DNA of 64,000 nt. Source: Planctomycetes bacterium UBA1662. Lineage in GTDB: Bacteria; Planctomycetota; UBA8108. This document shows positions 1 through 64,000 of the stretch, piece after piece. How positions within the stretch are numbered: position 1 is the first letter of the stretch; each line of letters starts with the position of its first letter. The translations under genes were made by a program, and so were the position numbers. The notes under the pieces are model-generated. The model was not told where the DNA came from, did no database searches, and saw nothing but the letters and a program-made list of their open reading frames with translations. The DNA lies in the NCBI GenBank assembly GCA_002320775.1, contig DCKY01000187.1, positions 7,161 through 71,160 of the forward strand. Reading direction: 5' to 3'.

Positions 1-1507
1 GACCGAAGATCTTTTCCGTCTCGCTCAGCAGGTCAGCCCTGCTTGCAAGCAGCAGCCCCCAGTCCTGCCGGCCGGGGTCCAGGCCTTCTGTCTCGTTGAT
101 GAAAAGCAATTGGGGGTCGCAGATCGCCGCCAGGTTGTTGAAGCTGTCGGTCGTTCTGACCACATCGGCGGCGGCGCCCCAGGCCTCCGAGCGGTTGAGG
201 ATCTTCTCGGGCGGCGGGTTGTAGAGCTGATCAAGATCTATCCCCAGGCCGAAGAGATGTCCCCTGGATCGGATCTCTTCAGCGGCCTTCGACAGCTCCG
301 AGTTGCCTCCGCATTCTTCTGCCGCGTTCCAGCGAGTGAGCTGCCCGCCCTCTCCCGCTCCTGTTGCCAGCCAATCCTCCGGGATCACCAGGGCGCGGTC
401 GATGCCAAGCACCTCTTGCCAGTGGCGGGAGATCGCGCCAAGCTGCTTAAAGTCGTAGCGAACCTCCCGGCTGGCCAGGGGGCCCCTGGCATCAGCCGTC
501 ATCGAGGGGCGCCACATGGCCGCGCCGATGAAAGCCCTAAGGTCTTCTCTCTTCGAGGTCTTGAATCGCAGGGAGTCGAGATTCCTGCTGCTCTGCACCC
601 AATGGGCGTAGACCCTCGCAGTCTCCATGATCTCCATGTTGATCTCTGTCGGGACAAGGAAGGTCAGCTCGCCCGAGTGGCCGTTGAAATCAGCGCTGGT
701 GAAGATGCCTCGTCTGCCCGGAAACTTCTCATCGCCCACCGCCTCGCGTTGAATGGTGAGCGCGGCCTCCGGGTCGCTCCAGCAGAAGGCCAGGGTCCCG
801 GCGAGACGGCTGAGTCCGATGACCGGCAGGGAGTAGGCGTTTCCGGATGCCTTGCCGCCGGGGGCCAGGGGCCGGTCCAACCGAATCTCGAGCGGGCCGG
901 CCTTCGCGGCGCGATGGAGCTCTCCGACTCCACGCGGCAGGAGAATTTCTCCGTTGTCGGAGTCGCTGATCCAGAGAGACCTGTCCAGCAGCCGCAGCCC
1001 GGAGACCTGTGCCCGGCTCTCCTCGGGTACATCAAAGGCGAGCGCAAGCTGGCTCCCGTTCTTGATCTTACGCCACTCGAGCCAGATGGGCGGCAGCTCG
1101 CGGCTGCTCGATCCCGCGCGAAAGCGAATTCGGTCCGAGTTCGCATTCAGGTTTTCAACCTTGTCGACAGGTGCGGTTTCTCCATTCTTCAGCAGGATGG
1201 AGCAGAAGCCCTTGCGGTTCCAGGAGGAGTAATACCCGACATTCGATCTGCGAACATTCAACCGAAAGCTCGAGGTGTGCCGGTCCATGTGAAACACGTA
1301 GGCGGAATTCTCCAGCGAGACCGGTTCGAAGACCCAGCTGTCGAGCGCCTTACGCCGCTTTTCGAGCTCGGTCTCGCCGAGGTCGGATTCCTGGCCGTTG
1401 GCGGCCCACCCCGGCGCGAGGCAGAGGGCCTGCAGGATGAACAGGCCCAGGGCCAGGGGGCCTGCGGTGTGCGCGCGGACACCTGTTTTCGGATAGCAGG
1501 TCTTCAT
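1..1507 (-). CDS. Hypothetical secreted protein, 3' end truncated by the window edge. Its start overlaps the upstream acylase stop in an ATGA.
   Basis: I translated the minus strand from the ATG at 1507..1505. The product begins MKTCYPKTGVRAHTAGPLALGLFILQALCLAPGWAANGQ, which looks like a signal peptide, and the frame stays open for more than 500 codons to position 1. The ORF track omits it because it has no in-window stop. The + strand ORF 110..1687 is its antisense. Confidence 0.55.
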   Translation of the reverse strand, partial: MKTCYPKTGVRAHTAGPLALGLFILQALCLAPGWAANGQESDLGETELEKRRKALDSWVFEPVSLENSAYVFHMDRHTSSFRLNVRRSNVGYYSSWNRKGFCSILLKNGETAPVDKVENLNANSDRIRFRAGSSSRELPPIWLEWRKIKNGSQLALAFDVPEESRAQVSGLRLLDRSLWISDSDNGEILLPRGVGELHRAAKAGPLEIRLDRPLAPGGKASGNAYSLPVIGLSRLAGTLAFCWSDPEAALTIQREAVGDEKFPGRRGIFTSADFNGHSGELTFLVPTEINMEIMETARVYAHWVQSSRNLDSLRFKTSKREDLRAFIGAAMWRPSMTADARGPLASREVRYDFKQLGAISRHWQEVLGIDRALVIPEDWLATGAGEGGQLTRWNAAEECGGNSELSKAAEEIRSRGHLFGLGIDLDQLYNPPPEKILNRSEAWGAAADVVRTTDSFNNLAAICDPQLLFINETEGLDPGRQDWGLLLASRADLLSETEKIFG

Positions 1508-3729
1508 CGTTTTCCCCCGGTTTTATCGTTCTGGCGGCCGGTATCTCCAGCCTCTTCACCCGGATGGTACACCTGCAGAGAGTTTTTCTCGATCTCTTCG
1601 CGTGAGAAGAGGGCGGGCTTGAACTTTTTGCGGGCGAACAGTTTTGCCTGGTCCAGGTGGTGGGGCGAGTCCGGATCGGCACTTTGACCGAAGACGAGGA
1701 TGGAGCGGGCCCTTGTGGCCGGGCCAAAGTTGACGACACTCACGTAGGAGTGTCCGGCGATTCCGTAACGCTTCTTTTGTCCATCAACCCGGCGCGCGTA
1801 AAAATTGAAGACCATGCCCAGCCAGCCGGGCCCGCCGGCGATGGGCAGGCTGGAGGCGGAATCACTGAAGCCCGGCTCCTGGTCCGGCGGAATTCGTTGC
1901 AGCCGGTTGAGCTCGCCCCAGGGAACATGCCAGGTGCCGAAGTACCATCGCAGCCCGGCTGTTGCCCGGGCCAGGTTGCGCAGCGCTGTGCGCGGGTCTT
2001 TGCGCGGGTCGAGCTTGAACTTGCCGAGCTCGGCCCAGACGGTGAAGAGTGTCATTTCGGTGGAATCGATTCGTGCGACACAATCCCATTTCTTCAGCTC
2101 GGCGACCGGGAGCTCCAGCTTTTTGGCCAGCCTCCTGTCGCTTCTTCTTGCCAGCTCCCAGGCCCTGACGATTCCCGGTATCTGTTCCTCTGCAAGCAGC
2201 ACTGTGGTGTCGAAGCCGGCCTCGCAGAGGGAGTCGAAGGTGAATGTTTCCTTGCGGGAGAGCAGCCGTCGGGAGATTTTCGCCCGGAGATTGTCCTTCT
2301 CCGTCACCATATAGGGAGGGAACTCGCCGGGCCGGGGGTTGTCTCCAATGGTCGTGGTGAAGGGGGTCTGGTTGCAGTTCTGCAGGAATCCGCTGGGAGG
2401 GTTGAGGAGCTGGGGCAGCTCAGCGAGGGAGTGGTAGCCGCGCCACTCGGTGCCGGGGTCGCTGCCGTCCACGGGCTCGCTCCAGTTGAGCCCGGGATCT
2501 CTCCGGGGGACGGCCGCGTTGTAGACGTAGAAAATATTACCTTCACGGTCGGCGTACATGATGTTGAACATCGGGATGGCGAGCGGCTCGATAGCTTTCC
2601 TGAACTCTTCGAGAGATCCCGCCCTGCTCATGGCGTACCACTGGGCGACCTGCCCGCCCTTCACGAACCGGGAGAGCCTGAGACTGACGGGCTTTCCCTT
2701 GTGAGTTCCGACGATGGGTCCATGATGGGTTTTGCGGAACTGGTAGAGCTTTTCTCTGATGCCCTCCGGACCGAGAATCTTGAGTGTTTCGCTCCATTGC
2801 TCAGCCCGGCGGTGTTCTTTGCCCCAGCGATAGGCCAGTGGATCCTCGGGGTCGTCGAAGGTTTCTACGTAGAGATCGGCAATATCGGGATAATTGACCG
2901 TGTGGCTCCAGCCGAGCTTCTCATTGTGTCCAAGGGTCGGTACAAGAGAGCCGAAGAAGGCCGCCCCTGACATGTTAAGGCCCTCTTCGCTGTGAAGGTG
3001 CCCTTCATAGAATTGCCCCGGTCCGAAGTAGGGCTGATGGGGATTGATGAAGAGAAGGGCGTGGCCCGATTCGGTTTTCGAGGGAGCGACGGCCCACATA
3101 TTCGACCCCTGGCTGTGCTCAGGGGGCAACTCCTTCAGCGCCCCCTGGACCTTGCGGCCGCTGATTCCCTCCCTGCGCAGTATGAACTGTACGTAGAGTC
3201 CATAGCGGCAGAAGGCAAAGGCGTGCCAGGGTTCGAAGCGTTTCAGGAGCCTTGGCCTGACACCCGGGTTTGTCGCAAGGAAGTGATTGAGTCCCGCGGC
3301 GAAAGCATCGCAGAGCACCCGCAGGCGGGGAGCGGAGCGTTCATATTCCTCCACCGAGAGGCGCTCTATCTCAAGAGCTCGCACCAGGAGATCCCCCGGC
3401 AGCGCATCCTCTCCATGCACCTCGGCGCCGCGCCCGGTCGCGAGGATGAAGTTTTCTTCGATCTGCCAGAAGTTGTCCTCCGCCTGGGCGTAGAGGTGTC
3501 CGAAGACCACGCTCGCATCGGTCGGTCCGTAGATGTGAGGCACGCCCCAGGAATCCCGATGGATTGTGACGGAGCGAGCGACCGCGCTCCAGTCGGAGGC
3601 GCCCTCTTTCTCTTCGCAATGGGCGGGTTTCCAGCCGGTGATGGCGCAGGCCAGGAGCAGCTGCAGAAGAGCCCCCTTCAGCACTCTCGGCTGCCTGCTC
3701 GTCTTGTTTTTTTCCCGTACCCGGATCAT
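1504..3729 (-). CDS. Penicillin amidase / N-acyl-homoserine-lactone acylase family protein (S45 Ntn-hydrolase).
   Basis: The 741 aa product has an N-terminal signal or lipobox-like segment (LLLACAITGW). It contains GVPHIYG, and a GSNMWAV motif that matches the Ser nucleophile at the beta-subunit N-terminus of S45 acylases. The overall length fits the family. Confidence 0.8.
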   Translation of the reverse strand: MIRVREKNKTSRQPRVLKGALLQLLLACAITGWKPAHCEEKEGASDWSAVARSVTIHRDSWGVPHIYGPTDASVVFGHLYAQAEDNFWQIEENFILATGRGAEVHGEDALPGDLLVRALEIERLSVEEYERSAPRLRVLCDAFAAGLNHFLATNPGVRPRLLKRFEPWHAFAFCRYGLYVQFILRREGISGRKVQGALKELPPEHSQGSNMWAVAPSKTESGHALLFINPHQPYFGPGQFYEGHLHSEEGLNMSGAAFFGSLVPTLGHNEKLGWSHTVNYPDIADLYVETFDDPEDPLAYRWGKEHRRAEQWSETLKILGPEGIREKLYQFRKTHHGPIVGTHKGKPVSLRLSRFVKGGQVAQWYAMSRAGSLEEFRKAIEPLAIPMFNIMYADREGNIFYVYNAAVPRRDPGLNWSEPVDGSDPGTEWRGYHSLAELPQLLNPPSGFLQNCNQTPFTTTIGDNPRPGEFPPYMVTEKDNLRAKISRRLLSRKETFTFDSLCEAGFDTTVLLAEEQIPGIVRAWELARRSDRRLAKKLELPVAELKKWDCVARIDSTEMTLFTVWAELGKFKLDPRKDPRTALRNLARATAGLRWYFGTWHVPWGELNRLQRIPPDQEPGFSDSASSLPIAGGPGWLGMVFNFYARRVDGQKKRYGIAGHSYVSVVNFGPATRARSILVFGQSADPDSPHHLDQAKLFARKKFKPALFSREEIEKNSLQVYHPGEEAGDTGRQNDKTGGKR

Positions 3730-4547
3730 TCAGCTCCGGCCGCCTTGCGAAGGGTTTGAAGAGCGGCGGCCGCAACCGTCGCGGGGTCCGGCTTGTAGTC
3801 AAAGGGCTCGGTTGAGACCCAGCCGTCATAGCCGCTTTCCGCAAGCGACGAGAGGATCGGGGTGAAGTCGAGCTCACCCATTCCCGGTCCCTTTCCATCG
3901 GGTTCGTTCGCGTGAAAGTGACCCGCGTCTTTTCCGTGTCGAAGGATGGTCCCCTCGATACCTTCGGGCATCGAGGACATGGCCTTGCAATCGAGCATAT
4001 AGCCGATTCCGGGGCTGTCGATGGCCTCCCGCAGCTCGAGCACCTGTTCGATGGTCTGCAGAAAGTTGGTCTCGGTCGGGCTGAGGGCTTCCAGCAGCAG
4101 CTGGACCCCAAGGTCTTCACAGGTCTGGCCGACCTCTTTCAGCGCCTCTGCGGCCCGGTCAAAGCCGCTCCGCGGATCTTGTCCGTCTTCGAGATTCCTC
4201 TGCTTGGGCGAGCCGAAGATCATGACCTTGCCTCCGAGATCATTGCAGAATCGAGCCAGGTCCTGCAGGTAGCCGGTGGTGCGCTTGCGGATGGACGAAT
4301 CGTCGGTGGTCAGGTGTAGTCCCGGCGGCGAGACCAGGAGCCAGTGGAGGCCGACAATCTCGAGGCCGGCGTCTTCGGCCTGCCTGCGGAGCTCAGAGCG
4401 CTGCTCCGCGCTGACCTCCTCGACCGAGTCAGCTGCGTTGAAGGGAGCGATCTCAATGCCGTCAAAGCCTGCCATGGCGATCTGGGTTATGGTCTCGCTC
4501 AGCGGCGTGCTGAAAACCTCGCTGCAGAGAGCGTATTTGAAAGCCAT
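3726..4547 (-). CDS. Sugar phosphate isomerase/epimerase (xylose-isomerase-like TIM barrel) protein.
   Basis: The ORF runs 3726..4610. The likely start is MAFKYALCSEVF at 4547. The product resembles the AP-endonuclease 2 / xylose isomerase-like TIM-barrel fold, with HW and E motifs. Its stop overlaps the acylase start in an ATGA at 3726..3729. Confidence 0.65.
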   Translation of the reverse strand: MAFKYALCSEVFSTPLSETITQIAMAGFDGIEIAPFNAADSVEEVSAEQRSELRRQAEDAGLEIVGLHWLLVSPPGLHLTTDDSSIRKRTTGYLQDLARFCNDLGGKVMIFGSPKQRNLEDGQDPRSGFDRAAEALKEVGQTCEDLGVQLLLEALSPTETNFLQTIEQVLELREAIDSPGIGYMLDCKAMSSMPEGIEGTILRHGKDAGHFHANEPDGKGPGMGELDFTPILSSLAESGYDGWVSTEPFDYKPDPATVAAAALQTLRKAAGAE

Positions 4548-4716
4548 GGTCTGGAAGTCTCCTTGCCGCCTGCTGAAGGGGCTCCCCATCCTGCGTGGGA
4601 GCGTCCGCATTTGATGGGGTATTGTAGAGCGCCGGCGGACAAAGTGGAATGGCGAAGGGCAGGGGCCAGTCCTATACTGTTCTTTCTTCGCAGCTGTTCA
4701 TTGGTCCAGGTAACGC

Positions 4717-5877
4717 ATGTCTTCGTCTTCGCCATCTTCAGACGACACAAACCGAGAGGCGGGCCGGCAGGAATTTGATCCTGACGGGCCCACCCTGATG
4801 TTGTCCTATCACGGCGCCCTGGAGCGGCAGGCGGCTCCTGCCAGGATTGCCGAGCCCAGCGAGGAGATGAGCTGGAATGCCCGCTACCGCATCCTGCGGA
4901 AGCTGGGCAGCGGCGGCCAGGGGGTCGTGTACCTGGCGCTCAGGGAGGGAGTCGATGGCTACTCGACCAAGGTCGCCATCAAGCTCTATGCCCGGGATGA
5001 GTCGGTATCTGAGTCCAGGCACCTGAAGGAGATGGAGCGCATCGCCCACCAGGGCCAGAAGATCAGCGAGATCCAGCAGGACAACCTGGTGAACATCCGT
5101 GACTTTGTCGCTTTGGAAGATACCCGGGTCATGGTCATGGAGTGGGTCGATGGATTGGATCTTCGCCAGCTTCTCGCCGCGAAGCTCTACAGGGAATCCG
5201 AGGCGCGGGTCACAAAGGCGGATTGGGACCGCCTGAACGATGTCCTGGTTTCCCCCGGGGAGGATCACTGCATGTTGAGACCCGCGGCCGCCGTCGATAT
5301 TCTGCGAGGCTGCCTCGCGGGGCTGTCTTCCCTTCATCATCACGAGATCATCCACAGCGACCTGAAACCTTCGAACATCATGATCAAGCGGACAGGTACG
5401 AAGAAGCTGATCGACATGGACTCTTCCTGCGATCGCCAGGTCGATCTGCAGGCGGAGGTTCGCGGTACACCCTATTACATGGCTCCGGAGCTGATCAGGG
5501 AGAGGGATGTGCGCTATCGCTCCGACATAGCCAGTCTTGGCTATGTGCTGATCGAGATGTTGACGGGCAAGCTGCTGTTCAAGGAATGCAAGACCCTTGA
5601 TCAACTTCTCGAGAAGAAGCTGCGTCTACCTGATGAACTGGTTGAGTATATGCCTCGGTATGACCATCTCGATCTTCGTCTCGATCTTCTCGAGCTCTGT
5701 ACGAAGATGATCGCCACTGACCCAACAGAGCGGTTTCCCGATGCCGAGACGGCCGACCTGGGAAAGCTCGGCGCCGCGAGCTTTCACCGCCAGTTGGTGA
5801 AACACGACCTCTCGGCCGAGTATTCGCGGGATCTTGGCTGGTGGATCGATCTGGTTCATCCGGCTGAGGAAGGCTAG
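4717..5877 (+). CDS. Ser/Thr protein kinase (Hanks-type) with variant catalytic motifs.
   Basis: It has a glycine-rich loop (LGSGGQGVVYLA), a VAIK lysine (KVAIKLY), HSDLKPSN in place of HRDLKPxN, DMD in place of DFG, and the APE motif (PYYMAPE). Confidence 0.8.
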   Translation: MSSSSPSSDDTNREAGRQEFDPDGPTLMLSYHGALERQAAPARIAEPSEEMSWNARYRILRKLGSGGQGVVYLALREGVDGYSTKVAIKLYARDESVSESRHLKEMERIAHQGQKISEIQQDNLVNIRDFVALEDTRVMVMEWVDGLDLRQLLAAKLYRESEARVTKADWDRLNDVLVSPGEDHCMLRPAAAVDILRGCLAGLSSLHHHEIIHSDLKPSNIMIKRTGTKKLIDMDSSCDRQVDLQAEVRGTPYYMAPELIRERDVRYRSDIASLGYVLIEMLTGKLLFKECKTLDQLLEKKLRLPDELVEYMPRYDHLDLRLDLLELCTKMIATDPTERFPDAETADLGKLGAASFHRQLVKHDLSAEYSRDLGWWIDLVHPAEEG

Positions 5878-6045
5878 CGCATCAAAAACGGTTCTTTTAT
5901 CAAAAAGGTTCGGGGCGCTCCTGGCAGGCTATAAGATAGGGGGAGTGTTTACCTGGGGGGGCCGCTCGCGGCCCGGGTTCTCACACAGGAAGCCGCCCTG
6001 TGGAGCGCGGTGAATGATTACCTGTTTTAGCTGAGGAGTCTGCAG

Positions 6046-7068
6046 ATGCCGTGTCGTTTTTACCCGGGAGTCTTTGTTTTCCTGATCCTGGTGGCCGCCT
6101 CGCCAGCCATCAGCGCGCGCAGTTTCCGGATGGCGCAGCTTCCTAACGGTTTCGAGCTGGGCTGCATCTCCTGTCACGAAGGTTTTGGCGGAGGTCCGCG
6201 TAACGCCTTTGGATTGGATGTCGACAGAACCCTGGTCGATGGGGATGTCGATTGGCAGGCCATCTGCGACCTGGACTCCGACGGGGACGGCTACACCAAC
6301 GGACAGGAGCTCGGGGCGGGTTGTGACTGGACCGAGGGAGAACCGGTGCCGGACGGCGATGTCCCCAGCAACCCCGGCGAATCCGATTCGTTTCCCGCTC
6401 CTGACCTCGGAGTTACCATCGAGGCTTCGGAAGAGTCGGTGGCGACCGGGGGGAGCCTCTCCTATACGGTCGCGGTCTTCAACCTGGGATCCAGGGCCGC
6501 CGCTGAGGTGCGGATTGAGCTCCTGCTTCCCGAGGGGATGACGGGAGATATTCCTGGAGATGAATGCGGTGTAAACCCCGGCGGAGTGTCGTGCTTCCTG
6601 ATCGAGGACCTGCAGCCTAATTTCGGCTCGAACCTTTTTTTCCCCGTTCAGGTCATCCCGAATGCCGCCCCCGGAACCTACGTGGTGGTCGCTCGGGTGA
6701 GCTCCTCGACCGAGGAAACCGATGACGACAACAATACCGCCAGCATCGAGGTGGTTGTTACCGGCTCCACCTCCCGGACCGCCTTCCGGCGCGGAGATGC
6801 CAATGATGACGGTCAGCTTGGAATATCCGACAGCCTGTCGTTGTTCGGCGCGCTTTTTCTTGGCGGAGCCCTGCCGGTCTGCAGGGAGGCCGGGGATGCC
6901 AACAATGACGGTTCCATCGACATTACGGATGGGATCTTCGTCTTGTCCTATCTCTTCCTGGGAGGCCAGGCGCCTCCGGCGCCCGGGGCGCAGGCCTGCG
7001 GGACGGACTCCGATGCGGAGGGAAGTCCCGGAGACCAGGGATGCGAGGTCTATACCAGCTGCGGCTGA
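6046..7068 (+). CDS. Secreted CxxCH (heme c-like) / DUF11-like / dockerin-like protein.
   Basis: It has a signal peptide. The CISCH motif is followed by GFGGG..AFGLD, which matches the planctomycete-type cytochrome signature. It carries a thrombospondin-3-like Ca loop (DSDGDGYTNGQELG) and a DUF11/CARDB-like beta segment. The C-terminus has two DxNxDGxxDISD loops, each followed by YLFLGG. Confidence 0.6.
   Translation: MPCRFYPGVFVFLILVAASPAISARSFRMAQLPNGFELGCISCHEGFGGGPRNAFGLDVDRTLVDGDVDWQAICDLDSDGDGYTNGQELGAGCDWTEGEPVPDGDVPSNPGESDSFPAPDLGVTIEASEESVATGGSLSYTVAVFNLGSRAAAEVRIELLLPEGMTGDIPGDECGVNPGGVSCFLIEDLQPNFGSNLFFPVQVIPNAAPGTYVVVARVSSSTEETDDDNNTASIEVVVTGSTSRTAFRRGDANDDGQLGISDSLSLFGALFLGGALPVCREAGDANNDGSIDITDGIFVLSYLFLGGQAPPAPGAQACGTDSDAEGSPGDQGCEVYTSCG
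6786..6965 (+). other. Tandem dockerin-like Ca-binding module (two repeats) at the C-terminus of the 6046..7068 protein.
   Basis: The two repeats are GDANDDGQLGISDSLSLFGALFLGG and GDANNDGSIDITDGIFVLSYLFLGG. Confidence 0.55.
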
Positions 7069-7163
7069 TGGTCTCAATTGGCGGATTACCTGGGAACTCG
7101 TCCGGGAAATCAGGTGAACCTGCCTGAAATCTGGGCATACTTGAGGTTTATGGAGGGATAGAG

Positions 7164-9869
7164 ATGGTGTTCCCAGTCACCTGTTCCAGGTGTATTTTCC
7201 GCTTCGTTCGCCTCTCCTTCCTGTTGCTGGTATGGTTCGCATCCTGGCATCAGGGGAGTGTAGAGGCGCAGGAGTATTCACGGCCGGTCCGCGTTGGAAC
7301 GATCAGCGACCCAAGGATTGATGAAATCTCGGGGATGGTTCCCATCACCGGGCGCCGGGACTATTTCTGGGTCCATAATGACTCGAAGGACGCGGCGCGT
7401 TTGTTCGCGGTTCGCAAAGATGGGGCCCTGGTGGCTGAGGTGGACCTGCCCGGAGCCTCCAATACCGACTACGAGGATATCGCCACCGGCCCCGGCTCCG
7501 ACCCAACTCGCGTCTATCTCTTCATCGCCGATACCGGGAACAACGCGCTCAATCGAAACGAGCTGGTGATCTGGCGTCTGCCCGAGCCCTCTCTGCCGTC
7601 AGTGAACCTTAACCAGAGCCTGGTCGCGGAGAGGTCGGAGGCGATACGTTTTCGCTATCCCGCCGGGACCTATAATAACGAGTCCCTGATCGTTCATCCC
7701 GCCACGGGGATTCTCTATCTCATCACTAAGGTCAATGGTCCGGCCGGCGTGTACCGCTTTCCCAGGAGCACTCCGGGGGGTGCCGTACAGACGCTCGTTC
7801 GTATCGCCACCATGAATATTGGCGGCCTGGTGACAGCCGCCGACCTTACCGGTGACGGCCGCCGTATGCTGGTGCGAACCTTTCCCGCGGTCCAGGAATA
7901 TCGACTTCCGGATGGGGTTCCTTTCGAGAGGATCTTTACCCAGCCGCGGATCATTCTTCCAAATGCAGGCGCTGCCGAACCCAAGAGCGAGTCGATCTGC
8001 TTTGACCTGGATGACCGGGATTTCTTCACCTCCAACGAGGGGAACCCTGCTCCGATTCACCAGACCAGCCTGCTGCGGGAGCAGCCCTTCTGCGTTGAGG
8101 AGAATCCGCCGGTTCTGGCAGGAAGCTTTACCCGTGGAGACCTGGTTGAAGATGGTCCGAAGGGAGGCGAGGTCGACCTGAAGGATGCGATGATTCTTTT
8201 GAGGGTTCACCGGGAGGGAATTGCCCTGCCGTGTCCGGATGCGGCTGATTTCAATGATAACGGACTTCTTGACCGGGAGGATTTCGACGCTTTTATGCAG
8301 GCGTTGGCAGATGGCATCGCCCCCGCGCCACCCTATTCCATCCCGGGGATCGATCCGACCCCCGACGAGCTCGACTGTGGGCTGCAGAGGTCGGTCACCC
8401 TGGTGCCAGCCGGGGCCTCCTGGAGGTATTGGTATTCCCTCGATGCTCCGGGGGATGGCTGGAGCCGGGAGACATTCGATGACACATCCTGGCAAGAGGG
8501 CCAGTCGGGAATCGGGTTCGGCTCGGCGACAGTCCTGACCGCGCTCGACATGCTTCTGAGCCAGCGGAGAGTCTTCTATGCCAGGTGCCGGTTCGATATC
8601 TCAGACCCGGCCGCGGTGAACGCGCTTCTTCTGAGAATCGATTACAACGATGGATTCGTCGCTCATATCAACGGCCTGGAGGTGGCTCGCCGGGGGCTTG
8701 GAGATCCCGGCTTCGCCATCGCGGACTCCGCCTACGCCCGCTATCATCGCGGCGGAATCACTGAAGATGTTTTTCTTTGCCGAGAGCCGCTGCGGCCGGG
8801 TGAAAACATACTGGCTCTCGAAATCTACAACCGCTCCCGGCTTGACCGGTCGCTGTTTTTCAGCGCCGAGCTGATGGATGTGAGAGACAACCAGGCCTCG
8901 GCGCCGGTTCTTCCCCGTATCGAGGGAACCGCGGCCGTTCGCGTAGAAATGGAGCCGCCGCCGAATCTTGAGGGCCAGGGGAGCCTGGGGCTCTATTGCC
9001 GCGGAGATGTTCCTGTCCTGGCCGGCAGCCTCGCCCTCGGCTATTCGAGCGAGCATTTTGATTTTTTCGATCCGGGTACGGAGGCCGAATTCGACTGGTG
9101 GCGGCTTTCGGTGGATGATGAAGCTGGAACGATCTCCTGTGTTTTCGTCTGTGACACCGATGGCCAGGGCCCCCTGGGGCTTCCGTCCGGGGTGGATACC
9201 GAATTGGGAAAGCTCCGGTATACGGTCAGGGCTGAGCGCTCGGGGACCACCCGCATCCGCTTCCAGGAACGACCGGGAGAGCTCCCGCTGAATAATATCC
9301 TGCTGGGAGAGGGAGGGGGAGAGCTCGAACTGGCGACAGAGGATATCGAGATCGAGATCACCGACATTCGGCTGCCCTACATCGTCGATTACGTCAACGC
9401 GCGCGGCCGGCAGGGGGGGATCTTCTACATTGTCGGGCGGCATTTCAGCTCCGGGGTGAATTCGTTGCGCGTGTGCGGCCGGGAGGCGGAGTTTGAGCTG
9501 CTCGCTGATGGTCAGACTGTGCAGGCTATCGCGCCGGGCTGTGAGCTGGCCGGGCCGGCCAGCGTAGAGATTTGTACTGAGGCCGGCTGCTATCTCGATG
9601 AGGAGGGCTTCTTCTATACCGAGGGAAATGGGGCCTGGGTTCGCGGGGACTCCAACGGAGACGCTCTCCTCGATATCTCCGATCCCATCCTGATGCTGGG
9701 CCGCCTTTTCCTGGGCGAGCTGACACGGGAGACCTGCTCCTCTGCTCTCGACGTGAACGCGGATGGAGCCTTCGACATCTCCGACCCCATCATTCTGCTG
9801 CGATTTCTCTTCCAGGGAGATGTGACCCTCACCCCTCCCCTGGCCGCCTCCCCGGCGTTGTGTCCCTGA
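7164..9869 (+). CDS. Large secreted multidomain protein: N-terminal phytase/esterase-like beta-propeller-like region, internal EF/dockerin-like pair, jelly-roll module, cohesin-like segment, C-terminal dockerin-like module.
   Basis: The 901 aa product has a signal peptide. It contains the W..YDD..W..GFG...YNDGFVAHINGLEVAR module that also occurs twice in the 23650..29499 protein. The segment LAGSLALGYSSEHFDF ... AGTISCVFVCDTDG resembles cohesin signatures. The C-terminal repeats are GDSNGDALLDISDPILMLGRLFLGE and DVNADGAFDISDPIILLRFLFQGD. Confidence 0.65.
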   Translation: MVFPVTCSRCIFRFVRLSFLLLVWFASWHQGSVEAQEYSRPVRVGTISDPRIDEISGMVPITGRRDYFWVHNDSKDAARLFAVRKDGALVAEVDLPGASNTDYEDIATGPGSDPTRVYLFIADTGNNALNRNELVIWRLPEPSLPSVNLNQSLVAERSEAIRFRYPAGTYNNESLIVHPATGILYLITKVNGPAGVYRFPRSTPGGAVQTLVRIATMNIGGLVTAADLTGDGRRMLVRTFPAVQEYRLPDGVPFERIFTQPRIILPNAGAAEPKSESICFDLDDRDFFTSNEGNPAPIHQTSLLREQPFCVEENPPVLAGSFTRGDLVEDGPKGGEVDLKDAMILLRVHREGIALPCPDAADFNDNGLLDREDFDAFMQALADGIAPAPPYSIPGIDPTPDELDCGLQRSVTLVPAGASWRYWYSLDAPGDGWSRETFDDTSWQEGQSGIGFGSATVLTALDMLLSQRRVFYARCRFDISDPAAVNALLLRIDYNDGFVAHINGLEVARRGLGDPGFAIADSAYARYHRGGITEDVFLCREPLRPGENILALEIYNRSRLDRSLFFSAELMDVRDNQASAPVLPRIEGTAAVRVEMEPPPNLEGQGSLGLYCRGDVPVLAGSLALGYSSEHFDFFDPGTEAEFDWWRLSVDDEAGTISCVFVCDTDGQGPLGLPSGVDTELGKLRYTVRAERSGTTRIRFQERPGELPLNNILLGEGGGELELATEDIEIEITDIRLPYIVDYVNARGRQGGIFYIVGRHFSSGVNSLRVCGREAEFELLADGQTVQAIAPGCELAGPASVEICTEAGCYLDEEGFFYTEGNGAWVRGDSNGDALLDISDPILMLGRLFLGELTRETCSSALDVNADGAFDISDPIILLRFLFQGDVTLTPPLAASPALCP
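8930..9290 (+). other. Cohesin-like segment (tentative) in the 7164..9869 protein.
   Basis: By eye it resembles type-I cohesin signatures: LxLGY(S/D)xxxxx(F/V), and GTIS(C/F)(V/L)F(V/L).D...G aligned against NGTISFLFLD. It needs profile confirmation. Confidence 0.3.
9640..9820 (+). other. Tandem dockerin-like module at the C-terminus of the 7164..9869 protein.
   Basis: It has two DxNxDGxxDISDPI..L..LF.G repeats. Confidence 0.55.
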
Positions 9870-9884
9870 TGGCCGGCCCGTGGT

Positions 9885-10697
9885 TCAGGGAAGAAAGTCT
9901 CTGAGCAGGTAGGCTCCGAGACCGATGAGGCCGCCGAATACATTTCCCCAGACAACCAGCCAGCCGAGGTGTTTGCGAATCACGTCCTCGATGATGCATT
10001 TCACATCCTGCGGGCTGAGATCTTCGAGGCGCCGCTCGAGCAGGCTGTCGACCTCTCGGCGGATGTCGGCGACCAGGCGTTCGACGTCGAGTTCCAGTCC
10101 GAGCGTTGAGGGATTGGCCGAGAAGTCCCGGGCCGTCTCAAGAACCTTCTTCTTCAGCGAGTCGGTGAAAGATCCGACAAAGGTCCTGACGATATCGAGG
10201 ATCGTGTCTTTTCCCACGAGGCTGAGCAATCCGCCGAGTGCCGAGCTCTCAAAGATTTTCTCCACCTGCTCATCCAGCAGGGGGTCAAGAACCTCGGGGC
10301 GAGTCAGCTGGTCCCATTGCGTTTCGACAAAGGTAACGGCAGGGCTGCCTCCTCCCTCTCCCTTGAGATAGGAGAGGAGGTCCACCTCGGCGGTCTTCTC
10401 GCGGAGAAATTGATGCAGGTTCTCTTCGGTGAAGAACTGGTCGAGGATGAGGCGTCTGATCTCCTCCCGAATTTCGGCAAACCGGGACTGGATCACTCCT
10501 GAACCCGCGAGACCGGGTATCCGGTCAAAGAGCATTTTCACCGCCAGCGTGTTGGTGATGCCGCCGCTGAACGCGAAGAGGCCAATGGAGAGAATCATAG
10601 CGCCGGCTGCCGCGGCGGTTTCTGTCGCCGTCAGCAGGAGTCCTGTCAGGAGCAGGGTTCCGGAGGCCAGGTTGGAGAGGGTGCCTTTGTTGATCAT
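9885..10697 (-). CDS. Membrane protein, DUF445/YjiN-like (tentative).
   Basis: The ORF runs to 10820. The likely start is MINKGTL at 10697. The product has N-terminal TM helices followed by a long charged helical domain. The resemblance to the DUF445 family is by pattern only. Confidence 0.45.
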   Translation of the reverse strand: MINKGTLSNLASGTLLLTGLLLTATETAAAAGAMILSIGLFAFSGGITNTLAVKMLFDRIPGLAGSGVIQSRFAEIREEIRRLILDQFFTEENLHQFLREKTAEVDLLSYLKGEGGGSPAVTFVETQWDQLTRPEVLDPLLDEQVEKIFESSALGGLLSLVGKDTILDIVRTFVGSFTDSLKKKVLETARDFSANPSTLGLELDVERLVADIRREVDSLLERRLEDLSPQDVKCIIEDVIRKHLGWLVVWGNVFGGLIGLGAYLLRDFLP

Positions 10698-10849
10698 AGG
10701 GGCAGGACAGTGTAGCAGAGAGGGAGGCGGCTGCAAGAAGGGCGCCTTCGGCCTTCTTGCTCGCATGGACTGTCGCCTGCTGGTAACTTTTCCAGCAGGC
10801 TCCCCGGCCCGGTCGGTCATTCAGCCGCAATTTTCCCAGGAAGATCGAG

Positions 10850-11593
10850 ATGCTCCATTATTTCAAGTTCTGTTCGGAGGTTCCCTCTCCCGCCCCAGCC
10901 CGTGGTGCTTACCACAAGCGACAACCCGGCAAGGGGTGGCCTGAAGAGTGCCCTCCGATGCGGGCCGCTAATTCCTTTGGCTGGGACCTTCTCTGTCCGA
11001 GTGATCTGGAGTTCAGCCGGCACGAAGACGGCTGGCGGCTGGATACGCCTGTTACGCTGGAGAGTGATTGGGATTATGCCGCGGCCGCTGATGGGGAGGG
11101 TGTCCCCCTGACGCAGGAAAATGCCTGGTTCTGGGAGCAGGACCAGATGCTGCCGCACGTGATTACCCCGGAGGTCTATCCGGAGATCGAGAACCAGGTG
11201 AAGGTTTCGACGCTGCTTTTCATGCGAACCGAGAGCGACGAGCTGCTTTATTTCTGCGACATCCCCAATCTTTCGCGACCCTTCAAGGTGCTGAGCGCCC
11301 TGGTGGATACGGACTGGTACCCGTCCTCCTATCCCTGGCATTGCGTTCTCGAGCTTGACCCCTCGGCGGAGAAAATCCGTATCGCCCGGGGCGATCCTCT
11401 CTGCCGGGTTTTTACCGTTCGGCGCGAGCATTACAGAGCGCATGAGATGTCATTCGATGACTTTGGGGCCTATTTCGAGCGCGGCCAGCAATGGCTCAGG
11501 GAATACGGCCGCGCGGGAGATGCCGAATCGCTTGATATTACAGGTACCTATGGGAAGCAGCAGCAGCTGTCGAGGTTCAGCGTCGATTCATAG
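10850..11593 (+). CDS. Hypothetical protein.
   Basis: The 247 aa ORF has coding-like composition. I recognise no family. Confidence 0.4.
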   Translation: MLHYFKFCSEVPSPAPARGAYHKRQPGKGWPEECPPMRAANSFGWDLLCPSDLEFSRHEDGWRLDTPVTLESDWDYAAAADGEGVPLTQENAWFWEQDQMLPHVITPEVYPEIENQVKVSTLLFMRTESDELLYFCDIPNLSRPFKVLSALVDTDWYPSSYPWHCVLELDPSAEKIRIARGDPLCRVFTVRREHYRAHEMSFDDFGAYFERGQQWLREYGRAGDAESLDITGTYGKQQQLSRFSVDS

Positions 11594-11621
11594 GGGGGCG
11601 GCCTGGGGGCAAGCTTGATTT

Positions 11622-11658
11622 GTCCAGCCCATCGTCTCGGTGGGAGACAGCTTGATTT
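11622..11658. repeat. Direct repeat AGCTTGATTT x2, 27 bp apart, about 120 bp upstream of pckA.
   Basis: The copies are exact, at 11622..11631 and 11649..11658, in an AT-richer promoter region. Confidence 0.4.
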
Positions 11659-11772
11659 TCTCAGGCTAAGTCTATATGGTAGTTCATCTTCATGCTCTCT
11701 ACAGGAGAGAGAAGAGGACTATTCGGTAGGCATACAATCATATTATCAGGGAGCTGTGTTTAAGTTAGATCC

Positions 11773-13344
11773 ATGAGTGAGCAAGGCAACGAACTTGAGT
11801 TTAATGAAGAGTATATGAATCTGCGTCCGGCTCGTCTTTACGAGATTGGAACCTCTCTGGAGGGGGCGCAGATCAGTTCAACTGGCGCTCTCGCCGCCAA
11901 TTCAGGCGCCAAGACCGGCCGCTCTCCCAAGGACAAGCGAGTTGTCAAAAATTCCGCCACCGAGGGGGATGTCTGGTGGGGCTCGGTCAATATTGCCCTG
12001 GAGGAGTCGAGCTTCGAGACAAATCGCGCCGCGGCGATCGAGTTTCTCGCCGCCCAGCCGCGCCTCTACGTTGTAGATGGATTTGCCGGCTGGGATCCCA
12101 AGTACCGCCTCAAGGTCCGGATTGTCTGTTCCCAGGCCTACCATGCGCTCTTCATGTATAACATGCTTATCCGCCCGACGGATGAGGAGCTGGCAGCCTT
12201 CGGCGATCCGGACTTTACGGTCTACAACGCCGGCAGCCTGGCTGCAGATACCTCCATAGAGGGAGTCGACACGACGACGAATGCCGCGCTCAGCTTTGAG
12301 CGCAACGAGATGGTGATTCTCGGCACGGAATACGCAGGAGAGATGAAGAAGGGTGTCTTCACCCTGATGAACTACCTCATGCCCAGGGATGGCGTTCTCT
12401 CCATGCACTGCAGCGCGAATGAGGGTGCCGAGGGAGATGTCTCTCTCTTCTTCGGTCTCTCCGGGACCGGAAAGACCACCCTCTCAGCTGATCCCGGCCG
12501 TAAGCTTATAGGTGACGACGAGCATTGCTGGTCGGCCGATGGCGTCTTTAATATCGAGGGAGGGTGCTATGCCAAGTGCATCGACCTCACTCCGGAGAGT
12601 GAGCCCGAGATCTACCAGTCCATCCGCTTCGGCTCGATTCTCGAGAATGTTGTTTTCGACCCGCGCACTCGCGAGGTGGACTACACCGACTGCTCGTTGA
12701 CGCAGAACACTCGCTGCTCTTACCCGATCGAGTTCATACCCAACGCCAAGGTGCCCTGTGTCGGTTCCCATCCGAAGAACGTGGTGCTGCTGACCTGTGA
12801 CGCCTTCGGGATTCTTCCGCCGGTCAGCAAGCTTTCTCCCGCCCAGGCTATGTACCACTTCATCAGCGGCTATACGGCGAAGGTCGCCGGCACCGAGATG
12901 GGCGTGACCGAGCCCGAGGCGACCTTCTCGGCCTGCTTCGGCGCCGCCTTCCTGGTCTGGCACCCGACGAAGTACGCGGAGATGCTTGCCGAGAAGATCC
13001 GCGAATTTGGTTCCAACGTCTGGCTGGTCAACACGGGCTGGACCGGTGGAGGCTTCGGTGAGGGCTCCAGGATCAGCCTTCCCTATACCCGGGCGATTAT
13101 CGACGCGATTCACAGCGGTGATCTTGACGATGTCGCCTGCCAGGAGGATGAAACCTTCGGCTTCCAGGTGCCAACGGAATGTCCCGGTGTGCCAGCCGAG
13201 CTGCTGGTTCCCAAGAATACCTGGGAGGACAAGGAGGCCTATGACGCCGGCGCGGCCAGGCTTTCGGAGCTTTTCCGGGAAAACTTCAAGACCTACGCCG
13301 ATGGAGCCACCGACGAGATTCTCGCCGCCGGCCCACGCGGCTGA
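11773..13344 (+). CDS. pckA: Phosphoenolpyruvate carboxykinase (ATP).
   Basis: The 523 aa product has the kinase-1a P-loop [11 protein letters not shown], and PEPCK-ATP family blocks throughout. Confidence 0.95.
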
Positions 13345-13357
13345 TCTTAAAGAGGTT

Positions 13358-13930
13358 TTAAACCGGCGATCCGATAGCCAGCTGGTAGCAGTGGGCGAAC
13401 AGCAGGTCGAATTCGAGCTCCTGTAGCTGTTCGAGGTCGAGGCGGCAGTTTTCAAGCTGCCCGCGGACAGCCGTTTCACAGGCATCGGTGAATCCGAAGG
13501 GGTCCCAGGAGGGTGAGATGAATCCCGCCAGGATCTCGGCATCCGTTATCGATGGAGCGGCCTCGGCGAGCTGTTCGAAAATGGCGTGTGGTCCCACCCT
13601 GTTGAACCAGTACTTGGAGTTGGGGTAGTCCGGCTCGAGCCGATGCATGATGGCATGCCAGTAGCTGCCCTCGGCCGAGCCGAGCCTCTGGCTCAGGTCA
13701 TGAGATTCCTCCTGGAAATCTCCGCGGAGCAGCAGGCCGCTGCGAATGCAGGTGGCCATCCCGGGGTCCACTTGCTCAGCTCCCAGGAGCTCCTCGTCAC
13801 TGAGCCGGGCGATCCGGTCCGGCCAGGGCTCGCTCAGGTCATAGGCCGGGGTAAGCCCCAGCAGGGGAATGTCCTGGCGAATCCGGCCAAGGATCCGCGC
13901 CGCCTGGCAGTCATCGGGTAGGTTTTGCAT
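13358..13930 (-). CDS. Hypothetical protein.
   Basis: The 190 aa ORF is convergent with pckA. I recognise no family. Confidence 0.4.
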   Translation of the reverse strand: MQNLPDDCQAARILGRIRQDIPLLGLTPAYDLSEPWPDRIARLSDEELLGAEQVDPGMATCIRSGLLLRGDFQEESHDLSQRLGSAEGSYWHAIMHRLEPDYPNSKYWFNRVGPHAIFEQLAEAAPSITDAEILAGFISPSWDPFGFTDACETAVRGQLENCRLDLEQLQELEFDLLFAHCYQLAIGSPV

Positions 13931-14030
13931 GGGGGCGAGTTAAAGCTCTTCTGTGGTCCTGATTGTACCGGGCGGAAATCATAGCAGGATGAGGTGGGCG
14001 GGTCGAGGACCTGCGTGGCGGCCGTGTTCT

Positions 14031-15074
14031 TCAGGGAGCCTTCCTGAGTTTCTTCGAAGCGCTCTCCAGGAATCGGCGCTCCTCGGAGCTCAGGCTCCCC
14101 ATTCCTTCTTTGTGAATTTTTTCAAGCAGTCCATCAAGACGTTCCCGGTCCCGGGCTTCTCGCTGTTCTTTTTTATCTTCTCGCCGCTGTTGTCTCTTGA
14201 GCTTCCATCCTTCAAAGAAGCCCCGGCGTTTCTCTCCCGGTCCCGGGTGTTCGAGGCTGGTATAGCCTTGAGAAAAATCATGGCCGAAGGCGCCGCTGTC
14301 CTCGGTGTCGTAGAGCACCTGCTCGCGGACCTGCCTGGCGGTCATGAAGTAGAACAGCCCGCAGAAGGCGCTCACAAATCCAAGCTCGTCAAGGAAGGGA
14401 TGGGCGAATCTCCAATTCTCATCTGAGAAGCCCAGGACGATGGTGGCGCCCCCGAAGAGGAGGGCGAGTATGGCGGTGAACTTCGAGATTTTCAGGGTGA
14501 GCTCCAGCGCGCCGTGATGGGAGCCCATCCTTCTCCACAGCACGCAGTGCAGAAGCCGTCCGCCGTCCAGGGGGTAGCAGGGAAGAAGGTTCACCAGGAG
14601 GAGAACGAAGTTCCAGAGGAAGAGGTATTGCAGCAGGCGCTGCCAGAAAATCGGCTGGCCCGAAAAGGGCAGAAACTCAAGCTCCAGGAGAAGGCAGGCC
14701 GCTGTGACCAGCAGTCCTAGTCCCAGGTTGACGAGAGGCCCTCCTGCTGCGACCCAGAACTGCGCGCGATGGTCATGCGGCGCCTCGCATACCGCCAGGC
14801 CCCCAAGGGGCCAGAGGATGATTCTCTCCGTTCTTCCGCCCTGCCTGTGAGCGGCGTAGGCATGGCCGAGTTCATGCAGCAGGATCGTCAGCAGGAGCGC
14901 CAGGGCGAAGGCCGCGAAGGCCAGCAGGGGCGTTCCGTACTGGCCGTGATTTTGCAGCAGGATGTCGAACAGCTTGAGGCCGATGATCAACAGGAGGATC
15001 CAGTGCGCCCAGATGTCGATTCCAAACAGGCGGCTTACCCGCAGGCCAGAGTGACGGAAGGAGTTTTCTCTCAT
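14031..15074 (-). CDS. Site-2 protease family (peptidase M50) membrane zinc metalloprotease.
   Basis: It has the HELGH zinc motif, the LDGG motif (NLLPCYPLDGGRLL) and multiple TM helices. I trimmed the ORF start to MRENSF at 15074. The track's upstream extension to 15359 is low-complexity and overlaps the aminotransferase gene. Confidence 0.8.
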   Translation of the reverse strand: MRENSFRHSGLRVSRLFGIDIWAHWILLLIIGLKLFDILLQNHGQYGTPLLAFAAFALALLLTILLHELGHAYAAHRQGGRTERIILWPLGGLAVCEAPHDHRAQFWVAAGGPLVNLGLGLLVTAACLLLELEFLPFSGQPIFWQRLLQYLFLWNFVLLLVNLLPCYPLDGGRLLHCVLWRRMGSHHGALELTLKISKFTAILALLFGGATIVLGFSDENWRFAHPFLDELGFVSAFCGLFYFMTARQVREQVLYDTEDSGAFGHDFSQGYTSLEHPGPGEKRRGFFEGWKLKRQQRREDKKEQREARDRERLDGLLEKIHKEGMGSLSSEERRFLESASKKLRKAP

Positions 15075-15099
15075 CAGGCTTCGCCTTTGCGGTCCATTT

Positions 15100-16263
15100 T
15101 CATCGGGTCTTTCCAAGGAGGCCTTCGAGGCGCGCGATGGCTGCGCCCAGCTTCTCCATCGAGGTGGCGTAGGACAATCGAATATAGCCCTCTCCGCTCG
15201 AGCCGAAGGATGCTCCTGAGAGCACGGCGACCCCGGCCTCAACAAGGAGCTTAGTGGCCAGGTCGTCGGAGGACATGCCGGTCCCGGTGATGTTGGCGAA
15301 GGCGTAGAAGGCTCCGCCGGGCGGAGCGCAGCTGATTCCGCGGATCCCGTTGAGGGCATCGACGAGGAAATCCCTCCGCTGGCGGAACTCGCTGACCATG
15401 GCGAGGACGGAGTCCTGCGGGCCGCGCAGGGCCTCGACGGCCGCGTGCTGGCTGAAGGTGCAGGCGCAGGAGGCTATGTTGACGTTGTAAAGATCGAAGG
15501 TCTCGACCAGGGCGGGGGGGAGAATGGCGAATCCCAGCCGCCAGCCGGTCATCGAATAGGTCTTTGAGAAGCCATCGACGATGATGGTCCGGCCATCCGC
15601 GTTCTCAACGGAGGCGATGGTTTCAAATGGCGAGTCGTAGCAGAAGTGAAGGTAGATTTCATCACTGAGGATCGTGATGTCATGTTCGGCGGCCGCGGCG
15701 GCTACCGCCTCGAGGTCTTCGAGCTCGAGGACGCCGCCGGTAGGGTTCTGGGGCGAGTTGAGGATCACCAGCCTGGTGCGGTCGGATACCAGCGCGCGAA
15801 ATTCATCGGTATCGAAGCGGAAGCCGGTTTCCTCGCGAAGAGGCAGCGGTACCGCTCTGGCGCCGGAATGGGCTATCACAGACTGGTAGGCGGGAAAGCC
15901 GGGGTCGGGGTAGATGACCTCGTCGCCCGGGCCCGCGAGAGCGTTGATCGTATAGAAGAGCAGGGCCTTGGCGCCGGGGGCTACCACGACCTGGTCCGGG
16001 CTGAACTCAAGGCCTCGAAGGGCTCCAGCTTTTTCAGCGATGGCGGCGCGCAGTTCAGGCAGTCCCTGGGATGGGCCGTAGCCCGTATGTCCATCGGCGA
16101 GGGCTTGTACGGCGGCCTCTTTGACGTGGTCGGGGGTCGGGAAATCGGGCTGACCGATCTCGAGATGGATGATCTCCTGGCCGGCGGCCTCGAGTTCCTG
16201 CGCCCGCCGCAGTACGTCAAAAGCCGATTCACCGGCAAGTTGTCGCGCTCGTTCATGCAGCAT
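15100..16263 (-). CDS. Pyridoxal-phosphate-dependent aminotransferase, class I (aspartate/aromatic-type).
   Basis: The 387 aa product has the PLP-lysine block SKTYSMTGWRLGF, and the N-terminal IHLEIGQPDFPTP motif. Confidence 0.85.
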   Translation of the reverse strand: MLHERARQLAGESAFDVLRRAQELEAAGQEIIHLEIGQPDFPTPDHVKEAAVQALADGHTGYGPSQGLPELRAAIAEKAGALRGLEFSPDQVVVAPGAKALLFYTINALAGPGDEVIYPDPGFPAYQSVIAHSGARAVPLPLREETGFRFDTDEFRALVSDRTRLVILNSPQNPTGGVLELEDLEAVAAAAAEHDITILSDEIYLHFCYDSPFETIASVENADGRTIIVDGFSKTYSMTGWRLGFAILPPALVETFDLYNVNIASCACTFSQHAAVEALRGPQDSVLAMVSEFRQRRDFLVDALNGIRGISCAPPGGAFYAFANITGTGMSSDDLATKLLVEAGVAVLSGASFGSSGEGYIRLSYATSMEKLGAAIARLEGLLGKTR

Positions 16264-16365
16264 GAAAGTATGATAGCCAGCGGCGGGCAGACTCTACACT
16301 TGAAAGTATCCGGTCAGAGCATCAAACTGCAGCCCTGTAAGAGCTTCGGCCTGACCTGGTGAGAG

Positions 16366-17388
16366 ATGATGCAGACAGCGAAAAGTCATAAACCGCTCCA
16401 GTTGGGATCCAACCTGACCATCTGGCCCCCGGTCGTTCTTGCGCCCATGGCAGGGGTGACGAACTATCCCTACCGTAAGATCTGTTCCGAGCTTGGCGCC
16501 GGTCTCTGCGTCAGCGAGATGGTGAGTTCGAGGGGTATTCTCGAGGGGCATCGCGGCACCTGGAAGCTGGTTCATTTCGCTGAGACCGAACGCCCCCGCT
16601 CCATACAGATCTTTGGCGGCGACCCTGTGGCTATGGGCGAGTCTGCCCGCCGGCTCAAGGATGAGCTGCAGGTAGACCATATCGATATCAACTTCGGCTG
16701 CCCGGTCAAGAAGCTGGTCAACAAGGGGATGGGCGCCGCTGTACCGACGAATCCTGAGAACTGCCGTGCGGTGGTTCGAGCTGTCGTTGAAGCGGTCGAT
16801 CCCTTGCCGGTCACGATCAAGGTCCGGCTGGGCATCGATGATGAAAACCTCACATTCCTCGACGCGGGTCGAATCGCCCAGGAGGAGGGCTGCTCATGGA
16901 TCACCGTGCACGGCCGCACGGTGAAGCAGATGTACTCGGGAAAGGCCAATTGGGAGCTCATCGCGGAGCTGAACGACAAGATCGAGATCCCGGTGCTTGG
17001 CAATGGTGATATCTTCGAGGCCGAAGACGGGCTGGAGCGTATGCGCAGGGCCGGGGTTCCCGGTATCGTGATTGGCCGGGGCTGCCTGGGAAATCCGTGG
17101 CTCTTTCGTGAACTGAGGGCTCTCTTCGATGGAGAGGCTCCGCCGCCGAGGCCGGCAGTCGAGGAGATTGTCGAGATGGTTCGTGAACATTTCCAACTGC
17201 TCCTCGTTCACTATGGAGAATCCGAGAGGGCGGCGATTCTCAGGATGCGAAAATTCGGAGCCTGGTACGCCACAGGTTTTCACGGCGCGGCTGAATTCAG
17301 GCGCCGCTTCAACACGGTCCGCAGCGGCGAAGAGCTCGAGGAAATTCTCGGGCTCTGGCTGGCGGGGCAGTCGCAGAGGGAGGGCTGA
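16366..17388 (+). CDS. dus: tRNA-dihydrouridine synthase.
   Basis: It has PMAGVTNYPYRKI, an FMN-binding TIM barrel and the conserved Cys region. Confidence 0.9.
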   Translation: MMQTAKSHKPLQLGSNLTIWPPVVLAPMAGVTNYPYRKICSELGAGLCVSEMVSSRGILEGHRGTWKLVHFAETERPRSIQIFGGDPVAMGESARRLKDELQVDHIDINFGCPVKKLVNKGMGAAVPTNPENCRAVVRAVVEAVDPLPVTIKVRLGIDDENLTFLDAGRIAQEEGCSWITVHGRTVKQMYSGKANWELIAELNDKIEIPVLGNGDIFEAEDGLERMRRAGVPGIVIGRGCLGNPWLFRELRALFDGEAPPPRPAVEEIVEMVREHFQLLLVHYGESERAAILRMRKFGAWYATGFHGAAEFRRRFNTVRSGEELEEILGLWLAGQSQREG

Positions 17389-17392
17389 GCGC

Positions 17393-18673
17393 ATGGTCGG
17401 CAGGAAGAGCCAGCAACCGGACGAATTGCGCTACAGGGTGGTTCTGGGAGACTCGCGCTCGATGGCCGACGTCGAGGATGGCTCAGTGCACCTGGTGGTG
17501 ACCTCCCCTCCCTACTGGCAGTTGAAGGACTACGAGGCCGAGGACCAGATCGGCTTTCACCAGGAATACGATGAGTACATCGGCGAGCTTGACAGGGTCT
17601 GGGGCGAATGCGAGCGGGCACTCCACCCTGGCTGCAGGCTGGCGGTCAATATCGGCGACCAGTTCCTTCGCGCCAAGACCTACGGCCGGTACCGGGTCGC
17701 GGCGATCCATGCGGATATCATTCGCGGCTGTGTCGGCCGGGGTCTCGATTTCATGGGCTCGATCATCTGGCAGAAGGTGACGACGATGAACACATCCGGG
17801 GGCGGAGTGATCATGGGCTCCTTTCCCTATCCCCGCAACGGTATCGTGAAGCTCGATTACGAGCACATCCTGCTGTTCAAGAAGCTGGGCAAGGCTCCGC
17901 GGCCGGATCCCGCGCAGAAGGAGCTCTCGCGCCTGAGCACGGAGGAGTGGAACGAGTATTTCTACGGTCACTGGACCTTTCCTGGCGCCAGGCAGGAGGA
18001 CCATATCGCTGTTTTTCCCCGTGAGCTTCCCCGCCGGCTGATCCGAATGTTCACCTTCGCCGGGGAGACGGTTCTCGATCCCTTCCTCGGCAGTGGAACC
18101 ACGTTGAGCGTGGCGCGCGAGCTGGGCCGGTCCTGTACGGGCTACGAGCTCAACCCCGCGTTCCTCGCTACCATTCGCGAGAAGACGGGGTTTGGTGAAC
18201 AAAAGGAGTTTTTTCACGGGCAAGAGAAGTTGGAGGTGATCGACAAGCTTCCGTTCGCGGACGAAGAGAACGGCAAGGCGGGCGAACCCTCCGCCAGGGG
18301 GCCGGCTGGGAGCTTTGGTTCCGTCATTCGAAAGGGCGACAGCCGGCGGCGGGAGGAGTATCACCGGGTCCGGGAGGTTCTGGACGTTCGGACGATTGAG
18401 CTCGAAGACGGCAGGAACCTGAAGCTCCTTGGCCTGATCGAGGCCGGCGGAGCGGGAGGGGCGGAGCGTCTTCGCGAGCTGGTCGATGGGAAGCAGGTCT
18501 ATTTCAAGAACGATCCCGGGACAGATGGAGAGGATGGGGTCTATCTCTACCTGCGTAACAGGACCTGCATCAATTCACGGTTGATCAGGGATGGGGCTGC
18601 CGGAGTTGACGAGGGTCGTGAATACAGGATGAAGAAGCGGTTCCTGCGCTACCGGGCTGAGCTCGAATCCTGA
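17393..18673 (+). CDS. DNA methyltransferase, beta-class (SPPY motif IV then DPFLGSGTT motif I). Likely N4-cytosine/N6-adenine. It has a C-terminal SNase-like (degenerate) domain.
   Basis: I trimmed the start to the ATG at 17393, 5 bp after the dus stop. Motifs are VVTSPPYW and DPFLGSGTT. The C-terminal ~140 aa (VLDVRTIELEDG...LLGLIEAGGAG...GKQVYFKND...DGVYLYLRN) follow the staphylococcal-nuclease fold pattern, but the catalytic residues are altered. Confidence 0.75.
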   Translation: MVGRKSQQPDELRYRVVLGDSRSMADVEDGSVHLVVTSPPYWQLKDYEAEDQIGFHQEYDEYIGELDRVWGECERALHPGCRLAVNIGDQFLRAKTYGRYRVAAIHADIIRGCVGRGLDFMGSIIWQKVTTMNTSGGGVIMGSFPYPRNGIVKLDYEHILLFKKLGKAPRPDPAQKELSRLSTEEWNEYFYGHWTFPGARQEDHIAVFPRELPRRLIRMFTFAGETVLDPFLGSGTTLSVARELGRSCTGYELNPAFLATIREKTGFGEQKEFFHGQEKLEVIDKLPFADEENGKAGEPSARGPAGSFGSVIRKGDSRRREEYHRVREVLDVRTIELEDGRNLKLLGLIEAGGAGGAERLRELVDGKQVYFKNDPGTDGEDGVYLYLRNRTCINSRLIRDGAAGVDEGREYRMKKRFLRYRAELES

Positions 18674-18682
18674 GTCCCGCTC

Positions 18683-19510
18683 CTATCCGGCCTCCAGGTG
18701 ATCAAGGAGCGCCGCTCCCTCATCGAGGCCCGGGGCGAGGAAGTGAGCCCCCGCCTTCAGCAGCCGCTCGCGCTTGCCGCTGTTCATATGGTAGCGGTTC
18801 TTTTCCCGGGTGTGGATACCGAAGGCTACGGCCCCGGTTTCCCGGCCATCCTGGATCTCGACATAGCCATCTCCAATGACGATGAGCTCGGGACCGTCGA
18901 GGCCGTGGCCCGAGATGATTCGCTCGATCACCATTCGCTTCGAGAAGTTTTCGTATTGTCGAAGCGCTCCGAATATCCGGTCCTCGAAAAGATGCTCGAA
19001 GCCCAGGAGGGCGGCGTCTCTTCGAACCAGGTCCTCATCCGTTCCGCTGGCGAGGTAGCAGGTCACTCCGCGTCCCGCCAACTCCTCCAGGAAGGCAAGT
19101 GAGCCGGGGACCAGGAAATCTCCGGGCGGAAGCAGGCCGTCCTCAATCGCCGAGAGCCGGTCCGAGATGGCGGCATCGAGCCGGTCATTGTAGAGCGCCT
19201 TGTATTCAAGGGGCTCCAGCGGCGAGCCGCCGCGCCTCTTGATCTCCTCGCAGAGGCGGATCATCTGGTAGATGGTCTGCTTGCCGGTGAGCTTGTCTAC
19301 GAACCCGGTCACCAGCGCCTCGATTTCTTCGCGGGACTCGTCCCGTCCGCAGTCCTCAAGCAGGTCGACCATCAGGGGGACCATCTGGTCCTGCCATCCA
19401 TCCCTGAGCAGGGACAGGGTGCCATCGAGATCAAAGAGGGCGTAGCGGAGGGGCCTCCGCCGCGGCTCCTCTACGATCTCGATGGCTGTCCCGGGTATCC
19501 TGGGGAGCAA
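18683..19510 (-). CDS. HAD-superfamily hydrolase/phosphatase.
   Basis: It has motif I FDLDGTL. Confidence 0.7.
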   Translation of the reverse strand: MLPRIPGTAIEIVEEPRRRPLRYALFDLDGTLSLLRDGWQDQMVPLMVDLLEDCGRDESREEIEALVTGFVDKLTGKQTIYQMIRLCEEIKRRGGSPLEPLEYKALYNDRLDAAISDRLSAIEDGLLPPGDFLVPGSLAFLEELAGRGVTCYLASGTDEDLVRRDAALLGFEHLFEDRIFGALRQYENFSKRMVIERIISGHGLDGPELIVIGDGYVEIQDGRETGAVAFGIHTREKNRYHMNSGKRERLLKAGAHFLAPGLDEGAALLDHLEAG

Positions 19511-19516
19511 CCGCGA

Positions 19517-20032
19517 TTAACCGGCGGCAGCGCCTACGGCGGCGAGGGCCGCGTCGTAATCGGGATGATCGGTCATCTCCGGAACGACCTCGACATAGGT
19601 AATCTTGTTCTCGGCATCGACAACGAAGATCGCGCGGGTCAGGAGCTTGAGCTCCTTGATCAGCACGCCATAGGCGTTGGCGAAGGAGAGCTCACGGTGG
19701 TCCGACAGGGTCGTCATTTCGACCTCTTCGGCACCGCACCAGCGGCCCTGCGCGAAGGGCAGGTCGGCGCTGACGGTGAGAACCTCGACATTTTCCGGAA
19801 GTCCGGAGATTTCTCCGGCGAAACGCTTGGTCTGCTCGGAGCAGACGCCGGTATCGAGCGAGGGAACCACCGAGATCAGCCTTACCTTGCCGGCTGAGGA
19901 GGCAAGGTTTACGGCTTCTAGGCCGCCATCGATCACATCAAAATCAGGTGCCTGGTCGCCAGCCTGCAATACCGGTCCTACGAGGGTCAGGGGCGCTCCC
20001 TGGAAAGTTACTCCGCCTTCTCTTTCGCTCAT
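19517..20032 (-). CDS. tpx: Thiol peroxidase (atypical 2-Cys peroxiredoxin Tpx).
   Basis: The 171 aa product contains SLDTGVCSEQTKRF with the peroxidatic Cys. Its length is typical of Tpx. Confidence 0.85.
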   Translation of the reverse strand: MSEREGGVTFQGAPLTLVGPVLQAGDQAPDFDVIDGGLEAVNLASSAGKVRLISVVPSLDTGVCSEQTKRFAGEISGLPENVEVLTVSADLPFAQGRWCGAEEVEMTTLSDHRELSFANAYGVLIKELKLLTRAIFVVDAENKITYVEVVPEMTDHPDYDAALAAVGAAAG

Positions 20033-20220
20033 TGTTTTGAACCTTTCCGTTCTCTATAAATATGGCTGTCGCCGAGGTCAGCCTGAAATAAGACAGGCGG
20101 GGCATAATAACGAAAACTGGCGTGTACTTCAATGAGCGTGGCCGGCATCCTTGTACCTTTGAGACGGCAGCCTGAATCGTTTATCCTGAGCGGGATCTTT
20201 GTGGCTGGCCCGGTGAGAGC

Positions 20221-21561
20221 ATGAGCGCGGAAAAAACTGAAAAGACCCCATCGGTAGAGACCATCGCCCGGCGGGCGCGGGCCGCCGCCCTGCAGCTGGC
20301 GGCGCTCTCTACCGAGAGCAAGAATGCCGCCCTCGAGGCGGTCGGGAGCAAGCTGGAGAAGAGACGCGAAGACATCCTGGAGGCCAACCGTGCCGACAAG
20401 GCGGACTGCGAGGCTGAGGTTGAAGCCGGAAGCCTGAGCGGAGCCCTGTTCAAGCGTCTTGATCTCGAGGGGAGCAAGTTCGAATCCATGCTGGCCGGGG
20501 TTGGCGACGTCGCCCGGTTACCGGACCCGGTCGGACAGGTGACCCTCGCGACGAGGCTCGATGAGGGGCTTGATCTCTATCGGGTAAGTTGTCCGCTTGG
20601 AGTCATCGGAGTTATTTTCGAGGCGCGGCCCGAGGCGGCCGTGCAGATTGCCGCTCTTGCGCTTAAATCCTCCAACGCCGTCATCCTCAAGGGCGGCCGC
20701 GAGGCCTCCCGAACGAACGAGGCCCTGGTCTCGGTCATCCAGGAGGCTCTCGGCGAAGTCGATGGAGTGTCGCCGGATGCGGTTCAGCTCGTCTCGACTC
20801 GAGAGGAGGTGCGGGAGATGCTCGATCTGGATCGCTGGATCGACCTGATCATTCCCCGGGGCTCGAATGAGCTGGTGCAGTCCATCCAGGAGGCGACTCG
20901 TATTCCCGTTCTCGGCCATGCCGATGGGATCTGCTCGGTTTATATCGATCGAGAAGCCGATGAGCGTAAAGCGGTGGCCGTCAGCGTCGATGCGAAGACT
21001 CATTATCCGGCCGCCTGCAATGCCTGCGAGACGCTGCTGGTTCATCGCGAGCGGCTTGGCGACCTGCTTCCCGTCCTGGGCGCGGCCCTGCGCGAGGCCG
21101 GCGTGGAGATCAGGGCCGACGAAGAGGCCGCCGCGCATCTTGATGCATCCATCGCCGCCGTCCCCGAGGATTACGACACCGAGTTTCTGGACAGGATCCT
21201 GGCGGTCAGGACGGTTGCCTCGCTCGAGGAGGCTGTTGAACACATCAACTCGCATGGATCCCATCACACCGATGCGATCGTGACCGAGGATGCCGCCGCC
21301 GCCGAGTATTTTCTCTCGCGGGTTGATTCAGCGGGCGTTTTTCACAACGCCTCGACCCGCTTCGCCGATGGCTTCCGCTTCGGCCTCGGGGCGGAGGTTG
21401 GCATCAGCACCAACAAGACCCACGCTCGCGGCCCGGTTGGTCTCGAGGGGCTGGTCATCTACAAGTACCGGCTCTACGGCTCCGGGCATGCCGCCGCCGA
21501 CTACGATCCGGGCGCCAGCGCATTCCTCCACGATGAGATTGAACCCAGGGAGCTTCCCTGA
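20221..21561 (+). CDS. proA: Glutamate-5-semialdehyde dehydrogenase (gamma-glutamyl phosphate reductase).
   Basis: It has the ProA family pattern, including an ALDH-like fold and a catalytic Cys region. Confidence 0.9.
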   Translation: MSAEKTEKTPSVETIARRARAAALQLAALSTESKNAALEAVGSKLEKRREDILEANRADKADCEAEVEAGSLSGALFKRLDLEGSKFESMLAGVGDVARLPDPVGQVTLATRLDEGLDLYRVSCPLGVIGVIFEARPEAAVQIAALALKSSNAVILKGGREASRTNEALVSVIQEALGEVDGVSPDAVQLVSTREEVREMLDLDRWIDLIIPRGSNELVQSIQEATRIPVLGHADGICSVYIDREADERKAVAVSVDAKTHYPAACNACETLLVHRERLGDLLPVLGAALREAGVEIRADEEAAAHLDASIAAVPEDYDTEFLDRILAVRTVASLEEAVEHINSHGSHHTDAIVTEDAAAAEYFLSRVDSAGVFHNASTRFADGFRFGLGAEVGISTNKTHARGPVGLEGLVIYKYRLYGSGHAAADYDPGASAFLHDEIEPRELP

Positions 21562-21787
21562 GCTCTTTTCGGCTCTCCGGCGCTCTGCAAGGGTTCCTTC
21601 GGTCCTCAACTCTTGACCCCGAGATGGGCCGATGGCATACTCACTTTCTTGGTTGTTTCTCAGCCCGACCTGCCTGTGGGCCTTCCCTTGAAGGGCGGCT
21701 CCCGGTTGCTCTGGAGGGCTGGATTCCGCTTTTACGCGGCAGGATCAGTGCTGGAGCTCGAGAGTCATCGGCGTACCTATTTCACAG

Positions 21788-22912
<1,125 letters not shown>

Positions 22913-22924
22913 GGGGCTCCGGAG

Positions 22925-23359
22925 ATGCAGGGTGATGCTTCTGAGGCTGAATCCATTGAAGACGCCGATTCCGATGAGGCCGTCCGGTATGGCCGGGGTT
23001 TTTCCTGGGTCGAGGGTGAGCCGGGCAGCCTGGAAGAGATGGTCGAGATAGCTTTTGACTACCGCGGCGACGTGAGCATTCTGCTTAGAGACGAGGATGA
23101 CCTGGTCGGCTATCTTGCCAACCGCTCCATCTCTCAGCAGGCTCCGGCAGAGTCGTGGATCGAGGTTTTTCCTGCTGCCGGGGGGGCCAGGAGGAGGATC
23201 TCGCTGGCGGCTATTCGGGGGCTGATCCTGAGTGGAAAAGACGTTGCTTCCGGAAAGTCCTGGGAGAACTGGTTGAAAAAGTATACTGAACGTCGAGACG
23301 CTCTCGCCCGGGGGGAAGATGTGGAGAATATCGATCTCTTCCCCGATGAGCTGGACTGA
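22925..23359 (+). CDS. Hypothetical small acidic protein, 13 bp downstream of hpnH.
   Basis: The 144 aa product is acidic. I recognise no family. Confidence 0.35.
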   Translation: MQGDASEAESIEDADSDEAVRYGRGFSWVEGEPGSLEEMVEIAFDYRGDVSILLRDEDDLVGYLANRSISQQAPAESWIEVFPAAGGARRRISLAAIRGLILSGKDVASGKSWENWLKKYTERRDALARGEDVENIDLFPDELD

Positions 23360-23649
23360 GGGTTCCTTTCTGAAACTACCCCTCGGGGCTGTCTTTGCGC
23401 GCCGCTTTCTCTCTTTTTTCAGGCCCATGCCGCCGCTGTTCTATTGCGGTCTGAAGCTTACGGAATGCCCGATGGACAGGCTCCAGAACGATGTGGGCTT
23501 CCTTCCATGAGGCATCCACTTCGGGGCCACAATGTCATTAAAGGTCACCCTGATTTGTCAGGGTAGATATGGACCTATGCGGGGTTTAAAATATACGGAA
23601 GGCTTTGTGTGAGATGTTATATGTTCGTGGGGAATGGGGGATGTAAGAA

Positions 23650-26600
23650 ATGAGAGCACCGATGAAGATCTTCTGTCCTGTCGTCAGCCGGACGGCAGTT
23701 TTATTTTTTATAGCGGCTCTGCTCCTGGGCCACGCAGGCCTGCGCGCGGGTGAATTCGACATCATCATCAATGAGCTGAACTACAACGTCTTTGACAACG
23801 GCGGCGAGGACAGCCTGGAGTTCATCGAGCTCTACAATCGCGGAGGGACAGTCGTCGATCTAAGCGGCTGGGATTTCTCCCGCGGTGTGGACTTCACCTT
23901 TTCCGCGGGGACCATGGTCGAGCCAGGCGAGTATCTTGTCCTGAGTCCTGACCCTGCGGCCGCAGCGGCTCGCTATGGATTGCAGCGCGTCCTGGGACCC
24001 TATCTTGGTCAGCTGGATAATGGCGGCGAGATCCTCGAGCTTCTCAATTCGAAGGGGCAGATGATCAGCCGGGTTCATTATGACGACAGTACGCCCTGGT
24101 CAGGCCGGCCGGATGGCCGGGGGCCGTCGCTGGAGTTTACCGGCGTTGACAATGCCAATAGCCTGGCGAGAAACTGGAAGCCCAGCAAGACTCTCGGGGG
24201 AACTCCCGGACGGGTCAACTCACGCAGGGTGCTGCCCTCGCGCCTGAGCCAGCGAGGTCCGCGTCCTATCGTCTCGTCACAGGGTATCTGGAGGACTTTC
24301 GCCGGCCGCTCAAACCCTTCGGATCCGATAGATGCCTGGACCCGGCTTGACTTTGATGACGAGGATTGGGGCGAGGCCCAGGGAGGCTTCGGGTACGGGC
24401 AGCGGGTCGGCTTCAACTTTTCGACCCAGATCAGCAATATGCGCCGCGAGTTCAACACCTACTACATCCGCAGTAACTTTACAGTTACAGAGGACACCCT
24501 GGCGGCAATTACCGATGGGTCGATTGATCTCAGCCTGACAGTCTCCTATGACGATGCCTTTGTCGCCTACGTAAATGGTACGGAGGTGGCCAGGGACAAT
24601 GTTGGCGACCCCGGGGAACCGGTTGCCTTTGATGCCACCGGGGATGAGAGCCGCAACGAAACGGCTCGTGTTGAGCTCCCCGGCATTGCAGACCTCCTGG
24701 TTGAGGGCGAAAATGTTTTCGCGCTCCAGGGTGTCAATGCTACACGGAACAGCAGGGACTTCTATATCGCCGCCGATCTGCTCATGGCGGAGAACTCTCA
24801 GGATGAGAAGGAAGATGAATCGGCAAATCCCTACATCGGAAGAATTATCAACGAGCTGCTGGCCGGTGAAGGGGATGACCCGGGCTTTATAGAGCTCTTC
24901 AATCCCGAGGACGAGGAGCTCGACCTCAGCGGTAATGTCCTGCTCTCCAGTCGCGGTAATTTTCTCTACGAGATTCCCGGCGGGACCGTTCTTGCCCCGG
25001 GAGAGTTTGTAGTCTTTGACAGCAAGGTGTTGGCTCTTCCTGTTCCAGCCGGCGGCGCCCGCTATGTTCTGCTTGCGGCCGATGGCCGCACTGTTCTCGA
25101 TGACATCGATGTCGAGATCGAGACGCCTGGCCGAAGTGTGGGCCGTTTCCCTGAGGGGGATGAAGATGTCTACGTGCTGGACCAGCCGACCAACGGCGCG
25201 GCCAACACCTATGCGTACAGCTCACCGGTGGTCATCAACGAGATTCATTTTCATCCGCCCTATGTTCCCGCCGGCAAGGACTGCTCCCGACAGTGTTCGG
25301 ACGCTCGTCAGTGGGTTGAGCTGTTGAACCGCAGCGAGGAAGCTGTGGACCTTGGCGGCTGGAAGCTCACCAATGGAATCAGGTATACCTTCGAGCCCGG
25401 CACCATCCTGGCTGCCGGAGCCTACCTTGTCGTAGCCTCTTCACTGGAGGAATTTTCGGCGCTCCACGATGGTGTCGAAAATGTCGTCGGCGACTGGTCC
25501 GGGCGTCTCAACCACGCCACCGAGACGATCAACCTGCGTGATGGTCTCGGTAACCGTGTCGACAGGGTGATCTACGGAGACGGCGGCGCGAAGAATGACG
25601 AGGATCCCGATGATGGAGTGGACGATCGCACCTTCCGCGGCAGCACCTGGCCGATACTTGCGGATGGAGATGGCCCCACCATCGAACTCATCAACCCGGG
25701 CCTCGGCAACCGGGCCGGTGTTTCCTGGAGGGCCTCCAATGATGCCGGTGGAACTCCCGGTGTCCAGAACTCAGTTTTTGAGGCGGACCCCGCCCCCTCG
25801 ATCAGGTCGGTGAAGCATTCCCCCGCCGTTCCGCGCAGCGATGAGGCCGTGGTGGTGACCTGCTCGATCTCGGCTCTCGAGGCTCTGACCGAGGCCGAGG
25901 TCCAATGGTCGATAGCGGGAGGCCCCTCCGGCAACGCGAATCTTCGAGACGATGGCGCGGGTCCTGATGAGCTCGCCCAGGATGGCGTCTTCTCAGCCAG
26001 TATCCCGGCGCAGGATGATGGGGACATCGTTAGATTCTCGGTCGTTGCCGCGACTGGCGCTGGCGGCAGAGTTCGTCTGCCGCTTGAGCCGGAGGCGGAC
26101 CCTTTCCGCGGGTTCCAGGGGGTCTTCTATCTCTACGAGGTAGATAATTCGAATCCGCCGGATACCGGCGCTGCGGTCTTCCGCATCATCATGAATCCGA
26201 ACGACAGCGATGAGCTTGAGGACCGCGATGAGGACAGCAACGTTCTCCTGCCGGCGACGCTGATCTGCGATGGAGAGATCTACTATTGCGCCGGTGTTCG
26301 TTATCGAGGCGAGAACTCACGTCGATTGACCAACAAGGCCTTCAAGATCAGGCTCCCGCCGGAGAATTCCTGCAAGGGTATTGGAAATATCAATCTGCTT
26401 GCGGGTAATGGAAATGATTTCGGCACCTCGACCTTCAACGAGCTTCTCTCTTCCGATCTCTATCGAAGAGCTGGTGCGCCTTACCCCCAGGAATGGAACG
26501 CTGTCCTGCATTTTGCCGGAGTTGTGGGACGTAATTACGACACCCGCTACATTCGCAAGGAGGCCTATGACGATGACTTCCTCACGCGTTTCTTCGCCGG

Positions 26601-29499
26601 CAATTCAGGAGGTAACTTCTACCGCCCAATGGACCCGGGCGGCCGGGTAATGGGCAACCTGGAATACCAGGGGACCGACCCTGAAGACTACCGCCGTATT
26701 TACGACAAGAGGTCGAATGAGGATGAGGATGATTTCAGCGATGTCATCGAGCTGACGAGAATGTTTGATGCCGACGAAACTCCCCAGGCCGAATTCAGGC
26801 AGAGAGCCGAGGAGCTGATCGATGTTCGGCAATGGGCGCGCTTCTTTGCCATCATGGCATGTGTAACGAATACCGATGGGGGCATCTGGAACGATGGAGG
26901 GGAAGATTATTTCCTCTATCGCATGCCTGCCGATGCCGATCGCCCCGATGCCGGGAAATGGCTGATCCTGTGCTGGGACCTGGAGGAGACCTTTACCGGC
27001 AGCAATGAGAGGCTCTTTCGTCCGGAGGCCGACGGGCTCCAGAGATTTTTTGCCGTACCCGAGTTCGCTCGTCTTTATTACGAGGAGCTGCTGATTGTCA
27101 GGAGAGCGGTCTTCTCCCGGGCCCAGATGCGCCAGCGATACGGCTACGCCGAGGTGATGTTTCCACCCGAGGATGTCTACGATGTCGTCGATGAGGTCGA
27201 CACGACCGTTACCGAACGCCTTGGCTATTTCGATGCCAACATCACCCTGGGGGTCGAAGGCGGCGCGCGCCGCAACAACGATGGCGGCAGCCGGCTTATT
27301 GATACGGGAGAATCCTGGCGCTATTTCCGGGGTACGGAGGATCCCCCGGGAGACGGTCTCGCCTGGACGCGTCTCGGCTACGACGATGAGACCTGGGAGA
27401 CGGGTGAGAGCGGCTTCGGCTACGGGGATGGAGATGATGCCACCGTGCTCGGCGACATGCGGAATAACTATACGACCGTATTTATCAGGAAGACCTTCGA
27501 GCTCGAAGACCCGGCTGCCATCGAGGAGCTGACCCTCATCATGGATTATGACGATGCTTTTGTCGCCTTCATCAATGGAGAGGAGATCGCTCGATCGAAC
27601 AACGCTCCTGACGGAGCGGTTGACTATGAATCAACCTCGACCTCGAACCACGAGGCTGGAGATGACCTTGACCGCTTTAATATCTCCATGGACAAGATTC
27701 GCGCCGGCGAGAACGTTCTCGCTATATTGGGCATCAACGGCGACCTGCCCTCCAGCGACTTCTCCCTCATTCCGGTCCTGACCTCGACCCTTGCCGGAGC
27801 TGTGGCGGGTCCCACCGGCGGCTGCGGCGATAGTATCTACACCACGGGTTCAACGATCATTCTCGCGGGCCTGGCGGATCCGGTGAACACGAGGTCCGTG
27901 GTCGTTCGAGGCCGTGAGGCGGCGCTCGATATGGTGAGTGATGGCAATGGCCCTTACGGTCTGCGCTGGCAGGTGGAGGTCAGCGGCCTGGAGCCTGGGG
28001 AAAACCTCGTCGAGGTCATCGCCCTTGATGGAGAGGCAGGAAAAGGCGAGCCGATTGCCAGCTTCGAAGCCGTGATCCATCGATTTGAAGGCGATTTCCG
28101 CGAGTACGATGGAGCCCTCGATGGAGATGAGGAATGGACGGCAGAGGGAGGCCCCTACAGGTTGAGGGGAAATGTGAGAGTGCCGGATGGGACGACCCTT
28201 CGCATTCGCCCGGGAGCCGTGGTGCTGGCCGATGCGGGCGCCTCGATTATTGTCAGTGGAGAGCTTCGCGCTGAGGGCAGCGAAGAATCACCGATTATCA
28301 TGCGGGCCTTCTCCTGCGCCGATGAGTGGGGCGGAATCGCGTTTAACGAGACCGGTACAGATGAAGATGATCCGACTCACCTGCTGAGCTTCTGTGATAT
28401 CAGGGGAGGCTCGAATGCGGACGACTACGAGGGCTGCATCGCTCCGACGGACTCTCGATTGCTGGTGACCGACTGCCATCTCGAGAACATCCCGGGCAAT
28501 GCGATCGATGGGGTGGACGCTGTCCTCGAGGTTCGGCGGACGACCATTCGCAACATCTTCGAGGGGATCCACTGCGAGGACTCCGACACGATCGTGCTTG
28601 ATACGATCATCGAGAATATGACGGGTAATAGCGACGCGATTGATTTTGATGGCAGCGGCTCCGGACGATCCAGGATCCAGGGGTGCATTTTCTACGGCAG
28701 CTCCGACGATGGAGTTGACCTCGGCGAGGTGTCGGTCGATATCAAGGACAACATCTTTGTGGACATTGCCGACAAGGCGATTTCGATCGAAGATGTCGGA
28801 GACCAGGGACACCCGACGATCAGCGGGAATCTGATCGTTCGCTGCGGCACCGGCATGGCGATCAAGAATGGGATTACGATCTCGGAGGGGGATCACAACA
28901 CCATCACCGAATGCCAGGAGGGTATCGCACTTTTCGCTAAGGATGAGAGCAACGAGGGCGGGCACGCGACCTTCCACAGCGTCATCTGCTGGGGAAATGC
29001 CATCGATGTCATCGTCGATGAGCTCTCAACGGTCGCTTTCGATTTTTCGAACATCGGGATGGACGAGTGGCCCGGGGAGGGAAATCTCTCGGTCGATCCC
29101 CTCTTTCTTGACCCTGCCGGTCTTGACTACACTCTGGCCGCCGGGTCTCTCTGCATCGGTACAGGCAGGGAGGGCAGTGACATGGGGGCCTTCAGCTTTG
29201 AAGGCGGCGGGCCAGATCCCGAGGATACGGTTTTCCTGCGCGCCGATGCCAATCTGGATGGCGAGGTTGACGTCTCAGATGCTATCGCAACGCTCGATTA
29301 TCTCTTCCGCGGCGGACCTGGACCCGATTGTCTCGATGTGATGGATGCCAACGATGATGGACAGCCGGATGTTTCCGATGCCGTGTTCCTGCTGCGCTAT
29401 CTCTTCTCCGCGGGCTCCCCTCCGCCCGCCCCCTTCCCGGAGTCCGGGACCGACCAGACGCCCGATGGACTCTGGTGTCCTGCCGGCCCGGCCAATTGA
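23650..29499 (+). CDS. Giant secreted protein (1949 aa): 3x lamin-tail domain, 2x jelly-roll module, CotH kinase-like domain, right-handed beta-helix, C-terminal dockerin-like module.
   Basis: It has a signal peptide. LTD signatures are FDIIINELNYN...LEFIELYN, IINELLAGEGDDPGFIELFNPED and VVINEIHFHPP. The CotH block is FKIRLPPENS...LLAGNGNDFG...RNYDTRYIRKEAYDD...FYRPMD. The W..YDD..W..GFGYG...YDDAFVA(Y/F)(V/I)NG.E(V/I)AR module occurs twice. The beta-helix repeats include IENMTGNSDAIDFDG, GCIFYGSSDDGVDLG and ITISEGDHNTITEC. The C-terminal repeats are ADANLDGEVDVSDAIATLDYLFRGG and MDANDDGQPDVSDAVFLLRYLFSAG. Confidence 0.8.
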   Translation: MRAPMKIFCPVVSRTAVLFFIAALLLGHAGLRAGEFDIIINELNYNVFDNGGEDSLEFIELYNRGGTVVDLSGWDFSRGVDFTFSAGTMVEPGEYLVLSPDPAAAAARYGLQRVLGPYLGQLDNGGEILELLNSKGQMISRVHYDDSTPWSGRPDGRGPSLEFTGVDNANSLARNWKPSKTLGGTPGRVNSRRVLPSRLSQRGPRPIVSSQGIWRTFAGRSNPSDPIDAWTRLDFDDEDWGEAQGGFGYGQRVGFNFSTQISNMRREFNTYYIRSNFTVTEDTLAAITDGSIDLSLTVSYDDAFVAYVNGTEVARDNVGDPGEPVAFDATGDESRNETARVELPGIADLLVEGENVFALQGVNATRNSRDFYIAADLLMAENSQDEKEDESANPYIGRIINELLAGEGDDPGFIELFNPEDEELDLSGNVLLSSRGNFLYEIPGGTVLAPGEFVVFDSKVLALPVPAGGARYVLLAADGRTVLDDIDVEIETPGRSVGRFPEGDEDVYVLDQPTNGAANTYAYSSPVVINEIHFHPPYVPAGKDCSRQCSDARQWVELLNRSEEAVDLGGWKLTNGIRYTFEPGTILAAGAYLVVASSLEEFSALHDGVENVVGDWSGRLNHATETINLRDGLGNRVDRVIYGDGGAKNDEDPDDGVDDRTFRGSTWPILADGDGPTIELINPGLGNRAGVSWRASNDAGGTPGVQNSVFEADPAPSIRSVKHSPAVPRSDEAVVVTCSISALEALTEAEVQWSIAGGPSGNANLRDDGAGPDELAQDGVFSASIPAQDDGDIVRFSVVAATGAGGRVRLPLEPEADPFRGFQGVFYLYEVDNSNPPDTGAAVFRIIMNPNDSDELEDRDEDSNVLLPATLICDGEIYYCAGVRYRGENSRRLTNKAFKIRLPPENSCKGIGNINLLAGNGNDFGTSTFNELLSSDLYRRAGAPYPQEWNAVLHFAGVVGRNYDTRYIRKEAYDDDFLTRFFAGNSGGNFYRPMDPGGRVMGNLEYQGTDPEDYRRIYDKRSNEDEDDFSDVIELTRMFDADETPQAEFRQRAEELIDVRQWARFFAIMACVTNTDGGIWNDGGEDYFLYRMPADADRPDAGKWLILCWDLEETFTGSNERLFRPEADGLQRFFAVPEFARLYYEELLIVRRAVFSRAQMRQRYGYAEVMFPPEDVYDVVDEVDTTVTERLGYFDANITLGVEGGARRNNDGGSRLIDTGESWRYFRGTEDPPGDGLAWTRLGYDDETWETGESGFGYGDGDDATVLGDMRNNYTTVFIRKTFELEDPAAIEELTLIMDYDDAFVAFINGEEIARSNNAPDGAVDYESTSTSNHEAGDDLDRFNISMDKIRAGENVLAILGINGDLPSSDFSLIPVLTSTLAGAVAGPTGGCGDSIYTTGSTIILAGLADPVNTRSVVVRGREAALDMVSDGNGPYGLRWQVEVSGLEPGENLVEVIALDGEAGKGEPIASFEAVIHRFEGDFREYDGALDGDEEWTAEGGPYRLRGNVRVPDGTTLRIRPGAVVLADAGASIIVSGELRAEGSEESPIIMRAFSCADEWGGIAFNETGTDEDDPTHLLSFCDIRGGSNADDYEGCIAPTDSRLLVTDCHLENIPGNAIDGVDAVLEVRRTTIRNIFEGIHCEDSDTIVLDTIIENMTGNSDAIDFDGSGSGRSRIQGCIFYGSSDDGVDLGEVSVDIKDNIFVDIADKAISIEDVGDQGHPTISGNLIVRCGTGMAIKNGITISEGDHNTITECQEGIALFAKDESNEGGHATFHSVICWGNAIDVIVDELSTVAFDFSNIGMDEWPGEGNLSVDPLFLDPAGLDYTLAAGSLCIGTGREGSDMGAFSFEGGGPDPEDTVFLRADANLDGEVDVSDAIATLDYLFRGGPGPDCLDVMDANDDGQPDVSDAVFLLRYLFSAGSPPPAPFPESGTDQTPDGLWCPAGPAN
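26100..27150 (+). other. CotH (atypical kinase) domain within the giant protein.
   Basis: See the CotH motifs listed for the parent CDS. Confidence 0.6.
29236..29415 (+). other. Tandem dockerin-like module at the C-terminus of the giant protein.
   Basis: It has two DANxDGxxDVSDA...YLF repeats. Confidence 0.55.
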
Positions 29500-29502
29500 T
29501 CT

Positions 29503-30258
29503 TCAGCTCGTTTCGGCCTTCTCTTTCAGCAGGCGAATCCCGTCGAGGATTTTCTCCGCGGCCGCCTGTATCTGCTCTCGCCCGGGTTTTTTTCCGCTGT
29601 CTTTAAAATGGATGGGCTCTCCCACATAGAGTCGGCTGCGGGAGGGACAGATGATTCCCAGCAGGATGGAGTCAAAGGCGGGGGCTCCCTTGATATAGAC
29701 AGGGATCAGGGGGGCTCCGGACCAGAGGGCGAACATGGCGGCTCCCATCTTGGCGGCGTCATCGCTCTCGAGCTCTTCAGGAGATCGAATGCCGCCCTGG
29801 GGAAAGAGGCCGATACCCTTGCCTTCCTTCAGCAGCCTGAGCGCGGTGCGTGTCGCCCGCAGGTCGTTTCCATCGCGGTTGACGGGAATCGCGCCCATCG
29901 CGTTGAAGTACCAGTGCATGCCGAAGGTCTCATGGTATTCGCGCGCCATCAGGTAGTGCACCCACCTCTTGGTGAGACAGCCTACAAGCATTGGATCAGT
30001 TCCGGAGGTGTGATTCGCGACGAGGATGAAGGGACCGGATTCGGGGATGGACTCGTTCGTGGTGACGACCTTGAGCTGGTGGTAAATACGGCAGTAGATC
30101 GAGTTCAGCAGCCTTGAAACCGAAAGAAGGAAGGTGTCTTCCGGGCCGCGCAGGAAGGGGGCGAGAAGGCAGCATAGGGAGATCAGTGCGGCTGGCAGGA
30201 CGATGAGTACCACCGCGATGAGCAGGAGGATGTGATAGGCTCCTTCATTCATGCCCAA
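29503..30258 (-). CDS. 1-acyl-sn-glycerol-3-phosphate acyltransferase family (LPLAT/PlsC-like).
   Basis: It has the NHTSGTDP block, matching the NHxxxxD motif I, and an N-terminal TM anchor. Confidence 0.75.
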   Translation of the reverse strand: MGMNEGAYHILLLIAVVLIVLPAALISLCCLLAPFLRGPEDTFLLSVSRLLNSIYCRIYHQLKVVTTNESIPESGPFILVANHTSGTDPMLVGCLTKRWVHYLMAREYHETFGMHWYFNAMGAIPVNRDGNDLRATRTALRLLKEGKGIGLFPQGGIRSPEELESDDAAKMGAAMFALWSGAPLIPVYIKGAPAFDSILLGIICPSRSRLYVGEPIHFKDSGKKPGREQIQAAAEKILDGIRLLKEKAETS

Positions 30259-30341
30259 TACATTGCCTTAAAAGGGGTTCATCGGTCAATATGTCGGAAT
30301 TGCGGGGCCGTTTCTTCTGAGGCCGATCGCGGGTTGTCATA

Positions 30342-30935
30342 TTGGTCAGCAGGTTAAGTATGCGGATTATCTCCGGATCGCAGAGAGGTAGAAAGCTCCT
30401 GGGCCCTCGTGATGCGTCGGTTCGGCCAGCTCTCGACAATATCCGTGAGGCGGTTTTTAACATCCTGTCCGCCGGGGTGGAGGGGGCTCGCGTCCTGGAC
30501 CTCTTCTGCGGTGTTGGCGCCTTCGGACTCGAGGCTCTCAGCCGCGGCGCTCGACGAACTCATTTTGTCGATAATTCTTCCGGCTCGCTGGCGATCCTCA
30601 GCAGGAATATCGAGCTTCTGGGCTTTGACGCCTTCTCAAGCGTGGAGCAGGGAGATGCCTACGGGCTTTCCTCAGCCGATGCGTCGGCCTACGACCTGGT
30701 CTTTGCCGACCCACCATTTCCGGTGTTCAAGGAGGAGGCTGGAGCCGCGAGGGTCTTCGAGATGGTGCAGAGGGTTCTCTTCGAGGAGCCGGGCCCGGAA
30801 AGAGCGACCATGGTGTTGCGCCTGCCATCCTGGTTCAGGCAGGAGCCACCTTTCAAAGTAGAGGACCGCCGCGTCTACGGTGAGTCGGCGGTGCTGTTTC
30901 TCTCATCGTCCGGGGATGTTTCGGGCTCTTCGTAG
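30342..30935 (+). CDS. rsmD: 16S rRNA (guanine966-N2)-methyltransferase RsmD.
   Basis: It has the SAM motif DLFCGVGAFGLEALSRGA, and the DPPF motif (FADPPF). Confidence 0.8.
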   Translation: MVSRLSMRIISGSQRGRKLLGPRDASVRPALDNIREAVFNILSAGVEGARVLDLFCGVGAFGLEALSRGARRTHFVDNSSGSLAILSRNIELLGFDAFSSVEQGDAYGLSSADASAYDLVFADPPFPVFKEEAGAARVFEMVQRVLFEEPGPERATMVLRLPSWFRQEPPFKVEDRRVYGESAVLFLSSSGDVSGSS

Positions 30936-32170
30936 GGGGGCAGGATTTCAAGGTCTGAGGCGTCAAGCTTCTCAGGCTGGCCGGAGGACAGGGAGCTGGT
31001 CTTCTTGATTCGCAGCTCGAGCACGGCCGTGGCTTCCTTCTTCGCTATAAGATCCTGTCCTCTCAGGAGGATCCTGTAGTTTCCGGGAGCCAGGGTGTTG
31101 GGCAGCCTGTAGTCTTCCAGGAGAACGAATCCTCTCTTGCCCTCGAGAATGAGGTCTCGTTCCTCGGCGCTGTAGACGAAGTCCCGCCGCTCTTCTATGA
31201 CTTTCGAGTCGATGATCTTCGAGGCGGCATCTACCAGCTTCCAGTCAGCGCTGAACCGTCGTGCATAGCTTTCGTTTTGCCCCTCGTAGGAGGGCTCCTC
31301 CTTGAGGCCTTTCAGTTCGGCGTGGAACTGGATCTTTTCTCCTCGGTTGAAGGCGCCGTCGCCCGGGTCGTAGTCTCTGAGCCCCCGGAATTTATCGATG
31401 AAGGTTACGTCCGCCAGGCGGAAACCGGCCGGGGAGATACCACTGCGTACGGAGGGCTTCGCGCGCGGTTCCGGCGCGGCCGGGGGGGGCGCCTCCGGCT
31501 CCGCGATGGTTGCGGCCGGGAGGGTCTCGGCGGTTTCGATCGCTGCCGGTATGGGCGTGATTTTCTTCACTGCTCCCTCTTCCTGTCCGGGCGGGGTGAC
31601 CTTCTCGCTGGCGGGCTCATTGATCCTGTTTCGGATGATGATCGGGATAATCGAAGCCAGGATGATGTCGCGCTGATCCGTGCGGCCATCGAGCTCATGT
31701 CTTGCCGCGTCGAGCAACAGGCCCGCGAGTCCACCTCTCCCGGCGGGGGATGGATTCGATGTTTCGGGAAGACTCGATTCGCGAAGGCCGTCTGTCGCGC
31801 GGGCCGGGCTGATTGCCGGGCGGAGCCCCGGCAGGTTTCTTGAGCTGGCGTAGGCTGCCGGCCTTCGCGGCTGGGTGGTTGGAGTGTTCAGCCACCGCCG
31901 ACGCTCAGAGGCGCTCTTTTTTCCGTTTCCATCGAGGGAGACCTCCAGGCCGCCCTGGTTGTCAGAGGTGACATTCAGCTGGACAGCCACCGGGGCGCTG
32001 GCCGGGGGATTGCTGATGAGGTAGCTGAGACAGAATCCCAGTGTGAACGACGTGCAGAAAAGAAGTACCCAGGTTTTCATCGGCCAATATCCGAAAAGCC
32101 TTATTGAGTGATCCTCACAAGGTTTTATCGGCATGAAAGCCCCGGAAGATTGAGGAAGAATCGTCTTCAA
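30875..32170 (-). CDS. Hypothetical exported/membrane-anchored Pro/Ala-rich protein, translationally coupled to rluD.
   Basis: Its start overlaps the rluD stop in an ATGA at 32167..32170. It has a TM/signal anchor (KTWVLLFCTSFTLGFCL) and a low-complexity P/A-rich linker. The C-terminal domain is of unknown family and overlaps the rsmD 3' end by about 60 bp. Confidence 0.45.
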   Translation of the reverse strand: MKTILPQSSGAFMPIKPCEDHSIRLFGYWPMKTWVLLFCTSFTLGFCLSYLISNPPASAPVAVQLNVTSDNQGGLEVSLDGNGKKSASERRRWLNTPTTQPRRPAAYASSRNLPGLRPAISPARATDGLRESSLPETSNPSPAGRGGLAGLLLDAARHELDGRTDQRDIILASIIPIIIRNRINEPASEKVTPPGQEEGAVKKITPIPAAIETAETLPAATIAEPEAPPPAAPEPRAKPSVRSGISPAGFRLADVTFIDKFRGLRDYDPGDGAFNRGEKIQFHAELKGLKEEPSYEGQNESYARRFSADWKLVDAASKIIDSKVIEERRDFVYSAEERDLILEGKRGFVLLEDYRLPNTLAPGNYRILLRGQDLIAKKEATAVLELRIKKTSSLSSGQPEKLDASDLEILPPYEEPETSPDDERNSTADSP

Positions 32171-33228
32171 TCGGAGGAAATCTGGCCCTGGGGGCGATAT
32201 TTCCGCAGGTTTTCGACCAGCAGGCTCATATCGTCGGCCAGGGGGGCGCTGAAGCTCATCTCTTCGGCGGTGGCGGGATGGGTGAACCGGATGTTGGCGG
32301 CGTGGAGCGCGTGGCGCTCTATGAGCGGGGCTTCAGCCGCCGGCTTCTTTTTCCCTCTCAGCACCGAGGGGTAGATGGTTTTCTCTCTTCCGTAGAGTTT
32401 ATCGCAGGCGATGGGGAGGCGGATGGAGGCGAGGTGAACGCGGATCTGGTGGGTTCGTCCGGTATGCGGGTAGCATTCGATGAAGGAATACCCCTCGTAG
32501 ATTTCCTTCACCTTGAAATCGGTTTTCGCTTCCCGTCCTTCCCCCGGCGCGGCGATCACCATTTTTTTGCTGTGAGATCTGCTGCGTCCGATGGGGCCGT
32601 CAAGGGAGCCCTCCTCGTTTCGGACCTCACCCCTGGAAACCGCAAGGTAGGTTTTGCGAACCGTCCTCTGCTTGAATTGGTCGGACAGCCCCTGATGCGC
32701 GAGGTCATTCTTGGCGACGATCAGGACCCCGGAGGTTTCCCTGTCGAGTCGATGAACGATCCCCGGTCTCTCGACGCCGCCGATACCAGAGAGGTCATCG
32801 ATCCAGTGAAGGAGGGCGTGTACAAGGGTTGCCTCCTCCATGTGAGGTCCCGGGTGAACAGTGAGCCCGGCTGGCTTGTTGATGACAGCGAGGTGGTCAT
32901 CTTCGTGGAGAAATTCGATGGGGATCGCCACCGGTTCCAGCGAGATTTTTTTCGGGGGCGGCACTCCGACCCTTACCTTTGTGCCCGATGGGATCTTGAG
33001 CGAGGCCTTGAGAGGCTTGCCGGGAGGCGGGTCAAGCTCGACACAGCCGGTGCTGATGAGCTTTTGCAGGTAGCTGCGGCTCTGTCCCTCCAGATGAGCA
33101 GCGAGGAATTGGTCTAGACGGCGAGCCTCGCCCTCATTGACCAGCTCGTGGACCTCGACAGGGTCGGCCGCCTTTTCCGCCCCCGGTGCTTCCGCCGGTT
33201 CCCGGTATTCCTGTTCTGGACTGGTCAC
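32167..33228 (-). CDS. rluD: 23S rRNA pseudouridine synthase, RluA family (RluD-like, S4 domain at the N-terminus).
   Basis: It has the catalytic Asp block GIVHRLDRETSGVLIVAKND, and a downstream HQIRVH motif. Confidence 0.85.
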   Translation of the reverse strand: MTSPEQEYREPAEAPGAEKAADPVEVHELVNEGEARRLDQFLAAHLEGQSRSYLQKLISTGCVELDPPPGKPLKASLKIPSGTKVRVGVPPPKKISLEPVAIPIEFLHEDDHLAVINKPAGLTVHPGPHMEEATLVHALLHWIDDLSGIGGVERPGIVHRLDRETSGVLIVAKNDLAHQGLSDQFKQRTVRKTYLAVSRGEVRNEEGSLDGPIGRSRSHSKKMVIAAPGEGREAKTDFKVKEIYEGYSFIECYPHTGRTHQIRVHLASIRLPIACDKLYGREKTIYPSVLRGKKKPAAEAPLIERHALHAANIRFTHPATAEEMSFSAPLADDMSLLVENLRKYRPQGQISSD

Positions 33229-33303
33229 GGCATCTCTCGCAGAGGAAATCCTACGGGCTGCCCGGGTAGTCCGGCTATCTCTCCGATTTGCCGGGCATCG
33301 GTC

Positions 33304-33948
33304 TTATTTGGAGGAAGCCTTCTTTTCGGGCACCAGCAATCGATAGGCGCGAGGCTTGCCGAGCCAGCTCTTATCGGTGTCCTCGTTGACCATGGCCTGG
33401 ATTTTCTGATTCCATTCATCCAGGTCCGAGCCGAATCTTTCATTGGCCTCCCCGGCCAACTGTCCGGCCGCCGCGAGCAGTTTTTTCCTGCTGGTATCAC
33501 CGTCATCGTTCGAGTCGGCTGTGATGGGCGTGAGCGAGAAGGGGTTGGCGCTGGCGGCGACGGCGGGGTCGGCTTGTTCGAGAAGAGTGGCTACGATTTC
33601 GAGGTAGAAGCTCTTCTCCTGCGGCTGGCCTTTGACCGTTTGAAGAAGCTCCCTCATTGCGCTGACCCGGCTATCCTCCTGGCCCGCGGCGGGAGGGCTC
33701 GAGGTCAGCAGGTACAGGTTCTCCTGGAGCTGATCTTCCTGCCCCGCCTTGATCTCCTGGAAGAGCTGGACAGCCAGAATTGTCGCGAGTACGAGGACAA
33801 GGAGAACGATCAGCCGGGTTCGATTGCTCTTGACCGTGCTCTTGGTAGATGAGGCGAGACCTTCAACGGCTGAGACAACCTGGGACTTTTCCGCCTGGGG
33901 ATCAGGGCCGCCGCGATGGATTTTGTTATGCGTAAGTTTTTTCGACAA
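33304..33948 (-). CDS. Hypothetical membrane-anchored protein.
   Basis: The 214 aa product has a single N-proximal TM helix (LIVLLVLVLATILAVQLF). I recognise no family. Confidence 0.4.
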   Translation of the reverse strand: MSKKLTHNKIHRGGPDPQAEKSQVVSAVEGLASSTKSTVKSNRTRLIVLLVLVLATILAVQLFQEIKAGQEDQLQENLYLLTSSPPAAGQEDSRVSAMRELLQTVKGQPQEKSFYLEIVATLLEQADPAVAASANPFSLTPITADSNDDGDTSRKKLLAAAGQLAGEANERFGSDLDEWNQKIQAMVNEDTDKSWLGKPRAYRLLVPEKKASSK

Positions 33949-34067
33949 GGCTCTTGGCTCCAGCAGACCACCCCGCGGGGGGTCTCATTCTGTTAGGACA
34001 CTAAAAAATAGATATCCCGCCAGTCTACATTCCCCAGCGCAAGGTGCAAGCCTCTCGAGGTCAGGAC

Positions 34068-34721
34068 TTATTCAATTATCAATTCCTGCCGCGCTTCTTT
34101 CGGGTCTGTCGGCTCCAGGGTGCCCTTTACTGGCTGAATTGAGGGGGCCTCCTCGACTTTATCAGACGGTGAGGCCTGCGCGGGAGCCGGGGCGGCAGTC
34201 GTAGATTCCGCTGCCGTTTTTCCGGTGAGATGGCGGTAGTTTTCCTCCGGAGTGAAATGCTGCAACCCCAGAGTTCTAATCTCCGCTGTTAGAGAGCAGG
34301 CGTATCTTGAGGTCTTGCGGTCGAAGGTGCGCTTGAGGTAGATGGTCGCTCCCTCGGTATCCTTCACAAATTCGAGAACCTTGTCGCCGCTGATTTTCTC
34401 AATGATTCTGCGCAGGGTCCATTCTCGTGCCGTCATCTCGCGGATGTAATAGGGCACGTAGTTCTCAGGAAGCTGGGGTCCCTTGTAGTGACCCGTCCAG
34501 GTAGGCTTGAAATCGGTCCCCGCGAGGCCCTGGGGGGCGTATCGATAGCCTTTCTTGTATTCCAGCTCCGGGTGGACAGGGAAGTCCCCCAGCTCTTCAG
34601 GAATGTAAGGAGTGGGGGCTTTAGCCGCGCTGCCTGCGCAGCCGAGGCAGAAAGCTAATACGACGAAAACCGGAACGCTGGCCGCCAGGCGGCGCATCAA
34701 GTAACCACGAAAACTCTTCAC
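34068..34721 (-). CDS. Hypothetical lipoprotein.
   Basis: It uses a GTG start at 34721, with a GGAGGG Shine-Dalgarno about 8 nt upstream. The signal peptide carries a lipobox (VFVVLAFCLGCAGS). Confidence 0.5.
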   Translation of the reverse strand: MKSFRGYLMRRLAASVPVFVVLAFCLGCAGSAAKAPTPYIPEELGDFPVHPELEYKKGYRYAPQGLAGTDFKPTWTGHYKGPQLPENYVPYYIREMTAREWTLRRIIEKISGDKVLEFVKDTEGATIYLKRTFDRKTSRYACSLTAEIRTLGLQHFTPEENYRHLTGKTAAESTTAAPAPAQASPSDKVEEAPSIQPVKGTLEPTDPKEARQELIIE

Positions 34722-35047
34722 TTCTGATACCCTCCATGCTCTCCCATTGATGGGAATGCTAGTTTAGTTCTTCCCCCCGTCAGTTGTGTTACAAGCAGCG
34801 GTGGACTCCTCTTTTTCCCGCCTGAAAAGATCTGTCTCAGGGAATCTCCATCCCGACTGGAATGAGTCTTCCCCTGCAGGCAGGAAAGTCTTAACGCTGA
34901 AAGCACTTAGGAAGTATGCGGCAGATTTTAGTGTTTTTTTTATCGGTCGCAAGACAAATAGCTCGCTCCACTCCCAAGGAGCGGTCATCCACGCTTTCCA
35001 ACCGGCTGAAAACCCGCAGATTGACTGGCAATTGAGCCCATTTCAAG

Positions 35048-35301
35048 TCGGTAGCGCATTTGCGGGGAGATGTTACTCTTTAATAGACCGAGGGCCACGG
35101 TGGACGGGTATCCAGAGGGCCTGAAAGTATGTCGATAGCGCAGCTTTTTCATATCCAGAAGACGGAGCGACTGGCTTCGCCAGCCGCTCTGAGCTCCGTA
35201 GCGCAAAGTGCCAGCCGCGGTCACGGGAGAAATCTTGCCCGGGGCCTGGTTTTTCTCAGCGCCTATTTTTGCGTCTGGCTTTCGCTCAGCTCGGTAGCGC
35301 A
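35048..35301. repeat. Four dispersed copies of the 11-mer TCGRTAGCGCA (TCGGTAGCGCA x2, TCGATAGCGCA, TCCGTAGCGCA), spaced 84, 63 and 96 bp apart in a 600 bp intergenic region.
   Basis: The copies start at 35048, 35132, 35195 and 35291. They lie between the anti-sigma 3' end and the lipoprotein gene start. Confidence 0.6.
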
Positions 35302-35330
35302 CAGCTGAAGACCAGCGTCCGCGGATCGAC

Positions 35331-35798
35331 CTATTCGTCGAATCGGGGATCGAGCGGTTTGCGCTCTTTCTCTTCATCATCGTCATCGAGGGTTTTGATG
35401 CGAATCGGCTCCTCATCCGTGGTTTCCGCATAGTCCTTCCGCGGGTCGGCCGGTTTCTCCGAAGAGTTCGGGCCGGCGCTCAGGATGAAGAGTCCGATGA
35501 TGAGGATCGCCGCGAGGCCGGCCAGGGGAGCCAGCCAGCGCGGCCGGGAGCTGACGACAGCGAAGGGTTGGTTCGTTCCGCCCTCGCGGATTTCAGAGAG
35601 CATCTTTCGCCAGCGCTCCGCGCTGACCTCGGGCGGCCGGTCGTTTTTTGCGAGCCGGGTGAGCTCTTCCGCCTCGGCCGCCAGCTTCCGGTACTCTTCA
35701 GAGCCTGCGAGGTACCTCTCGACCGTTTCTCGCTGTTCTTCGGAGAGCTCTCCGTCGAGGTAGGGGCCCAGCAATCTGGTGAATTCTTCACGCGACAT
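35331..35798 (-). CDS. Anti-sigma factor (zf-HC2-like N-terminus lacking the Zn ligands, single TM).
   Basis: The block RLLGPYLDGELSEEQRETVERYL matches the anti-sigma N-terminal consensus. A TM helix (LAPLAGLAAILIIGLFIL) follows. The gene sits immediately downstream of the ECF sigma gene. Confidence 0.6.
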   Translation of the reverse strand: MSREEFTRLLGPYLDGELSEEQRETVERYLAGSEEYRKLAAEAEELTRLAKNDRPPEVSAERWRKMLSEIREGGTNQPFAVVSSRPRWLAPLAGLAAILIIGLFILSAGPNSSEKPADPRKDYAETTDEEPIRIKTLDDDDEEKERKPLDPRFDE

Positions 35799-35841
35799 AG
35801 TTTCTTCCTGGATTCTGTTTTTCTGGTTTTTCCGGGAGAGC

Positions 35842-36600
35842 TCAGCTGGGCCTGTAGCCCATGGAGCTGAGCGATTCCTGTAGTTTCTTCCGGGCGTAGA
35901 AAAGTCGAGACATTACGGTTCCAACGTTGCAACCCACGACCTCTGCAATTTCTTTGTAGGAGAGATCTTCAGATGTGTGGAGGACGAAAACAACCTGGTG
36001 TTTATCTGAGAGCGAGGAGATGGCTTGCTGCAGGTTCTCCCGGAGTTCCTGTTCCCGGGCATACTCAACCGGCGCCTGGGCCGGGGCTCTGCGAGCGGTA
36101 GGCTTTCCAAGGGCCTCCATGGCGGACTCTTCCATGCCGTGGAGGGGCCGGCTTTTGCGGCTGCGTGTAAAATCGATCGAGCGGTTGACAGTGATCCGAT
36201 AGAGCCAGGTGAAGAACTTGGAGTCGGTCTTGAATTTTTCGAGCGCCTGGTAGACACGGAGAAAAACTTCCTGCGCAACCTCGAGGGCGTCTTCCCTATT
36301 GCGTACAAAACGGAAAGAGATTCCGTAGACTCGCTGCCGGTATTTTTCGAAGAGAAATTCAAACGCGGCTTCATCGCCGGCAAGGAAGGCTTTCACCTTG
36401 AGAATGTCTTCGTTGTCGGAGGAGTCTCTCAATTTCTTTTTCCGGCGATCCAGGGCGGGTTGAATCGGGATGACAACGGCGCCACCTCGACGGAGTTCAT
36501 GGCGGACCTCCACCTCAACATGCGAGGGGGAATCAAAGGGTCCGCGCTGGCGTACCAACGTGCCGTCGATTGTAGCGGGGAGGAGTTGGGCTCTCATCAT
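35842..36600 (-). CDS. RNA polymerase sigma-70 factor, ECF subfamily.
   Basis: The region-2 block is FEFLFEKYRQRVYGISFRFVRNREDALEVAQEVFLRVYQ. The region-4 block is LSYKEIAEVVGCNVGTVMSRLFYARKKL. The N-terminal ~60 aa of the ORF may be an extension, or the true start may lie further in. Confidence 0.8.
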   Translation of the reverse strand: MMRAQLLPATIDGTLVRQRGPFDSPSHVEVEVRHELRRGGAVVIPIQPALDRRKKKLRDSSDNEDILKVKAFLAGDEAAFEFLFEKYRQRVYGISFRFVRNREDALEVAQEVFLRVYQALEKFKTDSKFFTWLYRITVNRSIDFTRSRKSRPLHGMEESAMEALGKPTARRAPAQAPVEYAREQELRENLQQAISSLSDKHQVVFVLHTSEDLSYKEIAEVVGCNVGTVMSRLFYARKKLQESLSSMGYRPS

Positions 36601-36723
36601 CTCTAATCTTTTGAAATATCAGTTCTCATTGAATACTGACGGATTTCCGCGGGTATTTATTCGATTTTCGGAAGGGGAAAATTCATCAGGGGGCCGATAA
36701 GAGATGACTCGGATCTTTTTTTA

Positions 36724-36752
36724 TTGACAGAAGGCGTACAGGCTTCTAATTT
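36724..36752 (+). promoter_or_regulatory. Canonical sigma70-type promoter: TTGACA, a 17 bp spacer, then TAATTT.
   Basis: The -35 hexamer TTGACA is at 36724..36729. The -10-like hexamer TAATTT is at 36747..36752, after a 17 nt spacer. No annotated ORF lies downstream before the terminator. Confidence 0.45.
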
Positions 36753-36758
36753 GCTTCT

Positions 36759-37139
36759 AATTAAACCGCTGCCCGAGAGGGCTAGTCAGGTTTTAGATAG
36801 AAGCGGGCTTTACTTAAGAGGAGCTTACGGCCCGTACGAAGAGAGGTTCGCGGTGGATGCGGACCCAGATAGAGAAGAAGAATAGAAGAGATGTATCCCT
36901 CGAAGACGGTTTTCACCGTCAGGGCCTGTGAGAGTGGTCGGTGGCTCGGTTCCTGGTCTCCAGTTGTAGGAGAACAGGCGCAGGCTCGAGGTGTTAGTTC
37001 ATAATCAATGTTAGTTAGATATTAGCGATTCAACCTACCCTTCCCTACACACCCCACTCGGTAGGTTCCTCCTTTTTCCTCGTTTATTTCAGACCCAAAC
37101 ACCTCCTCATCGAGTAGGGACGATGAGGAGTTTTTTATT
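36759..37139 (+). ncRNA. Candidate novel, unclassified ncRNA/sRNA of about 380 nt.
   Basis: The unit is bounded by the promoter above and the terminator at 37103..37139. No ORF of 60 aa or more lies inside. I checked by eye for RNase P, tmRNA and SRP/6S hallmarks and found none. Confidence 0.3.
37103..37139 (+). terminator. Rho-independent terminator.
   Basis: There is a perfect 10 bp stem, CTCCTCATCG / CGATGAGGAG, around an 8 nt loop, AGTAGGGA. It is followed by TTTTTTATT. Confidence 0.7.
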
Positions 37140-37211
37140 GCCCTCGTTTTTGCGGCCGGAGTTGCCGTGAGCACGAGAGGGCCTCTTTCCCGACGGTTTC
37201 CGTGGGGGTAG

Positions 37212-38687
37212 ATGATACGATACAGCCGTGGGCCAGCGGGGTTATTGCTCCGTAAACGTGGTCGAATTCTTGCGAATCCAACCCTCTGCGGAGTCCGGTG
37301 GATGCAGCTAGTGCGCCGCATAAAAGACGTCCTGTTTTCCGGTCCTCCCGAAGAGCTCACCGGTCCCAAGGGTGTCTTGGTCAAGGTTGGACGGGTGGTC
37401 TACCTCCTGGTGGGGAAATTTCGCAGGGATTTCTGTCTCGAGCGGGCGGCCAGCCTGACCTTCTATTCCATCATCTCGCTCATACCCATGACGGTGCTGT
37501 TTTTCAGCTTCGCCACCAAGTTCATGGGGGAGCGGGAGCGTATCAAGGAATGGTTTATTCTCAAGATACCGAAGCTGCTGGCGCCGGGGCAGGAAGAAAA
37601 AGTGAGCGCCTGGCTCAAGGAAGACATCGGCAGCGATGCCTTCCAATTGCCGGAGGACGCCAGCTGGCTGATGGATTTCACCGCTGTCTGCGGACTGGTC
37701 ATCATTTCGCTGGGAATATTCATCGCGGCCGAGAGGGTCTTCAACCACATCTGGCAGGTGGACAAGCGCAGGAACTATCTACAGCGGCTATTGGTTTTCT
37801 GGGTGATCCTGACGACGAGCCCTCTGCTTTTTGGAGCATCCCTCTGGGCTGAGGATATGTTGCCCACCGGCAGCCTGAAGTCTTTTTTCCAGGATTCACC
37901 ATACTTCGCGGCCTTTCTGGCCTTTCTCGCCTTTACCCTGCTGTACATCTTTATGCCGGCAACGAAAGTTCGGTTCCGCAGCGCCGTGGTCGGAGGGATC
38001 GTGGCCGCGATCCTCTGGCAGCTGGCCAAGTACGGCTTTCTCTACTACCTCGACCAGATTAATAACGTCACGAGGTTTTATAATAAGATCGCCGCCCTGC
38101 CGCTCTTTCTCATCTGGCTCTACGTTACCTGGATGGTGGTTCTCTGCGGCGCGCAGCTCAGCTTTGTTCATCAGAATCTTGCCGCCTTATCGCGAGCCAG
38201 GCGGACTCGTTTGGCTAGCGGAAAACGATCCCTCGCGCAGCTAGGCCTGCAGCTTCTCTACAGGGTCGGGGCCGCCTTCAGCTCCGGCGGCAAGGTCCCA
38301 TCTCTGGAGGCGGTGGCTACTGACCTCGGCCTCGAGGACAGCGAAGGTCTCGCAGAGGCCGCGTCTGTCCTGCTTCAGCAGAATGTATTATTAGGGGATG
38401 GATCGGGCGACGGCGGCTATGCCCTGGCGCGGGATCCGTCCCATATACGGCTCAAGCAGGTCATGGCGGGATTGCGAAAAGCTGAGTTTCCCGGAGAGAA
38501 GAACACGGTCGAATCGTCGGCTGGGAGTGATCGTGACCGGCCAGGCATCAACCGGCTTATCGCCTCGGCAAACGTTTCCTGGGAGGACACCTTCGAGTCT
38601 TTTACTCTGGCTGATATGCTGCCTTTAGAAGGGAAAAAGGCAGGATCGCAAATCATTTCTGTAGAACAAGATAGAGAGTCCGACTGA
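37212..38687 (+). CDS. YihY/BrkB family membrane protein with a C-terminal cytoplasmic extension.
   Basis: It has ERAASLTFYSIISLIPMTVLFFS and six TM helices typical of YihY. The C-terminal extension of about 190 aa is of unknown family. The likely start is the internal MQLVRRIKD. Confidence 0.75.
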   Translation: MIRYSRGPAGLLLRKRGRILANPTLCGVRWMQLVRRIKDVLFSGPPEELTGPKGVLVKVGRVVYLLVGKFRRDFCLERAASLTFYSIISLIPMTVLFFSFATKFMGERERIKEWFILKIPKLLAPGQEEKVSAWLKEDIGSDAFQLPEDASWLMDFTAVCGLVIISLGIFIAAERVFNHIWQVDKRRNYLQRLLVFWVILTTSPLLFGASLWAEDMLPTGSLKSFFQDSPYFAAFLAFLAFTLLYIFMPATKVRFRSAVVGGIVAAILWQLAKYGFLYYLDQINNVTRFYNKIAALPLFLIWLYVTWMVVLCGAQLSFVHQNLAALSRARRTRLASGKRSLAQLGLQLLYRVGAAFSSGGKVPSLEAVATDLGLEDSEGLAEAASVLLQQNVLLGDGSGDGGYALARDPSHIRLKQVMAGLRKAEFPGEKNTVESSAGSDRDRPGINRLIASANVSWEDTFESFTLADMLPLEGKKAGSQIISVEQDRESD

Positions 38688-38724
38688 TTAATTTTGACAT
38701 GATACTCAATGCCCAATTACTATC

Positions 38725-41700
38725 TTGGTTTCAGAAAAGAATCAGGAAGACAAACAAGTGATAAAGTCAGGAACCGGGCACGAAGCAACAGGCCCATTTC
38801 CATTTCCTTCTAGTTTCCAGTTTCGCGAAGCTGAAAAGGCCACGCTCGAAGCTTTTTTCGAGAAGGTGTTTTTCGCTCAGTGCTTTACTGACGAGAAGCT
38901 CAAGGCCATCGATCGCATGCGCTGGAGGCCTGGGAAGGCCGAGTCGACTGAAGAGGTTGAGGCCGTCGAAAAGAGTTCGGAGGCCGCTCCGGACGCATCT
39001 TCCGAGGATGTTTCGTCTGTTGAGAAGCGGCCGGTTGTGGCCACTCCTTATGTCATGCTCTGCCGCGGGGCGGATGGCATAGGGAAGACGCGAATCTTTC
39101 GCCACCTGCGCGAGCGTGCCCAGGAAAAAGAAGTTTCGGTTTACGAAACACACAATTACGAGGTCGAGGGGATCCCGCTCAAGCCCTTCCTCCATACGAT
39201 TCGACGGATCATGCGCGACCTTGACGACAAGTCGGGTCTCGGCCAGGCGAATCAACGAGTCGGCTCGTCGCTGATCAACCGCTACCGCCATGCGCTCGAA
39301 AGTCTGATTCCCGAAGCTTTCGGCGATGTCGGGGCTTCCGCCGAGAATAGCTTGCTCAATTCAGAGAATTGGGAGGACGAGAAGGTTCGGATTTTTGATG
39401 GCATCACCCAATTCCTCCTCGAGGTTTCGGTCCACAAGCCCCTGCTGATCCTGGTTCACGACCTGCATTGGGCTGACAGAGCGACGGTCGAGCTGCTCAG
39501 GTATATCGGGCGCAATCTTCAGCTGAGAAACGAGGCCCTGTCGGCGGAGCATTCTTCGGCGGAAGGAGTCGATGCGGAGCAGGTAACCGAAGATTGGGAG
39601 AGACTCTCGGTTCACACAGATCTTGCCGCTGCCGAGACAGGCCAACTGGAAAAAGCCGAAGCAGTTGCGGGCGACGAAGAGAGCCCCCCTGAGACCTGGC
39701 CTTCCCGGTTGATGCTGCTTGCGAACTATCGCTCAGTTGATGAAGACTCAGGCGGAGAGAGCGACCGCGCCATCGAAAGCCTCGGGCGGGAGGACTTCAG
39801 CTTTCACGGTGAGCTTCGGCCTCTGCATCGGCAGGAGGCGCGGTATTTTCTCGAGAAGTCAATCGAGGGAGTCCAGGTGGGAGGTGAGGGGCTGGAGATC
39901 ACAGCCGACGCGGCGGATGCGGTGTTTGAATTATCCGAAGGGTTTCCGAGCTTTCAGCAGGAGCTGTTCCGGGGAGTTTTCCTGGGCAAGTCGAACCTCG
40001 CCTGCTGGAGCAGTGAGAGCTTCAGGGAATACGTTGACAGCGCTACCGGCGCGGGCGGTCTCGAATTATTAGAAGATGCTCCCGCGCGTCATCGTATCCT
40101 GGTGCGCCGCCTTGAAGATTATTTCTCTTCGGGCGAACAAGGGCGTTTGTCCAATGAGGCCCGGGTTCTGCAGGTCCTGGCCCTGGCCCGTCGGCCCGTG
40201 AGGAGTGACCTGGTGGGTCATGTCCTTGCATTGCAGGAGACCGCCTCCGGTGACGCCGAAGAGATGGCCGCGGCGACCGGCAAGCTCGGCCGCTTTTCAA
40301 ACGCCGAGGGAACCGAGAAGGTCGAGGCGATCCTGAGAACTCTCGAGCAGCGTGGAATCACAGCCCTCGCGAGCCCGGGAAAGTATTATTTCAGGCTTTG
40401 GGATTACACCCAGGTCGTGGAGGCGACGATTGAGCCCGAGGTCAGGACGCTCATTCATCAACGAATTGGTGAGGAATACAGGAGGCGTCTCGGCGAGGGA
40501 AACGGTGAGACCATCTCTACAGGCGAGGAGGTCTACGAGGTCTATCATCATCTCAGCCGGGGCAAGGAGTCATCCTCGGCGATGGAATTCGGTCTCGCGG
40601 CTGGGAATCGCTTTGAGCGGACCTTCGCGCTTCAGAAGGCGAGAGACCTCTATACCGAGATGGTCTCCCTTCTCACGGCGGAGGAAGAGCTGCCGGAGCG
40701 CCTGACGGTTCTCGGGCACCTGGCCAGGGTCCAGGCCACCCTTCGTGAACACGATGGCGCTCTTGAATCGCTCACGAGAATCAACCAGGAGGAGGCGGGC
40801 AGCCTGGAGCCTGCCGTCCGGATTAATCTCTACCTTCTGGAGGCCCAGGTGGTTGCCGCCGCTGATCCAGGCAGGGCGCTCAAGGTCCTGGCCAGGGCGC
40901 AGAAGATCGTAACCGAGGAGCAGAGTATCGAGTCGATCAGGGTCCAGCTTGAGGTGACCCGCTGCAGGATGCTGCGGCAGGACTGGAAGCGGACCATCAA
41001 TTACGGGCTCAAGGGCGCGGAGCAGGCGCAGAAGATTCCTGGCTGCGTCGAGCTGGGTATGTTCTATCGTTATGTCGCCCTCGCCTTTTACCGCAAGGGT
41101 GATTACGCCCACTCCCTCGATAATTTCCAGAGGGGTCTCGCTGTTGCTGAAGATCTCCAGAATTACTCCCTCACGGTGAACATCCTGGATGACCTGGGAA
41201 GGGTTTATCTCGAGAGGGGAAATCACTTCCGTGCCGCGCGGTACCTCTACAAGGCCCTCGAGATGCGTCAGCGGCAGCAGGATGTCGCCGGTCTCTGCAA
41301 ATCGTATGACCAATTGGGGCTGGTCTACCGCCGTGATGGTGACTACCACAAGACGATCGACAATCTCAGCCGCAGCCTGAACCTCAAGCTTCGAACGGGT
41401 GATTTCGAGGGACTCAACCCGACGCTGGGAACCCTGGGGGATCTTTGTTTCCGCCTGGGAAATTACCAGGTTGCTATCGATTATTTCAGCAAAGAGGTTG
41501 AGAACAGCAAGAAGGTCAAGGAGATCGAGGCCGATGAGACCGGGGGCCTCGCGGATGCCTTCGTGCGGATGGGACGTGTCTACTTTGAGATCGGCGATCT
41601 GAAGCAGGCGGATAAATTCTGCAAGCAGGTCCTGATCCTCGCCTCCGAGTTTCAGCTGAAATCGTACGAGGCCGATGCGCTGATGCTGGATGGAAACATC

Positions 41701-43464
41701 AAGGCTTACCAGCTCGACTGGAATCTCGCGGAGAAGAGCCTCAAGCAGGCGGCTGATTTCTATGGGAAGCTCGGTCATAGAATTCGCCAGGCCTGCGCTC
41801 TGCTTGACCTGGCCGAGGCGAAACTCGCCCGTGAATATTACGCCGAGGCTCTCAAGCTCGCCTCCAGGGCCCAGGTGATAGCCGAGGATGTAAGGGCTCT
41901 CGATGTTCAGGTGCGAGTCCTGACGGTTAAGGGGAACGTTCACAGGCACCTCAAGGGTGGAAATCCCGAGAAGGTTCGCGAGCAGCTCGGCAAGGCGATC
42001 GAGCTGAGTCAGAGGCTGAGCGATATCAGGGTTCTCTTCGACCTTTACTACGCGCTGGCAAAGGTCCATCACACAGACCGTGAGTTTTCCGAGGCCGCAA
42101 CCTATTACGGTAAGGCGGATGCGATCATTAAGCGGATCACTGAGCAGATGCCCGAGGAGCTGCGCTCCAGGTTCTCCGATGATCCCCGGCGCAAGATCTT
42201 CGTGGAGGATTTTCTCCGCTTTCAGAAGGAATCTGAGGCGAAGGGGCCGACCCTCGAGGGCCGTGACCGGACGGCATCCCACGGAGATCTCAGGGAGCGT
42301 CCGGTGGGCTCCGATGATTACAAGGGCTTGCTGGAAAGCGTACTCTCGATCAATAGCAGGATGAACCAGCTGGACTTCCACCAGGCCTGTCTTGACGAGG
42401 CCCTGGAGCTGACCGGGGCCGAGCGCGGCCTCATCATGGTGGTTAATGAGCGTCAATACGCGACCGTAGCTTCAGAAGGCTTTGGAGATGACTTTGCCGC
42501 ACATCCAGAGGCCTCCTCGGCGAGCCAGCTTGCCGAAGAGACCATTCGCCGCGGCCGCGGGTCTTACAGCAGCGGCGGTGAAGAGGAAGGTCACGGCAAG
42601 ATGAGGCCCCTCAAGGTCCTGCGGGACCGCTCCGTTCTCGTGATCCCCCTGAAGACGGAGGACAGGGTCCTTGGCAGCATCTATCTCGACCGGCTGAACT
42701 CTCTGGGTTCTTTTACTCCCAGGCACCAGGTGCTGCTGGAGGCCTACGCTCTCCAGGTCGCTGTCGTTCTTCAGAACCGCCGCCAGCTTGATGTGGCGAT
42801 CCGTGAGCCGGTCACGGGGTTTTATACGCCCAGCTACTTCCTTGACCGTCTCCGCGATGAATACAGGCTCTTCAATCTGCATGACAAGTCCTTCTGCCTG
42901 GCGGGCTTCTATCTTCCCGTGCTTGAAGATTCCGTGGGGGAGACCCAGAGCGGTCTCGGGGACAAGCTGGCAAAAGAGATTGCCTCGGTCGCCAGCGGAG
43001 CGATCGTTTGCTGGGGTAACCCGGTTCTCTACCTGCTCTTTCGGGATACAGACCTGGGTATCGCGGAGCAATACACCATCAGGGTACAGGAGAGACTGCA
43101 GGACCTGCTCGGCGAGGATGTTCCCTACGAGGCGCTACCGGTCGAGCGCCGCTACCAGCTGGGTTCGGATATTTATTTTGATCTGCGCCGCAAGCTGCTT
43201 CCCGAAGAGTGCGATCACAAGACGCTCACGGATCTTCGCCAGATCCTCGCCAAGGATGTAAAGCTCAAGGAGGCCAAGAAAATCCTGGAGCGCCAGATTA
43301 TCGAGAGCACCCTGCGTAAGACCAACGGCAACATCACCCATGCCGCGCGGGAGCTGGGAATCCATCGTCCCCAGCTCTCCAACTATCTGAAGAAATACGG
43401 ACTGAACAAAGAGCGCTTCGAGAGCTCGATTGACACCTCACGCATCTCCCCGATAGAGAACTGA
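38725..43464 (+). CDS. Giant cytoplasmic regulator (1579 aa): P-loop NTPase (AAA/STAND-like), TPR array, GAF, degenerate GGDEF, Fis-type HTH.
   Basis: It uses a TTG or nearby start. The Walker A is GADGIGKTRIF. Multiple TPR repeats include YAHSLDNFQRGLAVAED and YHKTIDNLSRSLNL. The GAF domain is LELTGAERGLIMVV...VLVIPLK...LGSIYLDR. The GGDEF-like domain starts EPVTGFYTPSYFLDRL, but carries VCWGNP in place of RYGGEEF. The C-terminal HTH is ITHAARELGIHRPQLSNYLKKYGL. Confidence 0.8.
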   Translation: MVSEKNQEDKQVIKSGTGHEATGPFPFPSSFQFREAEKATLEAFFEKVFFAQCFTDEKLKAIDRMRWRPGKAESTEEVEAVEKSSEAAPDASSEDVSSVEKRPVVATPYVMLCRGADGIGKTRIFRHLRERAQEKEVSVYETHNYEVEGIPLKPFLHTIRRIMRDLDDKSGLGQANQRVGSSLINRYRHALESLIPEAFGDVGASAENSLLNSENWEDEKVRIFDGITQFLLEVSVHKPLLILVHDLHWADRATVELLRYIGRNLQLRNEALSAEHSSAEGVDAEQVTEDWERLSVHTDLAAAETGQLEKAEAVAGDEESPPETWPSRLMLLANYRSVDEDSGGESDRAIESLGREDFSFHGELRPLHRQEARYFLEKSIEGVQVGGEGLEITADAADAVFELSEGFPSFQQELFRGVFLGKSNLACWSSESFREYVDSATGAGGLELLEDAPARHRILVRRLEDYFSSGEQGRLSNEARVLQVLALARRPVRSDLVGHVLALQETASGDAEEMAAATGKLGRFSNAEGTEKVEAILRTLEQRGITALASPGKYYFRLWDYTQVVEATIEPEVRTLIHQRIGEEYRRRLGEGNGETISTGEEVYEVYHHLSRGKESSSAMEFGLAAGNRFERTFALQKARDLYTEMVSLLTAEEELPERLTVLGHLARVQATLREHDGALESLTRINQEEAGSLEPAVRINLYLLEAQVVAAADPGRALKVLARAQKIVTEEQSIESIRVQLEVTRCRMLRQDWKRTINYGLKGAEQAQKIPGCVELGMFYRYVALAFYRKGDYAHSLDNFQRGLAVAEDLQNYSLTVNILDDLGRVYLERGNHFRAARYLYKALEMRQRQQDVAGLCKSYDQLGLVYRRDGDYHKTIDNLSRSLNLKLRTGDFEGLNPTLGTLGDLCFRLGNYQVAIDYFSKEVENSKKVKEIEADETGGLADAFVRMGRVYFEIGDLKQADKFCKQVLILASEFQLKSYEADALMLDGNIKAYQLDWNLAEKSLKQAADFYGKLGHRIRQACALLDLAEAKLAREYYAEALKLASRAQVIAEDVRALDVQVRVLTVKGNVHRHLKGGNPEKVREQLGKAIELSQRLSDIRVLFDLYYALAKVHHTDREFSEAATYYGKADAIIKRITEQMPEELRSRFSDDPRRKIFVEDFLRFQKESEAKGPTLEGRDRTASHGDLRERPVGSDDYKGLLESVLSINSRMNQLDFHQACLDEALELTGAERGLIMVVNERQYATVASEGFGDDFAAHPEASSASQLAEETIRRGRGSYSSGGEEEGHGKMRPLKVLRDRSVLVIPLKTEDRVLGSIYLDRLNSLGSFTPRHQVLLEAYALQVAVVLQNRRQLDVAIREPVTGFYTPSYFLDRLRDEYRLFNLHDKSFCLAGFYLPVLEDSVGETQSGLGDKLAKEIASVASGAIVCWGNPVLYLLFRDTDLGIAEQYTIRVQERLQDLLGEDVPYEALPVERRYQLGSDIYFDLRRKLLPEECDHKTLTDLRQILAKDVKLKEAKKILERQIIESTLRKTNGNITHAARELGIHRPQLSNYLKKYGLNKERFESSIDTSRISPIEN

Positions 43465-43475
43465 GAGAGAGACTT

Positions 43476-44303
43476 TCAGTCTTCCCCCGGGTTCTGCCTG
43501 GGAAATAGGGTGCGGAGCTCTTCCTCACCGGGCTGGCTGCCGAATTCGGAGAGCTCAAAGGCTTCGGCGAAGGTGACCTCCGCTCCGTGCGCGCTTCCAT
43601 AGGTCTCGATCAGCCGCTGGCGGCAGGATTCGGCCGGTCGCTCGAGGAACTCACTCCAGGTGTTCTGCAGCCATAGAAGACGCTCATCGGCCCTGGTGGG
43701 GACGTTGTCTGTTCCAGGCCTCATATTGTAGGCAAGCCATTCGTAGAATTGAGATTCGTGACAGTCGAGCGCGCGCCATTTACGTTTGGCTACCGAGTCA
43801 ATATCTACTGTCACGTCAGCGCGGAAGGGCGCGGGCCGGGTAAATTCATCGAAGAGGTAGGCGATCACCGGGTTGCTTTCAAGATGGGGAACCTCGGGGC
43901 AGACGAGGGGAACGGTTACCATATACGCGGCATCCTGCACCAGGGTTGAGGTGTAGCGGTGGTCTGGGTGGTAGTCGTTTGGCCTGTGGGTGAGGATCAG
44001 GTCGGGGGCGAACTTCCGCACCCTGCGGATGAGGTCCAGGCGGTTCTCTAGGCTCGGAACCAGGCAGCCGTCATCATGATCCAGGATTTCGTAGCTCACC
44101 TTGAGCACGTCCGCCGCTCGCTCGGCCTCTTCGCGTCGGCGCTTCTCAAGCTTGTCCGGAGGCTCCCGGTGGTGTCCGGCGTTGCCATTGGTCATTGAGA
44201 TGAAGGAGACCTGGTCACCGCGGTCGCTCCAGAGCGCTGCGCAGCCTCCGGCATAGATGTCGCAATCATCCGGGTGGGCGCCGATAACGAGGATCTTTTT
44301 CAT
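43476..44303 (-). CDS. PIG-L/LmbE-family N-acetylglucosaminyl deacetylase.
   Basis: It contains MKKILVIGAHPDDCDIYAGG, which includes the HPDD motif, and a downstream HxxH region. Confidence 0.8.
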   Translation of the reverse strand: MKKILVIGAHPDDCDIYAGGCAALWSDRGDQVSFISMTNGNAGHHREPPDKLEKRRREEAERAADVLKVSYEILDHDDGCLVPSLENRLDLIRRVRKFAPDLILTHRPNDYHPDHRYTSTLVQDAAYMVTVPLVCPEVPHLESNPVIAYLFDEFTRPAPFRADVTVDIDSVAKRKWRALDCHESQFYEWLAYNMRPGTDNVPTRADERLLWLQNTWSEFLERPAESCRQRLIETYGSAHGAEVTFAEAFELSEFGSQPGEEELRTLFPRQNPGED

Positions 44304-44339
44304 GATGGTCTGGATGCCGTGGTAAAAGCCTTTAAGAAT

Positions 44340-45092
44340 ATGACAGCCATGATACCAGTAGACCGGTTTGAGCCGGCACCCCTTTACCAGCCGAGCGTCT
44401 ATCCCGGATTGAGCCCGGCGGAATCATTTCTCCACCTTGGTGACACGATCGAGCTCCTGGGGAAAGACCTGGACCCTGGCGGGCTGGAGCAGGAGCTCTC
44501 CGCGCGCGGGCACAGGGCGCTTGGCGAGCGCCAGGCGGTTCTCTGCAGCGGCTCGAACGCATGCCCGGCCCAGGTCCGGGCGAAGCTGGCCGATCTCCCC
44601 GGGGATCTGTGTGTCCCCTTTCTCCTTGTCGAGCTGGAAGGGGCGGCGCCTGTTTTCGCGGCCCACGCCTCGAGCTACGGTGTCATCCCGGCAACGCTCG
44701 ATGATGTGGGGGTTTCATCCCGCTGCCATCTCGCCTATTTCACCGAGCCGCAGCTCACCCGGGTGAATGCCAGCGAGGGAGGACGGTACGAGCTCTGCCG
44801 CATCGAGGGCCTTCGGCTTGGCTGGAACGGTCTCGAGCTTGAAGGCTCGCCCCTGGCGTATCTTGCGAAGAGCGGGGTGCTCTGTCTAGATGGAGCGCCC
44901 GCTCAGCTCGCGCATTACGACCAGCGGTCCCTGCTGGAGAGCCTGTTCAAGGAGCTTGGGTCCGACAGCCCCGTGGGCGAGCTGGAGGATTTTTTCTCTT
45001 CTCCTGGAGGGCTCTACAAGAACCTGGGGGACGAGATCCTCCGGGCGGGTCTCTGGCGTCCGCATCGGCTGGTCCAGACCCCCAGCCGCTGA
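44340..45092 (+). CDS. Hypothetical protein.
   Basis: The ORF runs 44274..45092. I set the likely start to MTAMIPVDRF at 44340, which avoids overlap with the divergent PIG-L gene. I recognise no family. Confidence 0.35.
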   Translation: MTAMIPVDRFEPAPLYQPSVYPGLSPAESFLHLGDTIELLGKDLDPGGLEQELSARGHRALGERQAVLCSGSNACPAQVRAKLADLPGDLCVPFLLVELEGAAPVFAAHASSYGVIPATLDDVGVSSRCHLAYFTEPQLTRVNASEGGRYELCRIEGLRLGWNGLELEGSPLAYLAKSGVLCLDGAPAQLAHYDQRSLLESLFKELGSDSPVGELEDFFSSPGGLYKNLGDEILRAGLWRPHRLVQTPSR

Positions 45093-45102
45093 CAGGAAAA
45101 GC

Positions 45103-46332
45103 TCAGCTGGCTCCCAGCTTCTCAAGACAGCCCAGCAGCCAGCGGTATTCCCGCGAGATGCCGTTGATCAGCTTTTCTCTTCGCTTTTTCCCGCCGGCGA
45201 GAATGGGCCAGGTGTAGGTTTCGAAGACGAGATGGGAGCAGGTGCGTTTTTTGATCACCTCCCGCAGTGCCAGCTCGGTATCATCGCGGGTCGTGTACAG
45301 GCGCCGGTACCGTTTGAGATAGAGCGGTACGTGGAAATGGGAGCGCAGCTCGGCAACGTCAGGGTGTGTTCCCCTGATGAGCCGCCTCGGCAACTGGCCG
45401 AGATCGGTGCCTCTCCACATGGCCTGCCCGGATTTGTCGGCGCCGCAGAACTGGTGGAAGTATTTTGGTTCGTCCATTCCCCGGAGGTCCTTGAAGGCTT
45501 CCGGTGAGCGGTAGGGGTTTTTGAGAGCGACCGCGTTGGTTACGTGGACCTTGCCAAGCTCAAGGCCCGCCTTCTGCAACTGGCGGAGGTTCGAGACCTG
45601 GTCTTCGAATAGAACCGAGAGATGGCAGGTGTCGATATTGACGGTAAAGACTCTCCTGAGATCGGCCTCGATTCGGCTCTTCTTTCCTCTCTTCTTCCAG
45701 CGCCGCAGAGCGAGCGGGCAGAGGTATTCTTCGAAGAAGGAGATGACATCTGCGGCCGTTTCGAACGTTGTCTCCGGCTCCGGCTCAACGGCCAGCACCA
45801 TGGACCTGCCGGTCGCAGCTTCGATATCGAGGAAGGCCTCCAGGGTGCTGAGGTAGTTGGCGGCAAGCTTTCTGAAGACGGCCGGTGTGTGGCCGTGCCC
45901 CCGGAAACATCCCCCGAGAGTGCTGATCGACACCTTGATTCCCTTCGGAGCGATCTCGTCAACGATGCGGCCGATCTTCGATGTCCAGCTGGCCCGCTGC
46001 GGGCTTCCCCAGGATGGCTGGTAGACGGTCTCCTTGACTCTTCGCGCATGAAAATCGCTGAGGGGATAGGCGTTTACCGAGAAGAGAACAAGGCCGGATT
46101 CCTCCAGGTAATCTCGAAATTCCAGCCGCGCCTTCCGGCTCGCGAGATCCTTTGCCGAACCGATTCCCAACCGCAGCTCAAGGCCGCAGGGTTCGGATCC
46201 GAAGACGCGCTTGCGAATTGGGATGGTGTATTCTTCCAGAGAGCGGTAGACCGCCTTCATGTCTTCGCCCGGATGGACATTTGTGCTGTAGCCGAGCTGG
46301 AGCGGGAGTTTTTTCTTACGGGTATTGGTCAT
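45103..46332 (-). CDS. Xylose-isomerase-like TIM-barrel family protein (tentative).
   Basis: The 409 aa product has the pattern LGYSTNVHPGE ... H..E ... D.CH typical of sugar phosphate isomerase/epimerase-like TIM barrels. The assignment is weak. Confidence 0.4.
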   Translation of the reverse strand: MTNTRKKKLPLQLGYSTNVHPGEDMKAVYRSLEEYTIPIRKRVFGSEPCGLELRLGIGSAKDLASRKARLEFRDYLEESGLVLFSVNAYPLSDFHARRVKETVYQPSWGSPQRASWTSKIGRIVDEIAPKGIKVSISTLGGCFRGHGHTPAVFRKLAANYLSTLEAFLDIEAATGRSMVLAVEPEPETTFETAADVISFFEEYLCPLALRRWKKRGKKSRIEADLRRVFTVNIDTCHLSVLFEDQVSNLRQLQKAGLELGKVHVTNAVALKNPYRSPEAFKDLRGMDEPKYFHQFCGADKSGQAMWRGTDLGQLPRRLIRGTHPDVAELRSHFHVPLYLKRYRRLYTTRDDTELALREVIKKRTCSHLVFETYTWPILAGGKKRREKLINGISREYRWLLGCLEKLGAS

Positions 46333-46612
46333 GGTGTGAGGAGAAGCATCCGGCTTCTCGTCCTATCGGTCATCGCATCATAATTTGCGGGTTCCCTGAT
46401 TTTACCTAGAAGCGATTCTGGCGCAAGCGGGGCGCTTTATTTCCTGCCGGGGCTTTTCGAATAGTTTCTGGAAACCGGCCGTCAAACAAGAAGTCGCCTA
46501 TCCAGCGGTTTTCGGGGGATAGAAGGGATTGCGAATATTCTCCAATTACTCAATCAGATGCCGGATTGGGTCGATAATGTGAGAGTGAGCCATATTTTCC
46601 GGAGCAGCTCGT

Positions 46613-47638
46613 ATGAAGACGGTCCTTGTTACTGGAGGGGCAGGTTTTATCGGTAGTAATCTGGTTCGGCTGATCCTCGCTGAGGAGCCGGACACCAGGG
46701 TGCTTACCTACGACCTCCTTACCTACGCGGGAAACCTCGATAATCTCAGGAATTGTCTCGAGGATCCACGGCATGATTTTGTCCGGGGAGATATCTGTGA
46801 CCGCGAAGCCGTCACGGCGGTGCTTGGCTCGGGCAACATCTCCGAGATCATCCATCTCGCCGCCGAGAGTCACGTTGACCGTTCGATTCTCGGTCCGCGG
46901 GGTTTCGCCGAGACGAATGTTCTCGGCACGGTAGTTCTTCTTGAGGCCGCGCGCGAGGCGGGCGTCGAGCGATTTGTCCAGGTCTCTACCGACGAGGTCT
47001 ACGGGTCACTGGACTCCGATGGAAGCTTCAGCGAGGAGAGCCCCCTTGTTCCCAGCTCACCCTATAGCGCCTCGAAGGCCGCCGCGGATCATTTCGTCGA
47101 GGCCTTCGGCCGCACCTTCGGAATGGAAGTTCTCATCACCCGGTGTTCGAACAACTACGGTCCCTGCCAGTTTCCGGAGAAGCTCATTCCTCTGATGATC
47201 CGTAACGCCATGAATGATAAGCCCCTGCCGGTTTACGGAGATGGTCTCCAGGTTCGTGACTGGATTCATGTGAGTGATCATTCAAGCGCTCTTCTTGCTG
47301 TGCTGAGGGGCGGCCGGCCGGGTGAGGTCTATAATATAGGCGGCGGCAATGAGAGGACGAATCTCGAAGTGGTCCGTTCGGTGCTCCGGCTGCTCGGTAA
47401 GCCGGAGAGCCTCATCAGCCATATTGATGATCGGCCGGGTCATGACCGGCGCTATGCGATGAATTCCTCAAAGATCCAGGCCGAGCTCGGCTGGCAGGCC
47501 GGGGTGAAGTTTGAGCAGGGCCTTGAAGACACGATTCAATGGTATATGGACAACGCAGGATGGCTTGATTCGGTTGCCACCGGCGAATACAGGGATTTTT
47601 ACTCGGCCTGGTATTCAGGCGGCAGGACGGCAGGATAA
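46613..47638 (+). CDS. rfbB: dTDP-glucose 4,6-dehydratase.
   Basis: It has the Rossmann motif TGGAGFIGSN, YxxxK, and YGDGLQVRDWIHVSDH. Confidence 0.9.
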   Translation: MKTVLVTGGAGFIGSNLVRLILAEEPDTRVLTYDLLTYAGNLDNLRNCLEDPRHDFVRGDICDREAVTAVLGSGNISEIIHLAAESHVDRSILGPRGFAETNVLGTVVLLEAAREAGVERFVQVSTDEVYGSLDSDGSFSEESPLVPSSPYSASKAAADHFVEAFGRTFGMEVLITRCSNNYGPCQFPEKLIPLMIRNAMNDKPLPVYGDGLQVRDWIHVSDHSSALLAVLRGGRPGEVYNIGGGNERTNLEVVRSVLRLLGKPESLISHIDDRPGHDRRYAMNSSKIQAELGWQAGVKFEQGLEDTIQWYMDNAGWLDSVATGEYRDFYSAWYSGGRTAG

Positions 47639-47714
47639 GACGGTGAGGGGCTTTTATTTGCCTCTTCTATAAGGAATTAGGGCCATTGCAGCTTCCTGTT
47701 ACAATCAGGTACCG

Positions 47715-49700
47715 ATGAAGAAAAGATCACTTCTTTCCAGATTCTTCCGGCGTGAGAGGCAGATACCTTTTTCCATCAAGAGCGTTCTGTCTTTCTACCT
47801 GAGCCTGATGGGCCGCTATTGGTATCTGCTGGCCTTCATGTCGATATTTACCCTGTTCTACAGCGCGATCACGGCGCTGCGGCTGGGTTTCATCTCGATC
47901 GTGGTGGATGGTCTGCCGACGGTGGAGGATGGAAGCAAGGGACAATTCGCCAAGTATCTCATCATGCTGTGGGATTGGGGCCTGCCGCAGGTGGAACGAA
48001 CAGACGATAACCTGCTGGTTTTTCTCGGCGCGATGATCTGTTCAATAGGTCTCTGCGCGGCGGCTTTTTATTATCTCAAGGAGATGATTGCCCAGCGGAT
48101 GGTCGTTCATATGCTTGTCGATACCCGCAAGGCGCTCTTTCGGCACCTGGCCGGCCAGTCAGTTTCGTTCTTTCACAACAGGCGCTCCGGAGATCTGCTG
48201 TCGCGTGTGACCAACGATGTCTCGATTGTTCAGCAATCTCTACTGGGAATCTTTACGGCCATGCTCCAGCAGCCCTTCCTGGTGGTGTCCTATATGGCGA
48301 CAGCCTACCTTGCCAACAGTCTGCTCTTCTGGTGCACGATCCCGGCATATTTCTTTATCATCTATCCCGTCATGAGGGCGAGCCGCAAGGTTCTGCGTCA
48401 CAGCCGCAAGAGGCAGAAGAAGCTTGGCCTGATCACAGATGCTCTTCAGCAGCTCTTCGGCGGCATCAGGATCGTCAAGGCCTTCGGCATGGAGGAGCGT
48501 GAGCTGGCTGAATTTGGAGAGAAGAATCGTGAGTTCAAGAGCTCGTTCCTCAAGAGCAAGAAGGCCCGGGTGGTTGGACGCACGGTGCAGGAGCTGCTTT
48601 TCAACCTCGCGCTTGCCGGGCTGCTGATTGGAGGGAGCTTCCTCATCACCAGCGGGACCCTCACGATCGGAGATTTCTGCGGATTCTGCATGGCTCTCAT
48701 CATGCTTTTCCAGCCGGTTAAGAAGATGTCCCAGTCCTGGAACGCCGTTACCGAGGCCCGCCCCGGGGTCGAGCGCGTCCTCGAGGTCCTTAACGAGACG
48801 CCTGAGATTCGAGATGTGAGTGACGCGGTCGCTTTTCCGGAGCGCTTTGAAAAGATCAACTTCTCCGGCGTTGGTTTTACCTACCGCTCGGCCTCCGCGG
48901 AACCGGAATCCGCGGGCCACCTCTCGGCCGCGCTCAAGGACATCGACCTCGAGGTCACGGAGGGGGAGGTCGTCGCCCTCGTTGGCCCAAGCGGCAGCGG
49001 CAAGACGACCTTTGTCGATCTCGTCGCCCGCTTTTACGATCCGACCGAGGGCGGGATCATCGTCGATGAGGTCGACATTCGCAACTTCCAGCATGCGTCC
49101 TACCTTGAGAATATCGCCATCGTTTCCCAGGAGCCGTTCCTCTTCAATACTTCCATCATGGAGAACATCCGCTACGGCCGTGATTCGGCTACCGACGGGG
49201 AGGTGATGCAGGCGGCGAAGGTGGCGAACGCGCACGAGTTCATCATGCTGCAGGAGGATGGTTACGAGACCGAGATCGGCGATCGCGGAATGAAGCTTTC
49301 AGGAGGTCAGCGCCAGCGCCTCACGATTGCCCGGGCTATGTTGAAGGACGCGCCGATACTCATTCTCGATGAGGCGACCTCGGCTCTCGACAGCGAGTCG
49401 GAGAAGGAGGTGCAGGCGGGCATCAACAACCTCATGCAGCGCCGGACCACCTTCGTTATCGCTCACCGTCTCTCGACGGTCACGGGTGCTGACAAGATTG
49501 TTGTCCTGGACAATGGCCGCATCATGGAAACGGGCTCCCATGAGGAATTGCTCAAGCGCGAAGGCAGGTATCATCGCCTCTATACATCGCAGAATCCGAA
49601 TTACGCGCTCGACAGGCAGTCGCCGATCGCCGCCGGCAAGGAGTCTTCCTCGGCCGCGGCGGCAACCGCAGCCGAGCGAGAGGAAGAGACTCGGCCCTGA
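47715..49700 (+). CDS. ABC transporter, fused permease/ATPase exporter (MsbA-like).
   Basis: It has a six-TM permease domain. The Walker A is GPSGSGKTT. The ABC signature is LSGGQRQRLTIARAML. The Walker B is ILILDEATSALD. Confidence 0.85.
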   Translation: MKKRSLLSRFFRRERQIPFSIKSVLSFYLSLMGRYWYLLAFMSIFTLFYSAITALRLGFISIVVDGLPTVEDGSKGQFAKYLIMLWDWGLPQVERTDDNLLVFLGAMICSIGLCAAAFYYLKEMIAQRMVVHMLVDTRKALFRHLAGQSVSFFHNRRSGDLLSRVTNDVSIVQQSLLGIFTAMLQQPFLVVSYMATAYLANSLLFWCTIPAYFFIIYPVMRASRKVLRHSRKRQKKLGLITDALQQLFGGIRIVKAFGMEERELAEFGEKNREFKSSFLKSKKARVVGRTVQELLFNLALAGLLIGGSFLITSGTLTIGDFCGFCMALIMLFQPVKKMSQSWNAVTEARPGVERVLEVLNETPEIRDVSDAVAFPERFEKINFSGVGFTYRSASAEPESAGHLSAALKDIDLEVTEGEVVALVGPSGSGKTTFVDLVARFYDPTEGGIIVDEVDIRNFQHASYLENIAIVSQEPFLFNTSIMENIRYGRDSATDGEVMQAAKVANAHEFIMLQEDGYETEIGDRGMKLSGGQRQRLTIARAMLKDAPILILDEATSALDSESEKEVQAGINNLMQRRTTFVIAHRLSTVTGADKIVVLDNGRIMETGSHEELLKREGRYHRLYTSQNPNYALDRQSPIAAGKESSSAAAATAAEREEETRP

Positions 49701-49715
49701 GACCCGGGTCTTTTT

Positions 49716-51032
49716 CTAAAGGTTGCCCAGGATGTCTTCCATCTCATCGAAGACCCGGTGGATTTCCTCATCGGTGATGATGTAGGGCGGCAGGAAATAG
49801 AGGACGTTACCCAGCGGTCTGAGGAGAATGTCCCTCTTGAGGAACTCGGTGGCGAGTCTCGGCCCGATGGAGTCAAGGTAGCCGCCGCCTCCAGCGTTCT
49901 CCGGTTCTACATCGAGGGCGGCAAGAGTGCCGATGCAGCGCGTATTGCTGACAGGGGGGAGGCCTTCAAGCTTCCGCAGCCGCTGGCTGAATAGCTCCTC
50001 GATCTCGGCGATCCGCGGGAGGATTTTCTCTTCTTCGAAGATGTCGAGGTTCTCCAGGGCGATGGCGCAGGCCAGCGCGTTGGCCGTATAGGAGTGACCG
50101 TGAAAGAAGGTCTTGCCCCTGTCCTCGCTGAGGAACGAATCGTAGATCTCGTCGGTCGAGAGCGTAGCGGCCAGCGGCATGTAGCCGGCGGTGAGCGCCT
50201 TTGAGAGGCAGATGATGTCGGGGACGATCGGTCCGTGTTCGCAGGCGAAGAGAGGCCCGGTACGGCCGAAGCCGGTGAAGACCTCGTCGGCAATCAGGAG
50301 TGTCCCGTGACGATCGCAGAGCTCCCGAATCTCGACCAGGCTGGCCGAAGGCCACACGATCATTCCCCCAGCCCCCTGCAGTTTCGGTTCGATGATGACG
50401 GCCGCGACCTTATCTCCTTCGCGCTGGAGTATCTCCTCGAGGCTTCCATCTCCGTCAGCCTCGAGGCTGGCGGCGGGGGAGGTATCGCGGGAGTCCTTTC
50501 GGACGCAGTTGAAGCGACGTGTCGGGAAGAAGAAGGGTGAGAAGTTGGTGTGGAATACCGGGGAGCCTCCAATCGCCATGGTTCCGAAGGTGTCGCCATG
50601 GTAGGAGTTGGTCATCGAGACGAAGAGGGTCCGGTCTTCCTGCCCCTGGTTTCTCCAGTATTGGGCGGCCATTTTCAGGGCGACCTCGACGGCGGTCGAG
50701 CCATCGTCGGAATAGAAGCAGTGGTCGAGCCCGCCGGGGGTGATGGCCGCGAGCCTGGCGGCCAGCTCCGCCGCTCCCGGATGGGTCGCCCCGGCGAAGA
50801 TGACCTGCTGGAGCTTTTCCGCCTGGCGGGCCAGGGCCCGGTTGAGCCGCGGGTTGGAGTGTCCGAGCGAGTTTACCCACCAGGAGGAGATTCCATCGAG
50901 GATCCGTTTCCCCTCGGAGGTGTGGAGATAGACACCCTCAGCACGCTCGATTCCAAGCGGCGGCGGGGCGGTGAGCATCTGGGTATAGGGATGCCAGGCG
51001 TGAGCCCGGTCGGCTTCTTTCCAATCTGTCAT
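49716..51032 (-). CDS. bioA: Adenosylmethionine-8-amino-7-oxononanoate aminotransferase.
   Basis: It has the class III aminotransferase pattern, with a PLP Lys region. It sits in the bio cluster. Confidence 0.85.
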   Translation of the reverse strand: MTDWKEADRAHAWHPYTQMLTAPPPLGIERAEGVYLHTSEGKRILDGISSWWVNSLGHSNPRLNRALARQAEKLQQVIFAGATHPGAAELAARLAAITPGGLDHCFYSDDGSTAVEVALKMAAQYWRNQGQEDRTLFVSMTNSYHGDTFGTMAIGGSPVFHTNFSPFFFPTRRFNCVRKDSRDTSPAASLEADGDGSLEEILQREGDKVAAVIIEPKLQGAGGMIVWPSASLVEIRELCDRHGTLLIADEVFTGFGRTGPLFACEHGPIVPDIICLSKALTAGYMPLAATLSTDEIYDSFLSEDRGKTFFHGHSYTANALACAIALENLDIFEEEKILPRIAEIEELFSQRLRKLEGLPPVSNTRCIGTLAALDVEPENAGGGGYLDSIGPRLATEFLKRDILLRPLGNVLYFLPPYIITDEEIHRVFDEMEDILGNL

Positions 51033-51107
51033 GGACCGGAGGATACCTGCACACGCCTGTTTTTTTCATCAAGATTTCGAGAAGAGACACCTCGAAGACG
51101 CACTTTC

Positions 51108-51776
51108 TCACGCCTCGAAGTAGCGTTTGAGCCGTCCCCGCGCATCAAATTTCCGGGCGGCCTTTTCGATCGAGGCTCGGCCGAGCCGAGGCAGCCACTC
51201 GAGCTCAGCGGTTACCTTGACGTCTCCATATTTCTCGATGGCGGCCTTGTTCTCCTTGTCCCTGGGACCGACCATGACGACCCCCGCGAGCTCCAGCTCC
51301 CGCTTGCGGAGCGCCTCAAGACTCAACAGGGTGTGGTTGATCGTTCCCAGCCCGCTTCTTGCAACCAGCAGGCAGGGCAGGCGCATGTCCTGGAGCAGGT
51401 GGGAGAGGAGGTAGCCCTGGTCCGTGATTGGCACGTGGAGGCCTCCGATACCCTCGACTACCAGGTTGCGGCGGGGATCATCGAGGGCATGCTGCACAAG
51501 CTTTCCAAGGACCAGCTCGGGGTCGATCGGCCTGGATGCCAGGCGCGCCGCGAGATGAGGTGAGACGGGAGGATCATAAAGGTAGGCCTCCTCGAGTACC
51601 TCGACCCGGTGCCCGACCCATTTGCGGACGAGCCCGGTGTCGGTGTCGCCATCGGCGCCGGTGGCCAGGGGTTTCCAGTATGCCAACCTGCGGCGCCGGG
51701 CGTAGCGGGCCAGCACAACAGCGCTGACAACCGTCTTCCCAACCTCGGTATCCGTCCCGACGACAACCAGGCTCAT
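51108..51776 (-). CDS. bioD: Dethiobiotin synthetase.
   Basis: It has the P-loop GTDTEVGKT. Its start overlaps the bioF stop in an ATGA. Confidence 0.85.
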   Translation of the reverse strand: MSLVVVGTDTEVGKTVVSAVVLARYARRRRLAYWKPLATGADGDTDTGLVRKWVGHRVEVLEEAYLYDPPVSPHLAARLASRPIDPELVLGKLVQHALDDPRRNLVVEGIGGLHVPITDQGYLLSHLLQDMRLPCLLVARSGLGTINHTLLSLEALRKRELELAGVVMVGPRDKENKAAIEKYGDVKVTAELEWLPRLGRASIEKAARKFDARGRLKRYFEA

Positions 51777-52912
51777 ATCGTCTCCTTCCAGGCGAGGAGC
51801 TCGAGCAGCGCCGAGGCCAGCCGGTCGATGTCGCCTTCGCTATGGTTCGCATGTACGGAAATCCTCAATCGTGAGCTTCCTGGCGCGACGGTCGGGGGGC
51901 GTACGGCGCGGACATCGAGTCCGGCCTGCTGGAGCCGGTCGGCGGCCTCCAGCGCATCCTCATTGCCGCCTACGAGCACCGGCACGATGGGGCCGCTGCT
52001 GCCTGAGCAGTCCAGCCCCCCGGCGGCGAGGGCATCCCGCAGTCTCCGGGCCAGCGAGTGAACCCGGGCACGGGGTTCAGGGTCGGCGCAGAGCTCGAGC
52101 CCCGCCGCCATCATTGCCAGCAGCAGGGGTGGTGTCGCGGTGGTGAAGATGAAAGGTCTTGAGCGGTTGACGAGCCACTTTACCAGGGTGTCTGAGCCGG
52201 CGACAAACGCGCCGAAGCCGCCGAGGGCCTTGCCGAAGGTCGAGACGATGGCGGTGCAGCGCCCCTCGATGCCGTATTCTTCCGCGAGCCCGGAGCCGCG
52301 TTTGGATCCGAAAAGGCCGGTGGCATGAGCGTCGTCGACCAGGAGCGAGGCGGAATATTCTTCGGCCAGGGCCGCGTAGCGCTCCAGGGGCGCGATATCT
52401 CCATCCATGCTGAAGTAGCTCTCGGTCACGATGAAAGTTCTGCCGCCAGGGTGTGGACGGGCTAATTCCTGCTCTATGTCGTCAATGTCCAGATGGGGAA
52501 AGATGTGTTTCCGGGCTCCGCTGAGGCGCAGGCCGTCGATGATGCTGGCGTGGTTGAGCTCATCGGAGAGGACCCTGTCCTGGGGGCCCAGCAGCGAGGT
52601 CAGCAGGCCAAGGTTGGCCTGGTAGCCGGTTGGAAAGATGAGGGCCGCCTCGGCGCCCTTGAACTCGGCTAGCTTTTTCTCGAGCTCGAGATGGGCAGGG
52701 TGAGTTCCGCGCAGCAGCCGTGAGGCAGGGGCGGACAGGTTGTCTTCATCCAGTCCCGCGCGGATTCTCTCCCTGAATCGTTCAGCGGTTGAGAATCCAA
52801 GGTAGTCATTCGAGGTGAAATCGATTCCTCCTCCGGGCTGGAGAGTTCTTTCCAGCCCCTCCGCTTCAATATTCTCCAGGGCGTCTTGAAGGGATTTTTC
52901 GAGGTCGCTCAT
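51773..52912 (-). CDS. bioF: 8-amino-7-oxononanoate synthase.
   Basis: It is an alpha-oxoamine synthase family member with a PLP Lys block. Both ends are translationally coupled to bioB and bioD. Confidence 0.8.
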
Positions 52913-53901
52913 GACTCGCCGGCGACGGGCGCGGCGGAGTCCTTGCGCGGACGCATCCCAAGGCTTTCGAGAAGTTTCTCATCTTCATTCTCGCTTGGGT
53001 TGGCCGCGGTCAGAAGCGTTTCTCCCGCGAAGATGGAGTTGGCTCCGGCGAGGAAGCAGAGCGCCTGGGCCTCGGTCGACAGGTCAATTCGTCCGGCGCT
53101 GAGGCGGACCATAGAGCCCGGCATCATGATGCGCGCGCAGGCGACAGTGCGGACCATCTCAAGGGCTTCGATGGGCTCCTGTTTTTCCAGCGGGGTGCCC
53201 TCGATCGCCATGAGCGCGTTGATCGGTACGCTCTCGGGATGGGGGTCGAGCTCCGAGAGTACGCAGAGCATCTCCAGCCGGTCGGAGATGCTCTCGCCCA
53301 TGCCGATGATTCCTCCAGAGCAGACGGTGATGCCTGCGCTGCGAACATTCTTGATCGTGTCGAGCCTGTCCTGGTAGGTCCTGGTGGTGATGATCTTATC
53401 GTAGTATTCCGGCCCCGTGTCGAGGTTGTGGTTGTAGGCGCTCAGGCCGGCCTCAGCGAGCCGCTCTGCCTGTTCCGGGGTGACCATCCCCAATGTGCAG
53501 CAGGCCTCCATGCCGAGTTCCCGTACGCCGGTGACCATCTCGAGAACCTTGTCGAAGTCTTCACCATCGGCGACCTCCCGCCATGCGGCGCCCATGCAGA
53601 AGCGGCTTGCTCCGTTGGCATGCGCTTTCTTTGCCGCGCTGAGGACCTGGTCTACCGCCAGGAGAGGTTCACGCTCGACCGCGGCCTCGTGGTGGGCGCT
53701 CTGAGGGCAATAGGCGCAATCTTCCGCGCAGCCGCCTGTCTTGATGCTCAGGAGACTGCAGATCTGGACTTCGCAGGGGTTGTGAAATGCGCGATGGATC
53801 GTCTGGGCCTGGAAAAGAAGCTCAGGGACGGCCTGTTCGTAGAGCTCCCGGGCTTCTTCCAAGGTCCAGTCATGACGTGTGGAGGGTTGATTTTCTGTCA
53901 T
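52909..53901 (-). CDS. bioB: Biotin synthase.
   Basis: It has the radical SAM motif [11 protein letters not shown], plus downstream Cys residues for the auxiliary cluster. Confidence 0.95.
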
Positions 53902-54023
53902 ATTTCCATGCCTCGTGGGGGCAGGTTAGCCCATAGGAAGCTGCAAAGCAGTCACCATTTTGGCCTTTTTGTGCCCTTCAGATAAACCTCTCGGGTGCCG
54001 ATAACCGAAGAGGAGGGAAGCGT

Positions 54024-55433
54024 ATGATGCGTGAAACAAAATCGGCACCAAGACTGCACCGATCGATCTGGTATATGGGCGCCAAGTCCCGTCTGATCCC
54101 GGGTTTTCTCGAGCGAGTGCTGGCCGATGAGCTTCCTCCCGGCGCTACCTTTGTCGATCTTATGAGCGGCAGCGGCGTTGTCAGCGCCTGGTGCGCCGGC
54201 ATGTACCGGGTCATCTCAAACGATGTGCAGAGCTATTCCGCCGTGATCGCCCGAAGTCTCATCGGTCATTCTCCCGGGACGCGGGATGATTTTCTTTCAG
54301 CGCTCGATCCCGAGGCCGATCTCTTGAGGGTCTACGAGGAGAACTATGCCCGGCTGGCGGGGTATTACGGGGCCGCTCTCGAAGAGGAGGCCGGCTTTCT
54401 GGACGCCTATGAAAGCGGGCGGGCAGATGAAGCCTGGGCGGCAGGCTACAGGGAGTATCTCCATGCGTCCGCGGCGCTCTATCCGGGAGTCGCTGAGGCG
54501 AGTGTCGCCGAGCCTTTTCGAAGCGCCCTGCCCCTGCTGAGGGACAGGAAGGCTGCAGCGGGAAACCCGGCTTGTCTCGCGGCCACCTACTACTCAAATG
54601 TATACTTTGGCCTTCACCAATCTCTGCAGCTTGATTCGATCAGGGCGGCTATCGACGCTGTCGATGAAGGGGACCCCTGGCGTGAGCTCAAACAGACCCA
54701 CTACCTGAGTGCCCTGCTGCATGCGGCCTCCGTTTCCACTTCGGGCACCAGCCACTTCGCCCAGCCCCGCCATCTCTCCAAGGATAGCGAGCTGCAGGCC
54801 ATGGCCAAGCGCCGCCTGACGGACATCCGGGAGTCGCTGTTGGAGTACAGCGCCGCGATCGCCCAGACCGTTCGAGAGACGGTATTTACCGAGGGAAACC
54901 AGGTCTTCAACTCGGATTATCGCGAGCTTCTCGATGAGGATGGTGTCTTTCAGCTTCCCGAAGGTCCCGGGCTGGTTTATCTCGATCCGCCCTATACGGC
55001 TGACAATTACTCGAGGTTCTACCATGTGCTTGAGGTGATCACGCGCTATGACTATCCCGAGCTGAAGCGGGGCCGTAACGGCAAGATCCTGCGGGGCCGC
55101 TACCCGGTGCTCGCCCACCGCTTCCGTTCGGACTTCTGCAGCCCGGCGAAGGTAGAGGGTGAATTCCGGATGGTCTTGCGGGCTGTTGCCGCCAGTGGAG
55201 CCAAGCTGGTGATCAGCTATTCATCACCAACCGGTCTGCTGCTGAAGGAGTTTGTCCGCCAGGATTCGAGCGAGCCGCTCGAGAGGTTGAGGCGGCTGTG
55301 TGAAGATTTCTTCGAGGGGGTCGAGATCCTGAAGCGGCCGACGATGCACTCCGGCCAGGGGGATTCGAATATCGCCATCGATGAGCTGCTGGTGGTCTGC
55401 AGCCGGCCTCACTCGCGCAGCCGGGCCTGGTAG
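54024..55433 (+). CDS. DNA adenine methyltransferase, Dam/D12-class-like, with an enlarged insert. Orphan.
   Basis: Motifs are WYMGAKSRLIP, FVDLMSGSG and VYLDPPYTADNY. At 469 aa it is longer than a typical Dam, which is about 280 aa. Confidence 0.65.
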   Translation: MMRETKSAPRLHRSIWYMGAKSRLIPGFLERVLADELPPGATFVDLMSGSGVVSAWCAGMYRVISNDVQSYSAVIARSLIGHSPGTRDDFLSALDPEADLLRVYEENYARLAGYYGAALEEEAGFLDAYESGRADEAWAAGYREYLHASAALYPGVAEASVAEPFRSALPLLRDRKAAAGNPACLAATYYSNVYFGLHQSLQLDSIRAAIDAVDEGDPWRELKQTHYLSALLHAASVSTSGTSHFAQPRHLSKDSELQAMAKRRLTDIRESLLEYSAAIAQTVRETVFTEGNQVFNSDYRELLDEDGVFQLPEGPGLVYLDPPYTADNYSRFYHVLEVITRYDYPELKRGRNGKILRGRYPVLAHRFRSDFCSPAKVEGEFRMVLRAVAASGAKLVISYSSPTGLLLKEFVRQDSSEPLERLRRLCEDFFEGVEILKRPTMHSGQGDSNIAIDELLVVCSRPHSRSRAW

Positions 55434-56527
55434 CCTGCCGCTTCGAGCTCTTCAAGGGCCTGCAGGGCCTGCTCTCGCGTGCCAAAGGCTATGCGGACAC
55501 TCCCGGTCTCTCCTTCACGAACCTTGACGACGCTCATGTCCTTGATGTTGAGGCCCTTGCTGTAGAGGTGTCCGGATATGTCGGCGATCATCCCGGGGCG
55601 GTCTTCAACGACCACCCTGAGGTCCCAGAGCCGTGTGAGGAAGCCCTTGGTGTCCCGGGGAAGAGCCGAGCGTGTCTTGCGAGCTTTTTCGAAGCTCTGC
55701 TCAAGGTCTTCGATATCAAAGTCCCCGATTCTCTCTGAGAGCCGCTGGTTGAATTTTTCCAGGAGACCGCGAATCTCCGCTGTATTACTGGAGAGAATAT
55801 CCTTCCAGATAGCGAAGGGACTAGAGGCGATTCTCGTCATATCGCGAAAGCCCCCAGCGGCCAGGTGGACGGCTTTCTCGCTGTCATCGCCGAGTTCATC
55901 GAGGGAGTTGACCAGCTCGACAGCCAGGATCTGCGGCAGGTGGCTGATGGCGGCGGCGATCAGGTCGTGCTTCTGCGGCGTCAGCACGATCACGCGGGCT
56001 CCGGTGAGCGAGATGAAGGCGCCGAGCCTCTGGACCTCGGGAGACTCTTCACCGCTGGGCGGGGTGAGAACGTAGATGGCATTTTCAAAGAGAAGCGGGT
56101 CGGAGGCCTGCACTCCCCGTTCCTCGCTCCCTGCGAGAGGATGCCCGCCAATAAAGTGAACGGTTTCAGGGAGCGCCTTCTCGGCGGTCTCCATGATCTC
56201 GCGCTTGGTGCTGCCAACGTCCGTGATGACCGTTCCGTCGCCGAGATCCCGGCCCATCTTCCCGAGCTCTTCGAGCAGCTCGATGATCCTGTTGATCGGC
56301 GTTGCCAGGATGATGAGCTCGGACCGCGCCGCGGCCTCACCCAGTCGTTCATAGGGAAGGCCTTCATCTATCAGGCCTTTGCGAAGGGCCTCTTCGATCG
56401 GTTCAGGCCGGCTGATACCGAGGATCCGTCCCTGGAAGCCGCGCTTGCGCAGGGCCATGGCGAAGGATCCGCCGATCAGGCCGACGCCGACGATGGTGAT
56501 GGTCTGGTAGTTTTTTGTTTCAGGCAT
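55409..56527 (-). CDS. tyrA: Prephenate dehydrogenase with a C-terminal ACT domain.
   Basis: It has the NAD-binding motif IVGVGLIGGSFAMAL, and a C-terminal ACT-like segment. Confidence 0.85.
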   Translation of the reverse strand: MPETKNYQTITIVGVGLIGGSFAMALRKRGFQGRILGISRPEPIEEALRKGLIDEGLPYERLGEAAARSELIILATPINRIIELLEELGKMGRDLGDGTVITDVGSTKREIMETAEKALPETVHFIGGHPLAGSEERGVQASDPLLFENAIYVLTPPSGEESPEVQRLGAFISLTGARVIVLTPQKHDLIAAAISHLPQILAVELVNSLDELGDDSEKAVHLAAGGFRDMTRIASSPFAIWKDILSSNTAEIRGLLEKFNQRLSERIGDFDIEDLEQSFEKARKTRSALPRDTKGFLTRLWDLRVVVEDRPGMIADISGHLYSKGLNIKDMSVVKVREGETGSVRIAFGTREQALQALEELEAAGYQARLRE

Positions 56528-56620
56528 GACAGGTATTCCCAGTCGGGGAGTCTACAGCCACGTTGGCGCGGATGGAAGGAAATGGCGATGCCTGTTCCGG
56601 ATCCTTTGCCGCGGGGGGAC

Positions 56621-59600
56621 TCAACTCAGCAGGGGACCGTCGAGACCTTTTTCTTCCAGCGGCTCCTCGAAACGAATGGAGTATTGGCCAGGCGCCTTGC
56701 GGGCAATCACCCTGGCGCGGATCTTCGTATCCGACTCAGCGAGAACGATCTTGAGGTCCTGTCCGGGGAGCAGGTCCTGCTTCGTGGAGACCATGGCGCC
56801 GTTGCGGCTGACGTTGACAACCATGGCCTCGAGGATCTCATCCTGCCTGAGAAGGGAGGCCCGCAGCCTGGGCTGGACGGTTCCGCCGGTGTTGGCATTG
56901 GCCAGCAGCTCGATTCCTCCATCCTGGTGCATTCGGACCAGGTCGCCGGTTTTGATACTGCTGGTGGCGTTCTCGACGCCAACGATCGCCGGAACGTTGA
57001 TCTCTCTGGCGAGGATCGCGGCATGGCTGAGCCGTCCGCCGACCTCGGTGATCAGGCCGGCCGCGCGGCTGAAGACGGGGGTCCAGGATGGATCGGTAAA
57101 CCTTGCGACCAGGATCTCGCCATCCTTGAACGATTCTATCTCCGCTGGGCTGTTCAGTACGCGGGCGGCTCCCAGCGCCCAGCTGTCACCGGCAACGACC
57201 AGCCCCTTGAGGTCGGCGGAGCTGGTTCGGAGCTGTTCGGATGCCGGGGCGGGATCGAGTTTTTCAAGGTCGGTCATGGAGAGCTTCGTCTTCAGGGTGA
57301 TTTTTGAGAAGAGCTCGCCTTCTTTCAGGCGTTTCGAGGCGAGGGCTCGCAGCGGGGCGCTCGCGGCAGCGGCATCGATGCCGTCGAGCTCTTCAAGCTT
57401 AAGCTGGAAGATCTTTCCATCCATCTCGAGGCGGTTGTCGAGCTCCAGCAGCAACCGGCGCAGGAGTGCGAACTCGCGCAGGCAGTGATGCTTCGCCTCC
57501 TCCTTGAGGCTCTGGAACTGGCTGGCCCGCTCGGCAGCTATCGAGGCGATGGAAGATGATGCCTCCCGGGCCTTGTTCCCGGTGCTGAAGGGGGAGTGGT
57601 CTTCGCTGGAGGCCATCTCCACCAGGCCGGCTAGCAGCGCCGGGTCTTCATTGTAGCGTGGGCTCGAGAGCTCATAGTCATGGATGGATCGATGGCCGTA
57701 GAGTTCGATGAAATCAGCGGAATCACGTTCGCCGCGCTTGATCGCGGGAAGCAGCTCAAGGGCTTGCCGGACGATGGTTTGCGGACCTTCTGGAAGCACC
57801 GGTACCTTGCCGCGGATTGCGCGTTCAGCCGAGCGCATGTAGAAATCCGCCGCGATGTTGATCAGCTCAACCTGGACATGTGTTCGTGTCCGGAGGTCCT
57901 CGCGCCATTGCCTGAAGAGTTCCAGCAGCTCAGATGTTTCGAGCCGGGACAGATCGATGGCTTCGCGTATTTTGAGCTCACGCAGGTACCCGGGGAGGAA
58001 GCCTTCCTGGTAGTTCTGCTTGAGCCTCCAGGCATCCCGGGTGAGGCGGAAGGAGGCGATAAGACCGGGTCCGCTTGCCGAGCGCCTCTTCTCCACCGGG
58101 CGGTTGATATAGAGGTGTCCGAATACCGAGATCAGCAGCTCGGCCCCCTCTTCCTCCGCCTCGTAGGGGATGCCGAGGATTCTGCAGGCAAGGTCTGTGC
58201 TGCCGCCAGGTTCCCAAAGCGATCGCATGAGGGAGAGGCTCAGGGGGGTAGGGCGGGGGAGCAGCTCGGACAGCTCGTTCTGGTAGAGGGCCGTTCCGGA
58301 TTCTTCCGGGGCTCCACTTTCCACAGCCAACTCGAGCAGGCGTCTGCGCTCGATCTCGAAGGCGGCCTGCGGCTTGCCTTCATGTTCGTTCGAGAGCCGG
58401 GTGGTTACGTCTCGGGCCTGGAGAATGGTGAACTCCCCGTCCCGGCAGGCCCACTCGATATCCTGCGGAGTTCCGAAGAGCTCTTCGATTCGGGTGCCGA
58501 GCTCGATCAGCGGAGTGAGATCGAGCGGGGAGCAATGTTTATCGAGCTTACGTCCGCTGAAGCGGCCGTAACGGAACGAGGATGGGTTGGCGGCGCCGCT
58601 GACAAGCGCCTCGCCAAGACCCTCGACCATTTCAACAAGCATGCTCCCCGTCTCTCTCGGGTGCTCGGTAAAGAGCACCCCGGCGTATTCGGCGGGAACC
58701 ATCTTCTGGACGATGATCCCGCCTCGCTCCCCGGCCCCGAGGCCGTAGGAACTCACCCGTCCACCGTTTATTGACTCTTTGACCTTCTTGATGGCCGCGC
58801 CGAGCTTCTTCCATTCGACGTTCAGAACGGAGTCGAAGATGCCCGCGTAGCTCTTGTCGGAGCCGTCTTCGTTCAGGCCCGAGCTGCGCACGGCGGCTTT
58901 ATCGATGTCGGCCTCTTTCCATGCCGCCTCAAGCTCTCGCAGCAGCGAGGGCTCCAGCTTCATGTCCTGGCCGAGACTCTCGAGTAATTTCGCGCTCAGC
59001 ACAAAACCTCCCGGAACCGGGAGTCCCGCCCGGATCATGATGCCCAGGCGGGCGGCCTTATTTCCGCAGCCGCCGTGATGGGGGCAATCGGAAAGCCTGA
59101 CCATCGCACCATTGTCTTCTTCGTTCGTTGCGGAAGCGCTTTCCTGGTTGCCTGATCCGGGTGTGTCGAGGACCGTCGCGATCAGCAGGGTCTGGAGCAG
59201 CCCGGTGCCGATGCTGAGAACGAGATAGAAGTTTACGGCGGCGCTGAAGTTGTAGCTGATGGCGCAGAGCAGGACGGCGAGGGCGGAGCCTGTCAGCAGC
59301 CTTTTCCTTCTCGAGCCGCCCGCGCTCAGAACAACGTGCGCCAGCACCGCCGCGCCCAGGCAGATCGGGAGGGCCAGGAGAGGGTCGGGAGCCGAGAGAT
59401 CTGGTATCCATCCGAGGGCATCATTATTCGAGGACCCTATGGCGGTGATCGCGTTGCAGAACAGCAGCATCAGGAAGACCTGCAGGCCTGTGGCCAGGAG
59501 GTTGCGCACCGGAGTGATTCCGTGCTTCTTACGCAGGGAGTTGATGGCTCGCAGGAGCCGGTCGGGGTCATCCGCCAGCTTCTTCTTCAGCCTGGAGATT

Positions 59601-61051
59601 TTCGGCTCGAGCTTCCTGGCGAGGGCCTGGTCTTTTTCGGTTTTCAGCGCCAGGGGCAGCAGCAGGACTCTCAGCAGCAGGACACTGAGGATGATAGCAA
59701 TCGCTAGGTGACCGAAGAGTTCACGCAGCCACCCAAGGGTGATTTTGAATGGAGTCGAGAGGTAGCCGAGGAGGTCTCCACGCTGGGCCTGCTGCCATTG
59801 CAGCACATGCGGCCTGGCAGAGCTCGCCGGGAAGAACTCGTGAGGAACGGTATAGCGTCCGACGAACTCGTGCCCCCGACGACTCAGCTTGAGTCCCATC
59901 ACCTGGGCGTAAAACGAGCTGCGCTTGTCGTAGCACGGAATGATGATGGGGGTCTCGTAGGGAACCCGGGTGTCGAGAATGTTTTCGAGTTCGGCGGTCG
60001 TCATCTTTCGGATGGGAATGTTGATGGCGTCCGGCAGGCTTCCCTGCTCGAAGTCGGCTGCATAGCGAACGTCGACAAAAACGGCTCCGCTGGAGCCGAC
60101 GAGCTCTTCGACGGCCGACGTGTCAAGAAGCTTGTTCTTGTTGGTGAAGCCGGGGAGTCCACGCAGCGTTTTCACTCTTTTTCCGTTGGGCTGCAGGAGA
60201 GGGTAGCCCTCGGCTATCCATTTCTCATAGCCGCCTACCAGGAACCGGCATTCGTATCCAAGCTTCTTGAACTCTTCACAGAGCTCGGAGCTGCGATTGC
60301 CTGAATAGCACAGCAGGACTGACGAGGTTTCCTTTCCAGGGAGCTGCCCCGGGTCGTCCCTGAGATCAGGATAGCGTATTGCGAGAGATCCCCTGATCGA
60401 CCCCATCTCGATCTCTTCGGACTCGCGCACATCGATCAGGACGGGTTTCGAATTCTTCAGCAGTCCGGCGAGCTCTCCAGTGCTGATTCCGAGGGAGTGC
60501 GCCTGTTGCTGGCTGAAGGACAGCGTCCTCAGGTCGCTGTCTTCCTTGGTCGCTCCATTTTCTATCGAGGGCCGCAGCAGGTTTCTTCCCAGGCGTTCAT
60601 TGTCCTGGTCGACCGTTCTGCAGTATTGGAGGATGTTGGCCGTGATCGAAACAACGAACAGCGCCAGGAGGATCTTCAGAGCCCAGGATGGTACCCCGGT
60701 TTTCAGACCCGCATTTTCACCCGCAAGGTGATTGCGGCGGCGCTTATGAGCGAAAAGAATCCCTCCGGCCGAGACCGCGAGAAGGCCCAGGATCTGGCCG
60801 ACGCTGGCGAAAATACCGATGACCACATCAGGCGAGGGTATGGCCAGCAGGGGACCGCCGAGAAAGAGATTCAGCGCCAGCGCCCATACGATCGTCCAGC
60901 TGCCGAGGCCATCGAGAACCCGCGGCCCGGCGCTCTCTCGCGCGGGATGCTTCACCGATGTTGTATTGAGGGCCGCTTCAGTCAAGGTCGCACCTTTGAT
61001 CCAAGGCCCGGGAGTCCAGTGCCTTCCAGGCACGTCCTCGAGCTCCCGCAT
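56621..61051 (-). CDS. Giant membrane fusion protein (1476 aa): N-terminal TM segment, 2x rhodanese, YidC/Oxa1 insertase core, PEP-synthase-like ATP-grasp (PPDK_N-like), PEP-utilizers His swivel domain, C-terminal PilZ.
   Basis: Rhodanese loops are LLCYSGNRS and IIPCYDKRSS. The YidC blocks are LLLPLALKTEKDQALARKLEPKISRLKKKLADDPDRLLRAINSLRKKHGITP and ALGWIPDLSAPDPLLALPICLG. The E. coli YidC equivalents are LLPL..KQ..S..KMQ..QPKI..L..KYKDDPQ...KLYKE.GVNP and [20 protein letters not shown]. The PPDK_N-like blocks are GGCGNKAARLGIMIRAGLPVPGGFVLS and SGLNEDGSDKSYAGIFDSVLNV. The PEP-utilizers His block is GGRLSHAAILAREINVPAIVG. The PilZ-like tail is ASLLRQDEILEAMVVNVSRNGAMVS...IRARVIARK. Confidence 0.8.
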   Translation of the reverse strand: MRELEDVPGRHWTPGPWIKGATLTEAALNTTSVKHPARESAGPRVLDGLGSWTIVWALALNLFLGGPLLAIPSPDVVIGIFASVGQILGLLAVSAGGILFAHKRRRNHLAGENAGLKTGVPSWALKILLALFVVSITANILQYCRTVDQDNERLGRNLLRPSIENGATKEDSDLRTLSFSQQQAHSLGISTGELAGLLKNSKPVLIDVRESEEIEMGSIRGSLAIRYPDLRDDPGQLPGKETSSVLLCYSGNRSSELCEEFKKLGYECRFLVGGYEKWIAEGYPLLQPNGKRVKTLRGLPGFTNKNKLLDTSAVEELVGSSGAVFVDVRYAADFEQGSLPDAINIPIRKMTTAELENILDTRVPYETPIIIPCYDKRSSFYAQVMGLKLSRRGHEFVGRYTVPHEFFPASSARPHVLQWQQAQRGDLLGYLSTPFKITLGWLRELFGHLAIAIILSVLLLRVLLLPLALKTEKDQALARKLEPKISRLKKKLADDPDRLLRAINSLRKKHGITPVRNLLATGLQVFLMLLFCNAITAIGSSNNDALGWIPDLSAPDPLLALPICLGAAVLAHVVLSAGGSRRKRLLTGSALAVLLCAISYNFSAAVNFYLVLSIGTGLLQTLLIATVLDTPGSGNQESASATNEEDNGAMVRLSDCPHHGGCGNKAARLGIMIRAGLPVPGGFVLSAKLLESLGQDMKLEPSLLRELEAAWKEADIDKAAVRSSGLNEDGSDKSYAGIFDSVLNVEWKKLGAAIKKVKESINGGRVSSYGLGAGERGGIIVQKMVPAEYAGVLFTEHPRETGSMLVEMVEGLGEALVSGAANPSSFRYGRFSGRKLDKHCSPLDLTPLIELGTRIEELFGTPQDIEWACRDGEFTILQARDVTTRLSNEHEGKPQAAFEIERRRLLELAVESGAPEESGTALYQNELSELLPRPTPLSLSLMRSLWEPGGSTDLACRILGIPYEAEEEGAELLISVFGHLYINRPVEKRRSASGPGLIASFRLTRDAWRLKQNYQEGFLPGYLRELKIREAIDLSRLETSELLELFRQWREDLRTRTHVQVELINIAADFYMRSAERAIRGKVPVLPEGPQTIVRQALELLPAIKRGERDSADFIELYGHRSIHDYELSSPRYNEDPALLAGLVEMASSEDHSPFSTGNKAREASSSIASIAAERASQFQSLKEEAKHHCLREFALLRRLLLELDNRLEMDGKIFQLKLEELDGIDAAAASAPLRALASKRLKEGELFSKITLKTKLSMTDLEKLDPAPASEQLRTSSADLKGLVVAGDSWALGAARVLNSPAEIESFKDGEILVARFTDPSWTPVFSRAAGLITEVGGRLSHAAILAREINVPAIVGVENATSSIKTGDLVRMHQDGGIELLANANTGGTVQPRLRASLLRQDEILEAMVVNVSRNGAMVSTKQDLLPGQDLKIVLAESDTKIRARVIARKAPGQYSIRFEEPLEEKGLDGPLLS
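56624..56956 (-). other. PilZ-like domain at the C-terminus of the giant fusion protein.
   Basis: It has an RxxxR-like segment (LRRQDE) and D/SxSxxG-like segments (NVSRNGAMV), with beta-barrel periodicity. Confidence 0.45.
59176..59779 (-). other. YidC/Oxa1/SpoIIIJ insertase core domain inside the giant fusion protein.
   Basis: See the motif comparison to E. coli YidC TM2-TM3 given for the parent CDS. Confidence 0.65.
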
Positions 61052-61366
61052 TGCCTCGGTAAATTCCCCTGGCAGATACGGCTGCCGGGGCCAGCTAATA
61101 AATATTGAGCTTTCAGTAAAGTTCCAAAGTCCTGAATGCCGATCCTGAAAACAAGGTCCGCGAACTCTGCCGTTTCCGGGCGTCCGCTGGCCGATCCAGG
61201 TTGCTTCTTTTCATTGCTCCCGTTTTTGAGCAGGAAGGTTAGTTGACCACAACCTTCGGCAAACGCGAAAATCGTTTCCGCAAACTCTTTAAAAAACAGA
61301 GTTTATGGGAATGCGAGGCGCTTTACCGGACCTCGGGCAGGCTGGAAAGGACGGAATCCCGTCATC

Positions 61367-62845
61367 TCAGCCGGAGATGCTGTCCTGGAGCAGAGGGCGG
61401 TTCTGGCTGTACTGCCTGGAGTCAAGGGGCAGCTGGATGGTGAAGGTGGAGCCTTTTCCGGGCTCGCTGGAGACGTTGATATCTCCGCCAAGCAGCCGGG
61501 CGAATTGCCTGCTGACGCTTAGGCCGAGGCCGGCTCCGCCGTATTTGCGAGTGGAGGAACTGTCGGTCTGGGTGAATGGCAGGAAAATTTCCTCGTTCTT
61601 TTCCGGTGGAATTCCAATGCCTGTATCGATGATCTCGATCCTGATCATGGATGGTTCGACAGCCCCAGGCTTGCTGGCCTCTATGCGAACGGAGCCTTGA
61701 CTGGTGAACTTGATGGCGTTGTCGACCAGGTTGTTCACCAGGCGCTGAAATTCATCCGGAGCGGTATACATCACGGTATCGAGCTCGGGCTGCAGACGGA
61801 GCTCCAGCTCAAGACCCTTCTCTTTCGCTTTTTCTCTCCACCGGCTCTCGAGCCGGGTGAGAGTGGTGACCGGGTTGAGCGGTCCCAGCTCGAAGGCCAT
61901 GCTGCGTGATTCGATTCGCGCGATGTCGAGGATGTCATCGACGAGGGTTAGCAGAGACCGCGCACAGTTGCGAGCCTCATCGAGGAGCTCCGCGTCCTGT
62001 GGGGCGGCCGTCTCGTCTGCCTCGAGCGCGAGCTCGAGACAACCCAACACTCCGTTGATTGGAGTGCGGATCTCGTGGCTCATGTTCGCGAGAAACTGGG
62101 ACTTGACCTTGTCCGCCTGCTGGGCGACCAGGAGGGCCTCGGTCTTCTCTTTTATCTCGCGTTCGATCTTCTCGTAGGAGTCCTTGAGGTTGCCGCGCAT
62201 CTCGTTCATGGCCATGGCCAGGCTTCCGAGCTCGTCATTGGTTGTCGGCTCGATGGGGTCCTCGAGATCGCCGCTACCGATGCGGGTCGCATGGCGGGCG
62301 AGGTCGTCGACCGGGTCCAGCACGCTGCGCCGAAGGACCTTGCCAAGAACCAGCGCCAGCATGGCGAAGGTCAGGGCTGCGCCCAGCAGCAGCTGCCAGG
62401 TGCTTGCCGCGAGGAGCTTCTCAAGACGCTCGGTCGACAGGCCAATCTCTACGTCGCCGAGGATCTCGGTTCGTGATCCCACCTCGCGCAGCTGGACAGG
62501 AGCGTGGAAGACCTCCACGCCTCCATCTTCTTTTGAGATTTTCTTTCCGTAACGTGCGACGAGTCGCCGCTCGCCATCCGCCAGCTGCCTGACCTCGATA
62601 TAGGAGACGTGTGGATTGTCCCTCGTGGCCTTTTCGATGTAGGTCTCGAGATAGGGGAAATCGTTAGAGAGCAGGGTCTCAAGGCAGACGGCGGCTACGG
62701 TCTGAGAGAGGGTCTTACCGTTGTGGTCGAGGTCCTCTTGCAGGATCTGGTGCTCGCTTTTCAGAACCAGGACGATGGTCAGGATCGATGTGAGCACAAG
62801 GCTCCCCAGCACCCCGGTTCTTATCTTATTGCTGAGCTTTTTCAT
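61367..62845 (-). CDS. Sensor histidine kinase (TM segment, HAMP-like region, HisKA, HATPase_c).
   Basis: The H-box is MSHEIRTPINGVLG. The N, G1 and G2 boxes are NLVDNAIKFT, DTGIGI and GGAGLGLS. It has an N-terminal TM helix. Confidence 0.85.
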   Translation of the reverse strand: MKKLSNKIRTGVLGSLVLTSILTIVLVLKSEHQILQEDLDHNGKTLSQTVAAVCLETLLSNDFPYLETYIEKATRDNPHVSYIEVRQLADGERRLVARYGKKISKEDGGVEVFHAPVQLREVGSRTEILGDVEIGLSTERLEKLLAASTWQLLLGAALTFAMLALVLGKVLRRSVLDPVDDLARHATRIGSGDLEDPIEPTTNDELGSLAMAMNEMRGNLKDSYEKIEREIKEKTEALLVAQQADKVKSQFLANMSHEIRTPINGVLGCLELALEADETAAPQDAELLDEARNCARSLLTLVDDILDIARIESRSMAFELGPLNPVTTLTRLESRWREKAKEKGLELELRLQPELDTVMYTAPDEFQRLVNNLVDNAIKFTSQGSVRIEASKPGAVEPSMIRIEIIDTGIGIPPEKNEEIFLPFTQTDSSSTRKYGGAGLGLSVSRQFARLLGGDINVSSEPGKGSTFTIQLPLDSRQYSQNRPLLQDSISG

Positions 62846-62912
62846 TGGTTCTGCCGTTTGTCCAGCGAGCCGGTGAAGGTCTCTCTGGGCTCATCCGGGA
62901 CAGCCGCGCATT

Positions 62913-63866
62913 TCAGGGCGCGGTGTTGGCCTCTCCGGCCCCAGAATTTCTGAAGAAGCCTCTCGAGCTCTCCATTCCCTCTCGCACAAAGTCATACTCG
63001 GAATCTTTGCAAGGGGCGAAGCCGGAGAGACTCTTCGAGAAGGTCTTCAGGATGTCGGGGTTGGTGGTTTTCAACAGGACATCCTGCAGGGCGATGAACT
63101 GGTTCTCGGCAATACCGCCGCGGGCCACCCAGGGCTTGGTGACGTTATCGAAGGCCTTCAGCTCGCGCAGCCCCTTCTCCTTGTACTTGGCGAAGGTACT
63201 CTCCTTGGCCGCGCCGGCATCGTACTTTCCATGGAGCACGGCGGCGACGACCTTGTCGTGGCGGCCGAGGTAGTCGAATTTTTCAAGGTCATTGGAGGTG
63301 ACGCCGGCCTCGACGAGCTCGGCCTGGGAGAGGTAGCGGCCAATGGTGCTGTTCTCATCGCCAAAGGCGAAGCTCTTTCCCCTGAGATCAGCAAGCGATC
63401 CGAAGGGGCTGTCTTCTCGAACGCAGATGATTCCATTGAAGCGCCGCTTCCCCTTGTTCTCCTCGATCGCCAGGAGCCGGACATCCGGGTTTCTATCCTT
63501 GGCGATAACGTAGGAGGCGGGGCCGAAGCGGACAAAATCGACTTCGTCGTTGATGAAGGCTCTCAGGGCGAGCTCGTAGGTTTTGTAGATCACAAGCTTG
63601 ATCTGCGGCGCGTCCTCGATACGGGTGGCGATCTCGTCCTCGATGTAGCGCAGCATCGGCTTGAATTTCTTGAACATTTCCGATGGCTTGTCGGAGGTGT
63701 AGACGCCGAAGGTCAGCGTCGGAATGCTCTCTGAGATGCTGGCTTCCGGCTTCGATTTCCCGGCCGAGCTGGGCTCGTTGAAGGCGAAGACGACCACCAG
63801 GATGGCGAGAACCGCGAGAACGGAAGAGGCAGTGGCAATATGCACGCGCGAGAGAGATTTAAACAT
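62913..63866 (-). CDS. PhnD/SsuA-like periplasmic substrate-binding protein (phosphonate/phosphate-type PBP fold), probable sensing partner of the adjacent kinase.
   Basis: It has a signal/TM anchor, then LTFGVYTSDKP...YELALRAF, which matches the PhnD-like pattern. The gene is 67 bp upstream of the kinase gene on the same strand. Confidence 0.6.
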   Translation of the reverse strand: MFKSLSRVHIATASSVLAVLAILVVVFAFNEPSSAGKSKPEASISESIPTLTFGVYTSDKPSEMFKKFKPMLRYIEDEIATRIEDAPQIKLVIYKTYELALRAFINDEVDFVRFGPASYVIAKDRNPDVRLLAIEENKGKRRFNGIICVREDSPFGSLADLRGKSFAFGDENSTIGRYLSQAELVEAGVTSNDLEKFDYLGRHDKVVAAVLHGKYDAGAAKESTFAKYKEKGLRELKAFDNVTKPWVARGGIAENQFIALQDVLLKTTNPDILKTFSKSLSGFAPCKDSEYDFVREGMESSRGFFRNSGAGEANTAP

Positions 63867-64000
63867 GGTCCTTCTTTCCTTAACTTTTCCGACCGTTGAA
63901 ATATTTTCCGTAACACGCGGCTTACAGACGCCTCTCGAGGCTCCGGGGGACTCGATTCGAGCTCTCCAAACACCTTCATCGGCGTGGTGCCAGCCGCAGA

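Follow-up and report, generated by a model that had tools for sequence, protein, structure and literature searches.

The best described relatives of the enzyme studied here methylate CTAG. M.MthZI, M.MjaI, M.BfaI and the haloarchaeal HVO_0794 have all been assigned to the beta-type 4mC CTAG methylases (PMC7708080, PMC5867850). The first three belong to restriction-modification (RM) systems, are 303–364 aa long (M.MthZI 355 aa) and have no SNase-like domain (PMC5867850). On pFZ1, M.MthZI is paired with an annotated "MjaI family restriction endonuclease", and the CTAG system MthZI has been characterised experimentally. Since the characterised CTAG methylases have no SNase-like domain, such a domain is dispensable for CTAG recognition. 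Solitary members of this kind are also known. LomA of pathogenic Leptospira is an orphan CTAG m4C methylase with a demonstrated global regulatory role; its CTAG methylation is partial (under 100%), and a version carrying an S-to-A change in its TSPPY motif failed to complement the phenotypes of a lomA mutant (PMC7708080). In haloarchaea, HVO_0794/Zim is an orphan CTAG m4C methylase (PMC5867850; Blow et al. 2016, PMC4752239). For LomA an identity of 45% to M.MthZI is reported, and HVO_0794 is close in size to its 303–364-aa homologues; going by these descriptions, both are probably of the short form that lacks the SNase-like domain. Another orphan of the wider beta class is the dimeric CcrM of Caulobacter, in which an N-terminal methylase is joined through a linker to an accessory domain at the C terminus that binds DNA nonspecifically and is required for activity (PMC6787082).

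The window analysed here, a 64-kb stretch of DNA from the Planctomycetota, encodes a related protein with an additional C-terminal domain. We consider it probable that this protein is a solitary type II beta-class DNA N4-cytosine methyltransferase of the MjaI/CTAG family that marks the host genome. By analogy, its closest characterised precedents would be the orphan CTAG m4C methylases LomA and HVO_0794 (PMC7708080, PMC5867850), which, as described, are likewise solitary, conserved within their clades, chromosomal and akin to the methylases of CTAG RM systems. With the window gene, a bacterial phylum would join the few clades that have conserved orphan CTAG-type methylases, so far Leptospira and the haloarchaea.

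The features of the locus are collected in the table. The open reading frame on which an earlier note on this DNA was based is present and encodes a 426-aa product. Its ATG at 17393 follows the dus stop codon (TGA, 17386–17388) after four bases (gcgc); the 5-bp distance given in the earlier note holds when counting starts at the final base of that codon, and the actual gap is four bases. There is an upstream in-frame ATG at 17129, within dus, and we prefer the start at 17393 because alignments of homologues begin near residue 13 of the window protein. Homologues are full-length, with 96–47% identity and 92–100% query coverage. The PADLOC MTase_II model PDLC03259 matches residues 14–420 over model positions 4–422 of 423 (E 7e-134).

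Features of the solitary methyltransferase locus (positions in the window; residues of the 426-aa protein)
Feature	Position	Strand	Basis or remark
Solitary methyltransferase gene with SNase-like C-terminal domain	17393..18673	+	Complete, 426 aa, stop codon included
Beta-class N4/N6 amino-methyltransferase domain, residues 1–287	17393..18253	+	Pfam, PDB match, AF2 model
Motif IV (TSPPY)	~17501–17515	+	Sequence
Invariant loop, residues ~130–150 (TTMNTSGGGVIMGSFPYPRNG), probable DNA-recognition/target loop	17780..17842	+	Conservation and AF2 pLDDT
Motif I (DPFLGSGTT)	~18077–18103	+	Sequence
Flexible, poorly conserved linker, residues 288–319, with invariant FGS motif (G309, S310)	18254..18349	+	AF2 pLDDT, dN/dS
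Non-catalytic SNase-fold (OB-fold) domain, residues 320–426	18350..18670	+	Profile and structure searches
dus (tRNA-dihydrouridine synthase)	16366..17388	+	Pfam Dus E 1e-84; directly upstream, 4-nt gap
HAD-family hydrolase, convergent	18683..19510	-	Pfam HAD/Hydrolase; conserved downstream boundary of the orphan locus

The N-terminal part of the protein is a beta-class methyltransferase, as the earlier note had proposed. SPPY (residues 38–41) lies N-terminal to DPFLGSGTT (residues 229–237), which is the circularly permuted order of the class, with motif IV ((S/D/N)PP(Y/F)) ahead of the SAM-binding motif I (FxGxG). The Pfam N6_N4_Mtase family (PF01555) matches residues 32–261 with E 2e-36 and 126.4 bits (cutoff 26.7), and the alignment spans model positions 1–219 of 221. 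The nearest solved structure of the catalytic domain is that of TTHA0409 (2zie; E 4e-59, residues 14–264), a putative beta-class DNA methylase of Thermus thermophilus HB8 (2zie/2zif/2zig) that has 297 aa and no SNase-like domain. TTHA0409 is dimeric, as are other beta-class enzymes (PMC7544214, PMC10406627). An AF2 model of the full-length protein is confident at residues 9–287 with the exception of the loop at 130–150. M.MthZI, M.MjaI and M.BfaI share the beta-class order, the TSPPY-type motif IV and a DPFLGxGTT motif I with the window protein but are only distant from it in sequence; M.MthZI and the window protein share 31% identity in an alignment of 307 positions (query residues 14–295, E 5e-37).

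The comparison with CcrM made in the earlier note holds as an analogy of function only, since CcrM methylates adenine (m6A) in GANTC and belongs to another subfamily of the beta class. The NCBIfam equivalogs PRK11524, CcrM and PRK13699 all scored far under their cutoffs, so that none of them names the window protein; NF050803 (DnaMtaseCcrMCaul) reached 35.9 bits against a cutoff of 830, with only residues 204–264 aligned. CcrM has a DPPY-type adenine pocket, a different target motif and a SAND/PWWP-like C-terminal domain behind a 10-residue linker, whereas the window protein has a linker of about 30 residues and a C-terminal SNase fold.

The linker is predicted to be flexible, with pLDDT below 50 throughout residues 288–319 of the AF2 model, and its dN/dS of 0.15–0.29 is above that of either domain (methylase 0.04–0.07, SNase-like 0.09–0.13). 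Both domains are under purifying selection. Within the linker, G309 and S310 are invariant in the alignment of homologues. The domain that follows has the staphylococcal nuclease fold, as claimed in the earlier note, whose four quoted C-terminal strings are all found in the protein. The length of about 140 aa assigned to this module does not hold, as the folded part comprises only about 105 aa (residues 320–426). The C-terminal 157 aa of the window protein alone have no Pfam match even at E ≤ 1, and the homology was reached through a family profile and structure rather than a single-sequence Pfam search. SNase (PF00565) is matched by 21 of 29 homologous C-termini, with a best E of 2.8e-10. A domain profile compared with the PDB has thermonucleases as its only top matches (E 5e-5), and hhalign gives a probability of 83% for the match between the domain and SNase. 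Together, the profile and structure searches bear out the SNase-fold similarity.

Residues that maintain the fold are retained, with Y91 and N100 invariant in 120 homologues and Y93 a tyrosine in 106 of them. Compared with staphylococcal nuclease and with the non-catalytic SN-like domains found in Tudor-SN (SND1) and in extended Tudor domains, the domain of the window protein differs in being fused to a DNA methylase. Relative to staphylococcal nuclease and SN-like domains, it is shorter in the regions of the beta-hairpin and the C-terminal helix, and its family has a conserved YLYLxNRTxxN motif of its own. Given a genuine SNase fold, the domain might still cut nucleic acid in a cryptic way, and the protein would then combine methylase and nuclease in one chain like type IIG/IIC enzymes. 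One homologue is indeed named "thermonuclease family protein" by NCBI, and the position of R35 is K in the window protein, while 103 of 120 homologues keep R or K there. The remaining catalytic residues make this reading highly improbable. The Ca2+ ligands D21, D40 and T41 are replaced in the window protein by V, I and E, the general base E43 falls in a gap and R87 is replaced by E, in agreement with the degenerate catalytic motifs described in the earlier note. No homologue among the 120 carries Asp at the D21 position, where P or V prevails; K/R prevail at D40, E/P at T41 and P/A at E43, while R87 is variable; the nuclease residues are dead in every homologue examined. Y113 and Y115 of the nucleotide-binding pocket map to a deleted segment, and relatives within RM systems have a separate dedicated endonuclease. 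With its metal-binding and catalytic residues gone, the C-terminal domain is a relative of the SNase fold and not a nuclease. The annotations "thermonuclease family protein" and "adenine-specific" carried by fusion proteins of this kind are probably wrong. Our literature search found no relevant report of a SNase-methyltransferase fusion. The SNase fold without an active site is a very common yet unstudied accessory module of methylases.

The fusion is not special to the window gene or to orphans but is the architecture of a whole family. At least 596 relatives are present in a collection with one genome per species. They come from many phyla, including Bacteroidota, Ignavibacteria, Deltaproteobacteria, Spirochaetes, Gemmatimonadota and Calditrichota, and from a Methanothermococcus MAG, and across phyla they are 47–54% identical to the window protein. 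At 59 loci the methylase is followed on the same strand by a conserved gene of about 212 codons at a median gap of 22 bp, and at one further locus this gene lies on the opposite strand. The product of this gene belongs to the Pfam family RE_MjaI (PF09568; E 6e-50). After a profile search, an MjaI-family (CTAG) endonuclease was counted nearby in 61 of 77 loci outside the Planctomycetota, and where present it is almost always directly downstream of the methylase and on the same strand. RE_MjaI stands beside most members outside the Planctomycetota, and the fusion family is therefore the methylase of MjaI-type RM systems, most of its members being the M subunit of a type II system of this (CTAG) kind. 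These RM-linked fusions (PDLC03259, with N6_N4_Mtase and SNase annotations) share the architecture, the invariant loops and the inactive SNase-like domain of the window protein, to which they are about 50% identical over the full length. In PLSDB, 202 plasmid records match with the methylase domain only, at no more than 66% coverage, which indicates that the fusion is absent from catalogued plasmids. The window gene is thus an ordinary member of an already known kind of methylase. What is new here is the size of the fusion family with its dead nuclease site, the link to MjaI-type RM systems and the existence of a Planctomycetota clade without the endonuclease.

In contrast to the RM-linked members, the window gene and its clade have no adjoining endonuclease and lie in a vertically inherited housekeeping block. 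The statement in the earlier note that no restriction endonuclease gene is adjacent was confirmed by a search of 10 kb to either side, which contains no nuclease domain. There is no RE_MjaI-like open reading frame in any of the six frames of the 64-kb window, and no RE_MjaI at seven Planctomycetota loci (L001–L003, L081–L085), which form an endonuclease-free syntenic block at 56–96% protein identity. L001–L003 have identical synteny, and the identity of their methylases (96, 95 and 83%) parallels that of the neighbouring genes. A HAD-tpx-proA block lies downstream of the methylase in L001–L003, L081 and L083, with the HAD gene at the position held by the MjaI-family endonuclease in relatives; relatives of the L081/L083 type that keep the block are 56–60% identical. 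In a neighbour-joining tree, built without support values, the Planctomycetota orphans are monophyletic and form the deepest and most divergent branch of the fusion family.

These data bear on the possibility that the window gene is still a defence gene, the methylase of a working CTAG RM system whose endonuclease is encoded outside the 64-kb window. The family is overwhelmingly linked to RM systems, the endonuclease search reached 64 kb of the genome, and CTAG is strongly depleted in the window, as restriction pressure would make it. Set against this are the almost invariably close coupling of the two genes where both are found, the seven endonuclease-free loci with housekeeping genes on both sides, and a methylase that evolves at the rate of its housekeeping neighbours. 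We regard a split system as quite unlikely. The absence of a partner and vertical inheritance in a housekeeping block instead point to marking of the host genome and not to restriction-based defence. The resident, non-defence role proposed in the earlier note is supported in the same way, by endonuclease-free synteny, a monophyletic clade and purifying selection. The window protein is a member of the family by sequence and is not part of an RM system at this locus; "orphan" here describes the state of a lineage within an RM family, and the partner endonuclease was either lost or never present in this marine Planctomycetota group. One methylase family exists here in two states: in many phyla as a mobile gene that provides the protective part of a CTAG restriction system, and in one marine Planctomycetota lineage as a solitary gene, vertically inherited under purifying selection.

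The specificity of the window enzyme is suggested by its relatives. CTAG recognition and m4C chemistry are what would be expected from RM-linked fusions at about 50% identity and M.MthZI at 31%. The TSPPY motif is one that the window protein has in common with LomA. Of all 4-bp palindromes in the window, CTAG is the one most strongly depleted, with 17 sites observed against 67.5 expected under a Markov model, and the remaining density is about 0.27 per kb. Depletion of CTAG is common in bacteria for causes other than restriction. Three of the 17 sites are intergenic, compared with about 7.5% of the sequence; with so small a sample and so rough a gene map this makes no case for enrichment. In a marine metaepigenome, methylation of a CTAG motif is reported from a Marinimicrobia MAG alone, and the Planctomycetota clade of the window does not appear among its results (PMC8919816).

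Specificity can change over the distance that separates the orphan clade from RM-linked members. The enzyme might be an orphan whose target has drifted and is no longer CTAG but a different short motif, or adenine, with the SNase-like domain contributing to the new preference. The orphans branch deepest within the family and are only about half identical to the RM-linked members, and without an endonuclease the constraint to keep the specificity is removed. At the 136 methylase-domain positions where RM-linked relatives are at least 95% conserved, the window protein agrees with them in 120 cases and differs in 16, 11 of these at residues 61–129. This reading is nevertheless unlikely, as the differences spare the candidate recognition region: the window protein is identical at 20 of 20 such positions in residues 130–160 and at 29 of 30 in residues 161–225. 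TSPPY is moreover typical of N4-cytosine enzymes, and the palindrome most depleted in the window is CTAG itself. The loop at residues ~130–150 contains the invariant columns N133, G136, G137, M141, G142, S143, P145, P147, R148, N149 and G150, and pLDDT is below 50 at residues 130–139 and 142–150. It is predicted to be disordered in the absence of DNA and is probably the DNA-recognition or target loop, a contact role that we infer from its conservation and flexibility.

The position of the gene 4 nt downstream of dus raises the possibility that the enzyme methylates RNA (e.g. tRNA or rRNA) instead of DNA, is coupled in function to the tRNA-modifying Dus and binds RNA through its OB/SNase-like domain. 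The two genes are adjacent in L001–L003 and L081, but a kinase gene takes the place of dus in L083 and the linkage is absent from all 77 loci of other phyla. Full-length identity of about 50% to enzymes encoded beside a DNA restriction endonuclease also speaks against RNA as the substrate, as does the fact that the nearest characterised relatives are all DNA methylases, and there is very little to recommend this explanation. A tRNA-related function based on dus adjacency was likewise rejected, the linkage being confined to part of one clade. Because it is not clade-wide, the linkage implies no functional tie to dus. By position only, dus is the probable operon partner, and the 4-nt gap by itself makes cotranscription, as put forward in the earlier note, plausible. 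In a scan of positions 15900–19800, promoter-like sites were absent and terminator-like sites were as frequent as expected by chance, with neither kind at the junction between dus and the methylase gene.

As a solitary CTAG methylase, the preferred reading, the enzyme would methylate the outer cytosine of CTAG to give Cm4TAG on both strands of the host chromosome. The N-terminal Rossmann domain would bind SAM via motif I (DPFLGSGTT), and the target base would be flipped into the pocket formed by motif IV (TSPPY) while the invariant glycine-rich loop probably reads the site. By analogy with other beta-class enzymes, the protein is probably a homodimer. The C-terminal staphylococcal-nuclease/OB fold, devoid of metal-binding and catalytic residues, may bind DNA. 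The gene is inherited vertically among housekeeping genes, and transcription probably reaches it from dus. It could serve in epigenetic regulation or immunise the host genome against incoming RM systems of the MjaI type.

A more specific proposal is that the SNase/OB domain is a novel accessory DNA clamp that holds the non-target strand for a beta-class methylase dimer, and that in this Planctomycetota lineage the enzyme has become a long-resident epigenetic regulator acting at the few CTAG sites that remain, in the manner of LomA. We put this forward as a tentative idea that is more doubtful than not. If it were true, an uncultured marine phylum would have its own bacterial counterpart of LomA. 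A precedent for a clamp of this type is CcrM's C-terminal domain, which is unrelated to the SNase fold.

The methylase gene lies immediately downstream of dus. Its ATG is at 17393, and four bases (gcgc) separate it from the TGA stop of dus (17386-17388); the close adjacency described in an earlier note therefore holds, its 5 bp being the distance from the last base of the stop. An alternative in-frame start at 17129 gives a longer ORF. The 17393 start was retained because the longer ORF overlaps dus by 260 nt and homologue alignments begin only at about residue 13, numbered from 17393. Cotranscription of the two genes is suggested by the 4-nt gap, and a consensus scan for promoters and terminators around the pair returned nothing informative. 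Motif IV (TSPPY, residues 37-41) is N-terminal to motif I (DPFLGSGTT, residues 229-237), which is the beta-class order, and Pfam N6_N4_Mtase matches residues 32-261 (E 2e-36), in agreement with the class first assigned. Among solved structures, the best match is 2zie (E 4e-59), the Thermus thermophilus putative methylase TTHA0409. Scores against the NCBIfam equivalogs, including CcrM, fall far below their cutoffs.

The protein belongs to a large and widespread family. A homologue search returned at least 8000 matches, with full-length relatives of approximately 50% identity in many phyla. The 423-position "MTase_II" model of PADLOC matches residues 14-420 (E 7e-134), an end-to-end match that places the fusion already within restriction-modification (RM)-derived model sets. 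When one genome per species was scanned, 596 relatives were recovered, and we clustered the ORFs neighbouring the best 80. A single conserved neighbour emerged: a gene of approximately 212 aa, located downstream on the same strand in 59 loci (median gap 22 bp). A further locus has it downstream in the opposite orientation. The gene encodes a member of Pfam RE_MjaI, the family of the MjaI restriction endonuclease (three variants, E 6e-50, 3e-28, and 7e-48), and a profile search places RE_MjaI at 61 of the 77 non-Planctomycetota loci. The same pairing is seen in MthZI, a characterised CTAG system on plasmid pFZ1, where the gene for M.MthZI (355 aa; 31% identity with the window protein across 307 aligned positions) adjoins an annotated "MjaI family restriction endonuclease". 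M.MthZI, M.MjaI, and M.BfaI are reported to be 303-364 aa long and to belong to the beta-type m4C enzymes acting on CTAG (PMC5867850); at that length they lack the SNase-like domain. Among methylases found with MjaI-type (CTAG) endonucleases, the window protein is assigned by sequence to a longer subfamily that carries the SNase tail.

We compared the window protein with 60 RM-linked members, those adjoining an RE_MjaI gene. It is identical at 120 of the 136 methylase-domain positions conserved in at least 95% of them, and at all 20 such positions within residues 130-160. The invariant loop in this region (residues 130-150) has pLDDT below 50 in the AF2 model, the lowest confidence in the catalytic domain. 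Disorder of this kind is expected of a DNA-recognition loop modelled without DNA, and the loop is probably a recognition element that folds by DNA-induced fit.

Orphan copies also occur elsewhere in the family. Of the 16 non-Planctomycetota loci lacking RE_MjaI, at least three (L048, L076, and L079) end approximately 1 kb or less downstream of the methylase, and 12 lack it although 2 kb or more of sequence is available downstream (L005, L009, L010, L015, L017, L020, L045, L049, L054, L062, L068, and L069). Several of these are followed by housekeeping-like genes whose N-terminal sequences resemble ligA, rlmN, or crcB. The non-Planctomycetota orphans are dispersed across a neighbour-joining tree, and orphan copies appear to have arisen repeatedly. 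A Methanothermococcus MAG (L039, NZ_WAKW01000076.1, 823-2118) carries both an RE_MjaI-like gene and a full-length fusion with 48% identity to the window protein, which suggests that the long form has moved between bacteria and archaea. The RM-linked methylase match of Bacteroidia bacterium PG1894_40 (L057, 8001-9284) contains an in-frame stop, which may reflect either pseudogenisation or an error in sequencing. Homologue names are inconsistent ("adenine-specific" from JGI; "thermonuclease family protein" from NCBI for homologue P0068), and both are probably misleading: a TSPPY motif and an inactive nuclease site speak against them.

In the marine Planctomycetota lineage the methylase is a stable resident. 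The closest loci, L001 (UBA8108), L002 (UBA1146), and L003, encode proteins of 96%, 95%, and 83% identity. The window order of pckA, a 190-aa ORF, M50 protease, aminotransferase, dus, methylase, HAD(-), tpx(-), proA, hpnH, and a 144-aa ORF is kept entirely in L002 and L003, and from dus onward in L001, whose contig starts inside dus. Identities for dus (98%, 98%, and 92%) and proA (97%, 96%, and 87%) in L001, L002, and L003 show that conservation of the methylase roughly matches that of its neighbours. A 60%-identity relative on a TARA Oceans scaffold (L081) retains aminotransferase-dus-methylase-HAD-tpx-proA-hpnH, a second has a Dus fragment upstream of the methylase, and a 56%-identity relative (L083) retains methylase-HAD-tpx-proA with a kinase gene where dus would be. 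Linkage to dus is thus not universal in the clade and is missing from all 77 outside loci, leaving no reason to infer an RNA substrate. No RE_MjaI-like ORF was found in any frame of the 64-kb window or in the Planctomycetota loci examined, and no nuclease domain lies within 10 kb either side of the window methylase, in line with the reported lack of an adjacent endonuclease. Rooted on M.MthZI, the neighbour-joining tree groups the seven Planctomycetota sequences as one clade, sister to all others. Pairwise dN/dS is lowest in the methylase domain (0.04-0.07), rises to 0.09-0.13 in the SNase-like domain, and reaches 0.15-0.29 in the linker; the low domain values indicate that selection maintains both domains without an endonuclease. 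Within the 64 kb searched, the window copy is a long-resident orphan; it belongs to a family of RM methylases, and being an orphan is a state of its lineage.

The C-terminal region is SNase-like, as the earlier note proposed. The last 157 aa alone matched no Pfam family even at E<=1. Across the family, a precomputed PF00565 (SNase) match is present in about half of the full-length homologues listed, SNase is matched by 21 of 29 homologous C-termini (best E 2.8e-10), a domain profile (alignment A2) retrieved only thermonucleases as top PDB matches (E 5e-5), and hhalign against SNase gave 83% probability. Residues 288-319 have pLDDT below 50 in the full-length model, which reduces the proposed 140-residue domain to a folded unit of approximately 105 residues on a flexible tether. 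The motif degeneracy originally noticed extends to the 120 homologues we aligned with SNase. None of them has Asp at the Ca2+ ligand D21 (P in 83, V in 21). Most have K or R at D40, E or P at T41, and P or A at E43; R87 is variable, and the stretch with Y113 and Y115 is missing. R35 alone is retained (R or K in 103/120). The fold-determining Y91 and N100 never vary, and Tyr is kept at Y93 in 106/120. The window protein has D21=V, D40=I, T41=E, E43=gap, R87=E, and R35=K. By these residues the nuclease site is dead throughout the family, and the degenerate domain is a family trait rather than a peculiarity of this gene. We propose that the SNase-like OB domain would act as a tethered, nonspecific DNA-binding module. 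CcrM, a dimeric beta-class methylase, requires an accessory C-terminal DNA-binding domain on the non-target strand (PMC6787082); the folds are unrelated, and the parallel in role is a precedent only. The domain is not essential for CTAG recognition itself, since short CTAG methylases function without it.

The window methylase would make Cm4TAG as a dimeric beta-class enzyme, and its TSPPY motif agrees with N4-cytosine enzymes. No other 4-bp palindrome in the window is as depleted as CTAG, which occurs at 17 sites against 230 expected from base composition (O/E 0.07) or 67.5 from a second-order Markov model (O/E 0.25). This is compatible with a CTAG-related history; since many bacteria have few CTAG sites, the depletion is not specific. 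The sites lie at 5874, 14717, 19918, 33114, 34759, 36782, 37308, 38215, 38241, 38810, 44048, 44886, 46406, 52669, 55821, 57631, and 59704; three (34759, 36782, and 46406) are intergenic by a rough gene map. LomA and HVO_0794/Zim set a precedent for orphan CTAG m4C methylases conserved across a clade. LomA acts as a global regulator in pathogenic Leptospira and is required for virulence; approximately 80% of sites are methylated, and an S-to-A change in its TSPPY motif did not complement lomA mutant phenotypes (PMC7708080). Most haloarchaea share a conserved HVO_0794/Zim (PMC5867850; Blow et al. 2016, PMC4752239). By comparison with these enzymes, a possible role for the Planctomycetota methylase is regulatory marking of the few CTAG sites still left. 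Another is immunisation of the genome against MjaI-type RM elements arriving from outside; in the one-genome-per-species scan such elements are abundant in co-occurring phyla. The original observation is confirmed and its reading as a resident, non-defence methyltransferase is supported by synteny, monophyly, and dN/dS, with the refinement that LomA and Zim, not CcrM, are the nearest meaningful comparison.

Several neighbouring genes also merit mention. The longest M50 protease ORF (14031..15359, -) overlaps the aminotransferase (15100..16263, -) by approximately 260 nt; the alignment with its L003 homologue begins no earlier than residue 33, and the true start is thus probably further in. L081 has similar-sized, Pfam-less genes at the positions of the 190-aa and 144-aa ORFs. 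The radical-SAM protein resembles HpnH-type hopanoid side-chain enzymes. At the equivalent position, L083 encodes a homologue of the 1949-aa protein with LTD, CotH, and Beta_helix domains.

Features of the methylase locus in window coordinates
Feature	Position	Strand	Remarks
Methylase ORF	17393..18673	+	426 aa
Invariant loop TTxNTSGGGxIMGSFPYPRNG	17780..17842 (residues 130-150)	+	Strictest-conserved stretch of the whole family
190-aa ORF	13358..13930	-	No Pfam/PADLOC match; conserved in L002, L003
Radical-SAM protein with DUF3463 (hpnH)	21788..22912	+	Adjoins proA across the clade
144-aa ORF	22925..23359	+	No Pfam/PADLOC match; conserved in L001, L002, L003
1949-aa protein with Lamin-tail (LTD) repeats, CotH kinase-like domain, and NosD/beta-helix region	23650..29499	+	Domain search

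Follow-up and report, generated by a model that had tools for sequence, protein, structure and literature searches.

The question raised by this locus is what a giant protein, predicted to leave the cell, does with a CotH kinase fold embedded among lamin-tail domains, beta-sandwiches, a beta-helix and a dockerin-like C-terminus. The gene lies in the window, the whole 64,000-nucleotide stretch of DNA that was analysed, and the initial annotation had placed it at positions 23650..29499 as a 1949-aa open reading frame. This frame is single and intact on the + strand, the strand of every feature given below: it starts with ATG, codes for 1949 aa followed by a stop codon, and no internal stop codons were found between 23650 and 29499. 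A database protein, P0001, is 98% identical to it. From the N-terminus, the domain order is a signal-peptide-like segment, a lamin-tail domain (LTD), a jelly-roll module, two further LTDs, an Ig-like domain, CotH, a second jelly-roll module, a second Ig-like domain, a right-handed beta-helix and the dockerin-like C-terminus. All of the domain calls made in the initial annotation proved correct in Pfam scans, profile searches and copy-to-copy alignment, and the accuracy of that domain reading is the main outcome of the analysis. It is nearly certain that the gene product is a secreted modular protein of the CotH family.

The CotH kinase-fold domain spans aa ~830-1210 (26137..27279). The initial annotation had made the kinase interpretation depend on a CotH HMM match and on conserved active-site residues, and both were found. 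When the whole protein was scanned, Pfam CotH (PF08757) matched aa 883-1165 with 86.9 bits (cutoff, 23.8), and a profile of 28 family sequences matched Bacillus cereus CotH (5jd9_A; E 3.6e-31) over profile positions 38-352. A search of solved structures with the single sequence returned dockerins only and did not find CotH.

In Bacillus subtilis CotH, D228Q and D251A are published inactive mutants (PMC7821199). The residue numbers from that study were mapped via 120 Bacillaceae CotH sequences, not via B. subtilis CotH itself; in these proteins the motifs NxDG, HNY and PWD stand at fixed spacing, and in 48 Bacillaceae proteins of 363 aa they fall at positions 228, 233 and 251. In a joint MAFFT alignment, these positions corresponded to D1076 (26875-26877), D1086 (26905-26907) and D1110 (26977-26979) of the catalytic segment (26875..26979), and Bacillus R50/G51, R55, E128, D131 and R281 aligned with identical residues of the query. 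Within the family there is little conservation of the Lys that aligns with Bacillus K60. The catalytic Asp, which is part of NxDG in Bacillus, is D1076 in TNTDGG and is occupied by D in 16 and by E in 12 sequences of the 28-sequence family alignment. The metal-binding Asp, part of PWD in Bacillus, is D1110 in CWDLEE; it is invariant (28/28), as is the RG motif. These alignments demonstrate that the CotH kinase fold keeps its catalytic and metal-binding aspartates, the counterparts of D228 and D251; an alignment of the catalytic residues to B. subtilis CotH had been proposed in the initial annotation.

The canonical catalytic-loop Asn (N233 in HNY of Bacillus, five residues after the catalytic Asp) is absent from the domain, and D1086 (in GEDY) is aligned in its place, preceded by a 5-residue insertion. 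Of the 28 relatives, 22 have D at this position and 6 have N. Because the third catalytic-loop residue, Asn233, is Asp, the catalytic site is not identical to that of Bacillus CotH; the change is conservative for metal binding yet non-canonical. Asp at the N233 position (22/28) and Glu as the presumed catalytic base (12/28) are unusual for kinases, and the chemistry of the site could be altered.

Export is suggested by the N-terminus (aa 1-33; 23650..23748), which, when read by eye, has the basic n-region of a signal peptide, a hydrophobic core, AVLFFIAALLLG, and then LRA followed by GE. No lipobox was seen when the same 33 residues were read. Hydrophobicity windows identified the N-terminal sequence MRAPMKIFCPVVSRTAVLFFIAALLLGHAGLRA, followed by GE, as the only hydrophobic stretch in the whole protein, and secretion of the 1949-aa protein is predicted from these two features, which are its sole basis. 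The planctomycete from which it comes is marine and planktonic, and the protein would be exported by the Sec route to the cell surface or into the medium.

The dockerin proposed for the other end of the protein corresponds to aa 1858-1949 (29221..29496), which contain two putative calcium-loop motifs, DANLDGEVDVSD and DANDDGQPDVSD, followed by a Pro-rich tail, and the cysteine pair C1894 and C1943. Pfam Dockerin_1 (PF00404) matched aa 1865-1918 at 18.0 bits when the whole protein was scanned, below its cutoff of 22.9, and the tail scanned alone scored 22.9 bits, equal to the cutoff. The proposal was borne out by a profile of 21 orthologous tails, whose best matches among solved structures were type I dockerins (CelS, 1daq; E 3.4e-5). 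A hydrophobic helix pattern can be read in the sequence after each of the duplicated calcium loops. In a phmmer search, 67 of 120 homologues ended with this module, and both cysteines were invariant. By these comparisons, the C-terminus is a type I dockerin homologue that has two invariant cysteines and is extended by a Pro-rich tail particular to the lineage. Among the proteins of the 64-kb window that were scanned, none was a cohesin.

The three LTDs of the initial annotation were recovered by Pfam LTD (PF00932) as three stretches in the whole protein (E 7e-44; 149 bits summed; above the cutoff). Their boundaries are the envelopes of an iterated (jackhmmer) search: aa 33-183 (23746..24198), aa 393-508 (24826..25173), which is the most divergent copy at 38 bits in that search, and aa 521-700 (25210..25749), within which the best Pfam stretch is aa 524-643. 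The third LTD is followed by an Ig-like linker domain (aa ~705-825; 25762..26124), the boundaries of which are approximate; its 'choice-of-anchor X' motif at aa 764-792 matches NCBIfam NF041940 with 29.3 bits (cutoff, 25). A probable second Ig-like spacer (aa ~1400-1478; 27847..28083) is conserved in orthologues and gives weak hints only in Pfam (Big_3_4, E 0.097).

The two unassigned jelly-roll copies of the initial annotation, at aa ~205-385 (24262..24804) and aa ~1215-1392 (27292..27825), are real: they align with 34% identity (E 1e-27), without a Pfam match. The fold was modelled for copy 2, and copy 1 is linked to it through the 34% identity. The model shows that both would be galactose-binding-domain-like beta-sandwiches such as GH2 glycosidases have at their N-terminus. 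Membership in the GH2 N-terminal sugar-binding domain family (PF02837) was rejected for lack of an HMM match; a Pfam scan of the isolated segment gave no match, including none to Glyco_hydro_2_N. In contrast to the GH2 domain, the fold appears here as a free-standing mobile module with no GH2 catalytic barrel attached. The same jelly-roll is found elsewhere beside GH5 and beside a GH39-like domain. PF28492, a precomputed family in the homologues, was considered as the jelly-roll and rejected; it is Beta_helix_4.

The right-handed parallel beta-helix (aa 1479-1855; 28084..29214), of the pectin-lyase-like or CASH type, had been described as pectin-lyase-like, and the fold was confirmed by a match to Pfam NosD (aa 1612-1768; 33.6 bits; cutoff, 23.6) and by its AlgG/NosD-like architecture. 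It carries a putative acidic ladder of D1662, D1665, D1686, D1687, D1690 and D1708, together with K1709, the stacking of which is predicted from a 22-24-residue spacing and the strand pattern of a model. The beta-helix is shown to be of the carbohydrate-enzyme (AlgG/NosD/lyase) type in the sense of fold resemblance, not of an enzyme-family assignment, and it differs from its namesakes in several respects. Identity to AlgG and NosD is just 14-15%. Unlike AlgG, the beta-helix is fused inside a giant protein, with no alginate operon nearby. NosD itself is a stand-alone periplasmic protein that delivers copper sulfide for nitrous-oxide reductase, whereas there is no nosFY/nosZ context here. NosD membership was rejected on context, as the domain lies within a protein of 1949 aa whose gene has housekeeping neighbours and no nos genes.

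About 50 co-linear orthologues were found in Planctomycetota MAGs, in which the sole name given is 'lamin tail domain-containing protein'. On ten MAG contigs, orthologues 76-96% identical share the same gene neighbourhood, and the pattern is therefore not due to chance. All domains are conserved co-linearly down to about 35% identity, and on this comparison of sequences the protein is one of a conserved family of orthologues in which the domain order is fixed. With 79% identity, it has diverged at a rate no higher than that of the adjacent housekeeping proteins, an argument for selection acting on its full length. The neighbouring genes in the window are housekeeping genes, and close relatives share only these; more distant orthologues have other neighbours, except for a second LTD-CotH paralogue nearby. 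No conserved neighbour gene pointing to a substrate or partner was found in the window, in close relatives or in distant orthologues. A small upstream ORF was considered as a CotB/CotG-like substrate and rejected; it encodes an acidic protein and not a Ser-rich repeat. Scans of promoters and terminators performed no better than shuffled controls.

The explanation of the whole that we prefer, with confidence that is evenly balanced, is an exported modular protein that is held at the surface, binds polymer and uses its CotH domain for phosphotransfer to protein. The dockerin-like module would hold the protein on a cell-surface partner and would owe its rigidity to two calcium sites and probably also to a disulfide that joins the two invariant cysteines. 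The polymer bound by the three LTDs and the two beta-sandwiches would belong to the cell envelope or to marine organic matter, and the beta-helix would bind, or chemically modify, an acidic polysaccharide via its stacked Asp/Lys ladder. The CotH domain would then use a nucleotide to phosphorylate a hydroxyl group on a matrix or surface protein close by, on the model of Bacillus CotH acting on the coat proteins CotB and CotG.

The initial annotation had suggested an extracellular kinase with a glycan-binding or glycan-modifying scaffold. The CotH HMM match and the presence of D1076 and D1110 speak for the kinase, and the two GH2-type beta-sandwiches and the AlgG/NosD-like beta-helix speak for the scaffold at the level of the fold. 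The replacement of Asn233 by Asp weighs against an unqualified kinase assignment, and glycan modification is a matter of fold resemblance only. The chances that the CotH domain is a catalytically active phosphotransferase are about even. ATP is not known to be available outside the cytoplasm, a serious difficulty for any kinase that is secreted; no reported activity of secreted bacterial CotH proteins was found in the literature.

Without catalysis, the CotH domain might serve as a binding surface, and the protein as a whole as a matrix scaffold, a calcium-stabilised adhesin or a structural surface element, for which the non-enzymatic role proposed for Mucorales CotH surface proteins is a precedent. 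Most of the modules are of the binding type (three LTDs, two beta-sandwiches, two Ig-like domains and the dockerin), and the missing ATP source, the replaced catalytic-loop Asn and a base position that is either D or E also fit this reading. However, all 28 sequences share D1110 and the RG motif, and without exception they carry a carboxylate at position 1076, a pattern expected of a working active site rather than a decayed one. Conservation of the CotH domain among orthologues is also at least that of the binding modules. In favour of the scaffold, on the other hand, fungal CotH proteins are studied for spore formation and virulence, not as enzymes (PMC9973265). On balance, an adhesin or scaffold without catalysis seems rather unlikely.

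Another reading, which we consider improbable, makes the beta-helix the catalytic heart of an enzyme (lyase, epimerase or hydrolase) that processes an acidic marine polysaccharide, with the beta-sandwiches as carbohydrate-binding modules and CotH as an accessory. The beta-helix profile weakly matched alginate lyase 7o84 (E 0.007), the jelly-roll accompanies GH5 and GH39-like domains in other proteins, and the stacked Asp and Lys one coil apart may resemble the calcium-dependent lyase sites of PL9/PL6 enzymes. However, Pfam gave no lyase, hydrolase or epimerase family membership for the beta-helix, only generic NosD/Beta_helix repeats, and nearly equal scores in the fold comparison went to NosD and to several adhesins, none of them a carbohydrate enzyme. 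Alginate epimerases carry a DPHD-type motif, and this motif is absent from the protein sequence. Furthermore, P0042, P0045 and P0047, which are orthologues at a greater distance, have lost the acidic ladder, and beta-helix catalysis is therefore not a family-wide feature.

It is more doubtful still that CotH is a glycan kinase, with a sugar hydroxyl as its target on a polysaccharide or glycoprotein that the beta-sandwich and beta-helix on either side keep in place: carbohydrate-type modules bracket CotH in an order fixed in all orthologues, and Fam20B and POMK, which are sugar kinases, provide a parallel among eukaryotic secretory-pathway kinases, but the argument is purely architectural and ATP supply outside the cell would be equally a problem. 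Moreover, the CotH enzymes characterised so far all have protein Ser/Thr residues as their targets (PMC7821199). An extracellular phosphotransferase acting on a polysaccharide or glycoconjugate, in which the Asn-to-Asp change would suit the catalytic loop to the cations of seawater or to the use of a donor that is not ATP, is likewise a long shot; if CotH were directed at glycans, the family would be the first bacterial secreted glycan kinases.

Should activity of the CotH domain be demonstrated, this would be relevant to the ways in which marine planctomycetes alter their own surface or their food polymers. Secreted CotH-domain proteins are widespread, occurring in the cellulosomes of clostridia and anaerobic fungi and in many Planctomycetota. 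The family described here offers a test case, with an apparently intact active site, carbohydrate-type modules in a fixed arrangement around the kinase fold and orthologues in abundant ocean MAGs.

Comparison with known systems places the protein within established types. Fam20C-type kinases are eukaryotic and Golgi-lumenal and use imported ATP; by description, they resemble the planctomycete protein in having an atypical kinase fold and working outside the cytosol. CotH has been described as distantly related to these secretory-pathway kinases (PMC7821199). Bacillus CotH (B. subtilis; B. cereus, PDB 5jd9/5jda) belongs to the same Pfam family and shares the fold by profile (E 3.6e-31), and its catalytic Asp, metal-binding Asp, YRG motif and 37 of 125 Bacillus-invariant positions are kept. 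The planctomycete domain differs in having Asp for Asn233 and insertions of 5 and 6 residues between the catalytic motifs, and it lies inside a 1949-aa exported protein, whereas Bacillus CotH is a single domain of about 360 aa in a mother cell with ATP. The 'Planctosome' hypothesis for freshwater Planctomycetes (Nemodlikiaceae) envisages cohesin-dockerin assemblies anchored by a lamin-tail-domain protein (PMC6461901). That model is hypothetical and concerns peptidases with no CotH component, unlike the CotH-bearing protein considered here.

The novelty implied in the initial annotation was overstated, because dockerin-tagged CotH proteins are already on record: the listed constituents of the cellulosome in Clostridium thermocellum include Cthe_0239 (LTD-LTD-Fn3-CotH-type I dockerin) as well as CseP/Cthe_0044 (CotH, dockerin) (PMC6083626). 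Dockerin-tagged LTD-CotH proteins are known from both clostridial and fungal cellulosomes, and the present domain combination is an elaboration of a recorded architecture. According to a 2025 review, the role of cellulosomal CotH proteins is still unclear (PMC12484212). Compared by description only, the planctomycete protein resembles Cthe_0239 in being secreted and in combining lamin-tail domains and CotH with a C-terminal type I dockerin. It differs from the Cthe proteins in its host, a Gram-negative marine planctomycete rather than a cellulolytic clostridium, in the addition of two GH2-type beta-sandwiches and an AlgG/NosD-like beta-helix, and in a dockerin that has, in addition, a Pro-rich tail and two invariant cysteines.

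The gene at 23650..29499 is, as the initial annotation had proposed, a single open reading frame encoding 1949 aa; it lies on the + strand and begins with an ATG, and the G+C content of its region (58-60%) is the same as that of the remaining window. The encoded protein is strongly acidic (D+E, 17.3%; K, 1.2%). Its sole hydrophobic stretch lies at the N terminus, where basic residues lead into a hydrophobic core and then an LRA/GE junction, and by eye this region reads as a Sec signal peptide without a lipobox. Pfam detected lamin-tail domains (LTDs) in three stretches (E, 7e-44), with bounds of aa 33-183, 393-508, and 521-700 by iterated search; a CotH domain at aa 883-1165 (86.9 bits; cutoff, 23.8); and a NosD-type beta-helix at aa 1612-1768 (33.6 bits). 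In the same whole-protein scan Dockerin_1 reached 18.0 bits at aa 1865-1918, under its cutoff of 22.9, and NCBIfam placed a short "choice-of-anchor X" motif at aa 764-792. The three LTDs and the CotH domain recognized initially were thus recovered. The domain order (signal, LTD, jelly-roll, LTD, LTD, Ig-like, CotH, jelly-roll, Ig-like, beta-helix, dockerin-like tail) is conserved domain for domain in orthologues down to ∼35% identity; the first jelly-roll is absent from some orthologues of ∼1,750 aa.

A single-sequence search of solved structures did not recover the CotH domain, and a profile of 28 CotH domains from the planctomycete family matched Bacillus cereus CotH (5jd9) with an E value of 3.6e-31. 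CotH has an atypical kinase fold and is distant kin of Fam20C, and the D228Q and D251A variants of B. subtilis CotH are catalytically inactive (PMC7821199). Active-site residues were mapped in two independent ways, from motif spacing in Bacillaceae CotH and from a joint MAFFT alignment with the planctomycete domains. The motifs NxDG, HNY, and PWD lie at fixed spacing in 120 Bacillaceae sequences, and the 363-aa proteins among them (n = 48) have Asp, Asn, and Asp at exactly positions 228, 233, and 251. In the joint alignment D228, N233, and D251 correspond to D1076, D1086, and D1110, and therefore both experimentally validated residues are present, neither having been lost as would argue against a kinase. 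R50/G51 (the YRG motif), R55, E128, D131, Y237, R281, and Y292 are also identical, and 37 of 125 Bacillus-invariant positions are kept. All 28 domains of the planctomycete family have Asp at position 1110, position 1076 is always a carboxylate (16 D and 12 E), and position 1086 is D in 22 sequences and N in 6. Insertions of 5 and 6 residues separate the catalytic motifs. The site is thus not canonical, with these insertions, Asp in place of Asn, and Glu tolerated at the base position.

The unassigned jelly-roll described initially does occur twice, at aa ∼205-385 and ∼1215-1392 (24262..24804 and 27292..27825; alignment A2), and the copies share 34% identity (E, 1e-27). No Pfam-A match to either copy was found in the models scanned. 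When solved sequences were searched with the jelly-roll profile, a GH78 rhamnosidase (E, 1e-4) and a GH2 galactosidase (E, 1.4e-3) matched weakly. The module is carried by 114 of 120 listed homologues (181 copies in all), and its HMM matched 21,931 proteins at E ≤ 1e-3, 16,219 of them at E ≤ 1e-10, among 1.84 billion cluster representatives, often with two to seven copies per protein. Its partners in ten shorter matches include a GH5 cellulase, a GH39-like domain, LTDs, DUF1800, and PKD. This behavior is that of a promiscuous accessory beta-sandwich found in secreted proteins, for which a carbohydrate-binding role is plausible, and the domain seems to be both uncatalogued and very abundant.

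The beta-helix, modeled from an alignment of 27 orthologous segments, has regular three-stranded coils (pLDDT, 94.8), so that the pectin-lyase-like designation was right at the level of the fold. Comparison scores were 32.0 for the alginate epimerase AlgG, 29.0 for NosD, 28.8 for the Klebsiella K1 capsule lyase, 27.7 for GH87, 27.0-27.4 for GH110, 25.4-26.4 for PL6 alginate lyases, and 24.8 for Pel9A. Phage tailspikes and some adhesins scored within the same range, so the beta-helix is assignable to a fold and not to an enzyme family. Acidic groups one coil apart (D1662/D1665; D1686/D1687/D1690; D1708/K1709), each just ahead of the same strand in successive coils, are kept in close orthologues and missing from the most distant ones. 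We take this ladder to be reminiscent of calcium-dependent lyase sites.

The final 92 residues (29221..29496; alignment A4) contain two 12-residue dockerin/EF-hand-type loops, DANLDGEVDVSD and DANDDGQPDVSD, with a helix pattern after each. Scanned alone, the tail scores exactly at the Pfam Dockerin_1 cutoff, and the best solved matches of a profile of 21 orthologous tails are clostridial type I dockerins (1daq, E of 3.4e-5; also 2mte, 4fl4, and 3ul4), which bears out the dockerin assignment. Unlike those dockerins, the module has a conserved Pro-rich extension past the core (GG..P.aPfP..G.DPt.D.l.C) and two invariant cysteines, one between the loops (68/68 sequences) and one at the end, which may be joined as a disulfide clamp. 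All named database relatives of the tail are from Planctomycetes, and some are annotated as dockerin type I. Among the matches listed, the module is at the extreme C terminus in all 67 homologues that have one. A second protein built from the same set of modules, secreted-looking and 901 aa long (7164..9869, +), has an internal copy at aa ∼322-405 that likewise ends in the Pro-rich tail and terminal Cys; the module is therefore more than a C-terminal sorting signal. That protein continues with a jelly-roll (aa ∼410-580) and a second, C-terminal dockerin-like module (Dockerin_1, 23.3 bits), and no family matched the first ∼300 aa of the protein.

A database search returned 372 relatives, ∼50 of them co-linear and near full length (1,650-1,950 aa); those with a name are annotated as "lamin tail domain-containing protein" and come from metagenome-assembled genomes (MAGs) of Planctomycetes, Planctomycetota, or Phycisphaerae. 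In a species-representative genome collection, orthologues 76-96% identical lie on ten marine Planctomycetota MAG contigs, including UBA1146, UBA8108, an ALOHA bin, a Tara-derived bin, and a 3,000-m bin. The window and these contigs share the order aldehyde dehydrogenase, radical-SAM protein, small acidic protein, big gene, acyltransferase, RsmD-like methyltransferase, hypothetical protein, and pseudouridine synthase. The big protein (79% identity) is as conserved as its housekeeping neighbors (72-88%), which marks its gene as a stable part of the chromosome that is under purifying selection rather than an island or a gene in decay. Two distant orthologues have unrelated neighborhoods, each with a second LTD-CotH paralogue within ∼5 kb (locus L012, 17781..21295 [-] and 13407..15041 [+]; locus L013, 14186..19516 [-]); L012 also has a metallophosphatase gene directly downstream. 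In the window, Pfam scans of the 21 larger proteins revealed no comparable paralogue, and neither a conserved partner nor a gene for a candidate substrate emerged from the neighborhoods of the close and the two distant orthologues.

Upstream of the big gene, ORFs 22886..23428 (-) and 22925..23359 (+) overlap; the latter encodes a 144-aa acidic protein that is also called in a related assembly (L014), and the longer ORF is probably spurious. Elsewhere, a putative 1,579-aa regulator (38725..43464, +) combines an AAA_16 ATPase with TPR repeats, a GAF domain, and a Fis-type HTH; it is encoded downstream from the gene for an ECF-type sigma factor (35842..36600, -). According to Pfam, the 1,476-aa ORF at 56621..61051 (-) is an unusual fusion of two rhodanese domains, a YidC-type 60KD_IMP (a membrane insertase), PPDK_N and PEP-utilizers domains (a phosphotransfer enzyme), and, at the C terminus, a PilZ domain; it could also be a mis-joined reading frame.

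The big protein is an exported-looking modular protein that combines a CotH kinase fold and its two essential Asp residues with carbohydrate-type accessory folds and a dockerin homologue. The initial proposal of an extracellular kinase on a glycan scaffold stood as to domains and active-site Asp residues and did not stand as to activity and substrate. In the most likely scheme, the calcium-dependent dockerin-like module would tether the protein to the cell surface, the LTDs and beta-sandwiches would bind a polymeric ligand, and the beta-helix would bind or modify an acidic polysaccharide, while the CotH domain would phosphorylate a neighboring protein. The phosphate donor is the weakest step of this scheme, and we know of no extracellular source of ATP. 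The altered catalytic loop may point to a different chemistry. For LTDs, the in vitro activity of the ExeM nuclease is lower without the domain, and a proposed membrane-directing role is cited in that study (PMC6085458). The protein could instead be a non-catalytic adhesin or scaffold, a reading that suits the accessory folds and sits less easily with the retained Asp pair. A less likely alternative is a carbohydrate enzyme to which CotH is accessory; AlgG heads the beta-helix comparison, but the acidic ladder is confined to closer orthologues. A glycan kinase is the least likely of the three, and we consider an extracellular glycan-directed phosphotransferase quite improbable.

Secreted, dockerin-tagged CotH proteins were already known, and the novelty implied initially does not hold: the Clostridium thermocellum cellulosome table lists the dockerin-bearing CseP (CotH) and Cthe_0239 (LTD, LTD, Fn3, CotH) (PMC6083626). 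CotH-like proteins occur in cellulosomes with an unclear role according to a 2025 review, which also refers to studies of CotH kinases from fungal cellulosomes (PMC12484212), and a study of Zetaproteobacteria suggested that adjacent domains presumably set CotH function (PMC8250860). For freshwater Planctomycetes, a "planctosome" of cohesins and dockerins, anchored by an LTD-containing protein, has been hypothesized (PMC6461901). Dozens of orthologues of the big protein are already public under generic names. It is a planctomycete elaboration, of a functionally uncharacterized kind, of the dockerin-tagged CotH theme; compared with the catalogued proteins, it adds two GH2-type beta-sandwiches, an AlgG/NosD-like beta-helix, and a dockerin variant that is presumably Cys clamped.

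Follow-up and report, generated by a model that had tools for sequence, protein, structure and literature searches.

The question raised by this locus is what, if anything, is specified by the long intergenic region (36601-37211) that has a minus-strand ECF sigma gene on one side and a plus-strand YihY/BrkB gene on the other. The original prediction for the 64-kb window, i.e. the whole stretch of DNA analysed, placed there a candidate novel noncoding RNA, in a gap of 700 bp adjacent to a sigma/anti-sigma operon and a YihY-family gene. The adjacency is confirmed by Sigma70_r2/r4, zf-HC2 and YihY domains in the encoded proteins, and the size given for the gap holds when measured to the conserved YihY start (701 nt) but not when measured to the longest yihY ORF (611 nt). 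The candidacy itself is supported in silico by conserved signals, compensatory changes, and the lack of both a conserved ORF and a match in Rfam. Positions 36759-37139 are a putative noncoding RNA gene of uncultured marine Planctomycetota, not described before, and its predicted transcript would be a new family within a Planctomycetota clade. To our knowledge almost nothing is known of RNA-based regulation in Planctomycetota, and marine MAG lineages of the UBA8108/UBA1146 type are uncultured.

The claimed combination of TTGACA, a 17-nt spacer and TAATTT is present at 36724-36752 and unique in the 64 kb, the pattern TTGACA-N17-TAnnnT occurring a single time over both strands, as against 0.03 occurrences expected from shuffled sequence. 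Its description as a textbook promoter is slightly generous in view of the -10 hexamer, where only three of six positions agree with consensus, and for this reason a consensus promoter scanner skipped it. Relatives have TTGACG in place of TTGACA in L023 and L026, and a range of -10 forms (TAACTT, TAACCT, TAATGT, TACCTT and TATGGT) within which TAnnnT at the 17-nt spacing is conserved; a T-rich tract is also found directly upstream in all close and mid-distance homologues. The second signal, the claimed 10-bp hairpin with a T-tail some 380 nt downstream, was confirmed at 37103-37139, with six of the ten pairs being G-C and with the loop followed by TTTTTTATT at 37131-37139. It is the sole perfect hairpin of at least 8 bp with a T-rich tail in the window (0.18 expected). 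A U-A to C-G compensatory change affects its stem in L023, and T-rich tails are present in all homologues, though interrupted in L024 and L026. Promoter and terminator, each unique in the window, are both conserved in relatives with correct orientation and spacing, and would constitute the signals of an independent noncoding RNA gene with the predicted transcript listed in Table 1. Control of the unit by the neighbouring ECF sigma was considered and rejected, the ECF-type motif GAATA[AC]-N15-16-CGTC being found only before the sigma gene itself.

Table 1. Positions of the genes, transcription signals and RNA elements of the locus, numbered from the first base of the window
Feature	Position	Strand	Remarks
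zf-HC2 anti-sigma gene	35331-35798		after the ECF sigma gene, same divergent operon
ECF sigma gene	35842-36600	-	Sigma70_r2/r4 domains
T7 tract, possibly UP-element-like	36716..36722	+	directly 5' of the -35 hexamer
-35 hexamer TTGACA	36724..36729	+	no change in L020 or in any of the 13 alignable homologues
Spacer, 17 nt	36730-36746	+	
-10 hexamer TAATTT	36747..36752	+	3/6 to consensus TATAAT (T1, A2, T6)
Predicted primary transcript, ~380 nt	36759..37139	+	start inferred from the -10 hexamer; end is the T-tract
P1, 5'-terminal hairpin	36763..36793	+	4 pairs with compensatory changes (C-G to A-U, G-C to C-G)
P2 hairpin GCGGGC/GCCCGU	36803..36835	+	95.6% of cells paired; one-sided changes only
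SD-like AAGAGGAG in P2 loop	36816-36823	+	invariant in the homologue alignment
P3 hairpin	36845..36865	+	2 pairs with compensatory changes
Purine tract GAUAGAGAAGAAGAAUAGAAGAG, (ARN)n-like run	36868..36890	+	
37-aa ORF	36891-37004	+	AUG with purine-rich tract upstream
P4 hairpin GACGG-UUUUCA-CCGUC	36905..36920	+	A-U to G-C compensatory change in 5 sequences
G-rich block GAGAGUGGUCGGUGGCUC	36930..36947	+	invariant; complementary to CACCCCACUC in the H1 loop
P5 hairpin CCUGGUCUCC...GGAGAACAGG	36952..36978	+	2 pairs compensatory, 5 pairs with one-sided wobble changes
A/U-rich single strand AAUGUUAGUUAGAUAUUAG	37007..37025	+	just 5' of the 3' module; nearly invariant in the homologue alignment
3' module, ~110 nt	37029-37139	+	H1 hairpin, single-stranded linker, terminator
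H1 hairpin, 8-bp stem AACCUACC/GGUAGGUU	37032..37067	+	20-nt C-rich loop
UCCCUAC in H1 loop	37042..37048	+	7/7 pairs with the terminator loop
Linker CCUCCUUUUUCCUCGUUUAUUUCAGACCCAAACAC, C/U-rich	37068..37102	+	single-stranded; anti-Shine-Dalgarno-like CCUCC
Intrinsic terminator hairpin	37103..37130	+	stem 37103-37112/37121-37130, 10 perfect pairs (6 G-C), 8-nt loop AGUAGGGA
GUAGGGA in terminator loop	37114-37120	+	candidate kissing partner of UCCCUAC
T-tract UUUUUUAUU, T6-containing	37131..37139	+	terminator scan
yihY/brkB gene	longest ORF from 37212; conserved YihY start 37302	+	weak Rrf2-like tail

The unit was found in ~20 genome and metagenome loci of Planctomycetota. A YihY protein query led to six GTDB genome loci, all from marine Planctomycetota MAGs (e.g. 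UBA8108, UBA1146), with YihY identities of 91-92% in four and 56-57% in two; an exact 20-mer from the RNA unit led to eight metagenome loci, and YihY homologues at 35-75% identity to fifteen additional contigs. Locus order in relatives is anti-sigma <- ECF sigma <- / -> RNA -> yihY, and in most loci keeping this arrangement the gene next after yihY is for a 1570-1600-aa AAA_16-TPR-GAF-HTH_8 protein. Each locus with the ECF sigma-yihY arrangement has one copy of the RNA (or the contig is cut off inside it), and it is missing from four yihY loci without an ECF neighbour (L022, L027, L028 and L029). The four-gene neighbourhood of the RNA is conserved and its place there fixed, co-orientation with yihY and a position immediately upstream being held down to 37% YihY identity. 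Use of translations of spurious ORFs in the invariant block as a means of widening the family yielded one Tara match and nothing more. Five contigs (L007, L015, L017, L018 and L025) stop inside the 3' part of the RNA; assemblers break at sequences common to co-occurring genomes, and the contig ends there are attributed to such shared sequence.

Conservation along the RNA is highly uneven. Over the last ~100 bases there is almost no change between genomes in which the neighbouring proteins share only 37-60% identity. The 3' module of ~110 nt shows 100% identity both where the flanking coding DNA has 91-93% and where it has 70-77% (yihY DNA ~70%), as it does in all loci of the first two tiers, including those with ~57% YihY identity; beyond these, module identity is 99% in L020 (YihY 44%), 93% in L023 and L024 (YihY 41% and 37%) and 89% in L026 (YihY 38%). 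Bases invariant in all variants are those of the H1 stem, of the strand CCUCCUUUUUCCUCGUUUAUUUCAGACCCAAACA and of the UCCCUAC and GUAGGGA loop segments, and the linker changes across all homologues are limited to its final C, which is G in L023 and L024, and to one nucleotide inserted ahead of that base in L026. The domain upstream has identities of 88-92% where the flanking genes have 91-93% and of about 72% where they have 70-77%, is unalignable in L020, L023, L024 and L026, and ranges from about 210 to 500 nt in length (about 325-620 nt for the whole RNA across the family); it seems to drift like neutral or weakly constrained sequence. The pattern points to the 3' module as the putative active part, and constraint of such strength implies an important interaction.

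Invariance of this sort could conceivably reside at the level of DNA, with the block serving the neighbouring regulators as an operator or enhancer, for instance, or being a site of recombination, and the likeness to a promoter and terminator incidental. The setting is not unsuited to this, being a divergent regulatory region beside an ECF sigma operon, a YihY gene with an Rrf2-like tail and an HTH_8 regulator, and the block is by definition invariant on both strands. Such an element is nevertheless very improbable: base-by-base invariance over about 100 bp is far beyond that of a protein binding site and the block lacks palindromic symmetry, the orientation and spacing of the conserved promoter and terminator are those that transcription calls for, and the upstream hairpins have strand-specific G-U wobble and compensatory changes typical of RNA. 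Neither the window nor homologous loci have a second copy of the unit, plasmid and phage collections gave no match to it, and its exact core is absent from viral contigs.

The upstream hairpins emerged from covariation analysis of the RNAalifold structure on 13 distinct sequences, with controls in which the pairing partners were slid. Paired cells are 95.4% of the total in the actual structure and 43-53% in the slid controls, and compensatory (two-sided) changes involve 12 pairs and 35 cells as against 3-7 pairs and 5-11 cells. Five local hairpins, P1-P5, are supported, with two-sided changes in P1, P3, P4 and P5. P1 is capped by GAGA, which is GCAA in the clade of L013, L016 and L019. Some elements of the 5' domain persist where the rest cannot be aligned, e.g. 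a purine block of the GAGAAGAAG type recurs in L020, L023 and L024, and the GUGGUCGGUGG portion of the G-rich block is retained in L020 too. RNAalifold pairs this G-rich block with 37050-37059, but no better than in shuffles, and the lack of covariation in that pairing is due to both sides being invariant. The global RNAalifold fold, with long-range helices between the 5' domain and H1 and the linker, was not accepted because its long-range pairing is no better than that of shuffles: partners are invariant or change on one side, with no two-sided covariation, and duplexes between the 5' domain and either the linker or the H1 loop have energies with z near 0 against dinucleotide shuffles in most homologues.

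As originally claimed, no ORF of at least 60 aa lies wholly inside the unit, but a 120-aa minus-strand ORF (37022-37384) overlaps its final 118 nt. That ORF was rejected as a candidate; it has no Pfam match, and its length, start and frame are not conserved in relatives. The notion that the unit encodes a small protein, either the 37-aa product of the plus-strand ORF in Table 1 or a short peptide from one or other strand of the 3' module, can draw on an AUG with an upstream purine-rich tract that are conserved in the 13 alignable homologues, and on similarity of the first ~7 codons (M-Y/F-P-S-E/K-A/T-V). It is nonetheless hardly credible. Indels of 1, 2, 4 and 7 nt separate close relatives inside two plus-strand ORFs, and by 1-nt indels the 37-aa ORF is 13 aa long in at least six homologues (L002, L008, L010, L013, L016 and L019) versus 36-38 aa in others, with unrelated C-termini; its AUG is missing in L020, and the substitutions within it are those that compensate one another in the P4 stem. 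A Pfam search of all local ORFs gave no match for those inside the unit. Over the 3' module, ORFs on either strand differ between loci in frame, start and length, none being consistent, and perfect identity at every codon position argues for selection at the nucleic acid level. The unit has no conserved reading frame, and coding is excluded.

Taken alone, the 3' module is predicted to form two hairpins and an unpaired linker of ~35 nt in four of four variants (z = -2.0 to -3.1). H1 is both the MFE and the centroid structure in four divergent variants, its stem being invariant in all homologues, and the linker is unpaired in all folds computed. The constant bases of the H1 loop, the remainder of which varies, are UCCCUAC, and their complementarity to GUAGGGA of the terminator loop is 7/7 in all five distinct 3' modules. 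This fits a loop-loop kiss as a candidate interaction, one that is not provable by covariation because both loop segments are without variation.

A module so constrained may be a folded recognition surface and not a base-pairing seed, in which case the RNA would belong with protein-binding or catalytic structured RNAs, as an RNP subunit, a protein decoy or a ribozyme. In its most specific form, the ~110-nt module, no ordinary sRNA seed but two kissing hairpins with a 35-nt anti-Shine-Dalgarno-like strand, would be a recognition element for a dedicated protein or for some cellular machine that is universally conserved, and the RNA would be a subunit of a new regulatory RNP specific to Planctomycetota; the translation-initiation apparatus and the products of the co-inherited ECF sigma / YihY / AAA-TPR-GAF cluster are candidate partners. 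Stems, loops and linker are constrained base by base, as in RNAs contacting conserved macromolecules, a loop-loop tertiary contact is possible, P1 has a GNRA cap (GAGA to GCAA), and a size of 325-620 nt together with a lack of detected target complementarity would also be in keeping. On the other side of the balance, a conserved catalytic fold is hard to square with so variable a 5' domain, just about 110 nt are conserved with two-thirds of that predicted to be simple hairpins or unpaired, and no partner emerged from the analysis. Both the general and the specific form are unlikely, and are judged equally so.

The reading preferred here, with a rough probability of 0.45, is that the locus specifies a stable structured noncoding RNA of a new Planctomycetota family, with the 3' module as its core, that is likely a base-pairing regulator. 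The RNA would be expressed from the sigma-70-type promoter and ended by the strong intrinsic terminator. Its core would be the ~110-nt module, in which H1 and the terminator flank the ~35-nt unpaired C/U-rich strand and the two loops may kiss via 7 bp. The exposed strand, with UUCCUCCUUU and then ACACCUCCUC, would serve as the seed for pairing with purine-rich ribosome-binding regions of target mRNAs. There is a likeness to the 16S anti-Shine-Dalgarno sequence both in UUCCUCCUUU, within the linker, and in ACACCUCCUC, which comes next and runs with its final bases into the terminator stem, and from this likeness pairing with ribosome-binding regions is suggested as the simplest mechanism. The RNA probably acts in trans in this way, with the poorly conserved 5' domain being a structural or precursor part, the AAUGUUAGUUAGAUAUUAG strand possibly a processing site, and terminator read-through probably also feeding yihY transcription. 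ARN-type purine motifs are linked with Hfq, and by comparison with what has been published on them, signals like those of Hfq class II, by sequence resemblance only, may be discerned in GAGAAGAAGAAUAGAAGAG (36872-36890), UUUAUUU in the linker and the U6 tail.

Several results count against base pairing in trans. Duplex scans of the window, the neighbouring genes and rRNA gave no target above controls, within a scope of 64 kb plus flanks that is a small part of any genome. With the invariant core and the H1 loop as queries against both strands of the 64 kb, the best duplexes were of -42 and -23.6 kcal/mol, respectively, and shuffled queries did as well; in six loci, duplexes around the starts of the anti-sigma, ECF sigma, yihY and large regulator genes did not rise above background. 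Complementarity to E. coli 16S, 23S and 5S rRNA (a proxy for universally conserved segments) was no better than in controls, the longest complementary run being of 15 nt, a length also reached by shuffled sequences, and lying in a variable region. A simple seed would not need each base of the 35-nt strand, the two stems and the terminator loop to be fixed, and an sRNA that acts purely in trans would not usually stay in such tight synteny with yihY over so wide a divergence.

The synteny bears more directly on a possible, if less probable, alternative, namely that the RNA is a cis-acting 5' leader or attenuator of yihY and perhaps also of the large AAA_16-TPR-GAF-HTH_8 regulator gene behind it. 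Transcripts would start from the TTGACA promoter and be halted in the main by the invariant terminator, with the ~380-nt RNA a by-product, and a protein, RNA or ribosome recognising the invariant linker and loops would set the level of read-through into yihY. As with attenuating leaders and riboswitches, the RNA is directly upstream of a gene, co-oriented with it, and has an intrinsic terminator at its end, an arrangement seen in each RNA-bearing locus. In the window, no sigma-70-like promoter was detected from the terminator to yihY. The distance from T-tract to yihY is about 37-185 nt across loci, and in L023 and L024 the about 37-55 nt between the T-tract and the conserved YihY start leave no room for a separate yihY promoter; this proximity speaks for a cis role, and transcription of yihY in these two loci must rely on read-through or on signals within the RNA gene. 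However, in riboswitch leaders a conserved sensor domain is 5' of a more variable expression platform whose terminator is normally free to vary, and here conservation is reversed, with the upstream 'sensor' side differing beyond alignment between clades and the terminator invariant including its loop. Neither a conserved antiterminator alternative nor a riboswitch match in Rfam was found, pairings between 5' and 3' parts are those already seen to be no better than shuffles, and the sequence after the terminator is not conserved. The two options first proposed, a trans-acting sRNA and a cis-acting leader of the downstream gene, are still the leading readings, and the two roles are not mutually exclusive.

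The RNA ranks with the most constrained sequences to be expected in such genomes. In practical terms, the clade can be sought in metagenomes with a ready covariance model and a 34-nt near-invariant tag, and the recurrent contig breaks at the locus have an explanation. An ECF sigma module, a YihY/BrkB membrane protein whose function is not known and a giant AAA-TPR-GAF regulator are also connected in a way that lends itself to testing.

Searches for known families place the RNA outside those described. In Rfam 15 no family overlaps it at E<=10 in the window, or at gathering score over the 64 kb, and five divergent homologues have no match at E<=5; models for tmRNA, RNase P, 6S, SRP, riboswitches and OLE/ROOL/GOLLD/raiA found nothing on it. 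ARAGORN detects neither a tmRNA nor a tRNA in the unit, and a full-text literature search on the sequence, or on sRNAs of Planctomycetes, found nothing relevant. It is like tmRNA, RNase P RNA and 6S RNA in its length of ~380 nt, in its strong promoter and in that part of the molecule is very highly conserved. Besides the negative search results, what sets it apart from them is that a tRNA-like end, a P4-type core and a rod with a central bubble are all lacking.

Besides lacking an Rfam match, the RNA differs from OLE, ROOL, GOLLD, raiA and HEARO in that only its 3' third is conserved, without an extended conserved fold; like them it is longer than typical sRNAs, has covariation support, is of one lineage and was discovered by comparative genomics with function not known. 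Cyanobacterial Yfr1, and C/U-rich 'anti-SD-like' sRNAs such as RsaE/RoxS, total 55-120 nt, whereas here a motif of ~35 nt is part of an RNA of 325-620 nt, homology is lacking and no target rose above background. The resemblance is in the ultraconserved unpaired pyrimidine-rich motif between two stem-loops, with CCUCC/UCCC motifs suited to ribosome-binding-site pairing. The enterobacterial sRNAs ArcZ, MicL, SdsR and RprA are made as long primary transcripts that vary, with a 3' end that is processed and conserved, and in ArcZ, MicL and SdsR only the 3' end is conserved and active. They are of another phylum and have no sequence or Rfam relationship to this RNA, in which the ~110 nt that are essentially invariant go much beyond seed plus terminator. 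Yet the organization is alike: an own promoter, a variable 5' part, a conserved 3' hairpin, single strand and U-tailed terminator and, just 5' of the conserved part, an A/U-rich stretch that is a possible cleavage site.

Back to back with the RNA's own promoter, and about 60 nt from it, lies a minus-strand motif of ECF type (GAATAA-N15-CGTC; see the table for this and the other features), situated on the 5′ side of the ECF sigma gene. The form GAATA[AC]-N15-16-CGT[CA] is present at the equivalent position in five of the homologous loci compared with the window (L013, L016, L020, L023 and L026), a near-match, GAATAA-N16-GTCA, occupies that place in L005, and the whole 64 kb window holds no further occurrence of the motif. 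Since it precedes the sigma gene, recurs in relatives and is the sole such site in the 64 kb, the sequence suggests that the sigma operon is autoregulated. Between the two divergent promoters stands a short conserved block, CCGATAAGAG, of which L005, L006, L013 and L016 retain CGATAAG or something close to it; it may be a binding site for a regulator.

Coordinates of features around the RNA gene
Feature	Position	Strand	Remark
Gap of about 600 nt 3′ of the anti-sigma gene	34722-35330		conservation about equal to coding DNA
59-aa ORF inside that gap	35129-35308	plus	
ECF-type promoter motif	36638-36662	minus	GAATAA-N15-CGTC
Conserved block CCGATAAGAG	36694-36703		between divergent ECF-type and RNA promoters
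C-terminal extension of YihY/BrkB with Rrf2 match	38373-38621		YihY residues 388-470
1579-aa ORF after yihY	38725-43464		homologues with AAA_16, TPR, GAF and HTH_8 domains

At the other end of the RNA stands its terminator, and neither strand of the window, positions 1-64000, carries a second canonical intrinsic terminator (a perfect stem of at least 8 bp followed by a T-tail); judged from these 64 kb, such terminators seem to be rare in the UBA1662 genome. A search of the full 64 kb against Rfam gave no family at gathering score. Five independent metagenome contigs (L007, L015, L017, L018 and L025) start or stop within the invariant 3′ module, the last ~110 nt of the RNA; these are probably breaks in the assembly graph, with the module exactly shared among co-occurring genomes. 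A different feature marks the 5′ domain of the homologue in L024, where a UCCGGAAGA-type unit is repeated three times in tandem (L024:2185-2232), at the position that the purine tract has in the window RNA.

The gap downstream of the anti-sigma gene is 93-96% identical in close relatives, and in distant ones 68-78% across 405-446 nt. It may represent a small gene that escaped annotation, or a further RNA. At the position of its small ORF a 59-aa gene is called in L016, with 38% identity (E = 1e-9, from a single comparison).

On the opposite flank, the longest yihY ORF starts at 37212, but judged by the alignment and by all homologues (458-461 aa) the conserved start is the ATG at 37302 (MQLVRRIKD...), so that the true distance from terminator to yihY is about 160 nt. 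The match of this membrane protein to Rrf2, a winged-helix regulator, is sub-threshold (29.5 bits, with the cut-off at 30); several YihY homologues also have a precomputed Rrf2 match. The large multidomain ORF comes next after yihY in most RNA-bearing loci having downstream sequence, L023 being an exception, and it and the RNA are members of one conserved gene block.

Follow-up and report, generated by a model that had tools for sequence, protein, structure and literature searches.

The window analysed here, a stretch of 64,000 nt from contig DCKY01000187.1 of Planctomycetes bacterium UBA1662, carries on its forward strand a large open reading frame whose product we call the regulator, together with a membrane protein gene and a structured RNA motif upstream, and a divergently oriented sigma/anti-sigma pair. 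The features of the locus are as follows.

35331..35798, minus strand: zf-HC2 anti-sigma factor, which follows the ECF sigma gene.
35842..36600, minus strand: ECF sigma factor, pointing away from the RNA-BrkB-regulator unit and conserved as its neighbour.
36724..36752, plus strand: TTGACA-N17-TAATTT, a conserved element resembling a promoter, which precedes the RNA motif by about 300 nt; it was spotted by eye in the alignment and scores below the scan threshold.
37032..37140, plus strand: conserved structured RNA motif of roughly 107 nt, identified by covariation and RNAalifold.
37212..38687, plus strand: membrane protein of the BrkB/YihY family, extended at its C-terminus by an Rrf2-like part and encoded directly ahead of the regulator; a conserved neighbour.
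38725..43464, plus strand: regulator ORF, 1579 aa, start TTG 38725 or alternatively GTG 38758.
38797..38874, plus strand: conserved N-terminal peptide FPFxxSFQFRxxE...LEAxFExVFF (residues 25-50).
39037..40524, plus strand: STAND nucleotide-binding oligomerisation module (NOD), about residues 105-600, from the AAA_16 match, motifs, AF2 model and Foldseek.
40531..42294, plus strand: sensor region of TPR-like helical repeats, about residues 603-1190, from Pfam TPR models and the helices of the AF2 model.
42382..42774, plus strand: GAF domain, residues 1220-1350, from Pfam, PDB profile and fold matches.
42787..43197, plus strand: degenerate GGDEF-fold domain, about residues 1355-1491.
43285..43398, plus strand: Fis-type HTH (HTH_8), residues 1521-1558.

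About 39 full-length homologues, sharing 39-94% identity, preserve the regulator ORF over its whole length; all of them come from uncultured Planctomycetota, no cultured carrier being among them. Some homologues begin at the equivalent of GTG 38758 ('MIKSG'), and a promoter-like TTGACA-18-TACTAT is located at 38694-38723, directly 5′ of the ORF. The peptide at residues 25-50 matched no known family. An exhaustive HMMER search of 1.84e9 representatives gave 306 matches at E<=1e-30, the full GAF-pseudoGGDEF-HTH module being found in only about 15 clusters and the remaining matches being poly-GAF proteins; a protein search with an alignment of the GGDEF-like and HTH regions returned fragments only and no intact GGDEF+HTH_8 relatives. 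The regulator is a conserved, syntenic, single-copy gene of an uncultured planctomycete lineage from the deep ocean and groundwater and, judging from the sequences collected, its family is restricted to uncultured marine planctomycetes. In the literature, neither the architecture of the regulator nor the upstream RNA motif was found described. The ECF sigma/BrkB/regulator layout recurs in no fewer than 17 species representatives and persists where identity has fallen to 28-30%. Since the long-range synteny around the regulator also takes in housekeeping genes (rluD-like and rsmD-like), conservation of the neighbourhood may in part reflect plain vertical inheritance rather than functional linkage. 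The original prediction for this locus included neither the ECF-sigma/BrkB neighbourhood nor the structured upstream RNA.

That prediction had described a single polypeptide combining a P-loop NTPase, a TPR array, a GAF domain and a Fis-type HTH, and the Pfam scan agrees with it throughout: AAA_16 is matched at residues 110-268 (E 2e-15), TPR_12 and other TPR models (TPR_2, TPR_8 and TPR_1) at roughly residues 740-1150 (best E 2e-25), GAF_2 at residues 1220-1350 (E 1.5e-11; the GAF_3 and GAF models match this region as well) and HTH_8 (PF02954) at residues 1521-1558 (E 1.9e-11). Judged from its length, the TPR-like array would comprise roughly 14-17 repeats. PDB profile matches relate the GAF region to the GAF domains of DevS/DosT and the HTH region to Fis, ZraR and NtrC, and within the HTH the segment GNITHAARELGIHRPQLSN at 43327-43383 is near-invariant, paralogues included. 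The C-terminal HTH is thus matched by a profile, that of HTH_8, and the regulator has no Pfam match to GerE (LuxR-type HTH). It was also correctly anticipated that a sigma54 AAA+ (GAFTGA) domain is lacking: neither a Pfam match to Sigma54_activat (PF00158) nor a GAFTGA motif was found in the regulator or in its approximately 39 full-length homologues.

The assignment of the N-terminal part to the STAND NTPases is supported by a Walker A motif, GADGIGKT at 39067-39090, that is invariant in 40 sequences, by the AAA_16 match, and by a NOD fold of the NBD-helical-winged-helix type with a repeat sensor after it. When compared with the PDB by phmmer the N-terminus gave no match, and a fold search was needed; the AF2 model of the NOD (pLDDT 79, pTM 0.81) had as its top PDB matches in Foldseek 6mfv (PH0952), CED-4, MalT (8bob, TM 0.61) and NLRs, and paralogues and homologues of the regulator match TPR_MalT. 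A sensor-1-like segment, RLMLLANYR, is present at 39706-39732 with its sensor-1 Arg conserved, and residues 280-322 form a disordered acidic insert. In the conserved Walker B-like segment, LLILVHDLHWAD at 39442-39477, a His replaces the first acidic residue; the family reads LLILV-H-D-LHWAD, with Gln for His in two members, and the corresponding residues are E-D in P0040, an uncharacterised protein discussed below. As judged from the sequence, the His in Walker B hints at a module that binds nucleotide but hydrolyses it slowly or not at all, and since this invariant His takes the place of the Mg-coordinating Walker B Asp, the ATPase cycle may differ from that of MalT.

The region between the GAF domain and the HTH has no match to Pfam GGDEF (PF00990), even when the isolated 162-aa region was searched at E<=10, and none of the homologues carries PF00990. 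A 26-sequence family profile did match solved GGDEF domains (7e6g, E 8.7e-6; 6zxb and 6zxc, about 2e-5; the FimX GGDEF domain 3hva, E 1e-3), and an AlphaFold model (pLDDT 81) resembles GAF-GGDEF structures in Foldseek (5llw, 4zmu, 4etz and 3hva, among them PelD, DcsbiS and FimX). The domain contains EPVTGFYTPSYF at 42805-42840. Its GG(D/E)EF position reads G-N-P-V-L (residues 1431-1435, inside WGNPVL at 43012-43029) and, across the family, G-[NSAT]-[PS]-[VIL]-L; the A-site is therefore lost, as had been proposed, and paralogues with GGDHL at this position are intermediate between GGDEF and GNPVL. Alignment to GGDEF domains indicates in addition that the D-x-D metal-site segment is deleted, with an invariant 'LP' in its place, and that the guanine-contacting Asn of DxLTGLxNRR has become Thr. 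An RxxD I-site was found in none of 38 family members when searched for within 16 residues upstream of the GG(D/E)EF-equivalent motif. Taken at the level of its residues, the domain keeps the GGDEF fold but has lost the catalytic, GTP-binding and I-site positions. The expectation that alignment would reveal a retained RxxD thus failed, and with it, given the Asn to Thr change and the deleted DxD segment, the basis for regarding the domain as a c-di-GMP or GTP sensor. For annotation more generally, the I-site should be checked before 'degenerate GGDEF' is equated with 'c-di-GMP receptor'.

The structured RNA upstream of the BrkB gene is composed of two stems. P1 is formed by 37032-37039 pairing with 37060-37067, and P2 by 37103-37112 pairing with 37121-37130 followed by a U-run, because of which P2 looks like a terminator. 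The two loops form a pseudoknot, UCCCUAC of the P1 loop (37042-37048) pairing with GUAGGGA of the P2 loop (37114-37120), and an invariant UUCAGACCCAAAC is found at 37088-37100. In the alignment, 99% of cells are paired versus 38-50% in slid controls, six pairs have compensatory changes and two stems covary; RNAalifold recovers P1 and P2 independently. Comparison with the Rfam 15 covariance models gave nothing at the gathering score in the window and nothing at E<=1 in 36550-37260, and ARAGORN identified no tRNA or tmRNA. The identities tmRNA, 6S, SRP, RNase P and known riboswitches were considered for the motif and set aside for want of an Rfam or ARAGORN match. The motif precedes almost all orthologues and paralogues of the regulator, including every paralogue with enough flanking sequence, and is located ahead of three or more paralogous regulator groups; it is absent at 27 non-planctomycete HTH_8 loci. 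When metagenome contigs were retrieved by the RNA pattern alone, BrkB and/or a regulator was located downstream in 37 of 44. The motif also occurs in a low-GC organism that lacks the regulator (loci L096 and L111, where it precedes a methyltransferase), and one orthologous regulator locus, L026, is without the motif. In the 250 nt upstream of the motif at 42 non-redundant loci, no shared inverted repeat or k-mer rose above shuffles. Most likely, the RNA is a cis-acting structured leader or attenuator of the unit, or else a small RNA linked to the regulator. The pairing of this RNA with the regulator is a more novel lead than the protein, and the motif, supported by covariation and without an Rfam match, could define a new class of cis-regulatory RNA.

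On balance, we favor the view that the gene encodes a STAND-type, MalT-like transcription regulator that integrates signals and drives a Fis-type HTH without a sigma54 module, and consider this reading probable. By analogy with MalT and PH0952, the NOD would in the resting state be closed and autoinhibited by the arm and the TPR array. An inducer at the TPR array and/or a small ligand at the GAF pocket would allow nucleotide-dependent opening and multimerisation, which would gather the GAF-pseudoGGDEF-HTH arms. The pseudo-GGDEF, together with the long helix that ends the GAF domain, might act, by analogy with GAF-GGDEF cyclases, as a non-enzymatic dimerisation and transducer unit, and paired HTH_8 domains would then bind DNA and control sigma70- or ECF-type promoters without sigma54 remodelling. 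Likely targets would be local: the unit of RNA, BrkB and the regulator itself, and the ECF sigma/anti-sigma operon that diverges from it. Such targets would point to cell-envelope functions. As it adjoins the ECF sigma/anti-sigma pair and envelope-related genes, the regulator is a candidate for master control of envelope physiology in this lineage. Published work on the STAND mechanism provides the background to this scheme (PMC4381067, PMC6468293 and PMC10936776). We would further propose, more tentatively, that the regulator and the upstream pseudoknotted RNA constitute one inherited and duplicated module, in which a structured leader (a riboswitch-like attenuator or a protein-binding RNA or operator) controls, or is recognised by, the STAND-GAF-pseudoGGDEF-HTH family in marine Planctomycetota. 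If true, this would link a new RNA class with sigma54-independent Fis-HTH STAND transcription factors that themselves form a new class.

It could also be that the HTH_8 region itself recognises the invariant unpaired sequences of the leader, as a DNA operator or as RNA, so that the motif would be an autoregulatory platform with one recognition code for all paralogues. The stretch GNIT[HR]AAxxLGIHRPQLS is invariant in orthologues and in paralogues whose aligned C-terminal segment, in which it lies, shares only 25-29% identity, UUCAGACCCAA[AG]C and UCCCUAC/GUAGGGA are nearly invariant over the same set, and motif and regulator gene are adjacent on the same strand. However, a large share of the HTH_8 conservation (GN, AA, LGI, R and L) is common to the Pfam family as a whole, the upstream search yielded no repeated half-site, and the G-U pairs and compensatory changes show selection on RNA structure, something not required of an operator that works as DNA alone; we therefore regard this possibility as doubtful. 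Another alternative is that the degenerate GGDEF domain is a receptor of c-di-GMP (via the I-site) or GTP, which would turn the regulator into a transcription factor that responds to c-di-GMP, comparable to receptors of the PelD, PopA or FimX type fused to an HTH. The fold and the GAF-degenerate-GGDEF layout do resemble PelD (4etz, 4euv) and the FimX GGDEF domain (3hva, TM 0.66), and mean column conservation is 0.78 over residues 1351-1400; being highly conserved, the domain is under selection for some function. Against receptor function stand the residue losses at all four sites described above and the genomic context. A PilZ-containing giant protein is indeed present in the window, as originally noted (56621..61051, minus strand), but this sole PilZ is part of an unrelated multidomain protein 13 kb away, and the claim that the locus is enriched in c-di-GMP regulation comes down to that one domain. 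The 1949-aa ORF at 23650 is LTD+CotH+NosD and not PilZ, and the other ORFs of the window have no GG(D/E)EF and no credible EAL or HD-GYP motif, a crude scan having given only three loose matches; in that scan the window showed no credible diguanylate cyclase or phosphodiesterase motif. A receptor of this kind appears improbable.

Participation in a sigma54 system, with the Fis-type HTH tethering the protein to enhancers and a separate AAA+ enhancer-binding protein or other partner performing the remodelling, seems very unlikely. HTH_8 is typical of sigma54 activators, but proteins that do not depend on sigma54, Fis itself among them, carry it as well. The closest complete architecture, that of P0040, is a sigma54 activator, and sigma54 regulons have been reported in Planctomycetota (PMC12316311); nevertheless, Sigma54_activat and GAFTGA are absent from the regulator and its about 39 homologues, and no -24/-12 promoter was noticed in the leader sequences in a by-eye look. 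Finally, an Avs-like antiphage STAND sensor, as opposed to a housekeeping regulator, might be considered, since a STAND NTPase with TPRs is a common defence architecture and Avs4 is among the weak fold matches of the NOD (rank 27). PADLOC, however, yielded generic TPR and HTH matches only and no defence STAND model, on which ground a defence reading was rejected; the gene is vertically conserved as a single syntenic copy beside housekeeping genes and not in a variable island, and its effector is an HTH rather than a nuclease or protease. We give this possibility hardly any credence.

Set against known systems, the favored MalT-like regulator shares with the MalT/LAL activators and PH0952 (6mfv) an N-terminal AAA_16-type NOD (NBD-HD-WHD) and a TPR-type sensor, and with MalT/LAL a C-terminal DNA-binding domain after that sensor. 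It departs from these systems in its DNA-binding domain, which is a Fis-type HTH_8 rather than LuxR/GerE; in the GAF and pseudo-GGDEF domains that separate sensor from HTH; in Walker B, where His-Asp stands in place of Asp-Asp/Glu; and in a 40-aa acidic insert within the NBD. AfsR (SARP-NOD-TPR) is likewise a transcription factor built on a STAND NOD and TPRs and acts on sigma70-type promoters (PMC10936776); its DNA-binding domain is an N-terminal SARP, and it differs from the regulator in having no GAF, GGDEF or HTH_8. The GAF-helix-GGDEF fold layout is that of PelD, FimX, PopA and the GAF-GGDEF cyclases (DcsbiS 4zmu and the phytochrome-DGC 5llw). A degenerate A-site is common to the regulator and PelD/FimX/PopA, whereas the cyclases keep GG(D/E)EF; PelD and PopA retain the RxxD I-site that the regulator lacks, and in contrast to this whole group the regulator has no membrane anchor and an HTH as output. 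Enhancer-binding proteins of the NifA/FhlA type (GAF-AAA+-HTH_8) similarly place a GAF sensor ahead of a central domain and end in a Fis-type HTH, but in the regulator the central domain has a GGDEF fold instead of the sigma54-interaction AAA+ with GAFTGA. The nearest relatives in overall design are P0040 and P0041, uncharacterised Pkinase-AAA_16-TPR-GAF-Sigma54_activat-HTH_8 proteins from Acidobacteriota MAGs, which are collinear with the regulator over AAA_16, TPR+GAF and HTH_8 (for P0040, a 609-aa collinear alignment over TPR+GAF at 22% identity). The N-terminal Ser/Thr kinase of these proteins is missing from the regulator, and the sigma54 AAA+ module of P0040 (1411-1655, between GAF and HTH) is replaced by the pseudo-GGDEF. 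The STAND-TPR-GAF scaffold, elsewhere fused to sigma54 AAA+, can thus carry a dead GGDEF before a Fis-type HTH, and the regulator would provide a concrete example of a pseudo-enzyme domain that works as a spacer in signal transduction, as well as of an HTH_8 outside sigma54 control.

The regulator ORF, 38725..43464 (+), is real, as the original prediction had it. Its start is uncertain: it may be the TTG at 38725 or the GTG at 38758, the equivalent of which is where several homologues begin, and a promoter-like TTGACA-18-TACTAT lies at 38694-38723. Because residues 25-50 form a peptide conserved family-wide (FPFxxSFQFRxxE..LEAxFExVFF), translation starts upstream of residue 25.

Pfam domains of the regulator (+ strand)
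residues 110-268: AAA_16 (E 2e-15)
residues about 740-1150: many TPR models (TPR_12, E 2e-25)
residues 1220-1350: GAF_2 (E 1.5e-11)
residues 1521-1558: HTH_8 (E 1.9e-11)

Neither Sigma54_activat nor GGDEF was matched by Pfam in the full sequence, and the NCBIfam matches were all partial: TOMM kinase/cyclase proteins in their AAA_16 part, NtrC-family regulators in their C-terminal HTH, and TPR proteins. Among 5.8 billion proteins searched, about 39 are full-length homologues (39-94% identity), all from metagenomes or MAGs and all devoid of PF00990 and PF00158; the few with a source name are planctomycetotal and labelled merely 'tetratricopeptide repeat protein' or 'GAF domain-containing protein'. 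Among GTDB species representatives the C-terminal module is confined to MAGs of uncultured Planctomycetota (UBA1146 and UBA8108 among others), sampled from the sea, groundwater and sediment. When 1.84 billion cluster representatives were scanned exhaustively with HMMER, just about 15 clusters had the complete GAF-X-HTH module. The family is rare and limited to one planctomycete lineage.

Even when the GGDEF-like segment was scanned in isolation, Pfam gave no GGDEF match. A family profile of residues 1195-1579 (26 members), which also matches GAF domains and Fis/ZraR/NtrC HTHs, matches solved GGDEF domains, namely SiaD (7e6g, E 8.7e-6), DgcR (6zxb and 6zxc, about 2e-5) and the degenerate GGDEF of FimX (3hva, 1e-3). 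An AlphaFold2 model that includes the region (pLDDT 81) matches the GAF(-PHY)-GGDEF cyclases 5llw and 4zmu as well as PelD (4etz, 4euv), and the FimX GGDEF domain superposes on it with a TM of 0.66 (rmsd 3.8 Å). In the HMMER alignment, DPLTGLPNRR corresponds to EP[LV]TGFYTPS, so that Thr stands in place of the guanine-contacting Asn; of the D-x-D-x-F-K metal-site segment a shorter, invariant '(F/Y)LPxLE' is left, the RxxD position is variable, and (W)GGEEF becomes (W)G-[NSAT]-[PS]-[VIL]-L; an RxxD within 16 residues upstream of the GGDEF-equivalent motif was found in 0 of 38 members. Distant paralogues carry GGDHL or LGDS[TV] at this position, forms intermediate between GGDEF and GNPVL, which supports descent from a true GGDEF domain. 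The domain was thus correctly recognized as a degenerate GGDEF, given the residues at the GG(D/E)EF position and the profile matches. Its proposed role as a c-di-GMP or GTP sensor is unsupported, given the Asn replacement, the shortened metal segment and the missing RxxD: by alignment, the domain has lost every residue class expected of a cyclase, of a GTP binder and of an I-site c-di-GMP receptor.

The N-terminal module belongs with the STAND NODs of MalT/AAA_16 type. Its Walker A motif, RG-x-x-G-[IVM]-GKTR, is invariant across the family, and a disordered acidic insert precedes a sensor-1-like RLM[IL]LANYR. The AlphaFold2 model of residues 100-700 (pLDDT 79, pTM 0.81) matches, in order of rank, the STAND-TPR protein PH0952 (6mfv), CED-4, Cdc6/Orc1, MalT (8bob, TM 0.61 on target) and NLRs; PADLOC found no match to Avs or other defence STANDs. 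The AAA_16 signature hhhhDDLHWAD reads LLILV-H-D-LHWAD in the family (Walker B, residues 240-251, 39442-39477), the first acidic residue being replaced by His in all of about 40 members except two with Gln; the related Acidobacteriota protein P0040 has Glu-Asp there. This conserved departure suggests nucleotide binding with impaired hydrolysis.

The genes around the regulator are arranged as an rluD-like pseudouridine synthase, two hypothetical genes, a zf-HC2 anti-sigma gene and an ECF sigma gene, divergent from a BrkB/YihY-family membrane protein gene followed by the regulator. All orthologous loci whose flanks are long enough keep this order, in at least 17 species representatives and at identities as low as 39%, and so do the distant loci L027 and L029, where the C-terminal module is 28-30% identical. 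The BrkB gene, 37212-38687 (+), is always directly upstream of the regulator where present; L005 and L121 are without it. Its product has a C-terminal extension matching an Rrf2 winged helix (residues 388-470, E 9e-7); the BrkB neighbour in L006, the other locus checked, also has an Rrf2-like match, a weak one. Frequent downstream genes encode a PIG-L deacetylase, an NAD-epimerase and an MsbA-like ABC exporter. The neighbourhood looks vertically inherited and envelope-related, and is not a defence island. Functional linkage is suggestive rather than proven because housekeeping genes have the same synteny.

The view that this locus is enriched in c-di-GMP functions does not stand either, so that only the architectural part of the original interpretation survives. 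The window encodes one PilZ protein, 56621..61051 (-), a motif scan of all window ORFs found no GG(D/E)EF and just three loose EALxR or HD-GYP matches, and the ORF at 23650 is an LTD-CotH-NosD protein. The PilZ protein (1476 aa) is of unusual architecture in its own right, with two Rhodanese domains, a YidC/60KD_IMP-like membrane segment, PPDK_N, a PEP-utilizers mobile domain and a C-terminal PilZ. The LTD-CotH-NosD protein, 23650-29499 (+), 1949 aa, has three lamin-tail domains, a CotH kinase domain and a NosD/beta-helix region, and is conserved beside the same neighbourhood in L002.

The most novel element found here, and one meriting its own follow-up, is an RNA motif of about 107 nt between the ECF sigma and BrkB genes. 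In eight loci that share 56-96% identity with the window in their flanking proteins, the intergenic alignment contains a 100% identical block, about 100 nt long, with a terminator-like hairpin and T-run at its end. An alignment of 32 sequences supports the three pairings listed.

Elements of the RNA motif and of its upstream region
37032-37140 (+): whole motif, with two covarying stems, a loop-loop pseudoknot, CU-rich single strands and a terminator-like 3' end
37032-39 with 37060-67 (+): P1
37103-12 with 37121-30 (+): P2
37042-48 (UCCCUAC) with 37114-20 (GUAGGGA) (+): loop-loop pairing
36724-36752: promoter-like element upstream of the motif

Cells of the motif are paired in 99% of cases, against 38-50% with the partners slid. 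Compensatory changes occur at six pairs, including one pair of the pseudoknot (CCCUGC with GCAGGG in L021), many G-U pairs are compatible with the + strand alone, and RNAalifold independently predicted P1 and P2. No Rfam 15 family matched, whether at gathering score or at E<=1, nor did ARAGORN find anything.

In all orthologous loci with flank except L026 (43% identity), the block stands ahead of BrkB, or ahead of the regulator where there is no BrkB, with 84-100% conservation; at L026 a covariance model found no motif upstream of BrkB at E<=0.01. Related copies directly precede paralogous regulators that have no BrkB or ECF neighbour. By this covariance model, built from the alignment, every planctomycete paralogue with flank has the motif ahead of it on the regulator strand, 10 non-seed loci among them (51-99 bits), and none of 27 non-planctomycete HTH_8 loci has it. 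When metagenomes were scanned by the RNA pattern alone, the motif was followed directly by BrkB, by a regulator or paralogue, or by both in 37 of 44 contigs; four were too short downstream and had the ECF gene upstream. The exceptions were L110, with just 909 bp downstream and nothing recognised there, and L096 (370-500) and L111 (5375-5505), the same region of one 40%-GC organism, in which the motif precedes a class I SAM methyltransferase gene, P2 differs entirely in sequence with pairing kept, a canonical TTGACA-17-TACAAT promoter lies about 45 nt upstream, and no regulator is found within 9 kb.

Paralogue loci carry, in the 85-140 nt that separate the motif from the GGAGG-ATG start, a second conserved block (CACCGTT..CTTTACGG and CGATAnCCTATCCGTCAGGATTnnTTACGG) with short covarying hairpins, so that these loci have a long structured 5' leader.

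Second leader block
L031: 6690-6770
L034: 5890-6020
L041, L043 and other paralogue loci: also present

Lineage-specific tandem repeats lie within leader or intergenic regions, GAGGAACTCAGTGTTT in about six copies (L048, about 5700-5840) and a 45-nt duplicated insert (L014, about 4560-4610). The motif could be a small RNA adjacent to the regulator. At the window locus, the stretch from the terminator to the BrkB ATG showed no promoter-like site, a point in favour of a cis element of the attenuator type. The HTH stretch GNIT[HR]AAxxLGIHRPQLS is invariant even among paralogues that share just 25-29% identity across the aligned C-terminal segment around it, and the unpaired leader parts are likewise invariant across the same set. 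On this basis the regulators may all recognise the leader region, whether as DNA or as RNA, an idea that can be tested; a shared palindromic operator was not found.

By analogy with MalT, PH0952 and AfsR (PMC4381067, PMC6468293, PMC10936776), autoinhibition would be released when an inducer binds the TPR array, when a ligand binds the GAF domain, or when both occur. The NOD would then open and multimerise, the C-terminal arms might pair via the GAF helix and the pseudo-GGDEF, and HTH_8 dimers would bind DNA at sigma70- or ECF-type promoters.

Outside the family, the best matches are the Acidobacteriota proteins P0040 and P0041 (Pkinase-AAA_16-TPR-GAF-Sigma54_activat-AAA_lid-HTH_8), and the regulator is collinear with P0040 over three stretches.

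Collinear stretches of the regulator and P0040
105-264 with 314-464: AAA_16
784-1360 with 831-1392: TPR and GAF, unbroken over 609 residues
1522-1560 with 1690-1728: HTH

The sole internal difference is that P0040 has a sigma54 AAA+ module at 1411-1655, whereas the regulator has the pseudo-GGDEF at 1361-1491. Since sigma54 regulons have been reported in Planctomycetota (PMC12316311), loss of the module would be protein-specific and not forced by the phylum. The regulator is a STAND transcription factor with a pseudo-GGDEF, a new variation on known kinds, and from its sequence can best be regarded as an uncharacterised STAND-EBP scaffold in a domain-swap variant that is no longer equipped to act on sigma54.
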